DNA from: Heptranchias perlo
Lineage: Eukaryota
Reading direction: 5' to 3'
NCBI RefSeq assembly: GCF_035084215.1
Contig: NC_090344.1
Location: forward strand, 47,554,001-47,618,000
Length of the DNA stretch: 64,000 nt
Shown here one piece after another: positions 1 through 64,000 of the stretch. The translations under genes and the position numbers were made by a program. Each line of letters begins with the position of its first letter. The stretch's first letter is position 1. The notes under the pieces were generated by a model. That model made no database searches. It was not told where the DNA came from and saw only the letters and a program-made list of their open reading frames with translations.

Positions 1-18
1 CTGCCCACAGATACTTAC

Positions 19-32
19 AAAAGGAAGCTCAT
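19..32 (-). CDS. MOB1A: MOB kinase activator 1A, first coding exon (MSFL-F); rest of gene lies left of the window
   Basis: Minus strand reads ACC ATG AGC TTC CTT TT|GTAAGT: Kozak-like ATG, 14-nt exon matching the MOB1 N-terminus MSFLF, consensus donor. Synteny with MTHFD2 and SLC4A5 favours MOB1A over MOB1B. Confidence 0.8.
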
Positions 33-199
33 GGTTTTTTTTTTGTTCCAAATTTATTCCACTCAAAATAAGAAGGGTTAAAGAATAACTCGCAAAGACA
101 TTACAGTCCGAGCCACTTCAGGGAAAGGAAGAATTCCTTCAATCGACAACTAATAATTTTTTTTAAAAAAAAAAATCCCTCACAGCGAGAGAGAAAAAA

Positions 200-900
200 A
201 ACTTGACCAACTATCTTCCACAGGCAGCAGGAATCTCGCGAGAACCGCCTCAACGCGATATTACGCAAATCAGGCCAGATAACTGACAGCAGCAACAGCC
301 AATCGCTGACGGTCATGGTTCCCTTTCAAACCAATCGGAAAGAGCTGGAGGTTGGGACGATTTTTTTTTTGCGGTTTTAAAAAAAACATATATTTTTTTA
401 AAAAAAACTAAGAGCGAGTATTTCTTACTGCATTATTCCGCTTTCGAACCATGAAGAGAGCAAAGAAAAATGTACTCGAAATTTTTAAATAAAAAAAACC
501 ACCCACCCTACCGTCTTTAATTGACGGGCTGATGAGCGAATCACGAGCTTCACTTCGCGCTAAAAAAAAAAACACACTGCCGTTTCAACCAATCAGCGTA
601 AGGAGGGCGGGATTTATGTTCGGCGTTAAAATTTAATGAAGTAAATATTTGTTCGCCCCCTCACAAAAATAACTCAAGATAGTAAAAATTGTCTATATTC
701 GATATTTATTAACAAATCCGGGGTGGGGGGAAAAAAAAATCTTTATTTTCCTCATTTTTAAAAAAAAACCGTCTTGGTGTGACATCACAATCGCGTTTTT
801 TGTCCGGCGTGCGATGTCATCGCGTCTCGCGACAAGAGGCGCTGTGCTGAGGGAGAAGAGTGAGGGGAGCGCGGAGCGGGAGGTAGGCAAGGCAAGGCGG
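200..900. promoter_or_regulatory. Bidirectional CpG-island promoter (MOB1A / hnRNP H-like)
   Basis: CpG-rich; TCTCGCGAGA at 234-243 and TCTCGCGACA at 825-834; CCAAT at 299, 331, 589; GGGCGGG at 605-611; divergent genes on both sides. Confidence 0.75.
835..882 (+). other. Probable non-coding first exon of the hnRNP H-like gene (start approximate)
   Basis: GAG|GTAGGC donor at 883 inside the CpG island; next acceptor TTTTTAG ends at 2287, ahead of the ATG at 2325. Confidence 0.5.
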
Positions 901-2324
901 GCGGGCTGGTGTTGTTCGTCGAGTTGCCACAGCTATCGTTTGTTTAATCGACAATTGTGATTTTAAACGTTTCGTTTTCGGTGGGCGTTTACTTTTATTT
1001 ATTATTTTTTTTTGTTAAAACGAGGAAGCGGTGGGTGGGTGTGTGTGTGTTGGGGGGGTGGGGAGAAAGTGGAACACGAGGCCGTCGTCCGATTGCCGTT
1101 GCGAAGCGCGGCCGCCATTTTACTCGGGTCGGTTTTTTTTTTAATTTGTGAGGAGAAAAGGTTTTATTTTTTTTTTAACGTAATGGACTTTGGTGGGTGG
1201 CTTTAGTTTCCGCTTCTTCACTCGACGGTTTTTTGAGGCGGGGAAAGCCCGGCGGATTGTGGTTGTGGGGGAGGGAGGTGGTGTGTTTTTTTTTTATTTC
1301 TTCAAACGTTGTTCACTCCAGTAACCGGTCGACGCACACGAGGGTAGGTCGTTCGGGAAGGCCGGCGGAGTTATTATGGTTTAATTCTGTTGTTGTTGCT
1401 CGGCAGCGCTCGCTTTTGCCGCCACCGACCGTCCCAGGGCCTTTCTTTGTGTCTTGGCCTTTTTTAAAAAAAAAATTCGAGGCGTGTTTTTGTGTCCCTC
1501 TCCCTCCCTCTCTCTCTCTCTCCCCCGGGGGAGTTGGGAGAAGGAGCCGCACTTCGGCCCTTGTTATTGCACGCGGTCTCTCCCAACGGCTCACTTGATC
1601 CGTTTTTTTTTGCGCCCGAGACTGCAATATTAAACAAGGCGAACTGCAGGACTGAGTCTGTACGCGTTAACAGCTGGGCGAGGGTTACACGGACACAGCC
1701 AATGCTTTTTTTAAAAAAAAAATCATCTCTAACTTTTATGGTTTCATTGAGCGTCTCTGTGTTAAAAGGGGAACATTTTCTTTAGACTTAAAAGAAATTA
1801 AAATCCCAAATGCCCGTGTGTTATTTGCAACACAGCTCCAATCCAATAGAGCTCTTAATATTTTACTTTTGGCCTCAGTGTTTTGATTTGGGAAAATTGG
1901 CTTGACTAGGTCATGGTTAAACTATAGTGTAAATTGGTTATTTCAGTGTCCTGCATAATTGTGTTTTATTTCTCAAAAGATCTTGGTATGTGCCTCCCCC
2001 CCCCCCCCCCCCCCCACGCAAAGTTACCTGTCATTTTCACTTTTCTGGTAAAATTAATGATGAAAAGTTGTGATCCTTATCATATTGTTGATTATCTCTG
2101 CTTTTTTGGTGGCAAGATGATTTCAATTTAGCTGGTGGGGTGCCATAAGAAACTTTCCTACATTACAACAGTGACTACAAATCGAAGTACTTAATTGGCT
2201 GTGAAGTGCGTTGTGACGTCTTGAGGTGAAAGGCGCTATGTAAATGCAAGTCTGTCTTTCTAATTGAACTTTTTTTTTGTTTTTTAGATTTTATTTGGTA
2301 GAGACACGTGTTTCAGACCTTCAA

Positions 2325-2403
2325 ATGGATGAAGATTTTGTCGTCAGAGTCCGTGGACTTCCATGGTCCTGTACCGCCGATGAAGTGTTGCGCTTCTTCT
2401 CAG
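2325..2403 (+). CDS. hnRNP H-like coding exon 1 ([26 protein letters not shown])
   Basis: qRRM1 start; donor CAG|GTTTTG. Confidence 0.9.
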
Positions 2404-5400
2404 GTTTTGTGAATTCATTTGAATGATTTGGCCGTTGTGGAAAAGTAGAACTGAAATGTTGAGGATGACTTAAAAGTTTGACTTTATGTGGCTGGGAGGG
2501 AATAAATATTTCATAAATTTACTTGGTGTGCAGAAGTATGGTAATTGGGGCTTTATCAGTTCATTAAAATGAAAATGATTTAGTTGGAGATGCTAAATGC
2601 AGTACTGCAACCATGACACTGCAGGTCTTTGAGTCTTGAATTTAAGAGGCATGCGAATTGGTGGGAGAAGTGATTCCTTCTATTAAGCATTCCTTGCATA
2701 CATGTATGATACATTCACATGAATGTGACTATTACTTTTGTGTATGGTTGCTTGCTTAAAGCATACTCAAGTGTTTAAAGTCGTCTCTTCCTGCTCATAC
2801 TTTGTGGTTACATGTGACCATAACTAAAAGGAAGAAAACTATCTTGGCATTTTCTCCCCATTGGGGGAAAAAACTACTCAAATTGTGACTTGAAAATAGT
2901 TGAATTGCATCACAGCTATGAACATCCTTGAGTAGTTTCTTCCCTGTTAAGCTGCATTGGTGAATGATAATGGTAGGCCTGATAATTTTGACATTTAGGC
3001 CAAATTTTGGAGAATATAGCAATTCAAATGCAAGGGTTTTCTAAACGTTCTTTATTCTGATGGTAGCTCTATGGGAGCAATGGTTAAAGTGTTAAAACTA
3101 AATAGCGCAACAGTGTCTGGTGCGGCAGAAATGCCTGTGGAAAAACTTGACTACAGTAAGAAGCAACGTGAGGAATAGCAGTTACTTGTTGCCTTTAGCT
3201 CCCATTTGAAGCACATTAATTTAGTTCAAGTAGCTTGTTAAACTGCATGCCATTTTAATCTTTATTTCTAGTGTTATAACTTATACATCTGATTTATTCG
3301 TGTGTAAAAATTTGTTTCTGTAGAGCATGATGTAATGATTTTAAATATCCCATTCATTCAATACCATTCCGAAGCCGCTATCTTTGAAAGAGAAAGTCAG
3401 TCTTAAAAAAAACACTCACATTTACTATAAAGTAACCACTAATCGAATCCTATAACAGGTAACTATAGAATTACTTTTGGGGGGGGGGGGGGATGACTTT
3501 TCCCATCCATCGTATATGACTTTTTTGCGGCTCTGCATTTGCGTACTCTCATGGAAAGACTGAGGCCTTTGCTGCAGCCTCATTCCTGCTCATTTCACTC
3601 TTGTTTAAAATGTGTAACTATACTATACAGTTTCAGTAATCAAATGATGGGAGTGCAGATCAAGCTGAGTTTGACTTGCTGTGGATTCTCCCACACTGCT
3701 TTTGAGCGCTCAGGCTGCCAGCCCAACCCTCGACCCTGTTCCCCTGCTTCTTTCCACAACCCACCAATATGTGGTCTTGAAGGTGCAATATGCTGTTGCT
3801 CAAATAATTTAGGTATCATTCATCTTTCTGTTGCGGCTGGACATCAAATCTCACACCCAAATTTAAGGCAGGTGAGCTGGACACATGTGATTTGCTAGAT
3901 GATTTGGCATACTTCGAAGGATCAACTATTTCTTTGTGTTAGAAGCTGAGGGCGGTGACTGGCTTGCTGCAAATTTGTATTGACTTGCAATTGACATGCT
4001 CTACACTTTCGGTACGGACACATGCATTTGCTTCACAATGCCATTGCTATGTTTTTTAAAAAACACACTTGTCCTGCTTCCAGTCCTCCCCTCAATGTAG
4101 CATGACAATTCAATAAGTCATGTATGTTTTTGGTTTTAGATTGCAAGATCTTAAACGGAACTACTGGGATACACTTCACCTATTTAAGAGAAGGCCGCCC
4201 AAGTGGTGAAGCTTTTGTTCAGCTGGAATCCGAGGAAGATGTAAAGCGTGCCCTTGCAAAGGACCGGGAAAGCATGGGGCATAGATACATTGAAGGTAAG
4301 CTGTTGTTTTTAAGCAGTCAGTTGACGTGACCAGCACCTCAGTTCAGAAGTCTTCATACTTAATGAATTCTTTGTGCCAGGTGCTTGTATCTGAGTGATG
4401 GAGTAGGGAGAAAACTAGAAGCATCAGCTTTTTTCTCAGAATCATGAGGCAGTATTTAGGTCTATGGTACTGGAAGCAGACAACATTTTAAGAGTGACAA
4501 AACTGTCTCTAAACATCTGCAGGCCCATTGATCTGCTGCGAAGCTTGGGAAAAATAATGGAATCTATTTAAAGGAGCAGGCTGAATGAATACCCACGCAA
4601 CAGGAACTTAAACAGCCAGTGTGAATTTAGGTTGGACAACGAGTTGTTATCTTAACATCTTCGATGCCTTTAATTAAAGGAGATAATAGAACTTTTGATC
4701 GTGTAGCTTCTTAGCATTTCAGACAGGTTTTGGCAGAAGTTCTGAATGTTTGTAATTAAACTGTAACTCTGGGGCATTTAAAATAAGACACAAGCTTGGA
4801 TGAATTGGCTTAAAAGAAAAGGTAACTCGAGTATTTGAGGTGTAATGATTGACTCGGTGCCTGCCAGGGAGTCATTAGGGGTGTTCAGTACTTAGCCCGT
4901 ATCGAAATAATTTGTATGCTTGTTGATTTTGCTGAGAACTTGAAAATAAGGAGACTAGAGATACAGCAAAAAGATTTAGATCACTTATGCAGTTAGGCAA
5001 AGAAATGGCAAATGAAATTAATATTAAGGGTTGTAAAGGGCCCATTGATTGAGAACTTGGGCGTGTGTGCCAATAAATGGGATTAGCTCACCAATGGGAG
5101 ACTTAAAAGGGTACTTGGGACTACACCATCTGGAGTTTGGAAGAATGAGAGGTGATCTCATTGAAACATGATATTCTGAGAGGGCGTGACAGGATAGGTG
5201 CTGAGGCTAATTCTCCTGGCTGGAGTGTCTCGCACTAGGGGGCATAGTCTCAGGCTAAGGGGTTGGCCATTTAGGAGGAATTTCTTCACTCTGTGATGTG
5301 AATCTTCGGAATTCTCCACCGTAGAGGACTGTGGATGTTCAGTCTTTGAGCGGTTCAAGATAGAGAGCGATAGATTTTTGGATTGTAAAGGAATCAAGGG

Positions 5401-8400
5401 ATATGGCAATCAGGCTTGAAAGTGGAGTTGAGGTTGAAGATCAGCCACAATCATTGAATGGTGGAGCAGGCTCGAGGAGCCGTATGGCCTACTCCTATTT
5501 CTTATGTAGTAATAGAATCGTGGCTTTCAGTTTACAGTGGTGTATGGTGTTCAGTTCTCATCACCATTTAACAAAAACTAAATGCATTGGAGAAGGTACA
5601 GAGAAAAGCAACAAGATTTCTAAAGTGAAAGGGGAAAAATGTGAGCAGGATCGATAATCTTAAGCTGTCCAGTCTAGAAAGAAGCCAATCTTAGAAGGGA
5701 GATCGAAAGGGCCGAGCAAGTATTTAGCTTTTCTCGTCCGTGACATTTTGCAGGAATACTTGCAGCTTTCGATGTTTGTTAGTATTTCCATTTGTGTTCG
5801 CAGTGTTCGAGACTAAAGCCACTGAAATGGACTGGGTACTAAAACACACTAACCCAAGTCAAACTGAGTCAACGAGTGATGGAACAGTGCGCCTTAGGGG
5901 CTTACCGTTTGGCTGCAGCAAAGAGGAAATTTTACAATTTTTCACAGGTACTTCTTGTTTATTTACTTTCTCCAATAATGGAGAACCAAGTATTTGGGCA
6001 TGTGGGACTGATGGGGTGGTGAAGTCACGGTAATTTTAAAATGGGATACTTTCATGAGGGGAAGATTGGGGAATATTTGTGAATGGCTGCAAGTTTTTAT
6101 TGTAAGCCTATTTTGCTGACATTAATCTGTAGAGAAACTATGATTTTGGATAGCCTGTCCAACGGTTATTTATGTTTGGCATTAATGCCCAAGGCTGATG
6201 AACGTATTTTTTTGTGGATGATCACCCTGACTTGGTAGCGTGGCACATAGAATTGGGCACAAGGGTTTTTTTTTGTAAATCCAAAAAGATTCTTTAAACT
6301 AGCAACTAAAATTTTTGTTAATGCCTTCGTGACAGTTTCCAACTTAGCACAGTGATTTACAATAAAGGCAATTCTTATAACATTACTTAAGAAATGCAAT
6401 TGCTGTAAACATGCAGACTAAAGAAAACTATGCTGGCTGTTTGGGGGACTTTGGTTGCAGTGTAGAGCAAAGGTCACAGGTTAGCTTCATAGTCGCGGCA
6501 AACAGTATTGGACCAAGTTCCCAAGCCACATTCGTATGTTATGGTGAACTATTCAAAGCTGCTATTTTGAGGGTGTGGGTGGCACTTGCGTTGACGAAAA
6601 GTTAGAGAACACTTAACTGAACTGCACAGAAAAGCTTCATATTGAAAATTCATGTGAAAAGTTTAAGACACAGTGGCTAAAATTAGTATTTTTGCTTTTC
6701 CATACACCATTCAGGATAAGAATTCTGATTTTCCAAAGAAAGTTAATCCTTGAGTCCAATCTTGTGAGCCAGTAATTATAAATTATATTCATCCTTATAT
6801 TTGAAGGAATAGTTCAGAATCTGTTGACCTTGTGTTAATATTTTCTAGTAACTTCAGCACTTGCAGTTGCCATGTATGTATAACTAAGGCCAGGGTTCCA
6901 TGAAAAACTAATTATTAAAAAAAAAATGAATTACAGCAGTTAGTTTAACCTTATTGTCACATACAGTCTTCCAACCAAATTTAGTGTTTTTTAATAAGTT
7001 GTTTGAATTTTTTCAGTTACTTTTATATGGAGTATTGCAAAATGTTTAAACACAAATTTAACACTAGTTATTTTAGAATCATATAATTCTGGTAATGCAA
7101 TGCAACTAAAACCGTTTTTGGTTGAACCATGGTGCTGGTACTCTAAACTATTCCTTTAATGTGATTGTATCCAGTCAAAATTTAAATCACTGGGTTCAGG
7201 CGGTACAGTGGGGCTGTGTTTTGGAATCTGATACGTTGCACCGCGGAGTAGTAGATGCAGGTATGTGCCTGCCATTCCCACGGAGTTTCCAAACCCAGCT
7301 TTGCCAATGTCGGGAGGTGTCCACCAAAGGCCAGGCACTTCCTCTGGTCAGAGGAGAGTGACTTGTGTTCATGCACCTTTAGCAGTTGGCTTCAGAGCCA
7401 TGTTGACTGGTCTCTCTTGTCCGCCTGCCCTCCAGGCTTATGCCTGAAGTGGGGAAACCCACACAAGGGATGAGAACTTAAAACGGGTATGTCTCCATTA
7501 AATTGGGTTCTTTTGTTTCCATGGTAACATTTTAAAAGACAGTTTCTGCTGATACAAATTATGTGTAAGATTTTAAGTTGTGCTACTGATGTCTCAGCAC
7601 TACAATCCACTGTAGTTACTGGCTGTGAAGAATTTATAACTGGACCAGAAGACTGAAGTAATCACAAACACAATCATTCATTATTATTACAACCACAAAG
7701 CCCTACTGTGTACCTCGATGAAAAATTAACATTTTTGCCCCTCGTGAAGGTGCCAACTGCTTGCTGGGTTATGTTCCACATGTGTGGTTCCTTGCTCAAA
7801 TGGCTAGTTTTCATGGTGAGTGTCAGCAAGGTTTTTAACCACTGTGGGGAGCATCTGAAGCTGTCCTTGCTGTGTGTCCAATCACAGTCCCGGTAGGGGT
7901 AACTGAATAGCAGGAATGAGAGTCCTGGCTGAGATGAGCTAACTTGGTGCAGAGTAGCAATCAAGAAACGGGCCTCCCAGAGCTGAGCCATTGGGGATCT
8001 GCCATGGAATTCCTGTTTCAAGATGTTAGATAGTTACTAAGCTCAGTTGAAATTGTTGCAGTAAATATTTCAGTCTCAAGTAATTAAAAATGTCAGAAAG
8101 GTTAGTCAGCATTTGAACAAGTAAACAAAGTTCAGTGACAATACAGTCCAGTCACCGAGTTGCCAGGCTGGTAACTGGATTGATATCCTTGCTAACTGTT
8201 TCTTCACAGTCAGTAACTTGCAGAACGTAATGTAAGTGGACACTTATATTTTAAGACCATGCTAAATTTGTGTATTGATGCAGAGTTTGCTTGGTGAATG
8301 CACTGGCTGCATAATGTTAATTACTTAAAGCAAAAAGATCCTGATTTTGTTTTTCTTTGACCTTTGGTTGTGAAACTTGATGCATTTGTATTTTTTTCCT

Positions 8401-11400
8401 CATTGAATTGTTTAATTCTTAGAACGGTCAATCCCAACTGTCAGGTTCTGTTACTAAGCAATAGGTAGGTTTGGTTACATGCTGAACTCTCGCCAAAAGA
8501 CACTGGCTTGATCAGCATTAAGTTTCTTAATTGTGAGAAGCTATTTATATAAATTCCTGAAGAATTGTAGCATTGCTGGTTTACCTCCATCATTGATCAT
8601 TTTCAACCAACGAGAAACTAGCTGTGGGCTGTTAGGCCTGGTAATTATATACAGAATGTATTGATGTGCAGTTTACAGCCAATGGGTGGCACTAAAGAAC
8701 ACATTCTGTTTCGCCTTCACTGGCTTGCACAGACAGTTGAAAGAAAGTCAGTGAGTCATTCCTGCATCGACCTTGCAGGTGTGGGCCCTTATTATGCAGA
8801 TGGCCATGTATTGATCTGGGGTGGAGGAAATCACATTTCCACTGATCATTCATAAGCAAAACAGTGGCAATGTATTGATTTCTTTAGTCGTGCATTTGTC
8901 ACTGCAAGCTGAGTATTGCCTGGGTTTTATGTCAAAAGTTTTTTTAAATTTCTGGTGGCACCAGTTTATTGGGATTTAGTTACCTGGATCGTTTCGTTTG
9001 AACCTGTTGTGGTTGTCGGCTGTTTTGTGTTCCCCCGAAAGTAACCAGTACAAATTAATCCAGCCTTCCCTTAGTTGCATTACATTTAAGTTTAGTAATG
9101 TTCCCTGATTTTAATATGTTGAAAATCACCAATGCTCCAGTTGGTTTCCATTACAGTTGTAGTGCTAAACCAATTGGAGCATTGCCACAGCAATTCCTTT
9201 TTAACAAATAAATTTTCATGCCTCCTTGCTACACTGCATCTCGCTAGTTTGGCTGCATGGTTACTATTTAATAATTCTATAAAATTTAATTCATGTTGCC
9301 AAACTTGGCTGTTGCAAGGTGAAGCTGAATTGTCCATGTTCTGTGCAAACTTTAAAAAGTGCACGCCTACATTTACCATTTTGTTTTTTGTTGGATCTTT
9401 GCTTTATTTAAACAGCATTCTGCAATCTTTTGCCTCATTAGTCAATTCTCATATCAGTACTCAACATTGATATGCTGTAGTATGTGTATAAGAGTAGGAA
9501 TGTTACAATTTTTAATATTGTTCCCCTTGATGGGGTATTTGTCCTTGGGTTGAAGGGTTGGAAATCGTGCCAAATGGGATAACATTGCCGGTGGACTACC
9601 AGGGGAGAAGCACGGGGGAAGCCTTCGTGCAGTTTGCATCAAAGGAGATAGCTGAAAAAGCACTGGGGAAACACAAGGAAAGAATAGGGCACAGGTGGGG
9701 ATGGACGGAAGGGTGGCTCATACGTCTTTAAGCCCACTTGTTCAGGTTGCAGAATTCATCCATTCTTGCAGAGAAAATAGTCGAACCTCCCACACGCCAT
9801 TGGAAAACTTGAGTGGGGACTCAACTGATTTTTCTAAATTGTGTGTAAAAGATGACCTATACTGTAGGGCCCTCTCTGAGAGCTGAAAAATGATTGTGAT
9901 GATAAATGGTAGTAATCTGGGCCTGCATGCCAGGACACTGAGTATTTGTAGTGCCAAAATTTAGTGTTTTTAAATGCTAAGCTTTGCCAAGTTTTGATTG
10001 TTCATAGTGGGCTCTACAGTTTAGGATTGTCCTCAATGTAAACACTAAAATTCCAATTGCTTGAATTTGATCCAATTTTTGTAATATTTACTTCCAGTTA
10101 CATTTGGATTAATTAAATTACATGTACAAAGTGAAGTTACAATTATTTTTGTAACATTTACAAACCCATATGATATTGTCGCGTTTTTTCCATTTTGTAG
10201 AATTATATCAGCTTCGTGCTTGAAGAGCACAGAGCACTGCAGGTGTCTATCTTCATCTAACCTAATGGAAAGATGATGACTAGTCAGCTTGCTGTGGTGC
10301 TGATTTACATATGAAATATTTCATTCTCCAGTAGAAATATATTGGACTGAAATCAGTATTTGGATTTGCATTCAGAAGAGTCAGTATAACTAGCTAATGG
10401 TGAAATTCGTCCCAAATGCTTGTGTTGTACTTCTTCAGATATCTTGCACGAAGTTTTATATTTTTAAAAAAAACAATGTCTGACTTGATGCCTTGTTCAT
10501 ACGTGCAGTTTGGAATTTTCAGTTTTGGAGAAGCCAGTTTCACAGGCCTGCGGTCAAACTAAGTTGGTCACCAACATTGTGATCTTAATTCCTGTTGGGA
10601 TTTTTTTTTTCTCCGCACAGCTTCCCCCAAAAGCCTTCGTTTGCTCAAAACTCGCTGATGTGTGGAATTTAGGTGACACCCTGAATAGTGCAGACTTCGA
10701 AGCAGATATGCAAAATGCATAACACATTGCTGCCCTTCATGGAAGCTGCATGAAGTATCCCTTGGATTGTATTTCCCAATTAATCTGAGATTATTTTGTT
10801 TAGTGCAGTTAACACTTTTTTTTACATGGCATATGTTCTGAGAATAAGGTTTTTGCAACCTTACTGAGTACCTAGGTGACCAGCTCGCTCCCAGGTTTCT
10901 GATGGTTGCATCCTGAAACCAGGTACAGCTACAGCATCCACAGGAAGTAAACCTAGGGAACATGCACTTTACTGAGGTTGGAATTGAGGATCATGCATCT
11001 CATGTTTTGGTGGCCAATGTGCTTTGCCATGTGTTTATGAAGCGTTTCTTTGAAATCAGTCTGCTGATTCAACTAGAGCACTGCAAGTAGTGGTAGATGG
11101 ACATTTCCATTATTAACCATTGCAGCCTTGAAGGAACACAAAATGCATGTAGTTTTTAATTTAGTTCAATCAATCCCATGGTTCCAATGTGTCAGACATT
11201 CTTTTTTTTAATCTAAGTGATGGAAGAATTTTTGTAAAATTTCAATAGCTGTCATATTTAAAGTCAGTTTAAATTAATAACATTAATTATGCTAAGACCA
11301 ATAGTGTTTTTAAACGCTAAAGTAGATTATGGTTGCTCTGGTGAAAAGTTAATTTTGCTATGCATTGTGAATTAAGACGTGCCATTAATTGATGAGCAAG

Positions 11401-14400
11401 TGGCCTTGTTGGGGTGCCATCCAATTAGAATGGGTGAACCTGCCACTTAATTCCACTCAAATGGTGCTGGGGTGTAATGGGTGCATTTGAATATCTTTTA
11501 AGTTTCAGTTAACAACTCAATAATGCATAAATGTATTTACAAACTTGTTAAGAGTAGTGCACCAACCACTGTTACCTCACTTGTTTTCAAAGCATGGAAA
11601 GTCCAGCAAGTATCATCATTTAGCTATTGGTGTAAAGTGCACTCCCCATCTTTTTGAACCACACTGTTGGCCCTGACATTCCAGTCTGGTTCTAAGATGA
11701 ACAGTAACAATAGCTGTCTGCTTTTCCTTAAGCCTCCATGAATGAGGTGTTGTGCTGTATTTTTTTTTTAAAAATAGCCTGCTTCAAAGGTGCTGATTCA
11801 GTTTCTTTGGTAGGGATGTTTTGCAGATTGTGATGCTTTTTTAAAAAAAATAGTTTTAATCTAACTGTGAAGGTGGGGAAAGAAGTGGCTGAAATTGAAA
11901 AATGGGGTTTTAGAACAGCTTTTCACCAGAGGAATCTGCACTCATTAGATTAACATTTTTAGCTATGTGGTGATTATAGTTGTAGCCATAAGGTAAATAT
12001 ATTAATTGTGGCTGTTTAGGTATATTGAAATCTTCAGGAGCAGTCGAGGTGAGGTTCGAGCTTATCACGACCCTCCGAGAAGGTTAATGGGACAGCGGCC
12101 AGGACCCTATGACAGGCCAATGGGTGCAAGAACTGGCTATGGTGGTCCGGGGCCGATGAGAGGAGACATGTTTGACCGCTCACGCCGGGCATCTGCATAT
12201 GGTGGAGGTAAAAACATGTGAAGTTTTAATGATTTTGGTCCATTGGTGCCCCTGGCAAATTTTGAATTCATCGTTTTAAGTGGGGTACTGGGTACAGATC
12301 AAATTTATTTTGAATGATTCTTTTCAGTTCATGAGCACTTCCCTTTTAGTTGCGCCAGATCTTTTTGATACGAGGAAGTTTTAAAGATTCTCTTATTTTT
12401 TGCAGCTTGATGGTGTGTATCCTGGCCTTAAAAACAAAGATGTTTACATCTAACAATACGAGGAAATTCATTGAATGGGGATGCAATTTTAACTGGATAC
12501 AAGTTGTGTTTTGGTCATATCTTGCCAGAATTCTAAATTTATTTTTCTCTGTAGGTTATGGCAACTATGATGATTATGGTTATAATGACAACTATGGCTA
12601 TGGACGTGATGGCTATGGACACAATTCCAGAGGTGGTGGAATGATGGATCGAGGTGGGAGTCTCAACTGTTGGATGAAATTTCTGGTCTACATATTTGCT
12701 GTGGGGAGAAGACTTGTGTTAAAGCTGGAACTTGATTGATAATTTTAGCATCGGGCATTTGAAAAATTAGCTAGGAGCAAACAAGAAATCAAATAAGAAT
12801 TCCTCCTTCCTCCCCCTGGACCATGGCCCTACCGACAAACATCAAGCCATGGTTTCCCAGACAGTCACTGACCTCATCTCCTCTGGAGATCCCCCATGGC
12901 CTCCAACCTCATAGTCCACCAATCCCACACAGCCCGCTTCTACCTTCCCAAGTTCCACAAACAGGACTGCCTTGGGAGACCTGTCGTTTTAGTCTGTTCT
13001 TGCCCCATGGAACTTATTTCCTCCTATCTCAACTCTTTCTCCCCTTGTCCAATTTCTTCCAACCTGCATCCGCGACTCTTCTGGCCCCCCTCTGTCACTT
13101 GGACAGTTTCCAGTTCCCCAGCCCGAACCGTCTCCTTTTCACCGTGGATGTCCGGTCCCTCTACAGATCCAACCTGCATCAGGACGGCCTGCGGGTTCTC
13201 CGTTTCTTGAACTGAGGCCCGAATTAGTCCCCATCCACCACCACCCTCCTCCACCTGGCTGAACTTGTTCCAGCATTAAACAACTTCTCCTCTGACTCTA
13301 CTCATTTCCTCCAAATAAAAGGTGTCGCTGTGGGAATCCCATATGTGTCCCAACTATGCTTGCCTTTTTGTGGAGCATTCCTTTCAGTCCTACTCGGGTT
13401 ACGCCCTCACCTCTTTTTCCGGTACATTGTCAGTGTCGCTTCCTGCTCTCGCCCCGAACTGGAAAATTTCATCAACTTGGCTTCCAATTTCCACCCTTCA
13501 CATGGTCCATTACCTTGACTTCACTATCTCTATTTCTGGGGATAGGCTGTCAGCCAATATCTATGAGAAGCTCATCGACCCCCCCGCCCCCTCCCCAACC
13601 AAAACGGCTATCTTAATTACGCTTCTTCCCACCCTGCTTCCTGTAAGGACTCTATTCCCTACTCAGTTTCTCGGACTCAGTCGCATCTGTTCTGATCATG
13701 CCACCTTCCAGACCAGTGCTTCAGATATGTCTTCCTTTTTCCTCACCTGAGGATTCCACTCCACTGTAATTGATAGGGCCCATGACCATGTCTGTCCTGT
13801 TTCCCACACTAATGCCCTCACCTCTTCCCTTCCTTCCCAGAACCATGATAGGGTCTCCCTTGTCCTCACCTTCCACCCCACCAGCCTCCACATTCAGCAC
13901 ATCATCCTTTGCCATTTCCGCCACCTCCAGCGCGATCCCACCACCAAATACATCTTTCCCTCCTAGCATTTTGAAGGAACAGCTCCCTCCGCGACACCCT
14001 GGTCCACTCTTCCATCGCCCGCTCTCCACTGCACCTTCCCGTGCAGGAGATGCAAATTTCACCTCCCTTCTCACTGTCGAGGGCCCCAAACACTCCTTCC
14101 AGATGAAGCAGCGACTTACTTGTACTTTTAATTTAGTGTACTGTATTTGCTGCTCACAGTGCAGCCTCCTCGACATTGGGGTGACCAATCCCAGATTGGG
14201 TGATCGCTTTGCTGAAAACCTATGCACTGTCTGCAAGAATGACCCTGACCTGCCGGTTGCTTGCCATTTTAATTCTGCATCCCACTCTGACCTCTTTAGT
14301 CTTACACTGTTCCAAATAAGCTCAAGGAACAGAACCTTGTCGTTCGTTTAGGCGCTTTACAACCGTCTGGACTCAACATTGATTTCAATAACTTGAGACC

Positions 14401-17400
14401 ATAATCACTGCTCCCTTTTTTATTGATCTGGTTATGCTGCTGCCATTCACAGCTCCTCCAGACCAATCTTTTGTTTCTTAACTTGTTCCATTACCACCCT
14501 CCTTTCCTTGCACAGTCATCCCTTTTGTCATTTAATCACTCTTGCCCTCTACCCTATCGCAGATCTTCCCTTTTGTTCTTTCTTCCTTTCTCTCTTACCC
14601 CCAACCCCCCCCCCTTGGCTTTATGCTTGCTTAAAAACTGTCAACTCTTTAATATTTTCCAGTTCTGACGAAAGATGTTCGACCTGAAACGTTAACTTTC
14701 TTTCGCCACAGATGCTGCCTCACTTGCTGAGCTTTTCCAGCATTTTCTGTTTTTAAACAAGAAATCAATTGGTTTATTACCCCATGAATGCGTTAAACTA
14801 ATTGCTATTGGAATTACATGTCAAGTTTGTACTGTAGAGATGAAATAAGTAAACTGATGTGTGATAACCTACTGGTGGGGGGGAAAATAACTCATTTGTG
14901 GCAGAGACATGCATGGATGTCTGAATATTTGTTTGTCTTTTGAAATGTGATTTGGGTTCTGGCTTTAGGCACCTTCCACTCTGAATTCAGGTTCTAATGT
15001 TTTGAATGACTATTAATGTGCTTTGATTTATTCAGGGATGGGCAACCGTGGTTATGGTGGAGCAGGAGATGCCAGCCCCCTCTTTCAGAATGGTACAGGT
15101 CATTATGTACACATGAGAGGATTACCTTTCAGAGCTTCTGAAGGAGATGTTGCTGATGTAAGTATGACTTTTGGGAATTATATTCCTTCGTCAATGTGTC
15201 TTACGTGGGAAAGGAAGTCTAATGTAAAACTTCAGGACAAATCAGTGAAAACTTTGGGGAACAAATGTCTTTCTGCCACACTCATTTCAAGTATGAGCAA
15301 TTTGTCAATTTAGTTTCTAATTTTATACTCTTGTATGTGCATAAACTGAGAAGAGGAGCTTGGTGATAGTGAGTTGGTATACTGGTTTTTCACTTTGCAA
15401 ACTGACTCAAACCCACTGTTGGAATGGAAGTTTCCTGCCTGTAAGATCATGTGTGAAATGAGTGTTGGTATTTAGAACCCAGTGTTCATGGGCCACAGCA
15501 CAACACTGCATATTTAGCACTGGTCATCTCTTCAGTTGACCCAGCGCTTCATATTACATTTGAAGTGTGCTGTACTTGACCTGGCAGTGCTCCATACTGA
15601 CATGAGCTGCCCAAAATCAAATTCCTGTATTTCCACCACCAGCATCCCTCATTTTGAACACTGACACTAAGAATGTTTGTTTTGCTTTGTTACACAATAC
15701 GGGGGGTGGGGGGGGGGTGGATTCAAATACTAAATACGCCATTTACAACTGTTCAACTTCCATTCCCTGTAGTTTTTTTCACCGCTGATTCCTGTAAAGA
15801 TCAATTTTGAATATGGTTCTGATGGTCGCCTGACTGGAGAGGCTGACGTTGAGTTTGCTACTCATGAAGATGCTGTTGCTGCCATGTCTAAAGACAAAGC
15901 ACATATGCGTGAGTACTTTATCATGTAATGTGCTATGAATGGAAGGCTAACTACCATGTAGTTCAGGGATAACATCTACATAAGTTAGGCCTGTTTAATT
16001 TATTTTGCCTTTTTGAGAGCGCATGTATGTAACTAGTTTATCTCCATTCTATTCCCTTTTGTATTGTCCAAACGTTGCCTTGTATTTGGAACGGCATCCT
16101 CCATGAGAGTGTCCTGGCAAGGTTGATTTCAAATTTGAGTCAAGGGATCTGAGAAGTATCTTGTCCCATCTGTCACTGCAAGATTTAAACAGTGACTCTT
16201 ATAATTCTGTGTTTCATTTAAGAGCTCAACTGTCATGTTGGAAATCAAGACTGGTGGCTTTCTCCCATGTCAATAGTGTGCCTTTTTAACAAGCTCAATA
16301 AAGAATTTTGATTGCTGTTTTCATCCTGTTGTGCATTTAGCACAAATTGTGTAATACATACTTCTGTATTTTCCAGTTTTTTATTAATATTGTTTTGTAA
16401 ACATTCAAAAGTGAGCTTAATTGCTTTTGGACATGGTGCTCATTCTGAAACTGTTTGTTTGCTAATGTGCAATCACAAATGTGAAATCATGTACGTTATT
16501 AACTGAAATTTCACATCTTTTTAGAACATCGATATATTGAGTTGTTCCTGGACTCAACTGCCAATATGGGAAGTGGGCCTGGTGCTTATGGAAACCACAG
16601 AATGGGTGGCATGGGCATGGGAATGGATCATTATACGACAGGTGGTTATTGTAAGATTCTGACATATTTTACATTTGTAAAGCTATTAATTCAAAATGTC
16701 CATTATGACTAATATGCAATGTCTGGTATAGTGATGCTTCTCAGTTTCAAAAAAGCAACAAAAAAATTTGTGGGCCTGAGCTAAAGTCCAAAGTTTGGGT
16801 GAGGGTGATTCTGAATCCATCAAATCATGTTGACATTAGAGTGTTAGTTTCTGTTGACTTACAAGCCAGTCAAAATGGATGAAGGACTTCGGTTATGTGG
16901 CTAGACTGGCGAAGCTGGAGTTTTATTGCTTGGAACAGAGATGGTTGTGAGGAGATTTGGTAGAGGTATTCAAAATCATAGGTTCTGGACAGAATAGATA
17001 AAAAGAAACTGTTCCCATTAGCGGAAGGGTCAAGAACCATAGATTTGAGGTGATTGGCAAAAGAACCAAACATGACATGAGGAAAAAGTTTGTAACACAG
17101 CGAGTGGTTAGCATCTGGAATGCACTGCCCGAGGGGGTAGTTGGAGGCAGATTCAATCGTGGCCTTCAAAAGGGAATGGGGTATGTACTTGAAAGTAAAT
17201 TTGCAGGGCTACAGGGATAGGGCAGGGGGGTGGGATGAGCTGGATTGCTCTTGCAAAGTGCTGACGTGGACTCTGGGCCGACTGGCCACCTTCCGTGCTG
17301 CAACCTTTCTGTGATTCTGTGGTCAATTGTTCTGTTAACTGTGATGCTAAACTGACACAAAATGTCTGCTACACCTGTAAACCAAGAAACACTGGAATGT

Positions 17401-18780
17401 TTTTTGCCTGATTTGTGAAGACTTTTGTACCACGGGCACATTAGCTTCCAGATGTTAATTTTACTGATGTTGACCAATTAAATGTTCGGTGACAAGTTAT
17501 GAGGGCAGTTGGCTGAAGCATGGATACCGGAAATATCCATTTATAACGCAAATACATCAACACTGCCCTTGGAGAAAATTCCATTAGATAAAGTGGTTCT
17601 CTTTTTCCCCCCCCCAGCTATTTATTCAAACCACTCCCCTAAACTGACCAAAATTAATTAAGTTAGCCATCTTATAAAATCTGTACTTCTTCGCTTTAAG
17701 GCATGTTTGCCTCTCGGCATGGCATTTTGAGACTTCTCCTGCAGGTGTACATCTTGTTTTGAATGTAGGTAGTTCGCATGTTGAATTTCTCGTGCCGTTG
17801 AGTGTAGTGTGACCAGCAGAAATGACAAACCATGCAGATCGTATATTGACTGCCTGGCTTTTGGCAGAGGGTGGTTTGAAAATTATATACTGTGAAGTGG
17901 TTGCAGTGGCATTTATTAATGTCCTTGCTTTGGGGTGTGTTTTCCTTGCAGGGAGACAAAGGCTACAATTATGCTGCGCTAAATGTTTAATGGTCTCTTG
18001 AAGGGAAAGCATTTGATACCTTGGGGCTTCAGTACGTATGACTATCTCCTGCCATATTGCCTCTTTTGTGTTTGTGCACTGCGCTGCTTGGAAAAAGTGG
18101 CAGAATAATTGTACTCGAGCAGGATGGTGGCTGCTCTTGGGTGCCACCTGTGAGCAACGTCATGAGTGGCACAGGCATGGGAGCAAGTTGATGACTGTTG
18201 CTCTTGATGATTCAAGATGGAGGGATTGATGAAACATCTAAACATTTTCTTTTGATACACAGGCAACCAAGGAGGCTATGGGCATAACAGTCAGGGTATG
18301 GGAAATAGCTATGGCAATATGGGAAGTAACTATGGTGGATATGGAAATGCTGGAAACACACGTGGATTTGGTAAGTGTTGTTGCTGCTTGTCCTGAATCT
18401 TTGGTTCCCAAATATTGATCAGGCTTCCTTTGCAAACAAACATGCTGTTCGGAGAATTAGTTGCAAGTATAATGGTAAAAGTAAAGTTCATGCAATTGAA
18501 TGAAGAGTGGTTGGCCGTATTAAGGATTGAAGAGCAGTTCACTAGGCTGTGCTTCCCTTCTACATTTATAACGTTACTTTGTGCACTCTAAACTTAAGAT
18601 GTTGGTGCTTAAGTAGTTTTTGAGAAATGCAAATCAGGAAATGGCTTTTCTTCAAAATTGTGTTTTTTTTTCATTATAGGCTACGGTGGTATGGGAGGAG
18701 GTGGGTATTCCAACAACCCCAATCAGAACATGGGAATGGGAAACTTGGCAGACACAAACATGGCTGGATGGAGAATGTAA
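2325..18780 (+). CDS. hnRNP H/F-family protein (H1/H3-like), 3 qRRMs plus Gly/Tyr-rich regions, 462 aa, 11 coding exons
   Basis: join(2325-2403,4140-4295,5804-5947,9556-9694,12020-12207,12555-12653,15036-15157,15773-15908,16525-16641,18263-18370,18680-18780) = 1389 nt, all GT-AG, phases compatible, no internal stop. Motifs [26 protein letters not shown], three HRYIE ends. Confidence 0.92.
4140..4295 (+). CDS. hnRNP H-like coding exon 2 ([13 protein letters not shown]...MGHRYIE)
   Basis: TTTTAG acceptor, GTAAGC donor, qRRM1 [11 protein letters not shown]. Confidence 0.93.
5130..5505 (+). mobile_element. CR1-type LINE 3' fragment
   Basis: AGAATGAGAGGTGATCTCATTGAAAC...GGTGGAGCAGGCTCGAGG; same family as 48200-49258. 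Confidence 0.7.
5804..5947 (+). CDS. hnRNP H-like coding exon 3 ([15 protein letters not shown]...ILQFFT)
   Basis: CGCAG acceptor, GTACTT donor, qRRM2 start. Confidence 0.93.
9556..9694 (+). CDS. hnRNP H-like coding exon 4, 139 nt ([27 protein letters not shown]...KERIGHR)
   Basis: TTGGGTTGAAG acceptor and GTGGGGATGG donor, as recalled for the conserved HNRNPH1/H3 exon. Confidence 0.95.
12020..12207 (+). CDS. hnRNP H-like coding exon 5 (YIEIFRSS...QRPGPYDRP...AYGG)
   Basis: TTTAG acceptor, GTAAAA donor; contains the PY-NLS-type RPGPY motif. Confidence 0.93.
12555..12653 (+). CDS. hnRNP H-like coding exon 6 ([15 protein letters not shown]...MMDR)
   Basis: CTGTAG acceptor, GTGGGA donor; GY-rich linker. 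Confidence 0.85.
12793..14754 (+). mobile_element. Degenerate Penelope-like element (RT + GIY-YIG endonuclease) with 14-bp TSD and 3' hammerhead motif
   Basis: Frameshifted RT motifs ([26 protein letters not shown]) and a GIY-YIG-like region ([27 protein letters not shown]). AAACAAGAAATCAA duplicated at 12779-12792 and 14755-14768. Confidence 0.88.
14661..14697 (+). ncRNA. Minimal type I hammerhead ribozyme motif in the Penelope 3' repeat (stem II degenerate)
   Basis: AGTT-CTGACGA-A-[stem II]-GAAA-CGTT-AACT: stem I AGTT/AACT, palindromic AACGTT in place of stem III. Confidence 0.6.
15036..15157 (+). CDS. hnRNP H-like coding exon 7 ([14 protein letters not shown]...[16 protein letters not shown])
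   Basis: TTCAG acceptor, GTAAGT donor; qRRM3 start. Confidence 0.92.
15773..15908 (+). CDS. hnRNP H-like coding exon 8 ([10 protein letters not shown]...[25 protein letters not shown])
   Basis: CTGTAG acceptor, GTGAGT donor; qRRM3 core. Confidence 0.93.
16525..16641 (+). CDS. hnRNP H-like coding exon 9 ([13 protein letters not shown]...DHYTT)
   Basis: TTTTAG acceptor; donor AG|GTGGTT, with an alternative same-phase donor GTAAGA at 16651. Confidence 0.8.
16878..17320 (+). mobile_element. CR1-type LINE 3' fragment
   Basis: Closely similar to 32040-32488 (GATGAAGGACTTCGGTTATGTGG...TGGAATGCACTGCCCGAGGGGG). Confidence 0.8.
18263..18370 (+). CDS. hnRNP H-like coding exon 10 ([14 protein letters not shown]...TRGF)
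   Basis: ACACAG acceptor, GTAAGT donor; G/N/Y/M low-complexity domain. Confidence 0.85.
18680..18780 (+). CDS. hnRNP H-like last coding exon ([11 protein letters not shown]...MAGWRM*)
   Basis: T-rich TATAG acceptor; TAA at 18778-18780; GWRM end resembles the HNRNPH3 C-terminus. Confidence 0.85.
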
Positions 18781-20034
18781 ACTGTTAATGTTACAGCAAT
18801 CAGGCCATGAGCCGGAAGCTTCAAGAACCCAAACTCTGCCACAATTTCAAAATGGATGACCAATGCAGCATCATTGCTGTTTGTTTTCTTCAAAACCAAA
18901 AGCAGTAATATTTTTACTAATAGAGCTACTTTGCAATTCTTTTTATTTTTTTACATGTTTTGGTGTAAACATATGAAAAGCCCATGTTGCCCAAACATTG
19001 GGTAACCCGATTTGTTTGAAGCTTCGGGTATTCGACCTGATGTAGAGGGGAAAAATTGTTTTGACAATTTTGGACTCGAGTGAATGTGGCAAATCGAAGT
19101 AAACATCTAGTACAAAGCCTTCTTTTGATGAACTCTTACATTTTATTATTTTAACTAAACTAAATCTAACTTTAGATCATCTTTAAAAAATATGCTCAGA
19201 TGAGCAAGTTGTGTGATTTGTGTATGCAATTTTCTACTTTGGTGGTACCATTTAAAAATGGGGAAGGGTTCAACTTGGTATTCTTTGGTATTTACCAGAA
19301 ACTATTGGACCACCAATGAAATATCTCCACAATTTGTTCAATTTAAGGTTCTTGTCACATATATGTGGAGATGTGCAGTTATGGGCATCTGATAGAGCAT
19401 CCTTTAGCATTGGTGTCTTTCTGAAGCAATTTCTGTCCCATTATTTGCTCTTTAGCCCACTACTGCAAATACTGTTCCAAGTTCCACTTTGTTTCATGAT
19501 TTTTCTTTTCTGTCATCCTGTTTTTTTTCATTGCTCTCTTGCCCATTCAATCGCAGCTAGCCATGAGTTTCTCAGTTGGGTTGAGATGCGACAGCTCCTG
19601 GCCCATTCCAGTTAGGGCGTATCATCCTGTTTCGACTTTCTGGAATGCTGTAATTGACAAAAGCCAAGGAGCAGATGTATGGTGTTAAGCGGATGTTGAG
19701 CTGTCAGTTTAGATGTATTGAGCGTTTGGCATTGGAAATCCTGACCCTTTTTTTCCAGCAGTTGCTATGTTGAATTTTTTTTTAAAGTCTGTGTCTGGTT
19801 CACATGGTATTTTAACCTTGATTCTTAATTTTTTTGACTGTTCGCAATGTAGTTTTAAAAATGAGAAATGTATCTTTGTACCTTTCTACAAGAGGTGCTT
19901 TTTTTTTGGTTACCATGCTTTGTTCAGTGGGATCTATTGACTTTGACCCTTCAATGTGCAGCTTCTGAAATCTGCGCATTTTGTTAAACATCTGCGAAAG
20001 AGATGACTTACTGTACATTTCTAATGGTGAATAT

Positions 20035-20040
20035 AATAAA
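20035..20040 (+). terminator. Candidate polyadenylation signal of the hnRNP H-like gene
   Basis: AATAAA about 1.25 kb after the stop, closing a U-rich repeat-free 3'UTR-like stretch. Confidence 0.5.
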
Positions 20041-21419
20041 GTGTAATTTCAGAAATATGCGGCACAGGACGCGATTTGTTCGGGGCATGCAGGGGACGGT
20101 TGCTCTCAATAGGGCTGTAGTTAATGCTTGAACTTCTATGCACAAAATTGCCAACTCTCCATTTATGCAATAGATCTTCTGCCATTTAGCATGGAGAAGC
20201 TGGGGAACTTATGAAGAACTTTGTACATAGATGCCAACTGCACAGCAAGTTCCTGCAAATAAGATAAATGTTGCCAAACGTGCAAGGAACGCACTGCTTC
20301 ACAAATCTTGCTTTTTATCCACCTATTTGGACTGGCACAATCTCCGTTTAATAACGCATTTGGGGAAAAAGCACTTATGATGATGTAGCCCTTCCTCTGC
20401 ACTGCAGTGTTGGGCTGTAATGTGTTCAGGTCCTGAAGTGGAGGTTGAGCCGACAAACTTCCTGACTCCATTGGTAACACTCATCTAATCCGATTCCTAT
20501 TGGAGAATTAATCCACATCTCGTGTTGCAGCTTTTGTTTTCTCCATCTAGAATCACTTTTTTAAAAATGGTCTGGCACAAATGGTTTCCCTTTATATTTT
20601 TTCTTGGATGTTTGTGGGAAAAGTAACCAGGTGGAGGTGAACGTCAGACCTGGAAAGAATTGCAACCATGTCAGTGAGACCCTCGGCATTCTGTGGTTGC
20701 AAGAGCATTAAGATGACAAGAGATCCCTTTGTGCTAACCTTAATGTTTTTAGCAGTGTCTTCACCTGACTGTTTTCAAGATCACAATTAACAATGTATAT
20801 TGGCTCTTGATGTACCAATTCTTTCCCCTGAGTAGTATCAGTTTATTGAGGGCTAAGGGATTTTATGTTGTCACAATGTATGTCACTTACAGCAAAAATT
20901 AAATTAACATATGCAGTTTGCTTCTACCAAACAGTACTTCAATTTGACAGTCTTTGCAATTAGCTTTCGACTATAATTTTTTTCTGTGATGTAAGCTGTT
21001 TAAGTGGGGTGCATTGTCAATTTTGGCATGAATGCTGTTTTTGTAAATCAACTTACCCAAAAATTGATAAAATGAAGAGCTGGTAAGTGTGGGTGAAGTT
21101 AGCCCAATGTATGATAGCAACACAGATGTATTGAATATAAACTGAAGTAGCATTTTCTGCTTTAGTATGCACTTCACCTGTACCACTATGCAGATAAATG
21201 GTTGCTTGCCTTAAAGTTTGAGTAACTTGTGTGCACCATGGATGCTTTCCAAATTCTGGGAATCAGAGCACATTTTATACATCGCTAGGTAGTGTGGCCA
21301 ATTCTCGGCAGCACACTTTAAGAAGGATGTCAGCGACTTGGAGAGGGTGCAGAGGATATTGATTGTGAGTGAGAATGTTGCTGCACATTTGTCATTCAAT
21401 CACAATAGGTACTTCACAG

Positions 21420-22040
21420 GACTGTTCTGAAACAAAATTTGACAGAGCCACGAGATCTTACGACAGGTGCCCACAAGCTTGGTGAAGCAGAGAGGTTTCA
21501 AAGGAGGGGAGAGGTGCAGAAGGTTATGGAGGGGAATGCAAGAGCTTAGGGATTGGCAGCTGAATAACTACCACTAGTGGAGTGATTAAAATTCGGGATG
21601 TACAAGAGGCCAGAATTGGAGGAGGGCCGAGATCTCTGGTTGGAGGATGCTGGGGAGAGGTGAGGTTGTGGAGTGATTTGAAAACGAGAATTTTAAAATT
21701 GAGCTGTTGCCCAACTGGAAACCACTATCGATCAACAAGCAGAGGTGGTGAGTGAACAAGACATGGTGTGAGTTTGGATATGGACATCAGTTTTGGATGA
21801 GCTCAAGTTTATGGAGGGTGGACGATTGGAGGCCGGCCTGGAGAGCATTGGCATCGTCAAATCTGGAGGTAACAAAGGCATGGATGAGGGTTTCAGCGGG
21901 TGAACTGAGGCGGGGCAGAGATCGGCGATGTTACGGAGGTCAAAGCAGGCGGTTTTGCTGATGGGGAGCGGTAGCTCGCTTTGGGTCAAATGGGCTGCCA
22001 AGGGTGCGAACAGACTAGTTCAGTTTCACACACTGTCTAG
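21420..22040 (-). mobile_element. L2-type LINE fragment
   Basis: Minus-strand remnants of the L2 ORF2 C-terminus (HLRNIA-like, AFVTSRFDxANALQAGL). Confidence 0.6.
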
Positions 22041-22716
22041 GGAGAAGGAAACTTAAAGTTGCACATTGATCAAAAATTAGATTAAATTCTGTTAATTTTA
22101 ATACCCTCAGCTGTTGTAGAGCCTGGGAATAAGTTACCTCCTGAAATGCAGACAATAAACTTGGAAGAAATTTATTTTTCACGGATGAAGCGCAAATTAT
22201 ATCTTTAGTTTTGAATCCAACTGCTAACAATATGCTCTTGACGTGAAGACATCTAAGCTACTTATAGTTGTGCCGTTAGCAGGATTAGCAATCCCCTCTT
22301 ATCTGCTTCACAAAAAGATAAAGTCGTTCCACACTCTTGCTAGATATAGTTGCATAGATACTGGAAGACCTCCAGAGGGCAACCTAGCAGAACCTAAACT
22401 TCTTGTGGCAGAACCCCCTTGACATATGTTGCAGCATAATTCTCTGTCTAGAATTTTCATCAAATTGTTTCTTTTGCCGCCACCATCTGGGAATCAAATA
22501 TTTGTAACTTCTTAAAGAGGAACGGTCATTAATCTGAAACGACAATGCTACCTTTTTGATCGGAATTTCTCGCATTTCCTGTTATTCGTAACTTCCCACT
22601 CTTTGGCTCAGTACCATACCACATGTACTTAACCCACTTTTGACCATCAAGTGCCAGTTTTTTAATGTACAGTGGGGTATGATACTGAATCATTTCCCTA
22701 CCAAACAGCACCGTGC

Positions 22717-22832
22717 GAGAACCTTCACCACACGGACTGCAGTGGTTCGAGAAGGTAACTCGTCACCATCTTCTCGAGCGGTTCGGGATGGGCATTTAAT
22801 GCTGGCTTTGCCAGCGACACCCACATCCCATG
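22717..22832 (+). mobile_element. Short CR1-type LINE 3' end
   Basis: GAGAACCTTCACCACACGGACTGCAG...CCCACATCCCATG, repeated at 35330-35450 and 51520-51650. Confidence 0.7.
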
Positions 22833-23439
22833 GCTCTATGTGGCTTAGGGGTGCTTTTCCGATGTTGAGTGTCTACTGAGCGCTAGTGTTTATTGGTACA
22901 ATCCTTATTGTTGCAGCCATGGAGAAAGCGGAAATCAGATGGCGATGCCAATATACTTGGACGCCTGGCGTGAAGCAGCAGCTGCTGAGCCGTCCCTCTG
23001 GGCACTAACTACCTTCACGAATTACTCATTGCTATTTAGTCACATTAGGAGAGGTGCAACATTTTTAAAAATTAGCGCCCAGTCTGTTGCAGTTGGACAG
23101 CGTAGCCGGGGGAAATAGCGTCCCATGAAAATATACAGAGGAGCCATCCTTTCGTAAGCAATCAATGCTTGCGGTTAAGAGCGGGGGTAATCGAGGCTTT
23201 TCTTGGAGCGTATAATGGATTTGAGGATGAGCTTGCAAAATCTGCCTGATGTACAGGTCTTGGAGGGAAATGAAAGGAAAGTGGTTTTCAGCTTTGTTCC
23301 ATTGTATTTTATATCTACTGCTTTAACGGTGAGGTTTTCTGCAAAAAAAAATTATACTTTTTCCCACTCTGCGGAGCTGCAAGTGTGCGAGGCGATTAAA
23401 AGCGGGGAATAATAAACCACAATTATTAATTTGTGTTCC

Positions 23440-23705
23440 CTCTCCCGCGCAATGAAACAAGGAAGCTGGTGACGTCCCATTGTTGCGCGGCAACCGAATT
23501 AGAAACAGATGATCGACAACCGCTTGGCCAATGACGAGCGCCGCCATCCATTGCTACAGGGCTCCGAGCCGACCAATGGGGCCGAGCGTCAGGCGGGAAG
23601 TGTCGTTTCCCCCCCCCCGCCCTCTTTGCTTACGTCAGAGGGATGTAAAAAGGCAGGTACAAGCCGCCGAGCATCCTCGGTCCCCGGCAACTGCACCGCA
23701 GCAAC
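23440..23705 (+). promoter_or_regulatory. MTHFD2 CpG-island promoter
   Basis: CCAAT at 23528 and 23573, TGACGTC at 23470, TTACGTCA at 23630; CpG-rich up to the ATG at 23706. Confidence 0.7.
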
Positions 23706-23797
23706 ATGGCTCAGAGCAGCGGCCCGCTCCGCACCGCCATCGCCAGCCTGGGCAGGGCCTGCACCCAGCACCGCCGCTTGCACCTCACCGCCCCGAG
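23706..23797 (+). CDS. MTHFD2: MTHFD2 exon 1, mitochondrial transit peptide ([31 protein letters not shown])
   Basis: AACATGG Kozak; Arg-rich, no acidic residues; AG|GTAGGC phase-2 donor fits exon 2. Confidence 0.88.
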
Positions 23798-26700
23798 GTA
23801 GGCAATCATTCGCCATGCTTTAGGAATGAAAGATCGTGGTAAGAAAGGACAAGGGAAGTAGAGGGAGAGAACTGACCGTCCTGTGCCGGTCTCTCGCTCT
23901 TTGAAGACCCAGCGGTCTGCGATGTATTACCCGGCTTGGCTGCCGGGGGTTCCCACCCCCCCCCCCCCCCTCTTCCTCCCTCCCATGTTAATGTGGGGTG
24001 CTCGGCTCGGCTCGCCTGCCTGCCTGCCAGCGTGCGGCACTGAATGATGAAATATCTCCAGCTGCTTACGCGATTTGCGGTCCCGCTGAACATGAGGCGG
24101 CGGAGGGAAAGGCTTTTTCTAATTCATTGTCTGTCGGTAAAACTTCCCCAGAAGTGCGGGCGACGTGCAAATAAAATGCAGCCTTCCGCTATCTGATTCC
24201 GGCTCATGTTTCATTTCATTATTTTTTTTTTTGGCGGGAGGAGGGAGAGTAGACCCCACTAAATAAAAATGCGCATTATTACTAACATTCTGGGTTGTGA
24301 ATTAAATTGTTTCCTGGTTGAGGTTTTTGTTCCAAGCTCTCCGCCCCCTAATTTCGGATCATATTTATTCTTCTACTTGTCTCTGATGTTCCCAACTCTT
24401 AGTGAAATGCCGCAGCGAAGCGAGTTTGTGCTGAACTCAATGTATAATGTAAATTTAGCACGGTATCATATTTTCTGACTGGCTGGCGTCAATGTTTGAA
24501 TCACATGTCACAAGCCATTCAGCCCTTCCCACTCACTGGGTCAGTACGTTGCTTGCGCGATCGGTTGTGGATCCCAGTCAAATCTGGATCTCGGTCAGTC
24601 ATTTCCTTTCCGAATGCTCCAACAGAGTCCATTCTGGTAAAATGATACAAAAATTATATCCGTCTGGGGGTGTTTTTTTAAAATATTTTGAAAAGCCTAG
24701 AGGTTAGTGGTTGCTGTATGGTACTGAATGAAAAGCTAAGATGTATACAGCAAATAATCGCATTAGTCAGTTCCATTTGATCGCATTTCCGTTGAGAAGG
24801 CTTTTTTTAATAAAAATCTGTCTTGTAAACTGATTCCATAGGGGAGTTATTCGAAGTTTGCAATTCCTTATTTGACCATCTCCAATCGCCATTATTTTTA
24901 AGTTCATGGGATTCTTCAACGATACACGTTTAAAATAGCAGCTGTCGATACTAAATCAGGAGGTTGGACAGTTACTCTGCCTATCAGTTCTCCACCAGTT
25001 TCCAGGAATCGCTAGTTACACTGCCAGTGAGATATATTTAAGTCCAGTTAATGGCTTACTGTAAGTATCGTGACTGTTGAAATGTATAGGGAAGCGTTTT
25101 TGGTTGATGTTGAGTCAGGGAAAACGTGTTGCATATTCCGAAACCTGCCACCAACATTGTAGCTCTCCGGACAAAAAAAAATACAACTTTTGACCATTTC
25201 TTCTCCCGTGCACACACTTCACCCAGAATTGGGAATCATTTAACAACTGATATTTGGCTATCTGGTTCCTTCTCCCTCCATTTGATCATAATTAATGTAT
25301 ACAGTGCCAAAAGTAAATTGGGAGTTTGTGTCAAACTTGTTACCATTTATGCAAATATTTCCAGCATGTGTTACAACGTGCCCAGCACTGCATTTGATGT
25401 GGCTATGTCCCTTCAATATATTTAACTACTAGGAGCAACTGTTACTTTTTTTAATTTGATATTTTGTTTGAACAACGATTGCTGATAACGACATGGGGGA
25501 AAATTTGGGTTGGAGGTGTTAATGTAGCCCTATGTGTTGGGCTATTGAACGCCTCCAACTTGTGAGGAAAAGTTAAATGACAGGGTGGCTGAAGTACTCT
25601 TGCTCTGAAGTCAACCTTCATCCAGCACTCTGTAACTCTTCAACTCAACTCCCTAAATGAAGAAATCAGCACTCGTTTTTAAACTGAGATCAACGAGCCG
25701 AAGGTTAATTCCTCATCACCATTATTTAAAATAAAAGGACGGGTAAATCTCCTTTTATGATGGGCATAACACCACACAAGTTTTGTCAACTTTCTCTGTT
25801 CTGACTGGTTTGACGTGCTTTGATCTGTTGCAGTGTCTGTTCGTCTTCGCTGGACTTTCCCGTTCTAGCTCCTCCTTATTGCGCTTCCTGAAAAGCTTCA
25901 ATCCATGGTAAAAGGCACTAAAACTTAGATGCTATGCTTTTTGGAAAGTTGCTCTATTTCCCAATGTTGTGGTTTATTGAGTGGTAATCTCATTCCCATT
26001 GGACCATTCAGCCACAGAGGGCTTTATTTCCCCTTCCTTTGAATGCCCTGACTCTCTCTGAGAAATGGGTCTCATGGGTGATGGCAGCCCTCTAGTCCTT
26101 TGCCAAAGTGGCTGTTTATGCATGAGTTTGGACAGTGAGTATCTGTAGACGACGGGACACCGGCTGAGCATCAAAACCAAGTTTGACCTGGTTCTCAGCC
26201 CATGCCCACATAAGCACTTTCCAATAGGCTCATTGGATAGAGATCAGGAGCAGGAATCCAAGCCAACCCTCCCCTTCTCTTGACCTGGTTGACTGAGGCC
26301 AATTGTAGCACCTGCCCTTATTGACATGAACTAATTTGCCACAGACTGAGAATCAGGTCTATGATCTTTATGGTTTAGTATCACACCATTCTGTTGTCGT
26401 TGTTGCTTTGATTCTATTGGGAAATATAGAAATGTAATTATCGGTGAAACAGCTTCGATGTTTCGTTGAGTTGGGCATCCTTCGATGTTGCGTTCGATTA
26501 AGGGGACATCTTCATTTACGGGGAAGGGAGTGGTGTTCGATGTGATTCTCGGTCTGTGCTGCTGATAGCAAGAGGACTGTTCATGGAGTGCCCATTTAAT
26601 ATCTGTTGTTCTTGTCAGGCAAGCAATCCGACATCCAATTTTAAATTGCCATCCTTCTGTTCCAATCCCTTCATGGCGATGCTCCTCCCGATCTCTCCAA

Positions 26701-29700
26701 CCTTCTCAAGCCCGACAAATCCACCATCCCACCAAGCTGTCTGATCCTTTTGGCTCTGGCCTCTTGTGCATTGTTCCCCCTCACCTGACCATTGGCGGTT
26801 GTGGTTTTAGCTGACTGGACCCCATGCTCGGGAAATCCCTCCCCAAACTTTCTCCATCTCACCCCCACTCTCTCCTCCTTTGACCACCGCTCTTTTCTTC
26901 TCTTTGTCNNNNNNNNNNNNNNNNNNNNNNNNNNNNNNNNNNNNNNNNNNNNNNNNNNNNNNNNNNNNNNNNNNNNNNNNNNNNNNNNNNNNNNNNNNNN
27001 NNNNNNNNNNNNNNNNNNNNNNNNNNNNNNNNNNNNNNNNNNNNNNNNNNNNNNNNNNNNNNNCCCCCCCTCTACCCCCCCCCCCTCTTCCCCCCACCCT
27101 CTTCCACCCCCCCTCTTCCCCCCCCCCTCTTCCCTCCCCCCCCTCTTCCCTTCCCCCCCCTCTTCCCCTCCCCCCCCTCTTCCCTTCCCCCCCACTTCCC
27201 TTCCCCCCCCTCTTCCCTTCCCCCCCCTCTCCCTTCCCCCCCTCTTCCCTCCCCCCCCTCTCCCTCCCCCCCCACTCCCTTCCCCCCCCCCTCTTCCCCT
27301 TCCCCCCCCCTCTCCCATCCCCCCCCCCCACTTCCCTTCCCCCCCCCTCTTCCCTTCCCCCCCCCTCTTCCCTTCCCCCCCCCTCTTCCCTTCCCCCCCC
27401 TCTCCCTTCCCCCCCCCCTCTTCCCCTCCACCCCCCCCTCTTCCCTTCCCCCCCCCCTCTCCCTTCCCCCCCCCTCTACCCTCCCCCCCCCCTCTTCCCT
27501 TCCCCCCCCCCTCTTCCCTTCCCCCCCCCCCTCTTCCCTTCCCCCCCCCCTCTTCCCTTCCCCCCCCCCCTCTTCCCTTCCCCCCCCCCTCTTCCCTCCC
27601 CCCCCCTCTTCCCTTCCCCCCCCCCTCCTTCCCCCCCCCCTCTTCCCTTCCCCCCCCCCACATCCCTTCCCCCCCCTCTTCCCTTCCCCCCCCCTCTCCC
27701 TTCCCCCCCTCTTCCCTTCCCCCCCCTCTTCCCTTCCCCCCCCTCTCCTTCCCCCCCCCTCTTCCCCTCCCCCCCCCTCTTCCCTTCCCCCCCCCTCTCC
27801 CTTCCCCCCCCCTCTTCCCTTCCCCCCCTCTTCCCTTCCCCCCCCTCTTCCTTCCCCCCCCTCTTCCCTTCCCCCCCCTCTTCCCTTCCCCCCCCCTCTC
27901 CTTCCCCCCCTCTTCCCTTCCCCCCCTCTTCCCTTCCCCCCCCTCTTCCTCCCCCCCCTCTCCCTCCCCCCCCTCTTCCCTTCCCCCCCCTCTTCCCTTC
28001 CCCCCCCTCTTCCCTTCCCCCCCCTCTTCCCTTCCCCCCCTCTTCCCTTCCCCCCCCTCTTCCCTTCCCCCCCCTCTTCCCTTCCCCCCCTCTTCCCCTT
28101 CCCCCCCCCCTCTTCCCTTCCCCCCCCTCTTCCCTTCCCCCCCCTCTTCCCTTCCCCCCCCTCTTCCCTTCCCCCCCCTCTTCCCTTCCCCCCCCTCTTC
28201 CCTTCCCCCCCCCCCTCCTTCCTTCCCCCCCCCCCTCCTCTTTCTCCCCCCCCCCCTCCTCTTTCCCCCCCCCCCTCCTCTTTCCCCCCCCCCCCCTCCT
28301 CTTTCCCCCCCCCCCCTCCTCTTTCCCCCCCCCCCCTCCTCTTTCCCCCCCCCCCTCCTCTTTCCCCCCCCCTCCTCTTCCCCCCCCCCTCCTCTTTCCC
28401 CCCCCCTCCTCTTTCCCCCCCCCCCCCTCCTCTTTCCCCCCCCCCCCCCTCCTCTTCTCTTTCCCCCCCCCCCCCCCCTCCTCTTCTCTTTTCCCCCCCC
28501 CCCCCCTCCTCTTCTCTTTTCCCCCCCCCCCCCCTCCTCTTCTCTTTCCCCCCCCCCCCCCCTCTCTTCTCTTTTCCCCCCCCCCCTCCCTCTCCTCTCT
28601 CTTCCCCCCCCCCCCCCCTCCTCTTCTCTTTCCCCCCCCCCCCCCCCTCCTCTTCTCTTTCCCCCCCCCCCCCCTCCTCTTCTCTTTCCCCCCCCCCCCC
28701 CCCTCCTCTTCTCTTTCCCCCCCCCCCCCCCCCCTCCTCTTCTCTTTCCCCCCCCCCCCCCTCCTCTTCTCTTTCCCCCCCCCCCCCCTCCTCTTCTCTT
28801 TCCCCCCCCCCCCCCCCTCCCCTCCTCTTCTCTTTCCCCCCCCCCCCCCCTCCTCTTCTCCTTTCCCCCCCCCCCCCCCTCCTCTTCTCTTTCCCCCCCC
28901 CCCCCCCCCTCCTCTTCTCTTTCCCCCCCCCCCCCCCCCCCCCCTCCTCTTCTCTTTCCCCCCCCCCCCCCCCTCCTCTTCTCTTTCCCCCCCCCCCCCC
29001 CCCCTCCTCTTCTCTTCCTCCCCCCTAATTTCTCCTTCTCTGGTTCTGTGCTTCTGTGGAGTGCTTTAGGATCTTTTTCTACATTAAAGGCAAGTTGATG
29101 TCCCCTATCTGGGGACTGAATATTAAATTGATTTTTGGAATAGGGGCTTGCTGTGCCCACTCCATGCATCGGCCTGGTATTGCAGTGCTTCCAGGAACGG
29201 TGCAGCTCCCTTTGGGGAGATTTTAAAAACAAAAAACAGATTTTTGGAGCATGTATTATTACTATAATCGGTATAGTTTATTAAAAAATAGAATTTGGTT
29301 AATGGATATAAAACAGTCAGCATAGAATTCTTGAGGCAGGCCCTAATGCATCTTGTGATGGGTGGGTGAGGGGAGATTTGGATACACATTTGAAACCGAA
29401 GAAGATGCTGGACTATGGGTAAAGAGCAGGACTGGAATTTTGGATTGCTCCAGCTAAGCGCTGATTAATGCACGATTGCTCATCTGCCAGATGCCTGTGC
29501 TTCATTCTATAAATGAATGAGGGGTGACCTAATAGAGGTCTTTTAAGGTTATGAAAAGGTGGATGTTGAGAAGATGTTTCCACCTGTGGGGAGGCCAAAA
29601 CTAGGGGCCATGAATGTATGGTGGTCACCAATAAACCCAAGAGGGAATTCAGGAGAAACTTCTTTACCCGGAGAGTACTTGCTACCACAAGGAGTGGCAC

Positions 29701-32700
29701 AGATGCATTGAAAGGGAAGCTAGAGAAACACATGAGGGAGAAAGGAATAGAAGGTTATGCTGATCGGGTTAGATGAAGTAAGGTGGGGGGAGGCTCGTGT
29801 GGAGCATAAACATCGGCACAGACCAGTTGGGTCAAATGGCCTGTTTCTGTGCTGTAGATTCTACGTAATAACAAGTGAAGTTAGGAGGGCAATGTTAAAT
29901 TTAAGGTAACACCAATATCTTGGATGTTTGCCTAAAATTCAGGCTTGGAAATCTCAATTTAAGTTGAAGGACAGCCTGAGCTGCTTGCCTTCAATTTTAA
30001 TTTGAGAACTGCTGTCCTCCCTCCCTGTCAAATTTTCTTAGCCTCTTCTTTTTTTTTAAATTTCAGAAACGAGGCGGTGGTCATCTCCGGAAGAAGGCTC
30101 GCAAGGCAGATCCGAGGAGAGGCCAAGCTTGACGTGGAACAGTGGGTCGCTGATGGAAACAGGAGACCGCATCTCAGTGTTGTCCTGGTTGGGGATAATC
30201 CAGCTAGTCATTCCTATGTGAAAAACAAAACAAAAGCTGCTGCTGATGTAGGTATGGATCTTGGTGCATTGCGTCCATTTTATCCGTACAGTAGCTGCCT
30301 GTGTTTCCTGGAGCACTAATAGCGAAAGCACTCATTTACTGAGTTCACCGTGCGTCGGTTGGATTTGAGACTTTCCTGTTCATTGTTTTCCTCACACCGT
30401 GCAGAAATCTCATCTTTTTGCCTCACTGAAAGTTGATTTTCAGGAACCGACAATTTTGCATCCGTGTGCTGCTGATTTGGAATCATCTCCCTTGTTTCCA
30501 GCAAGTCTCAAGACCGAGAAGGGGGGTTGCTCAGGAATTTGAGGAGCTAATGTCATTGACACGATCGCACGCATTGTTCCTGAAATGGACCGAATGCATT
30601 AACTTTCATGGCAAATAGTGCCAGGTAGAAAGTCATCAGCTTGCATCTTTTGAGAGGTAGAATATGTGTGTGCAACAATTGTGGCAATCACTGCAATTGA
30701 GTTTGCCTGATGCATTTGCCACTTTTTTCTGAGTCTAAGATGGAATGTTTGAGCCTTTTGGAAGCAAACTCTCAATGTGGGGTTTGGGTTGCACAAGACT
30801 TAAGAATCAAATCTTTAGACTGATGTAGTTTTTAATATGTTCCTGCAAAACTTATAAATTCAGAATAGCAGTATTTTTTTTTTTAAAAACTGAAAATCTA
30901 ACTATATGAACAAATGTGCAAATCACATTGAATTTTAAGGCGCAAAACTATTGTGGAAAAGCAGAAGAAAGTGCTTTGTTTAATGCAGGAGAGAAATGGC
31001 AATATCTAAACTTTAAAAAAAAAATTTGCAATGTGATCTGCAGTGTTTCTCGGGAGCCAGAATTCTGATGTGGCACGGGGTGAAGATGAACAAAAGTAGG
31101 GCCTGTGTTGGAAAAGGTGGTGACTGCAGATGCACATTATTTAATTATCTCTTTCCTTGGGTCGGTGTCAAATTCTGTCTGATTGTGGTTTTGTGAAGCG
31201 CCTTGGGACGTTTTTCCGACATTGAGGGAGTTATGGAAAAGCTAACTGTTCTTGTAGTGTTCCAGTAAACTGGGTTTCTGTAACATTGGGCGAAAAATAT
31301 ACTGGGTAAGAGTGATTACTGTCTGTACCAATGGTGGTTTGTCGAACAGAAACTTCCTTGAATTAATCCGAATTAAAATAAATTGGACGTTATTGAATTC
31401 ATGCTCAAAAGGACATAAATAGAAAAAAAAAGCATGAGGTGGGAAGCAAGTAGTTTTGGAAGGACAGCATTGAATTCTCTGAAAAGCTAGCTTGTTTGAT
31501 GGCGTTCTGATGCTTGAGAAACACTCGTGACTTGACAAAGCACGCTCATCTTAATAGCCAGCTGGGACTGACCAAGCTTCCTGCTTCCAAAAAGGCTTTG
31601 AGAACGATTATCGGTTAAGTAGTGGGAACTGTCACAATAGGGTATAATGAGCCGTGCTCAATGCTAAGTCGTGCATCTTGTCCAAAGGACTGCTGCTCTC
31701 GTTATTACCCCGCCCTCCCCGACCAGCTTCTGCACATAGCCAAGATTGAAGTGGGCTTAGTTTCACTAATGATCCCTTCTAAAATAGCCACTTGGCTTTC
31801 CTGAGTCAGACAGATTGAGAGGGTCACTGGTTCAATCTCCTGCTGAGTTCACTGACCGCAGCTGAGGCTATAAATAACTAGGGGCATAGAGTACAAAAGT
31901 AAGGAAGTCACGATTGCCCTTTATAAAACACTGGTTCGGCCACAGCTGGAGTATTGTGTCCCGTTCTGGGCACCGCACTTCAGGAAAGATGCGAAGACCT
32001 TAGAGAGGGTGCAGAAGGGATTTACTAGAATGGTTCCAGGGATGAGGGACTTCAGTTATGTGGATAGACTGGAGAAGCTGGTGGTGTTCTCCTTGAAACA
32101 GAGACGGTTGCGAGGAGATTTCATAGAGGTACTCAAAATCATGAAGGGTCTAGACAGAGTGGATAGAGAGAAACTTATTATTGGTGGAGGGGTCAAGAAC
32201 CAGGGGGCATAGATTTCAGGTGATTAGCAAAAGAACCAAAGGTGACATGAGGAAAAACATTTTTACACAGCGAGTGGTCATGATCTGGAATGCACTGCCC
32301 GAGGGGGTGCTGGAGGCAGATTCAATTGTGGCCTTCAAAAGGGAACTGGGTAAGTCCTTGAAAGTGAAAAAATTGCAGGGCTAAGGGGATGGGGCGGGGG
32401 AGTGGGACGAGCTGGATTGCTCTTGCATCGAGCCGACGTGGACTCGATGGGCCAAATGGCCTCCTTCCGAGCTGCAACCTTTCTATGATCAGGTGATGTT
32501 CCTGAGTGAGGGAGGGGAAAAAAATCGGCAGCTTACGACGGCTGTCGAGTGAATGACTTTGTGGATCTCTGTGGATTTGGAGCGAGGAAAGCGCCCCTAC
32601 AGCCAGTGCTCGCTGTGAAGACGTGCACTCCAATAGTAGGCAGAAGGAGCAAGACGAGGAAGCAAAAACTTGGATTGTCTAGGGTGGGTGGAAATCTATA

Positions 32701-35700
32701 AATCATAGTGTTATGGTGACTTTGGGTTGGTCTGGTGATAGCACCATTGTGTGGAAAATGTTTTTCCGTACTTTAAATAAAACTTTTACCATTGTACAAG
32801 TAGATGTCTTTGCCCTGGGGATCCCAGTGATATTTCAAAAAGGGAAAGAACAGTTTATCCAAATTCAGATAATTGTATCTCCTTAATATCCTCCAATCCC
32901 CTCGGGACTGACTGCTCCTCTGGAGCCACTTTTTTCTTCGAGCATTGAAATTGGTCCCTCTCTCCAAATCCTTTTACATTCTGGCTTGGTACAGTGGGTT
33001 TCATTGAGGAGAAAAGCCAAAATGCCAATTGCTGTGTTTCTCTTCATTTTCACCAAGTCTGCTGCCTGTCTCCTGCAGGCTGATTGGATCTGCAGATGAG
33101 GCACTTCCTCTGGCAGATCCAGAGTGTCATTTTTTTTTTAAAAAGGGGTCTGAACTGCTGTTGGAACAAGATGGGTCGGGCATTTTAAACTGGGCAGTGC
33201 CATTGACTGTGCGCGCCCCGAGCCAGTGACACCATAAGGCCAGTTGTCACACAGAAATCTGGATCCTCGACCCAGCAGGTATCAGCAGTGAGTGAACGAA
33301 CTAGCTTTCGATTAAATCACAATTGAGGGCGACCAACGGACAATAGTGGATGTTAGAACAGGCAGGAAAAATCATTGACTGCGCGATTGGAGCCGCTCTT
33401 GACTGAAAAGCATTCGAATCTTTCTTAGCAATGATTGTTCTTTGATTTGTTGAGCAGGTATTACAAGTGAGACCATTCTGAAGCCAGCCAGCATCACTGA
33501 GGAGGAGTTGCTGGAGCTGATTTCCAAGCTCAACACTGATAATAAAGTCGATGGGTTGCTCGTGCAGCTGCCTTTACCTGGTAAGAGAACGTGACACACC
33601 TAGAGCTCTCGTGTTAACCCTGCCACACTCTATATTTACTTGAAAAAAAGACGTTCAGTGTTGTTGGGAGTTGAGTGTATGGTATACAACTCAATTGCTA
33701 GGCTGAGTATCTGGAAAATTCAGCTACCACAGTAAGAGTATTCCATTTAAAAACGGTTAAATGAATAATGGATTTTCCCAAGTAATTTTATTCACTTAAC
33801 CATTCTATTCTTTTATCCGTTTTAACTGTTGGATCAAGTTACAATGGGATGTAAACTGGATTTCACTGTTATGGACAGCCAAGTGTATTTATCATTTGCT
33901 TCATTACAATGTACACATTAGAGTGCAGCACAAAAAAAGGTCCTTTTAAAGAAGATTTTAAGAGCCAATTAATCATATCTAGAGGTGGTGTTTCCATTAT
34001 TCAGAGACAGAGTTTCTGTACTGCTGAAATATGGGTAAGTTTTCAGCATCACAAACCTTGAGCATTTGCATCTTGTGAGGAGGTTTTCACACCGAGCCAA
34101 AAGCAGTTGTCACATTGATTGGCAAAAGTGCTTGAGCCTGAGCACCCGATGAGATGAAAGACTCTGAAACATCACTGACTTGCTTACTAGGCAATTTCCG
34201 CACCTGGATGAAAACACTTGTAAAAAGGGAGTAAATGTTTTATTCTTATCAGTTCCTTTTTAAGTGGGCTCGATTGTAGTAGTGCACAGCTGCAAACGGA
34301 CTCTGTTCCATCGCTTATTAAATGCTGGTTAAACACGTCGCGTGTCAAGTAACGTAACCAAAGAAGTTTACGACACAGCAGGAGGCCATTCAGCCTGCAG
34401 TGTATATGCAGGCTCTTGAGAGCAATCCGAAACTAACTCCGCTGCCCCGATTTTTTTTTTTTTTTTTTTTTTCCCCCACAGCCCTGTATCTTCCCCTTGC
34501 ACTTTCTCTTCGTCGCTGCCACAATTGCATTATCTCCCAACATTCACACTTTCAAGGAATTATGTATTTGAGCCCCTTCGTGGGGAGTCTCTCTTTATCG
34601 AGATCTTTCCATTAAGTGTACCCTCTCATTACGTGTGTTTCCTCCCAAAATGCCCTTCTGTGCTTTAAATTACATTTGTCACCCGTTTGTGCTTTAGTGA
34701 CGTTTGCTGTTTGCCACATCCTTTTGTGTCGTCAGCAAATTTTGACATTATACCCAAATCCATGTCGTGCATAGGTCAAGAACAAACGTGACATGAAGAG
34801 ATCTTCAGCAGCTCGAGAGTTTGTCAAACTTGCAAAATGCTGCTTTCTCTTTCCGTGCATATTCTGAAGTAGTAATGTGTTTTAAGGCTCTGAAAATGGC
34901 TGTAAGCAGCTGAACAGAAGCAACCCAGAGTGATTCTGCTCCTGACTTGTTTCCATGTTGCCCGTAGGAATATAGAAAGTCGGGGGGGGATTAAAAAGTC
35001 ATGTGCTGAGATCCACAAGACCAAATTAGGGCCAGGAACACTTGGAGCAGAAGTTGAGAGAAAGAGAGACATTTCATTACGAAATACTCCCAAGATGAAT
35101 TTAAAGGGAAAAAACATATATTTGGCACCTGGGAGATAGAGATCTTTGACAGCACCTCCTGAACCCGCGACCTCCACCACCTAGAAGGACAAGAGCAGCA
35201 GGTACATGGGAACAACACCACCTGCACGTTCCCCTCCAAGTCACACACCATTCCGACTTGGAAATATATCGCCGTTCCTTCATCGTCGCTGGGTCAAAAT
35301 CCTGGAACTCCCTTCCTAACAGCACTGTGGGAGAACCTTCACCACACGGACTGCAGCGGTTCAAGAAGGCGGCTCACCACCACCTTCTCAAGGGCAATTA
35401 GGGATGGGCAATAAATGCCGGCCTCACCAGCAACGCCCACATCCCATGAACAAATTAAAAAATATATATTATTCTCCCTTCAGAACTGCAAAGTCCAGAG
35501 AACGCACACTGTTGACTGAATGAGAAGTCTAACATGTTAAAGTTGTCAAAAGACAAGTCAAACAAAAAAGAAACTTTAAAAAAGCATTTAACTTGGCACC
35601 ATCTGCATGGAGGGTACTGAGGAACAAGCAGTATGTCCGTTGCTGACATTTAGCATGGCTGTGAGTGCCTAAAAATATTCACAGCAGACAGTGCCAGTGG

Positions 35701-38700
35701 AGCAGTTATGTTAAACATGCCATAGAAAAGGAGATACGGGGGGGGGGGGGGAAGAAGGAGGAATACTTGCTGACTCTCCTGTATGGTGATTAGATTTCCC
35801 TTTCAAATTCTAGTGAGCCACATTCACTGTTCCTCGTGTGGGCGTTCTGCCAGGGACACGGAATGCACGTGCAAATGGTTTTTAACACATGCAGCCACTG
35901 TCTTATCAGAATAGGGCCTGGAACACCCTTTATACTGGATGGTGTCTTTTTTTTTCTTGTGCCTTGGTAGTTCAGTGTCATGTTCCAATGTGTCTCCTGA
36001 AGCCTGTGATCAGATCTGCCTTGTGTTTGCTCCTTGGGGCTCCATTCTGTAAATGGAGTGGGGAAACCTTATCAACGAAGGCAAGTGCACAGTGCATGAA
36101 AGAATTTTTTAATATTGATATTAAAATTACATAGAATTTGGCCCGACAGGTGTGTGCCGGTGTTTTTGCTTCACATGATTCCCCTCCCATCCTCCTTCCG
36201 ATCAGCATATCCTTCTATTCTTTTATCCCTTGTACTTGTCTAGCTTCCATTTAAAAATCTGGTTGCCTTGGTAAACAAGGTCAATAAGCAAGGGGGAGAG
36301 AACAGGATGCCTCAGTTTTGTGCTTTGGTAAATTGGAATGTGCTTGCCTGGTTTGAATCTTAAAAAGGATTAAGATGATGTGCACTAACTTTCAAAATTG
36401 AGAATGGCCAAATGGATTGGTTCAACTCTGAATTCTTCTCCAAGAACACCTCGACGAACGCAAGATCTGTAATGCAGTGTCTCCTGGTAAAGATGTGGAC
36501 GGATTTCACGTGATCAACGTAGGCCGCATGTGCCTTGACCAGAATTCCATGCTGCCTGCGACACCCTGGGGAGTGTGGGAAATAATCCAACGGACAGGTG
36601 ATTTTAAAAAAAATAAATAAATAAAATATCTTGGCCAATAGCTTTCGCTCTACTGTGATGACCGCATACCCGAGCAAGAATGTATGTGCCTTCCTGTCTG
36701 AGAGTTTTTGAATTTATTGAGGGGGTTTGTGTTCCTGTGCCTCTTGTTTAAAGTAGGCTGAACATTCGATGCAGTACTGAGTGAGGGTGTGGGATTGTCA
36801 AGAGTTGTTGACTTTCAGACGCAACATTAAACCAAGGGCTCTCGTCTGTCTGGTTAGGTGGATTGTGCAGCATTATAAGAGTGGGGAGTTCTGTGTCTAG
36901 CCCATAAGTGATCTCTCCAGACATCAGCTGGAAGCACAATGGGGTACAAATTGATAGACTAGGGCGTGAGAGGATATATAATACTTGATGGGATATTAAA
37001 AACAATAGTTTCTGATGGGGCTAGGGCAGCAAGACAGGAGGGTACAAGTTCAAGGTGATGAAGACAAGTTTTTCACTGATGTGGGAATGTTTTATTAACA
37101 GTTGTGGTGGGTTGCCTGAAAGAGTAGCTGAGGCCAGGGCACTGGATGCATTTAAGAAACAGATTCCATAAAGGGGAGATGGGAGGGTTGGTATTCTGGA
37201 AAGATGCAATCAAATTTGGAACAGATTTTTGCGGTGATGTCTGCACTGACTGGCTTCAACAGGTTATGGCTGTAGCCAGTGGCAAAACAAAAAGCAGATG
37301 ATTGTGCTTTTGAGAGGTGTTTGGACCATCTTTAAGTTTGAACTGCAGTCAAGAATTTGGGTTGTTAGTTTTCATGAACTAACGGTAAACCATTTTTCCA
37401 TCCAGGAATCCCAACACTTGGGAAGAACGTTGTTGTTGCTGGACGGTCAAAAAACGTGGGAATGCCCATCGCTATGCTCCTGCATACAGATGGCACGCAC
37501 GAGCGGCCTGGAGGTGAGGGGTGAAAATCATGTGCAGTGAAGCATAATATTTAACAGGACTTCATTTGAAGTTCACCCTGCATAGAGTGTACAGCACAAA
37601 CAGGCCAACTGGTCTCAACTATGCTCCGCAAGAGCCTCCTCTCATCCCTCCTCATCTAACCCAATCAGAATATCTTTCTATTCCTTTCTCCCTCATGTAC
37701 TTATCTAGCTTCCCCTTAAATGCATCTATGTTATTCGCCTCAACCACTCTCTACGTCCACCCTATCAAATCCCTTCATTATCTTAAAGCCTTTATTCGGT
37801 CACCCCTTCTCTTTTTGAGAGCGAAGAGCTTCAGGCTTTTCTGATAAGGATATCCTCTCAGTTCTAGTATTATCCTTGTGAATCTTTTTTTAATTTTAAA
37901 AAAAACCTGCTTTATTTATCCCTCTTAACTGTTATTCAAAAGGAAACTTTCATGGTGAAGCTTAAGTGCCATCAGCATTTTCCGTGGCTGCTGAATCTGG
38001 GTTGGTAAAGGTTTTTCATGTGACTTCAGAAAAAAATACCCATTGGAAGTCTATTTAGCTTTTTTTATGCACTTAAGTTTTTTAAACTGTTGCAAAGATC
38101 AGCTGTAGGATTATGGTGCTGTTGCTTTTAATTTGGTACTATCCGCATTACTGGGTCTCCTACAATCTGAAACTGGTGCTTTTGTGTGTGCCATGAATTG
38201 GACTTCACAGTAAAGGGCTAACAATTGCAGCCTTATTACAGTCAGACCATGTGGACTGCCCACCACACTCTCCTCTGTCCGTTATTCAAGGTTGCACTCT
38301 GACTGATATATTCAGGCCAAGATTAAGAGTCAAAATTTTCTTTCATGTAAGATGAATACAGAGTAAGAGAGAAGCACAAAAATACAGCAGGAAACTAGCA
38401 GTTGGAGAATTGGCTTCCACAATATGTAAACATACAAACATATGCACTAAGAGCAGGAGTAGGCCATCTGGCCCCTCGAGCCTGCTCTGCCATTTGATAA
38501 GATCATGGCTGATCTGATTGTGACCTCAACCCTACTTCCCCTTCTACCTACGATAACCTTTGACTCCCTTGTTAATCAGGAATGTATCTAACTCGGCCTT
38601 AAAAATATTCAATGACCCTGCCTCCACCGCTCTCTGGGGAAGGGAGTTCCACAGACTCTCAACCCTCAGAGAAAAAATTTGTCCTCATCTCCCTCTTAAA

Positions 38701-41700
38701 TGGGAGACCCCTTATTTTTAAACTGTGGCCCCTAGTTCTAGTCTCTCCCACAAGGGAGATTTGTTTTTAAAACAAGAGCCCAAAGCCTTGGTTCTTTTCA
38801 GGGACCTTTTGTAGGAGTCTCTGATGAACCATTTTGTTGACCTTTCAACCCATCAAGGGTATACCTTTTCATTGGCCTTGTTCATCACTGTAAGTAAAGA
38901 TACAACGTGGGTAAATAAACCTCACTTGTTTGAAGATCTAGTCTGTGTCTAATTGACCACTGGGTCCTGGGCCTGCATCAGCTTGTCACACAAACTTTTG
39001 CTTCTTGGCTAATGTACATGTCACACACCCTGCCTGTGTCTTATCGACAGGTTGTCTCTTAAAGTCACTGAATGGTCTCAGGAAAATATTATGGACTTGC
39101 TGCTGCCTTGACCTAAAGTTAAAAGAACTCAGCTAAAGATACAGTTACCCAAAAACTAACTTTTCAAGCACACTTACCCTGTTTAACTGCTGAAGTCATA
39201 AAACATAATAGAAAAATTTTTTTTCTCCTCATTCGACGCATGAGAAATAATCTGCTTTCGTCACAAATGAGTTCCAGAATTAAGGTAGCATCTTTTGGAG
39301 ACTAAGCTTGAAAACTGAGGAAAGAAATTATTCTTTTGATGCAGAACACTGCCTTTTAATCTTGCAGTGTCCCTTTCAGTTTGAAGAGCTTGATCTTGCA
39401 ATATTATTTCAAGGTACATTATACTTGTGGCTCACAGCAGGCCCTTTATTTCATTTATTTGGCTTCAAGCACCCATTTAAAACTCTTGTATCTCCTTGTA
39501 GAAGTGGTAGCAGCCATGGGATTTGTTGCATTTGATCGTTACTTTTCAAGTAACACAAGTGTTGTGTTGCAGGGGATGCCACAGTGACCATCTCTCATCG
39601 ATACACGCCTAAAGACCAACTGAGGGAGCACACGAAGCTTGCTGATATTATTGTGGCCGCAGCAGGTGAGCGAATGGTTTAAAGTTTCAGGAATGTTTGA
39701 GACTGGAGTCTTCTGCGCTGGAGGTTACGGTTTCACCAGTAGATTGGGTCAGATGCACATGGCTAGGCTTTTGGTGCAAAGTTAACCATGTGTTTCGTAG
39801 GGTTTTGTTAAGTCATAAACAGCACCGAGTCCAAAAATGTGGACTTCGGGAAGTCATACCAAACGCGAACTCCCGGACTTAACTGATTGACGTAATACCG
39901 TTGGTCCCCTTAACCAAGATCGGAGCACTGCGAGAATTATTTTCAAGGAATTTAATCTTTATTTTCATGAGACTTTTTCAGAAGGTGTGGGTAAGCAGTT
40001 CCTTGAAAGTGACTCAATGAGAGAATTGCTGGCCTCTTGCACAACTCTGTGTCATGAAGGAGATGATTAATTTGCAGACGTGTATCTCTTGGTCCATCGA
40101 CTGTTGCAATCGAGTTCCAGTACACCGTACCACAATAACACATTCCTGCTTTTGTGCCTACCACCCTTTGTTACTACTGCCCACCCAAAACTAGACACCA
40201 ATATGGTGGGGAGGTAGTACGTTTTGAGCAAGCTTGAAGTAAACTAAAATTCACTGAAGTGCTACTGGCAATATATTTCACATGAAGCACCATTTTTAAC
40301 AACAATATCATTCTCTTTTCGTAAAAAAAAACATTACTAATGAGTCTACCTTGTTTCGTCATCTGTGTAGATCAGAAAAGAGAGGGCCAAGGGGAGAAAT
40401 GGTTGGTTTGTGTTTTCCATTATATTTGGAGCCTGTCAATCAGAAGCTGCCTGTCAGAATGCTTGATTCTCAAGGATGTGGCTCCCCAAGGGTTGGACAG
40501 AACTGAGGTGGTTCTGATTTTTGTCTGCAACAATATCAAACAATTATTCTGGCAGAGGGATGGTGAACAGCCGTTCTCGTGTCACTTTATGGTTATTTCC
40601 AGAAATGCTCTGGTTGCAGGTTTAACTCTTCTCCTGGTGTTGAGTCGATTGCATCACCCCCTGCATTAAGGTTTCAGTTTCCCACAAAAGCCATTGCTGA
40701 CTGAAGTGAAGGGAGGGCAGGTTGAAGTTTTTGCAGTTGCTGTGTCTCAGCGAAATTGGCTGTTCTTTCCCCTCTTATCAGTCATCTGAACTGGCTCGGT
40801 CGCCCAACTTCCTGTGACTTTTCAGTGACTGACTGATGTGCAAACCCTACCAGCCGTTGCAAGAATATAAAAGAAACCGACCTTATAATTTAGGCAAAAT
40901 TCCCAGCAGTAACTTAACGACATAAGTTGTTAGATTCTGTGCATTTTTTTTTAAATTTTAAAACAAATTAAAATCTGAATGAGCACCAGCTCAGGATTTC
41001 TGTTCCAATAGATTTCTTGCTCACGGTTGGCTGTGCAATCAAGATGGAAATGAATATTGCTTTACCAAGTATTGTGACTTGATCTCCTTCCCTGTCCATT
41101 GCAGGCATTCCTAACCTCATCACAGCTGACATGATTAAAGAAGGAGCTGCAGTCATTGATGTTGGTATTAACCGTATCCAGGACCCGGTCACTGGGAAGC
41201 CCAAGCTTGTTGGCGATGTTGATTTTGAAGGTAATGGAGGTTTAGCAGACAAGTTACATGCAGTAACGTGGAATTCACAGCACAGAAACAGGCCCTTTGG
41301 CCCAACTGGTCTATCCCAGTGTTTATGCTCCACATGAGTCTCCTCCCACCCCTCTTCATCTAACCTTACCAGTTGTTAAAATGATACATGAAATATAGAG
41401 AATATATGGTGCTATGAGCCTGATAAATTGAGTTTTAGTCAGTCAGCTGCAGAAGGGGAATGTTGTCTACTTATAATTATGTCTTGTGCTTTTTTAAAAA
41501 AAAAAATGATTGATCCGGTAATTTGAAGTAAATAATTTAAACAGCAAAATGCGAATTTAGTACTTTTTAAAAAAAAATTATCCTGTCATTTGAATTAAGC
41601 AACTTTGAACGAAGAGAAGTAAAGAATATAATTATCACCCAGCTTCTTGGCTGCTATGTTCACTCCACTTCAGGTAAGTTTTTAAAAAAAAAAAATATTC

Positions 41701-43540
41701 CGTTGTTCCTCCCCTTACCGAGGTAAAGTTCAGGCGATGGGGAGTCCTGAGAGGAGGTATATCGTCTTGGTGACCATTCTTCACCTGGGAGCCAAGATAA
41801 TGAGTGTCACACTGATCCTGACGTTCACAATACCTTGAAGTCAATTGGGTATCATGGAGGTCTCTCTAACTCGAGCCAAGGATAATACCTGGATCACCGT
41901 TACCTGTGTGACTCAGTACAGCAGCATACTGGGCAAGACTTGCTCCCATTGCTCTGTGTAGCGTTGTAAGATGTAAGGAATCTCACAACACCAGGTTATA
42001 GTCCAACTGTTTTATTTAAAAATCACAAGCTTTCGGAGGCTTTCTCCTTCGTCGGGCCACACTCGCTCACCCGACGAAGGAGAAAGCCTCCGAAAGCTTG
42101 TGATTTTCAAATAAAACAGTTGGACTATAACCTGGTGGTGTAAGATTCCTTACATTTGTCAACCCCAGTCCATCACCGGCATCTCCACATCATAGCGTTG
42201 TAAGCACATTCAAAACAAAATAATTCATGATTTTGCTAGAAATACTGATCAAGGGAAATCTTCAGCGCATTTTCCACTGTTAATATGCATAGTGACGAAA
42301 GCAGCTCTTTATTCCCCCCATCCCCCCCCCCCCCGTGACGTCTTGACCCACGGTCATGAAGGATGGTAACATTAAATGCGGTAACATTGCTATATGGATT
42401 ATGATCTGGATCTGAAGATGTTGGTGATGTATTCCCCCCCGCCTTGCCAAAACAAAAGCATTTTGATGCAATATGATTCTACAAGTATGGACATCATTCT
42501 TTTACTTCCCACTTGTGGCCCTGCTTCACATGCATGGTTAGGCACTGAAAGGTGGGATCACAGCCAAGCCTAAATGTCTCCACCTCTTAACCTGCACAGA
42601 CATACGTTCCAGCACAAGAGCCTTGGCAGAGGCTAATTGTACTGTTTCCCTGGCTTATAGTAGCTGACTCAGGACAGATCAAGAATTGAACCTTTGGTCC
42701 TGTCAATCTGAGTGCCAGTGCCTGTAAAGTTTGAGCCATTGAGTTGAGTGCTGTACATTGACTTAAGATTGCTTGATGTTTTGCTGCAATTCTACTATTA
42801 AACCTCTCTCTCCAAATGGTTACACAAGTTCAATTATCAGTTGCAACAGAACATTGCAAGACGCTGGAAAAACGAGGCTCCACATTAAAATTTCAGTTCT
42901 TACAATATTAATTTTAATGCTTGCTATCTGAGGTACAACCTTTCATCTCTCTCTGGTCTGGAGAAGTCTGCATTTTTGTATGACTGTCGACTTGATTAGA
43001 TTAGAGAATTAAGATTTGTTAACCAGCTCGCTCAACGCCTTAATTTACTTCACATGTGACTTCAATTATATTTTTTCAAACTGGCAAATAGCACTGGAAT
43101 GAACTACACTATAAAATGAAAGAATAAATCCACCACTGTTCATTGTGAGATTTTAAAAAGGATCCACGTCAGCTCTTTGGGAATTCGGGGCATGGATTGG
43201 AGTGAGCGTTGTATAGTAGTGAGATGCTTCGCAAGTAAAACTGGGCTGAATACCGCCTTTTTTTTGGGGCAGGCCATCAATTTGGAAAGCCTGCAATCAA
43301 ACCTCGCATCGGTGCAGCGACAGTTGGGCGCACTTCATGGTGGGGGCGCTTAATAATAATTTTTAAAAATATGGTCTTCCAGCATTCTCCTTTTAACCTG
43401 TACCTTTTTTTTCAGGGGTGAAGAAGAAAGCCAGCTTTATTACGCCAGTACCAGGAGGAGTTGGGCCCATGACCGTTGCCATGCTGATGAAGAACACCAT
43501 CATTGCAGCCAAGAAACTTTTGAAGCTGAGAGAGAACTGA
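23706..43540 (+). CDS. MTHFD2: Mitochondrial bifunctional methylenetetrahydrofolate dehydrogenase/cyclohydrolase, 334 aa, 8 exons
   Basis: join(23706-23797,30067-30251,33458-33580,36445-36597,37406-37513,39573-39665,41105-41230,43416-43540) = 1005 nt, intact. Motifs [55 protein letters not shown]. Synteny with MOB1A and SLC4A5 argues against MTHFD2L. Confidence 0.95.
26909..27063. other. Assembly gap (155 N)
   Basis: Run of N. Confidence 1.
27064..29025. repeat. ~2-kb C/T-rich simple repeat (CnTCTTCCCTT, then CnTCCTCTTCTCTTT units)
   Basis: Almost pure C/T next to the gap; source of the spurious poly-Pro and poly-Gly ORFs. Confidence 0.95.
29515..29868 (+). mobile_element. CR1-type LINE 3' fragment
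   Basis: TGAGGGGTGACCTAATAGAGGTC...GGAGCATAAACA..GGCACAGACCAGTTGGG; opposite-strand relatives at about 37590-37890 and 41275-41370. Confidence 0.7.
30067..30251 (+). CDS. MTHFD2: MTHFD2 exon 2
   Basis: [14 protein letters not shown]...KTKAAADV; TTTCAG / GTATGG. Confidence 0.95.
31878..32488 (+). mobile_element. CR1-type LINE, 5'-truncated (ORF2 C-terminus + 3'UTR)
   Basis: Translates [53 protein letters not shown], typical of the CR1 ORF2 end. Confidence 0.88.
33458..33580 (+). CDS. MTHFD2: MTHFD2 exon 3
   Basis: [12 protein letters not shown]...[11 protein letters not shown]; GCAG / GTAAGA. Confidence 0.95.
35150..35460 (+). mobile_element. CR1-type LINE 3' fragment (second family)
   Basis: CCACCTAGAAGGACAAG...GGGTCAAAATCCTGGAACTCCCT...AGGGATGGGCAATAAATG; copies at 22717, 51519, 54440. 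Confidence 0.75.
36445..36597 (+). CDS. MTHFD2: MTHFD2 exon 4
   Basis: [22 protein letters not shown]...[14 protein letters not shown]; CCAAG / GTGATT. Confidence 0.95.
37406..37513 (+). CDS. MTHFD2: MTHFD2 exon 5
   Basis: [36 protein letters not shown]; TCCAG / GTGAGG. Confidence 0.95.
38430..38757 (-). mobile_element. CR1-type LINE 3' fragment
   Basis: Reverse complement of the family at 5130 and 48200 (GAGCAGGAGTAGGCCAT...GATCATGGCTGATCT). Confidence 0.75.
39573..39665 (+). CDS. MTHFD2: MTHFD2 exon 6
   Basis: [31 protein letters not shown]; TGCAG / GTGAGC. Confidence 0.95.
41105..41230 (+). CDS. MTHFD2: MTHFD2 exon 7
   Basis: [24 protein letters not shown]...LVGDVDFE; TGCAG / GTAATG. 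Confidence 0.95.
41971..42192 (+). mobile_element. Fold-back non-autonomous Penelope-type element with hammerhead motifs and 12-bp TSD
   Basis: 86-bp arms 41971-42056 and 42070-42155 (about 3 mismatches), 37-nt tail; TAGCGTTGTAAG at 41959-41970 and 42193-42204. Confidence 0.85.
43416..43540 (+). CDS. MTHFD2: MTHFD2 exon 8 (last)
   Basis: [41 protein letters not shown]; TTCAG acceptor. Confidence 0.95.
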
Positions 43541-44921
43541 ACAAATTGTGTAACCCTGTGGCAGAGCCACATAGAAATGGGGCACAGTGCCCTGCTAAAC
43601 ATTCCAATGTACTGTTTTTACACCTTCCCATACCAAAGGCTGACAGTTGAGCAATTATTTATTTTCATATTGTGCTTGAAGGCATTGGATTCTTCACTTT
43701 GCATTGAATGTAATTTATTTAGGAGTACCTTGGTTAAGAAACTAAGGAATGTGCAATTTTTATAGTTTGTCTTACTGAGTGAGAGGCTTCCTACACAAAA
43801 AGCCTTAAAGGTCAATTGTTGGGTGTATCTGTTCCCCTAAATGATGCAAAAGATGAGTTTTATTCCTGAGTTGTTTGAAGTTATAATGAGCTATTTTAAT
43901 TGTCAGGAGAGGGCCCCAGCCTACAGCTTATGTGTTGAGGCGTTAGTGAAATAAGTCCAGCAAAAGTCATGCTGGTGCATTCATTTGGTACTCCACAAGG
44001 AATATTGTAAAACTGTGGGATAGTACGAGTCTGTCGACATTCCAATTTTACATTGATAGAAGCAAGATGGCCTGGACCACTTCATGTCCCCTGTTGTGGT
44101 ACGAATGGAAGAAGGAAAGCAATCTGGAATTCCGTAGAGCTATAATGTCTTATTTGGACAGACTCGATTTTAAGCTCAAATAATGCAAACGCTTTAAAAT
44201 GACTGTCCTTGGCCATTCTATCAAAACACCGTCTTGAGGTTGGTGATGCAGTACGTTGGCTTTTATCAGCATGCTCTTCCATCGAAGGTTGGGATGACAG
44301 CTTCTGATGTTGGCTCTGCCTTCTGTGTATGCTGAGTGAATACCAGGCAGTCCTCCTCCTCCTCCTCCACTCCGCCCCCGGCCTGATTGGGCAGTTGATG
44401 GGTCTGAAAAGCCTGCTATCATACTGCTCACAGGGCAGTTTGGGTGAGATGAGCAGGGTGGCGCAGGGATTTGTGAAAGTGCACTCTTGATCCAGAAGCA
44501 ACTGATGTTGGATGCTGTTGACTCCCTCTCTCTAGGGTATGGTTTTCATGCTTCAAATCTGTCACAAACTGGATATTGATATGGTGGATTTGCATTCGCC
44601 ACAATGCCTTGAAATACAGATATGGAGGAGGAGCTGTTGTCTAGCTGGGCAGGAATGACTTCCCAGAACCATACAAATATTGACCAAGTAGTAATTGTGA
44701 CAAAGGAGCTAAATCTTCAGTCATATCAACTGTTTCGACAGTCAAAAATGATAATTTGTGGGGTCAGCATACTAACGGTTTTGTAAGGATGTCGTGTCCA
44801 ATTTCTGTGAGTAGCTATAACTCCCCTGTTAAAATCTGTTTATTGCTACGTGCAAGCATTGGCAAGACCTAATGTATATCATTGATGTGCCCATTTGTGG
44901 TAGGAGTGCTTTGAGCTGTGA

Positions 44922-44927
44922 AATAAA
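44922..44927 (+). terminator. Candidate MTHFD2 polyadenylation signal
   Basis: AATAAA about 1.4 kb after the stop. Confidence 0.5.
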
Positions 44928-47169
44928 ATTGTTAAAACTGCAAAAGTAAATCTCCTCTCATTGTGAAACTGTCACACGCTCCCAGAGGCCAAGACTACAG
45001 GGATGGAGATGCTGTTGGTTTTCTCTCTCCAAGTTGCATATGGACTATCACTGGACCACCACACTATCCATGATAATGTTTCAGATGAGAGGATGTGACT
45101 CTGAATTTTAGTTCCTTTGCCGACAGTGCCGTGAGCCCATTTAAAATGGCACCGCACAAGTTGAAAGCTGGATTCTTCAAAGGTGCGTTGCACTATTTTT
45201 GCTGTTGCATTATGTGACTTTCTTAATGGCATGGGGTATTTCTACTGAATGTTGATCCTTGGATTCCTGTTTGCTTTTGATGAGCCTTTTTTGTTTGGCT
45301 TTTTTTAATATCTTTCCTTTTCCCACTAGCCTGTTCCTAACACCTACAGTTTAGCTTGCAGTTCCCCTTTACATGTGAGCAACAACCCTACAAGAGATGC
45401 TGCTCCAACAATGTTTCCCCCCCCCAGTCCGACACGTGCAGCTAGTGTGAAAGGAGTCTATTTGATTGAGCTGGTTTTGCATCAGTTCTCTGGTGCATTC
45501 AATCTGCCCTGACTGCATCAAGACAGCAACTTTGACCTGTTGGTCTTGTCTCTTTAACACTACTGCAACAAACAGACCAGCTGAGACTCCTCACCTCTTA
45601 TTGGTGACTTTGTGTGACGGGCTGCCCTGGGATTGCTTCTGGTGCTGAGCTGTGTGTTTTCTTCAGCTTTGTACTTCTGTCTCCTTCCTGTTGTTATTTC
45701 CCCACACCACTCAGGATTCTCCAGGTAAAAAGACAGACATGTGACCAACTTCCAGACCTCCTGGAGTGACTCTCTCTTACGTTTTTCCTTTTTGTGGTCA
45801 AGTACTTGGCCTGTGCTCAACACAGACCTGGAACTACCTGTGTGGGTAGGTGTGCACTAACCTGCATACTACCACTCCATGCTGGAGCTCCAACACACTG
45901 CAACACCAATCTGTGATCCTGAAGAACTTGTTGGGCAGGAGAGACCCATTGACTCTTTGAGTAGCCTGACAGGGTTTATGGTCAGATTATAATCCTGTTG
46001 ATAATGATCATTTCATTTGTGAGATTATTTTCAAATACAAAAATGGAGGATTCTCTACGTGCCTTCAATATTTATATATTATATCTCCCTTTCACCGATG
46101 ATCACTTTTTAAAATTTGAGGCCCCTTCCTCAAATAATCTGAAGTAACAAATGCGCAAAACATTGCTTAAACAGTGGTTGGCGGAGTGACCTGTGCCCGT
46201 CCTGTTCGGAGGAAGATTCCCCATAATAACAAACCATTCCTGAGTATTGTGGGATGTGTAGCATTAGAAATGCACCTGACTACAAGCATAAAGTATTATA
46301 CAGCAGGGTGCATTATAGAAAATTGTTGTGTGTGGTTTTTTTGTTTGGTGAGTGAGCAATGAGCAAAGCAGACTGACTGGTATTTCAATGCTGCAGAAGA
46401 CAAGTCCTCCAAATGCATCTGCGTGATACTTATAATACCCACATGAATCACCCACCAGGTGTTGCTTTGTTGAAACCGTGCCAAGATGAAGCCTACAGTC
46501 CAGGCCCAATTGGTTGCAACAGTATTATTAACTAATGCAAATATAGTTTAAATTGTGTAAGTTGTGACATACTACAGCATCATTGAGAAGGTGTTTTGCA
46601 TATTACCTCAATTATTGAGTGAGTCACCTGAGGCGTGTTGCATCAGAGTCTGTTATGTTTGAGAGTGGAGTTACAAAGAGTTTATTTGACATAATTGATC
46701 CAACGGAGAAGGACACACGGACGATCAGCTTTATATTGGAGGTTGGAATGTTTCTAAAATGTTACGATGAGCATGTTGTCAAGAGGTGGTTTTATGAAAA
46801 AGGATCGTACATTACATCACTTGTGTCGTCTGATGGAGAACCAAACTTGGCAAGCAAGCAAAAATCAGGGAGCTCACCATGGATTGCCCATGTGCATCCT
46901 CTTGTGTCACAACAGCAGAGGACTGGTTATTAAGTTAACTGACCTTGGCTCTTTGCCAAAGACAAAGGGGAATCAACTATTCCTTTCGGAGAAAAGAGGA
47001 GATTGAGCCTTTTCTCCGTAATTAATAACATGTTTGCAAAATAGTAGGAATAGATAGATTCAACGTATGTGGTTTCTGAAGATGCAATCTTATTAGTAGA
47101 TTGTTGGTTATAGGGAAGAACAGGCATTGCATTAGAAGAGGAATGGGGTTTTATGTCTTGCAACCATAG

Positions 47170-47470
47170 AACAAAAGAACTTGCATTTATATAGCTCCTT
47201 TCATGTCCTCAGGATGCCCCAAAATGTTTCACAGCCAATGAAATACTGTTTGAAACGTTGCGCTGTAGGCAAACGTGGCAGCTAATTTGAGGACAGCAAG
47301 ATTCCACAAACAGTGATGAGGTAAATGACCTGTTTTGATAATGTTGGTTGAGGGATAAATATTGGCCAGGACACAGGGAGAACCCCTCTGCTCTTTAAAA
47401 TCATGCCATGGGATTATTCACATCCACCTCAAAAAAAAAAGTAGACAGATTCGGTTTAACATCTCATCCC
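47170..47470 (-). mobile_element. Deu-domain SINE (SacSINE1/AmnSINE1-like) fragment
   Basis: Reverse complement of the element at 58320-58700. Confidence 0.7.
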
Positions 47471-48199
47471 ATCTCTTCACCCAGCAAAAGGAATCAGCTG
47501 TAGTAATTTGTATGTATGTATATTTCTGTTTATCTGTGCACATAAGCACATTGTGTGTATTTTTTTTTGTACATGTAATACATTGCTCCATTGATTACAT
47601 GAGCACATCAAGTGTTTGTATCATGGAAAGTAGCTGAGTCTTAGCAAGAAATTTTCAACATCCAGTTCCAATTCGACTTAGTCTCACGTCAACCAATTAA
47701 CTCTCAAGTCGCCAGGAGTGACAAAATGTCTGGAGCAGTTGCAACAATATGCTTGATCAGGTTTTCACTTTGCTAACTTTCCCAATGTTATTGTACAGGC
47801 AAAATTGTTTTTAACATTCAGAACACAGGATAAGGCAACAAAATGGCAGACAGACATTTAGTCACTAATAAATATTAATACTTGCATTTATCTAGTGCCT
47901 TATCGCATTGAAGTTTCTCAAAGCAATGAATTACTTTTGAGTGTCGTCTAAGCTGACAGACGTGTCGCTGGCAATGTCTCTCAAACAGCAATGAGATGAT
48001 TGACCAGTTAATTTTTTTTTTGGTGCTGTCGGCTTGGACACCAAGTAATCTTCATGCTTTTCTTTGAATATTAGTGTGGGATCTTTAATATCTACCTCGA
48101 TGGCTCCTTGGTTTGACATATTGTCAAAAGGAGAGCACCTACTAAAGCAGCATTCCCTCAGGACCTGCACTCGAGTGTTGGCCTAAGTTATGTTCATAA

Positions 48200-49258
48200 G
48201 GGCTCATGGGGTTGGAAGTAATATATTAGCATGGATTGAGGATTGGTTAACTGACAGAAAACAGTAGGGCGAAACGGGTCATTTTCCGGTTTTCAGGCTG
48301 TAACTAGTGGGGTGCTGTAAGGATCGGTGCTTGGGCCTCTGCCAATTAGAATCTATATTCGTGACTTAGATGAAGGGACTGAGTGTAATGTATCTAAGTT
48401 TGCTGACTATATAAAGGGAAAGTAAGCTGTGAGGAGGACACAGAGTCTGCAAAGGGATATAGAGAGATTAAGTGAGTGGGCACGAAAGTAGCAGATGGAG
48501 TATAATGTGGGGAAATGTGAGGTTATTCACTTTGGTCGGAAGAACAGAAAAGCAGAATATTTTTTAAATGGTGAGAAACTATTAAATGTTGGTGTTCAGG
48601 GAGAGCTGGGTGTCCTCGTACAAGAAACACAGCATGCAGGTATAGCAAGCAATTAGGAAGGGAAATGGTATGTTGGCCTTTATTGCAAGGGGGTTGGAGT
48701 ACAAGAGTAAAGAAGTCTTGCTACAATTGTCCAGGGCTTTGATGAGACCTCTGTACAGTTTTGGTGGTCTTATCTAAGGAAGGATACACTTGCCTTGGAA
48801 ACTGTGCAACATTGATTCCTGGGATGAGAGGGTTGTCCTGTGCGGAGTGATGAAGTAGAATAGGTCTATACGCTGGAGTTTAGAAGAATAACAAGTGATC
48901 TCATTGAAACATAAGATTCTGAGGGGGCTTGACAGGGTAGACATTGAGGGGTTGTTTCCCCTGGCTGGCGAGTCTTGAACTCGGGGGCATCGTCGCAGGA
49001 TAAGGGGTCGGCCATTTAAGATGAGGAGGAATTTCTTCACTTGGAGGGTGATGAATCTTTGGAATTCTCCACCTCGGAGGGCTGTGGATGTTCGGTCATT
49101 GGGTATGTTCAAGGCTGAGAGAGATTTTTGGACTCTCGGGGAAATCTAGGGATATGGGAATCGATTGGGAAAGTGGAGTTGAGATCAGCCATGATCTTAT
49201 TGAATGGTGGAGCAGGCTCCAGGGGCTCTATGGCCTGTCCTGCTCCTATTTCTTATGT
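48200..49258 (+). mobile_element. CR1-type LINE, ~1.05-kb degenerate RT and 3' end
   Basis: Remnants such as WIEDWLTDRKQ, VTSGV.xGSVLGP, SKFAD, QRDI.RLSEWA, and a family 3'UTR. Confidence 0.85.
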
Positions 49259-49344
49259 ACCCTGTTATGGACTCAAACCCACAAGCTTATAATCCAGAGG
49301 TGGGAATAATATCGACTGTCAGTAAAGCTGCCCATTTATTCAGC

Positions 49345-49567
49345 CATGATGTGGAGATGGCGGTGATGGACTGGGGTGGACAAATGTAAGGAATCTTACA
49401 ACACCAGGTTATAGTCCAACAGTTTCATTTGAAAATCACAAGCTTTCGGAGACTTTCTCCTTCGTCAGGAGGCTTTCTCCTTCACCTGACTAAGGAGAAA
49501 GCCTCCGAAAGCTTGTGATTTTCAAATAAAACTGTTGGACTATAACCTGGTGTTGTAAGATCCCTTA
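49345..49567 (-). mobile_element. Second fold-back Penelope-type element, opposite orientation, 12-bp TSD
   Basis: Tail 49345-49381; arms 49382-49469 and 49485-49572; CATTTATTCAGC at 49333-49344 and 49568-49579. Confidence 0.85.
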
Positions 49568-51255
49568 CATTTATTCAGCAGCAGTGGACTGCATTTTTTT
49601 TGAACCAAGGTTGCTCACGTGAACAGGGTGTTGGCAAATCATGGAAACTTTTCCATGCTGGTGGTGAGCTTTGTTTGTTTAAGGTGGCTTTATTTGCACA
49701 CCTGCCCGACGCATGTCAATTAAAAACCAAAGGACAGAAGGTGAAGAGTGTGCAAATGTCCTGGGGTGTTTATTGTTCATTTCCATGAACTCGACTCCAA
49801 GGAACTGGTATTGTTGATTTTCATGCAAAAAGGGCCACTGTGAACCTTTAATTTAATTTCAAAATCCAAATCCCAATCCCAATGTAAAGGTCGGCAAAGT
49901 GCACTTTCACTGTTTGGCGCAGGGACCAATTCACCTTCTGTCTGTATCGACGGGCAAAATCGGCGAAGGAGAATTCTTTCAGATGCAAACAGCTGAAGGA
50001 AAGTCCATTGAACAGGAGCAGGCGCCGAGGATAGGGCGCAGAATGCATTTCAACTCCTCCTCGCAGTACACGTTGGGAAGACAGTGGTGAGTGTTTTATT
50101 ATTTATTACAAGTATTTTATTTATCTTTCCTTCCAAAGTTGTTTCGCTGGTAGAACTGAAAGTTATCTGATCACAAAACCGGGTTCACTTTTTTGATTTG
50201 GAAAAAGCATGAATTTGCTCGCGGCTAATTTCAACTCATTTTTCTTTACACCAAATTCAGGATAAAGTAAAACCCGAAAAACCAGAACGCCTTATCGTGC
50301 GAACACACACCACGTTTCTGGTCCATTTCGTTTGATTCCTCAAGTGTCTGAAATGCTGCCATCAGCACGAAGATGGACTGCCAGCAAAACCTTCACAGCA
50401 TTAATCTGTCATGGATGGGTAATTTCTACAGAGAATTGTCATGTCAATTAAAAAAATTAAATTAAAAAGGGAGTAGGGAAAAACATGGTTGATTTTTGTG
50501 GAGCAATCTTAATCTGCTAAGAAAAATCATTAACTTTGATCAGCAATTCCCACTTTTGTAGCACTTAATAGGAATAAAACATCAATTAGAAAAGCTAGAG
50601 TCCAGGAACTTTTGACAAGCGACATTAAAATCTACTAGATAGTTAACAGCTGCCTGACAGACCATCTGAATTCCCTCCACTTAACACACTGTGCAATATA
50701 ATTAAAAACAACTTGTTTGTAAAAGCAATAAGTCGCTCTCATCAGTTTTGCAATCCTGTTGAAGTGAATGGAGCAAAACTTGCTCTTAATAGCATTGCTC
50801 TTAAGGAGAAAATCTTGCAGGCAAGGCAGTGGCAAAGGAGCTATTTACATAAACAATGTTTCAACCACTTCACAACATCAAATTTAAATGTCAAAAGAGA
50901 ACTGGTTTTAAAAGTTACAATTGCCTCAAAGCAATTTCCTAATTCCTGCAATGTGTTGGAATACACTGCAGTCTTGTCTAACTGTTGTTTCCTAATCTTT
51001 AATAATATCAATGTCCTTTAAAAACATATTTTATACAACACAGCCAAAGCACGGCATAGATGCACAGAAGTCTCCACTTGCGGTAGATACTCAGATCTGG
51101 TATTGTTTCTGGACATTGTGCAGTTCTCAGAGGGTTAACATACAGAATACCGTGGCCTTGATCTGTCAGCCCATCAACAGTTCACGAGGTCCACGTGCTA
51201 ACAAAGTGTTCCTGACACGACCTGTCGTTACGTTCTAAGGTTACAGCAGACCAGG

Positions 51256-51421
51256 CTACAAAGTGGTCTCGCTGCCAGTGTCTCTCGAAGCCTTCTTTGT
51301 GTCTGTGTCATCATAATCGGACTCCATTTCTATCTTGACCTGAGGGACTGAGCAGATGGCGTTCCGCGAGTAGTTGAAAGCAGGGGAGGGTGGGCAAGAA
51401 ATCTTGAGATGTAAAGTTATG
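51256..51421 (-). CDS. SLC4A5: SLC4A5 terminal exon ([10 protein letters not shown]...VPQVKIEME...GSETTL*)
   Basis: TCTCTCCACAG acceptor; open frame ending ETTL-TAG, a class I PDZ ligand. Confidence 0.82.
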
Positions 51422-54400
51422 CTGTGGAGAGAGATGGACAGAAGAAAACATTACTCCCTTCACATACACACATTTTTATTCTAAAATGTTCCCTTGAGGG
51501 CACCTCAAAGAGCTCCGGTGGGAGAACCTTCACCACACGGACTGCAGCGGTTCAAGAAGGCGGCTCACCACCGCCACCTTCTCAAGGGGCAATTCGGGAT
51601 GGGCAATAAATGCCGGCCTCGCCAGCGACGCCCACATCCCATGAACGAATAAAAAAAAAAGTCGCACTGCCAGGTTTGGTGCAGAGCCTTGTCGACAAGA
51701 AAAGTCCCAGACTCGATCCCCGGTCTGTCCTGAGTGAGCTGGTCTCAGCCAGGGTAACAGTCAGAGCACGAGTGCTCACCTCAATATTCCAGGACAGTGA
51801 GGTCAGAAATCTCCTGAGTTCGAACGCCTGATCTCGTGATGCTTACTGAATAAAGGGTGCGTGGACAAGATCAGGTTGGACTGTGATGGACTGCCATGGT
51901 TGATTATGCCTCTATGAAGTACTTTGGGATATTCTTCTACGTTTAAGCCGCTATAATATCAATGCAGATGACTAGCCTGCTGACGTTCACCTATGAAGAA
52001 TGACCACCTTGAGGTATGAGAAGACTGCCAGCACACATGGAATCAAACACCAAAATGAGTCAGCACCTTCAAAAGAGCAGATAATGTTTCTCTTTTAAGT
52101 CGGTATTTTTTTCTCCTTCTTGAGGTGACCCCCCACAACACACCTTTGCTGGAGAACAGGCAGGTGCGTGACCTCCAAGTGATCTGTAGCTAGCAACTGA
52201 TAGCACGAGTGCATCCTGGAATAACTCTCCCTAGGTCAGGATGTTCCTGGCCTCCTTCCCCAGCAGAGACTTGGAATTATGCAACTGTCGGAGCTAATCC
52301 AATCAACTCCTCACCCGACATCCAGGAGTGACCCTTTAGCTTAGTGGTTGCATTCCCACCTCTGACATCAGAAGTGCAGGGGTTTGAACCTGCTCCAGAC
52401 GTTAAATGACAAAGGGGATAATGGTGCAAGGGGGAGGGGGGGTGATAAGGGGGTTTTATCACCATCTTTTTGCCTTGCACCATCTTCACTTTTATCATTT
52501 AATCACTCCTACCCTCCACCCTATCAGAAACCTTCCCTTTTGTTCTTTCCTCCCCCCCCCCACCTTTCCCTGGCTCTGTATTGCTTAAAAACTGTTAACT
52601 CTTTAACTTCTTCCAGTTCTGACGAAAGGTCATCGACCTGAAACATTTACTCTGTTTCTTGCTCCACAGATGCTGTCTGACCAGTTGAGTGTTTCCAGCA
52701 TTTTCTGCTTCTATCAACTTGTCCCATCCTTTCATAATTTAAACGCTTCTATCATATTGCCCTGTGATCTCCGTTGTTTAATTTTTTTAAGTCTTATTAT
52801 TTGTATTTCCTCATACCAAGCAGCCTCCTTATGAGTGTGCTTTGGACTCCTCCTAAAGCCTCAACATCCATCCTACAGTGTGGAGCCCAATACTGCACAC
52901 AGTCCTCTCACCTGAAGTCTCATTAATGTTTTATATAGGCTTATCATTACCTTGTGGCTTTTAGGGATAGAAGTAGGCCATTCAGCCCCTCAAGTCTGCT
53001 CCGCCATTCAGTTAGAGCATGGATGATCTGTACCTCAACACCATTTACCCATCTTAGCTCCATATCCCTTAATACCCATACCCAACAAAAATATTCTTTA
53101 TTTTATATTCTACACCTCTTGTGATAAAACCTGGAATTCCATTATTGCACTTTACAACCAATGAATTACTTTTGAAACACAATCACTGTTACTTGGGCAA
53201 GTGGCAATTTCTTTACTGTAATACAAACAATTAAAAGAATTTCAATGTTTCTATGTTCTGTACTCTGGGCACACAGAAGAATTCAGTGGAAGCAGAAATC
53301 TGGTCAATGCAAAACCGTGCACTCGTATTTGGAATCTCGGCGATGCTCTGTCTCATTTAAAGAAAGGGTCAAAAAAATGAAAAGCAGCGAGTACCTGCGG
53401 TCGAGCGAATCGGAGTTGCTTGGCGACGTTTCAGCATGCATAGCTCCAGCTAGAGGATCTTTCTCCTGGTAACCAATCACATTCACAGGTCAAGGGAAGT
53501 AAAGACATTAAACAGACCTCGTGTCGTATCTCTCAACTGGCCGTGGTTCCATTGAGACATCCAATGTTAAACAGCACCATGGAGAATAGTGAAACTCATA
53601 AGTTTGGCAAAATCAGCTGACTTTCTCCATTTATGGAAAATCAATGATCTCCCTGTCCCGCCCCAAACAAACCCTCTTCCCCCAAAAAGCTGTTGAGGCT
53701 GGGGGTCAATTGAAAATGTCAAAACTGAGATTGATAGATTTTTGTTGGGCAAGGGGATTAAGTGTTACGCGACCAAGGCGGGTAAATGGAGATAAGATAC
53801 AGATCAGCCATGATCTAATTAAATGGCGGAACAGGCTTGAGGGACTGAATGGCCTATTCCTGTTCCTGTGTTTCAGCTGAACTCTACCCTGAGTTCCAGC
53901 AAGTCAACACACTGCAGGTCGAGAGGGATCCACTGTTCCCGAGCAAGCTGACTGAAGTCATTTGAAGTGAAATTCCTGGTTTGGGGGGAGGTTTGCTGCC
54001 CATCGGGTCCCACGGGGCATTGAAACCCCTCGCTATGTTATCATCTGAGTCAAGGGCGAAAGGCTGGGATGTCGTTAATGACCAGCGTGGACATGCAAAA
54101 ACAGTTTGATGAAATGACTGATGTGGCAGAACAAAATTCAGGAAGAGTCATGGGGGAGGGGACAATGAGTCAGACCTTCCATTCATGGTTTAGAGTAGAT
54201 CGTTTTTGTAAATCAGTAAGTTGTACTTTGTGGAAAATTGGCACATGAGAAATATCAAAAAATGCATTAAAGCAAATCCTGGTCCCTCCCTCTGGGAAGA
54301 CATGGCTTCACCTTACAATGTCCCCACAGCGATACAGGAAGGAAACCTGCTGTCTTTACCCAGTCTGGGCCGAGATGTGACTCCAGCCCCACACCAACAT

Positions 54401-57400
54401 AGTTGACTCTTAACTGCCCTCTCAAGTGGCCTAGCCAGCCACTCAGTTGTTTCACCACCTTCTCAGGGCAACTAGGGATGGGCAAGAAATGCCGGCCTTG
54501 CTGGCGACGCCCGCATCCCGAGAATGAATGTAAAGATACAATCAGTAGGCACCATGTTGGGTTGGGCCACTCGGCCAGGATAGTGCAGCATTAGCAGAGG
54601 CCCTCGCCCCCCTTTCATCTGCTTTTCTTCCAGCAAAAGACAAAAATAAATTAGGAGAGATTAAAAAAAAAACAAAGCTTCGTGATGCTTGATCACAACG
54701 TCTTGATTTGTCTTATCTCTCCTGCTCCTTTGGGTGTCCCACGTTATGGGCCTGTCCCTTTAGCTAGGATCTTAATTTTCAAAAAATAGAAACAGAACAC
54801 AAATGCTGGAAATGCACTGCCAGCATCTGAAAGAGAAAGGTTAACAGTTCAGGTGAAACTGTTCTGAGGATGGGTCCCATCGAGAGTCCTAACTCACCTT
54901 TAAGATGCTGACTCTGCATTTTGAGCAATTTCTGTGTTATTCCAAAAATAAAATGCTCCATCACCAGTTGCTTTCAATTGTAACAATTCCCTGTGAAACA
55001 TCTCATTCATTTGTTTCACCCTTTGATTTCTTTCAAATTGAGAAACCTTGGTGAAGCTCCAAAGCCCACAGTGTGGTGCAAGTTGAAAGAAGTAGGAGAG
55101 AAGATGAGGTAAATTAGCAAGTAATGATTAGGTGGTACTAGAAAGACTTGAGGGAGGGAAGCAGTTTGAGCTGCTGGGAAAGAATGAGTTAACGAGGAGT
55201 CTTGATTTCAACAAAGTGTGGATGCAGGGAGGAGGAAGAGCATTGGTTTGGCATGTCTGGAGTTTGGGAAGAATGGGGCAGAATGGCTACAGAAATATCA
55301 ATTCTATGGAAAGGCTGGAGGTGAACAGCTCTGAAAGCTAGTGGAATTATCAACACAAGAGTGAATGGTAGTGTGATTTCATCTTGGTATTAGAAAGTGT
55401 GGGTGAGATACGACGGTTCTTCTTTCTGAACCCTGTTGATTCCAAAGCCCAGAACTCTGCACAGTCTGTCGCTAGGGTGACCAGTAAATTCTTGTTGTAC
55501 GTCAACGTGTTTGTGACAGAGTTCCAGAGTGGGTCCTGATATTTTGTCGAGGTAAGTCTTTCAGAGAAGACAAGTATCACATGATTATGGTTGAGATCTG
55601 AATCTAATTTGGTTCCCACAACAAAGTATTTTTTCTATCTGCTTTCTGTGTGCATTATTTTATGGTTCACCAAAAACATGGTAAGCTCTGTAAGCTGCAG
55701 GCCGCTACAGAACTTCTTAAGAGAATTTGTGGTTCCCAACGAGCTAATTTTTGCATTTATGAAATACAGTATAATCTTCATGTTGTGATCTAAGTGTTAA
55801 AGCTTGTTCTTCATTGTCTGAAGTTTACTGGTGTATTTAAGAAATATGCAAATCAAATTAATAATGCCTTCAAAAAGTGAGTGGCAACTGTCAAGTAACA
55901 CACGATGATAAAATGAGAGATTTCACAGTGTCATCTGCTAGATTTGTGAAAGCCATTTGAATTCGCTGACCTCAGCCAGAGTAGTACTGAGTTAGGACAA
56001 TTAGCTTCAGTGCCCCAGGGCTCGACAGGGGGGAAAAGTAATCACTTTTGCAAAGGGCCCGCGGAACGACAGTCAACAAAAAAGGAAGGTAGGTGGGGAG
56101 AATAATTAACAAGGCAAAGAAATGGTTAAAATCAGGTCAGAATACCAGTAATTAAGTGAGTGTGCTGAAAGATTCAGTAGTTAATTTTAGATTGAGTAGA
56201 GATGATTAAATTGTTGAAGTGTTTTAATGAGATGAAAATGGTTATTGGCTTTAAATGAATGGAAGAGACGAGTTGATTAGTTGAGTAACCAGTTAAGACA
56301 TCTGATAACAAGCAGCTGTCGTTGAGCACATTACTCACGAGCAGGGCTCTGGGAGCCATTTTTCTGTGGTTCAATTTGTTCCAGAGGAATCTTTACTGGC
56401 GCTGAGGGAGTGAGAGCCTTGGACTGGAAGGAAACCTGGAAGTTCAGGCAAAAGGTTTAGGACTTCAACATATACAGCATTGTTATCTTGAACCTGGCAA
56501 CAAAGTGAAGTGACAAGTATCTTGAAAGAGTAGAAAGTCATGGTAATCTGAAGGTTTGTTCTCAAACTGTCATCGCTGAGCCAAGCTACCGTGCAATGGG
56601 ATGGGAGAATGCAGTTTTGTACCTGGTGATTTTCCACATGACAAGTTGATGAGTACTGAATGGTCCTGGGAATAAGACCAGACTGCAATCTAATTTCAAG
56701 GTTTGGATGATGACCAACAACCTCAGCTTTGCTTTTCAATGTTGTCATTTAGTCCCCTTCATACTGACACCTTCCACCTGTGTTTTTGGGTACAAGTTCT
56801 CATCCAACTTTCCCTCTGTTTTTATTTCCCTTTTACTTTTGCTCCCATCCCAAAAGGTGGTAACTCGTGCTGGGCTGTGATTTCAGTCGTGATGTCCAGT
56901 TTCAAGTACCTTGTTGAAGTGGCCATTCTTGACATGTGAGCCTGGACCTTCAATGAAGGCCATGACAACTGTGTTGGATTCACTGAGCACCAATTCGGAT
57001 TGGGAAACTTGGCCACTTTTTTCTTTCTCTTAGTCTGAGGATGAGAAGGCTAACTGAAGAATCTTTGACTGAGATCGGTCAACTTAGCAATCACCAAGGA
57101 CCGAATAGCGAGTGCAGCCCATGTTGTACATTCACCTGTTGAGACATCAGGAGATATTGGTTGAATCCAATTGTTGAATCAGCAGTGTGGTCGTACCAAG
57201 CAAAGCCTAGTTAGGACCTGCTAAGTTCAGGGTGCCCTGTACCTCATTTTATAAAGAATAGGAGTCACCCATGTACAGAGGGACAAAATGTTCCCATGTG
57301 CTACACTGGGCTACAGGTATTCCTGTCGGGAAAAAGGAGAGGCGGCTACCTATGGATTCTGAAGTTAATTTTCGTCTCTTAAATTTTGGACCCAGGAATC

Positions 57401-60400
57401 CGTGGAATCCATTGCCAGATAGTAATGGATAGCGCACTTGGGGGGAGATTCCAGCCTTGGGGTAAATGACCTGCCTGCTCACTGGGTGGAGAGGTTTGAG
57501 TGGGCTTGGACCAGTGCTTCTGTTTAAATTGTGGTCAACTAAGAGGTTCTGATCAGTGTACAGAGGTAAGGACCCACCAGTGCGTCGTCTTAAATGCAAT
57601 ATTAAAATTTGGGTTTAAGTCGTAGTGAATCTACATTACAAGCACTGTAGCCAAATCAGAAGACTGAAGGAACAAGAAAAGTCATCTCGAGTTAACGACA
57701 ATTACAGTTGTAACTTTAAAATGTGCCCTGTGAAAATATGATTGTCAAAACTATTGTCAGTTCACCAGCATTGCCTGAGACCTTTCTGCAGGTGATCTTC
57801 AGAATGGAAGCTCCTACGTATCCAGGCTGAAGACCATCTTGCTGTGAGAGGTGTTAGAATGGACAAAAAGCAAATGGAACAGTTGGCTGAACATCTTCAC
57901 ATGGATGAGCGCTGATTACAGATGCATCATAGAATCATAAAATTCTGCACTGCAGAAGGAGACTATTTGGCCCATCACACCCATGCTAGCTCTCTGAAAG
58001 AACCACTCACTTCGTTCCATTCCCCTGCTTTTCCTCACACGCTGTAAATTAGTCCTTTTCAAATGTCTATTCAATTCCCTTTTGAAAGCCATTATGGATT
58101 CTGCTTCCAGCACTGTTCCTGTTCGGGCACTGCATGTACTAACAATTCACTCCTTAAGTGAAATTCCCCTGACCTGTCCCTTCATTTTTTTTAATGATGA
58201 TCATGAATTTGTGCCATTTAGTTACCGACTCATTGATCAGTGGAAATAGTTTTTCCTGATTTCCGTCATGAAATCCTCTCAAAAGTTTGAACATCATTAT
58301 CAGATCTCCTCTCCTCTTTCTTCCAGAGACTTGAGCACAAAATCTAGGCTGACACTCCAGTGCAGTACCGAGGGCGTGCTGCACGGACGAAGATGCCGTC
58401 TTTTGGATGAGACGTGAAGCCAAGGTTCTGTCTGCCCTCTCGGGTGGAAGTAAAAGATTCCCATGGCATTTTTCGAAGAGGAGCAGGGGAGTTCTCCCTG
58501 ATTTCCTGGCCATTGCCCTTGACACAAGTGACCTGGTCATTACCACATTGATGTTTGTGGGATCTTGCTGTGCGCAAATTGGCTGCTGCGTTTCCTACAT
58601 TACAACAGTGACTACGCTTCAAAAGAACTCCATTGGCTGTGAAGCGCTTTGGGACATCCTGAGGTCGTGAAAGGCGCTATATAAATACAAGTCTTTTTTT
58701 CCCTTTCTTTTTGTTGCAATGAAAAGAGCCCCAGTTTCTGTTGTTTCTCCTCACAATGAACGCCTCTCATCAATGGTAACAATTTGCAAATAAAGGCCAT
58801 GTTATGAGTTGATCCAGATGTGGGTTTAAGCCCACAGGTGGAGGCAATTTGAATCCCTTCGCTGGCTGTGAACATCTTGTTTACTATATAGTTTTTAAAA
58901 TTTCTGATGCACGTAAAGTTCTGAGTGACCCCGCTTGTGACAGCTTAGAAATCACTTTGCACGGTCAGTTTTTCCAGATAATTGTTCCAGTACGTTTTAA
59001 ATTTCAGTGAAATGAGTGGGCTTTCCTTGTACTGATCAGGAAGATTCCAGATTTTGTGGTGGAAGAGGGTACCTGAATTGGCCTCTGTCCTTGGTGAGCA
59101 GAGGGAAAAAGATCAGCCAAGGTTCCCACTCCCAACAGTTACCCAGTGATTGTGCTGAGAAGTTTATATGTGTGCACGTCAGGCGAGGACGAGATGAGTA
59201 TTAGCTGTGAGACCCTCAGGGAAAATAACCTGCTCATACCCAGCGCCAATGCTAAATGATCATAAATGATGACTTGGGTGAGGGAGTGGAGAGCTATGAG
59301 TGCCCATGGACCTGTGTCAGCATTTTCTCTACCTCTCCTCCTTTTAAGAAGCTCCTTAAAACCTAACTCTTGGTCCTAATGTCACCTTCTTTGGCTCGGT
59401 GTCAATTTTTGTCTGATTACGCTCCTGTGAAGCGCCTTGGGACGTTTTGTTACGTTGAAGGTGCTGTATAAATGCAAGCTGTTGTTGTTCTGTGGGGGAG
59501 GGAAAAATGCTTCGATAGATTCTTTCTAATGCACCAGTTTTAAGTGAGGGACGGAGTCATTTTATGAATGAGTAGTGAACTCGTCATACATTGGACTTTG
59601 CTTTTCGCTTCGTGCTGTTCCGTGACCAGCAGAGTGCACTGCAATACAAGTGATGCTGCATTTACCAAGGGATAATCTTGCATTAAGAGGCTTTCCATCT
59701 TCCGAAGCATCAAGGCAGGAATCCAATCCAACTGTGGGGATAGATTACATGCAAACTAATGGATTCCCGGGAGTGATTACAGACTGCAGTTTAACTTAGG
59801 GATTCAGGCTACTGCTTTCAAATAAGGCCAGGGTATAGTTCAATATTGTTGAAATACATAAACACTGCTAAGTTCAGGGGAAGAAGTTCAGATTTAATTT
59901 TATTTGAACAAATGTTGACTGCAAGTGAGCTCCACACGATTTACAGTGAAGAATTAATGTTGTGTTTCCTCGAACACATAGAATGGATGATGCGTCCAGA
60001 ACTTAAACTTGGTGGTGGGTATAACAGCAGCATCACCATTGTCACCAGTTGACTATTGTCCGAGCGATTGTCCTCCACCGCTCTTTATAAGGCAGGGACA
60101 TGAACCTTGGTGTTGTGTCCACGGTGGATATTTCATTGACTTGTTCTGTACGGCAGCTGTGTTACGGTTTTCAGGCTGAGGATTAGATCTTTGATGACAT
60201 TTCCCCCCCATCGGAGGTCCCTCTGACCCTCCTCCAGGGGCTCATCAGCCCAAAGCCGTTGGCACTTTCTGGAGGTGACCTGGTTACGTAACCTGCACTC
60301 GGTGTTGACCAGTCCCAGGTAGCACCATTTACTGTCATTGCTGTCGCAGGTTTTAACACCTGACTGGACACGAGGGGAGATTGTACTTCCAGTAGGTGTG

Positions 60401-62043
60401 CCTGAGCCTATGATAGATCATGTCAGAAATAAAACCCAGTGCATCTGCTGCCGCGATGCCATTAAAAATGCCAATGTTGAGTTCCCTAAATTACTGGGTA
60501 AAGGCAATGCGGATATATTATCAAAACATCAGACAAAAGGTTGCAAGTTGGATTCTGATCTCTGGTGAAATAACCACAACACCGATTGGATTGACTTCCC
60601 TCTGGGTGAGGGACGATTAGTTCCTCATCACCATCCAGCGACTTCTGCCGGAGAGTGGACCCATGTGGGCATTGGATGAGAAGAGGATTGGGCCTGGCTG
60701 TGATAACCACTGTAATCGAGTCGCGTGACGACAATTGCTGTCTCGGCTCACACATAAAGAATCGCTACTTTGGACAAGGTGTGAAAGGGCTGTCGGTTAC
60801 CAATCGAACAGCGATCAAAGAAAACGTCAACGTTCAGAATGGAAGAAATGTTAGTTTTCTACATCCTACGCACTCCCAAGTCCTTTACAGCGTGGGCTGA
60901 AGGCAGAGTCAAGTTCCCAGCAATCTGCTCAATCCTTTTCACCCCTAACTTCACCAGTACAAGATCCTCCATTCCCTGTGCTCTTGTGGCTGCTGAGTGA
61001 GATTTAAAGCTTTTGCTTCAATTTTAGAGGAACATAAATAACTTGCCTGCCTTTACATGTCTGGTAGGTCAGTTTACCGTGTGTTCCGACAGTACAGGGT
61101 GATTCCAGTGCTCAGTGTTCCCTGTGAGTCTCGCTCTTCATTGGATACACTGCATCACAGAATCACCCCCTCATGCAGTTGTGCAGTGAGTTTGCTCGTA
61201 GGGTTGTGATGCAGGAATTCTGCATGAGGGGGCTGTTGGCTAAGGCTCTGGGGGGGGGGGGGGGCGGCGGTGGGTGGGGGAATGTCCTGATCTAGGTTTC
61301 GTTGTGAAGTTGTGAACTTTTTAGGCTGTGCCCAGTCAGTTCTTTGGTGGGGGCTGCTGAAATGGTTCTTGGGATGACTGTGGCAGGCAAGGCAGAGACT
61401 GCACACCACCCACTCAGATTGGCATATATCGCACCAGTGCTTTGCCAGGATCCAGGTGCTTGTTGAAGCAGTTGTGCTTTGCCACAGCACAGGGTGATGC
61501 GTCTTTCCTGCCCAGTAGTGAGAGCTGTGATAATCTACATGTGTCTGGAGGTTGAGCCCAGGAAGTTGGTGCTGACTTATGGGTGGTCTTATGGATCCCA
61601 CACTTTAAAACTCGCCAGTATGGACCCTAACTGGCTTCAGAGAGGCAACTTCAATCTGATCAGCCGAAGCCAGGTTTCGGGTGCTGTAACTAAGTCCTTT
61701 GGATCAATGGTCGTGTGACTGGCGTAACAGTAGCTGTGTGGTTTCGTACCAGCGCTTTTAACAGCTTGTTTCCGATTGTGAATCTGTTCACCAGGAGGGT
61801 TGAAAGTTACATTAAAAATACAAGAGTGTAAATCAGATGGAGAAATGGTGAGTATTTCAATGCAGCTGTGTTGCTCACCTCATTGGCACTATCTCTGTCT
61901 TGGTCTTTGACCTTCAACTTGTTTTTCTTCTTGTCATCAACCTTCTTCTTGTCTTTTTCGGGCAGGATGTCATCTAACCATGCAAGGTCATGCTGGGAGA
62001 AAACCAGGTCTAGCATCTTCCGCACAAGGATCAGTGCAAGGAT
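51256..62043 (-). CDS. SLC4A5: Electrogenic Na+/HCO3- cotransporter NBCe2, 3' part (4 exons; 5' part right of the window)
   Basis: Exons 62043-61879, 56423-56339, 53465-53395, 51421-51256, all [26 protein letters not shown] and [11 protein letters not shown] match recalled SLC4A5; convergent with MTHFD2 as in human. Confidence 0.9.
51519..51660 (+). mobile_element. Short CR1-type LINE 3' end with A-rich tail
   Basis: Near copy of 35330-35460. Confidence 0.75.
52402..52714 (+). mobile_element. Penelope-like 3' terminal fragment with 5' inversion and hammerhead motif
   Basis: Similar to 14490-14754; 52402-52449 is an inverted copy of 52456-52502; CTGACGA-A-AGGTC-ATC-GACCT-GAAA at 52619-52643. 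Confidence 0.78.
53395..53465 (-). CDS. SLC4A5: SLC4A5 dual-frame 71-nt exon ([11 protein letters not shown] or [23 protein letters not shown])
   Basis: TTACCAG acceptor, AG|GTACTC donor; both frames resemble known SLC4 tails. Confidence 0.85.
53690..53870 (+). mobile_element. CR1-type LINE 3' end
   Basis: GAGATTGATAGATTTTTG...GATCAGCCATGATCT...GAATGGCCTATTCCTGTTCCT. Confidence 0.65.
56339..56423 (-). CDS. SLC4A5: SLC4A5 85-nt frame-shifting cassette exon ([28 protein letters not shown])
   Basis: TTTCCTTCCAG acceptor, GTGAGT donor; KIP motif as in SLC4A4/5 tails. Confidence 0.85.
57925..58320 (-). mobile_element. CR1-type LINE 3' fragment
   Basis: Minus strand reads [11 protein letters not shown] and [13 protein letters not shown]; related to the 32000-32488 family. 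Confidence 0.65.
58320..58700 (+). mobile_element. Deu-domain SINE (SacSINE1/AmnSINE1-like)
   Basis: GGCTGACACTCCAGTGCAGTAC...GTGGGATCTTGCTGTGCGCAAATTGGCTGC core and L2-like tail GAAAGGCGCTATATAAAT; fragments also near 2150-2260, 20170-20440, 47880-48200. Confidence 0.8.
59040..59325 (+). mobile_element. Old SINE, LF-SINE-like, degenerate
   Basis: Shares GCTGTGA..CC, AAGAATGRCCACTTGG and CCCATGGA blocks with 51700-52080, 60690-60810 and (minus) 41700-41860. Family assignment from memory only. Confidence 0.4.
61879..62043 (-). CDS. SLC4A5: SLC4A5 exon ([34 protein letters not shown]...DSANE)
   Basis: 165 nt, phase 0/0; CTAG acceptor, GTGAGC donor; last TM helix plus Lys-rich stretch. Confidence 0.93.
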
Positions 62044-63043
62044 CTAGCGTGTTGGTGAAAATAAGTACAAGACTTTGCAGGTCAACATTTCTGGAAAACT
62101 GTTACAAACTGCTGAACTAAATTAACATGGAATGCAATTCTTCCCCAATCACAGTATTTGCAAAGTTTAACGATTGCCAGAGGGAGCTTTTGTCAGTAAC
62201 TTTTTCCACTTTCATGTTTAGTGTTTGAATTCCAAAAAGCAAAATTGAAAAGCTTGTAGAAACTGGATGTGTGGGGTATGCCATGCAATGACGGAAAGAG
62301 ACTGTTCACGATGACCCACATGAGCAACTTTGTATTGTGACCACATTGTTGGACGGAGCCTGAAGCTGTGGGTTTCAGTAGTGTCTGAAGTAAGCTCCTT
62401 TCTTCCCCCAACCCTGATCTAAGGATGTTCACCAGATGGTGACTTGAAGGTACATTCTTGGGTCTGGCCATTTCGTGGCACGGCACTTGGGTTTATCAAT
62501 ATGCCGTGCCACCAGGCAGCCTCTGCAGAAGCCTTCTAATCCTCGCCATGGTGAGGTCCTGTTCCTTCACCACTGCTTAATGTTTCTTAACAGGAAGCAC
62601 ATGTTCTCCCATCCCCCTTCTGCTGTGGAGCTCAGAACAAGACCCTTGCAGAGACTCCGAGCAAGGATGTCCGTGATAAATGGAAAGAGGCAAATGGAAA
62701 TGTCAAATTGTAGAATCGAACCAAAGCAGCCAAAATAAAAACTATTCCTCTCGAGCTCAACTGCAAAGTGAAACATTCACTGGGTACAAGTTCACACCTA
62801 TTTGGGATAAAGAGGAAGAGTCTAATTACTTGCCCAACAGAGTGTGAGTAAGAAAGCAAGCAACTGAGTTTATATGGCACCTTCTCAAGTCCTTAGGATA
62901 TCCCGACACTCTTCACAATCAATGAATCATTTTTCAAGAGCAGTCATTGCAACAACAGTAGACAGTAAAAATATACTTAAAGCTAAATAATTTACACATG
63001 TGAGAGCACAGTGAGGTGATTGGGAATTGAACCGGTTATACTT

Positions 63044-63300
63044 CATAGAATCGTACAGCACAGAAGGAGGCCATTCGGCCCATCGTGCCTGTGCCGGCTC
63101 TTCGAAAGAGCTACCCAATTAGTCACACTCCCCTGCCCCACAGCCCTGCCAATTTTTTTTTCAGGTATATATCCAATTCCTTTTTGAAAGTTACTATTGA
63201 ATCTGCTTCCACCGCCTTATCAGGCAGCGCATTCCAACTCGCTGCGTGATAAAAATGTTTCCTCAACTCCCCTCTGGTCCTTTTGCCAATTATCCTATAA
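63044..63300 (-). mobile_element. CR1-type LINE 3' end
   Basis: CATAGAATCGTACAGCACAGAAGGAGGCCATTCGGCCC...; reverse complement of the 32220-32488 family. Confidence 0.78.
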
Positions 63301-63599
63301 ATTACATTTCTCGTATCCGTGCTTAGAGGCCAGTGTTAAGCTCCAAGCCTGGAAATGGCGCTGTTCTCTGATTTAGATCAATGCCTCATGAACTTGCAAT
63401 CTAAACATGGAAACCATTCCCATGTTACTGCAGTTGGAAACCATGTAAAATATGGACTGGGTTTGTGGTCAGAGTCAAAGCCCCCTCAGGAGATATGAGT
63501 GTTTACTTTGATATGACTGGATTTCACTAACAATTGCTGGATGGCATTGTTCTGGCTATTTTTGGAGTCCATCTGGGGTTAAAGACATGAATGCCTGTC

Positions 63600-64000
63600 T
63601 GCATATCTGACCAAAATATGTTGGCTTCTCCAAATGTGATTCTAATTTTGGCATTGTTTTGATTTCTAATTAACGTCTCGAATTTAAAATTCTCATCCTT
63701 ATGTTCACATCCCTCTATTGCCTAGTCCCTCTCTGCCTCTGTAACCTCCTCCAGCTCTACAACCCTCATGGAACTCCGCGTTCCTCCAATTCTGGCCTCT
63801 TGCGCAACCCCAGTTTCCTTCGGCCCACCAATGGTGGCTATGCCTTCAGCTGCCTAGGCCCTAAGTTCTGGACTTCCCTCCCTAAACCTCTCCTCCTCTC
63901 TGCCTCTCACTCTCTCTCCTCCTTAAGATGCTCCTTAAAACCTACCTCTTTGACCAAGCTTTTGGTCACCTGTCGCAATATCTCTTTATGTGGCTCAGTG
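63600..64000 (+). mobile_element. L2-type LINE 3' fragment
   Basis: TTTAAAATTCTCATCCT...GGTGGC..TGCCTTCAGCTGCCTAGGCCC...CTCCTTAAAACCTACCTCTTTGACCAAGC. Confidence 0.75.

Follow-up and report, generated by a model that had tools for sequence, protein, structure and literature searches.

Members of the hnRNP H family are linked to human disease (HNRNPH1 to lymphoma and HNRNPH2 to a neurodevelopmental disorder), and GRSF1 is mitochondrial. For seven bony vertebrates, the portion of the ohnolog table of Lamb (2021, PMC8040251) used here gives this family as GRSF1, HNRNPH1, empty, and HNRNPH3. Its neighbors, in the same column order, are RUFY3, RUFY1, empty, and RUFY2; SLC4A4, SLC4A9, SLC4A5, and empty; DCK, DCKL, DGUOK, and empty; and TET2, empty, TET3, and TET1. 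The segment topology is ((A,B),(C,D)), and the column that is empty for the H family is the SLC4A5-DGUOK-TET3 segment. Fourth copies found only in cartilaginous fishes are a known pattern. For example, nkx2.5l is described as the fourth NK4 genome-duplication ohnolog, present in shark and skate but not in bony fishes, from synteny and a tree (PMC12019251).

We analyzed a 64,000-nt stretch of Heptranchias perlo DNA (the window). It contains an hnRNP H-family gene (coding 2325-18780, + strand), referred to here by its contig as the C23 gene. This gene differs from nkx2.5l in family but resembles it as a likely fourth copy kept in cartilaginous fishes. It adds a member to the known pattern, and because this kind of event is already known, the surprise is moderate. 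Taken whole, the evidence makes it highly probable that the C23 gene is an intact, three-qRRM member of the hnRNP H family found in sharks, rays, and chimaeras, likely a fourth 2R copy, likely lost in the bony-vertebrate ancestor, and predicted to be a self-limiting splicing regulator.

The 11 coding exons join into a 1398-nt frame of 465 aa with a single stop at its end, and 10/10 introns are GT-AG. The translation is identical, letter for letter, to database protein P0204. A sequence-only reading of this DNA had described a complete 11-exon, three-qRRM gene head-to-head with MOB1 and upstream of MTHFD2-SLC4A, and the exons, frame, and neighbors agree with that description. It gave the length as 462 aa, which is that of a real isoform (P0206) made from an exon 9 donor 9 nt earlier, but the main form here has 465 aa. 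The features are as follows.

19..32, - strand: MOB1 first coding exon, head-to-head with the C23 gene (ATG + 14 nt, then a GT donor)
240..830, no strand: likely bidirectional promoter of MOB1 and the C23 gene, from position and CCAAT words
830..882 (start approximate), + strand: likely noncoding first exon of the C23 gene, from a GT donor at 883 and an acceptor before 2288
2325..2403, + strand: coding exon 1, start codon and qRRM1 start
4140..4295, + strand: coding exon 2, qRRM1; 156 nt in 4/4 paralogs
5804..5947, + strand: coding exon 3, qRRM1 end, linker, and qRRM2 start; 144 nt in 4/4 paralogs
9556..9694, + strand: coding exon 4, qRRM2; 139-nt, G-run-rich cassette conserved at the DNA level
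12020..12207, + strand: coding exon 5, qRRM2 end and RPGPYDRP nuclear-import motif (aa 199-206)
12555..12653, + strand: coding exon 6, Gly/Tyr/Arg-rich region
15036..15157, + strand: coding exon 7, GGAGDAS and qRRM3 start
15773..15908, + strand: coding exon 8, qRRM3 with clade markers LIPVKI and RLTGEAD; 136 nt in 4/4 paralogs
16525..16650, + strand: coding exon 9, qRRM3 end; alternative donors separated by 9 nt account for the 465- and 462-aa forms
18263..18370, + strand: coding exon 10, Gly/Asn/Met/Tyr-rich tail
18680..18780, + strand: coding exon 11, ends in GWRM and the stop
20035..20040, + strand: candidate poly(A) signal, the first AATAAA past the stop
23706..43516, + strand: neighboring MTHFD2, first exon to last matched exon, from PF02882 matches and translations

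The MOB1 start codon is at position 32 (- strand), and the window includes only this first 14-nt coding exon. Three more MOB1 exons lie 5-10 kb upstream of it, outside the window, and from diagnostic residues we take this neighbor to be MOB1A. MTHFD2-family exons (PF02882) are at 41101-41232 and 43409-43516 (+ strand), and SLC4A-family exons (- strand) start 134 bases past the window end. It is extremely improbable that the C23 gene is a decaying or silent copy. Its frame and splice sites are intact, its protein is 88-99% identical to that of the chimaera across the qRRMs (74/84, 79/80, and 75/79 for qRRMs 1-3), its path length to chimaera (~0.13) is comparable to the 0.12 of H1, and named isoforms exist in 21 species.

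Two different exon queries found four hnRNP H-family loci in this genome and no more. Besides the C23 gene, H3, H1, and GRSF1 occupy loci of their own, and a RUN-domain (RUFY-type) gene lies next to each; distinct HNRNPH1 and HNRNPH3 loci were something that the sequence-only reading had asked to see confirmed. The gene orders are as follows.

C1: SLC4A(-), dNK(-), MOB1(-), GRSF1(+), RUN(-), MTHFD2-type(+)
C14: SLC4A(-), dNK(-), H1(+), RUN(-)
C24: H3(+), RUN(-)
C23: dNK(+), .., TET(+), MOB1(-), C23 gene(+), MTHFD2(+), SLC4A(-)

Within this genome, the C23 order of MOB1(-), gene(+), and, farther on, MTHFD2-type(+) is repeated at the GRSF1 locus, which bears out the proposed positional mirror of GRSF1-MOB1B. 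No RUN-gene match was found on C23, and no MOB1 or MTHFD2-family match was found on C24. A TET search gave matches on C23 and C4 and found none on C24, a count that is a lower bound. The C23 gene sits in the SLC4A5-DGUOK-TET3 segment, which is Lamb's empty column, and the four loci with their neighbors agree with five rows of that table (paralogon 14, quad C), with a single member in each segment. Because of this position, the C23 gene is likely the fourth copy from the two vertebrate whole-genome duplications, in line with the paralogon membership first suggested for it. Lamb's segment pairing, not the trees described below, would make it the sister of HNRNPH3.

We built trees with FastTree (245 rows) and IQ-TREE (53, 33, and 34 rows), with rows hand-picked, one isoform per species. 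P0010, a likely chimera, was excluded from the picked sets, and proteins of <250 aa were excluded from the 245-row FastTree. The C23 clade comprised 40 of the 245 FastTree rows, all cartilaginous fishes (support 100), and was recovered at 100/100 with chimaera at its base by IQ-TREE (53 rows). The orthologs come from 21 cartilaginous-fish species, including chimaera, and group together with full support. A phylogeny was the other check proposed from the sequence, and no best tree nests the C23 gene in H1 (100/99 for its exclusion from the H1 clade, IQ-TREE, 53 rows) or H3. The best trees gave three different placements, none strongly supported and none making H3 alone its sister. The C23 gene grouped weakly with H1 in the 53-row tree (80/68) and also with H1 in the 33-row tree, with H3 plus GRSF1 in the 34-row tree, and outside H1, H3, and GRSF1 in FastTree. 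The H1 and GRSF1 clades include both sharks and bony vertebrates but not the C23 gene, and the same is true of H3 at 85 (34-row tree). This suggests that the C23 duplication is older than the shark-bony fish split, most weakly for H3. The topology ((X,H3),(H1,GRSF1)), where X is the C23 gene, is not rejected (AU P = 0.59, 0.52, and 0.44) but was never the best tree. In a column-by-column comparison, 4 columns favored H3 and 5 favored H1, and the H3-side states often also occur in lamprey or outgroups. We also assigned 149 unnamed representatives to their nearest group by summed BLAST score, but the result was too noisy and was set aside; 11 were nearest the C23 clade, by small margins, and none of these 11 had LIPVKI, FLDST, or RLTGEAD.

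HNRNPH1 (beside RUFY1; H2 and F nest within the H1 clade) resembles the C23 gene in having three qRRMs, the import motif, and the exon 4 cassette, with 63% identity. However, grouping with shark H1 is rejected (AU P < 0.001; as a shark-only H1 copy, P = 0.0004, 0.0002, and 0.0007). Zebrafish-style "hnrnph1l" names fall in the H1 clade and do not denote the C23 gene. An origin as a shark-only GRSF1 copy was also rejected (AU P = 1e-7 and 0.0006).

GRSF1 (head-to-head with MOB1B) shares with the C23 gene its slot, orientation, and neighbors (MOB1 upstream and MTHFD2-type downstream) and the lengths of exons 2, 3, 4, and 8. However, the proteins are ~58% identical over the first two domains, and RPGPYDRP, the Gly/Tyr regions, and the conserved exon 4 element are all missing from GRSF1. 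If GRSF1 predated the duplications, the C23 gene would still be a genome-duplication copy but would count as the third H copy to survive rather than the last of a set of four. The very long GRSF1 branch (1.1; IQ-TREE, 53 rows), the missing exon 4 element (93/139 nt), and a "+Tunicate?" annotation on the row in the portion of Lamb's table used here point that way. We consider this improbable. In a tree that includes lamprey and three invertebrates, GRSF1 groups within the jawed vertebrates (82). Its exon lengths (156, 144, 139, and 136) and phases match those of the other members, and each segment has one family member and no more, always in the same slot.

HNRNPH3 (hnRNP 2H9, beside RUFY2) is the closest paralog overall (66% identity to shark H3 of the same genome, versus 63% to H1). 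It has the same exon phases and a conserved exon 4, and Lamb's (C,D) pairing makes it the expected sister. However, the C23 gene is a separate locus and clade beside MOB1A/MTHFD2 rather than RUFY, it has its own markers (FETK, LIPVKI, and FLDST), and it retains qRRM1, which is absent from bird and mammal H3 rows but present in shark, fish, and amphibian H3. The C23 gene could instead have arisen as an early cartilaginous-fish-only duplicate of HNRNPH3 that moved beside MOB1A. Such an origin would account for the shared GGAGDAS, GWRM end, and 188-nt exon 5 and for the slightly closer exon 4 flanks (43/52 and 21/25 to H3 versus 39/51 and 19/25 to H1), and AU tests under LG+G4 leave it standing (P = 0.058 and 0.12). 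Even so, it is very unlikely. The duplicate would have had to insert, all introns included, into the sole interval, and in the sole orientation, corresponding to the GRSF1 locus and Lamb's empty column, and it was not carried along with its neighbors, since the H3 contig has no MOB1 or MTHFD2-family match. Its likelihood is 9-12 log units lower, and it is rejected (P = 0.029) under one of the three settings, a mixture model whose site profiles were taken from the free tree. Furthermore, in exons 2, 3, and 8 the C23 gene has no higher synonymous identity to H3 (15/32, 15/30, and 15/37) than to H1 (15/39, 15/31, and 19/36). Exon 5 is 188 nt in the C23 gene and H3 and 179 nt in H1 and GRSF1, which fits the expected pairing, but we give this little weight because GRSF1 cannot be aligned there.

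GWRM and the other motifs behind an earlier claim of mixed H1 and H3 features (35 protein letters, not shown) are present in the C23 gene exons. Most of this mixture goes back to shared ancestry: qRRM1 and VEFATHED also occur in shark H3, TLPVD occurs in lamprey, and RPGPYDRP is common to all. The part that stands is GGAGDAS and the GWRM end, which occur in H3 but in neither H1 nor lamprey.

A loss in mammals, as first proposed, is too narrow, because Lamb's table, in the portion used, has the slot empty in gar, reedfish, frog, two birds, opossum, and human, and no bony-vertebrate ortholog was found among the matches listed (best 120 of 324, 120 of 987, and 150 of 5208). Based on these matches and the curated table, the C23 gene was likely lost at the base of the bony vertebrates. 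Its unnoticed survival in some of them (coelacanth, lungfish, or bichir), with later, repeated loss, is unlikely. The evidence covers top matches, among which fast-evolving copies may rank low, and coelacanth surfaced among the matches listed only through GRSF1, without a named H1 or H3. Against later loss, 0/160 bony H1/H2/F/H3 rows fell inside the C23 clade (FastTree), the markers LIPVKI, FLDST, and RLTGEAD were in 39/39 clade members and 0/356 other proteins, and the slot is already empty in gar and reedfish.

A Pfam search found three RRM_1 stretches in the C23 protein, and its RGLP (aa 10/110/296) and HRYIE (aa 73/171/355) motifs are intact in 3/3 domains. The best PDB match is hnRNP H qRRM1-2 (E = 4e-97). 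Residues 207-287 are 30% Gly, 12% Tyr, and 11% Arg, and residues 367-465 are 32% Gly. RPGPYDRP, after qRRM2, has the sequence of a PY-type import signal and is identical to the Karyopherin-beta2-binding signal described for HNRNPH2 (206-213). By sequence, then, the protein has the hnRNP F/H family features: three qRRMs, an import signal, and Gly/Tyr-rich regions. Its likeness to human HNRNPH1/H2 predicts RNA binding, nuclear import, and feedback, and its conserved motifs predict G-run binding. It is therefore a predicted nuclear G-run-binding splicing regulator.

A preprint on human HNRNPH1 describes feedback by exon 4 skipping and NMD (bioRxiv 10.1101/686956). Skipping the 139-nt exon 4 of the C23 gene would shift the frame and end translation after 148 codons, at a stop that lies 120 nt upstream of the next junction and has six junctions downstream. 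This exon and its flanks have 10 G-runs, the top density among the 11 exons. Exon 4 DNA of the C23 gene is identical to H3 at 133/139 nt and to H1 at 127/139; identity among the three is 91-96%, versus 62-77% for exons 2, 3, and 8. GRSF1 matches at only 93/139 nt and lacks the element. Exon 4 of the C23 gene thus resembles the HNRNPH1 feedback cassette in being frame-shifting, amid G-runs, and predicted to yield an NMD-type stop when skipped. By analogy, the C23 protein may limit its own level through exon 4 skipping and the early stop. More tentatively, H1, H3, and the C23 gene might have shared one dosage circuit in the jawed-vertebrate ancestor, with an exon 4 element read by all three. Sharks would have kept it, cross-buffering would have let bony vertebrates drop the C23 gene, GRSF1 would have left by element loss, and tetrapods would have re-expanded from H1 (F and H2).

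As anticipated for automated H1/H3-like labels, NCBI names the C23 gene H3-like, H-like, or H2-like, a naming error now flagged in at least 21 genomes. Whereas nkx2.5l is described in print, we found no published description of the C23 gene among the papers listed from openly searchable literature, and an earlier one may exist. "hnRNP" was not found in the main text of the whale shark genome paper. The parts of the skate and hagfish genome supplements considered give gene labels only.

The C23 gene completes a four-member set of which the bony-vertebrate record shows three. With it, the family history would be fixed as a single ancestral gene, flanked by MOB1 and RUFY, that gave rise to H1, H3, GRSF1, and the C23 gene. 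Three qRRMs would be ancestral, with one lost by amniote H3, and GRSF1 is supported as a true duplicate with a changed job. An exon 4 element common to duplicates is a natural test of feedback among them. If the shared circuit is true, cross-paralog feedback after genome duplication could be tested directly in the three shark genes.

The hnRNP H-family gene at 2325 to 18780 (+) is real and intact. Its 11 coding exons join into 1398 nt encoding 465 aa, and the introns are GT-AG in 10/10 cases. This model matches, letter for letter, a database shark protein named "hnRNP H3-like isoform X1" (P0204). The sequence-only reading had proposed a 462-aa protein with three RRMs. Pfam found the three RRM stretches, and 462 aa is the length of an isoform (P0206) with three residues less at the end of exon 9, whereas the main model has 465. 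The gene is automatically annotated yet misnamed, and its orthologs carry the names H3-like, H-like, H2-like, or hypothetical, much as had been foreseen for automated pipelines. An ATG at 814, if transcribed, would start a small reading frame that spans the first intron (814-882, 2288-2331), lies out of phase with the main ORF, and stops just past the latter's start codon; this is a possible upstream ORF. In intron 6, a GC-richer insert (about 12800-14420) looks like a decayed retroelement, possibly resembling Penelope-type elements.

Each of two different exon queries matched the same four places in the H. perlo assembly: contigs C23 (the window), C24, C14, and C1. Models from genomic DNA, compared with the nearest named proteins, identified C24 as H3, C14 as H1, and C1 as GRSF1. 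The separate H1 and H3 loci suggested earlier are therefore present, and because these genes and GRSF1 occupy loci of their own in the same genome, a moved H1 or H3 was ruled out. In all four loci, exons 2, 3, 4, and 8 have equal lengths (156, 144, 139, and 136 nt) and phases. Identity of the window protein to its paralogs is 66% for H3, 63% for H1, and, over the first two domains, 58% for GRSF1. The gene orders, with neighbor family searches on these contigs giving lower bounds, were as follows (dNK, deoxynucleoside kinase).

C1: SLC4A (-), dNK (-), MOB1 (-), GRSF1 (+), RUN (-), MTHFD2-type (+)
C14: SLC4A (-), dNK (-), H1 (+), RUN (-)
C24: H3 (+), RUN (-)
C23: dNK (+), about 360 kb, TET (+), MOB1 (-), window gene (+), MTHFD2 (+), SLC4A (-)

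The core of C23 is the C1 order minus the RUN gene. The neighbors named by the sequence-only reading were all found: a MOB1 start codon lies at 32 (-), and more MOB1 exons closely precede the window; MTHFD2-family exons (+) lie downstream of the gene; and SLC4A-family exons (-) begin just beyond the window's end. The labels MOB1A and MOB1B are presumed from diagnostic residues compared by eye, and RUFY1-3, DCK, DGUOK, TET3, and the SLC4A numbers were assigned by Pfam family and position. MTHFD2 intron 1 contains, at 26909-29030, a 155-base N run and then roughly 2 kb of C/T-rich simple repeat.

Lamb 2021 (PMC8040251) curated ohnologs in seven bony vertebrates. In its paralogon 14, whose columns A to D are four chromosome segments left by the vertebrate genome duplications, the family row reads GRSF1/HNRNPH1/empty/HNRNPH3. 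The third column, which holds SLC4A5, DGUOK, and TET3, is the segment of the window gene. The topology that the paper gives as common, ((A,B),(C,D)), predicts H3 as the sister of the window gene. A third dNK gene (L030; C14:38031841-38033257, -), directly upstream of H1, fits the "DCKL" column of that table, which is present in fish, frog, and birds and blank in opossum and human. This genome thus has three of four possible dNK copies (C14, C1, and C23). Two genes on different contigs (L027 on C43 and L028-L029 on C12), presumably MOB2-like, are possibly another retained duplicate. PF02882 exons score near-equally on a small contig (C971) and at C10:83.31-83.33 Mb, which suggests that an MTHFD1-type segment was duplicated, or assembled redundantly.

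The orthologs formed a clade (100/100) with chimaera basal and outside H1; sharks and bony vertebrates shared an H1 clade (100/99), with F and H2 nested in tetrapod H1. AU tests rejected a shark-only copy of H1 (p 0.0004, 0.0002, and 0.0007) and of GRSF1 (p 1e-7 and 0.0006). A shark-only copy of H3 gave p 0.058, 0.12, and 0.029, and when lamprey, three invertebrates, and bony GRSF1 were added, shark and bony H3 grouped at 85, excluding the window gene. The expected tree, ((window gene,H3),(H1,GRSF1)), was rejected in no AU test (p 0.59, 0.52, and 0.44) and was the best tree in none. The clade placements and AU tests therefore date the gene before the shark-bony fish split; tree support is fair but incomplete, and position supplies the remainder. 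The window gene probably fills the missing fourth place in the hnRNP H/GRSF1 set, as first proposed.

Among the matches listed, nine cartilaginous-fish clusters ranked first, with true H3 next after a drop in score (518 versus 402 bits); with cluster members counted, orthologs are present in 21 named cartilaginous fishes (sharks, rays, skates, and chimaera). In a 245-row tree, the orthologs were a clade of 40 (support 100) that included 0/53 bony H3 rows and 0/107 bony H1/H2/F rows. The markers LIPVKI, FLDST, and RLTGEAD occurred in 39/39 clade members and 0/356 other fetched proteins. The bony vertebrates have likely all lost the gene, a grade set by the use of best-ranked matches (best 120 of 324, 120 of 987, and 150 of 5208) and by coelacanth being represented through GRSF1 only. 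Retention of a fourth ohnolog in cartilaginous fishes alone has precedent, for example nkx2.5l (PMC12019251). We found no earlier description of the window gene in the literature searched, including some supplements, and one may exist in parts or papers beyond these.

Callorhinchus P0010, named hnRNP H2, equals Callorhinchus H1 (P0039) over 142 aa and is then H3-like. Because the switch falls within conserved exon 4, this entry is probably a chimera assembled from H1 and H3 transcripts. For the C24 H3 gene (L012), listed H3 isoforms (P0126 and P0128) terminate in another reading frame; using a donor placed 3-5 nt before theirs in the second-last exon yields the conserved Gly-rich GWRMY end.

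The sequence-only reading had seen a mix of H1-like and H3-like features. GGAGDAS and GWRM are indeed common to the window protein and H3 only, but the remaining features are more widely shared: only the bird and mammal H3 rows lack qRRM1, which shark, fish, and amphibian H3 retain, shark H3 and H1 both carry VEFATHED, TLPVD is in lamprey, and RPGPYDRP is common to all these. The protein resembles a little-changed descendant of the ancestral gene rather than a hybrid.

The best solved-structure relative is human hnRNP H qRRM1-2. All three domains retain RGLP and HRYIE, motifs with a G-run binding role in hnRNP F structures. RPGPYDRP (aa 199-206) corresponds to the Karyopherin-beta2 signal in HNRNPH2 (bioRxiv 10.1101/2023.01.20.524964). 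There are two Gly/Tyr-rich regions, the domains are 88-99% identical to the chimaera ortholog, and the evolutionary rate is like that of H1. From these features we predict a nuclear splicing regulator that would overlap H1 and H3 in role.

Exon 4 of the window gene is identical to H3 at 133/139 nt and to H1 at 127/139, and 39/44 and 34/40 same-residue codons, respectively, are identical, versus 38-53% in exons 2, 3, and 8 among the three genes. GRSF1 lacks this conservation (93/139). The likeness runs on into both flanking introns, and G-runs are denser in exon 4 than in any of the other ten exons. Human HNRNPH1 limits itself via exon 4 skipping and NMD (bioRxiv 10.1101/686956). In the window gene, skipping it puts an early stop after 148 codons, with six junctions downstream, and equivalent feedback is predicted. 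A bolder reading is that the window gene, H1, and H3 might cross-regulate one another through exon 4.
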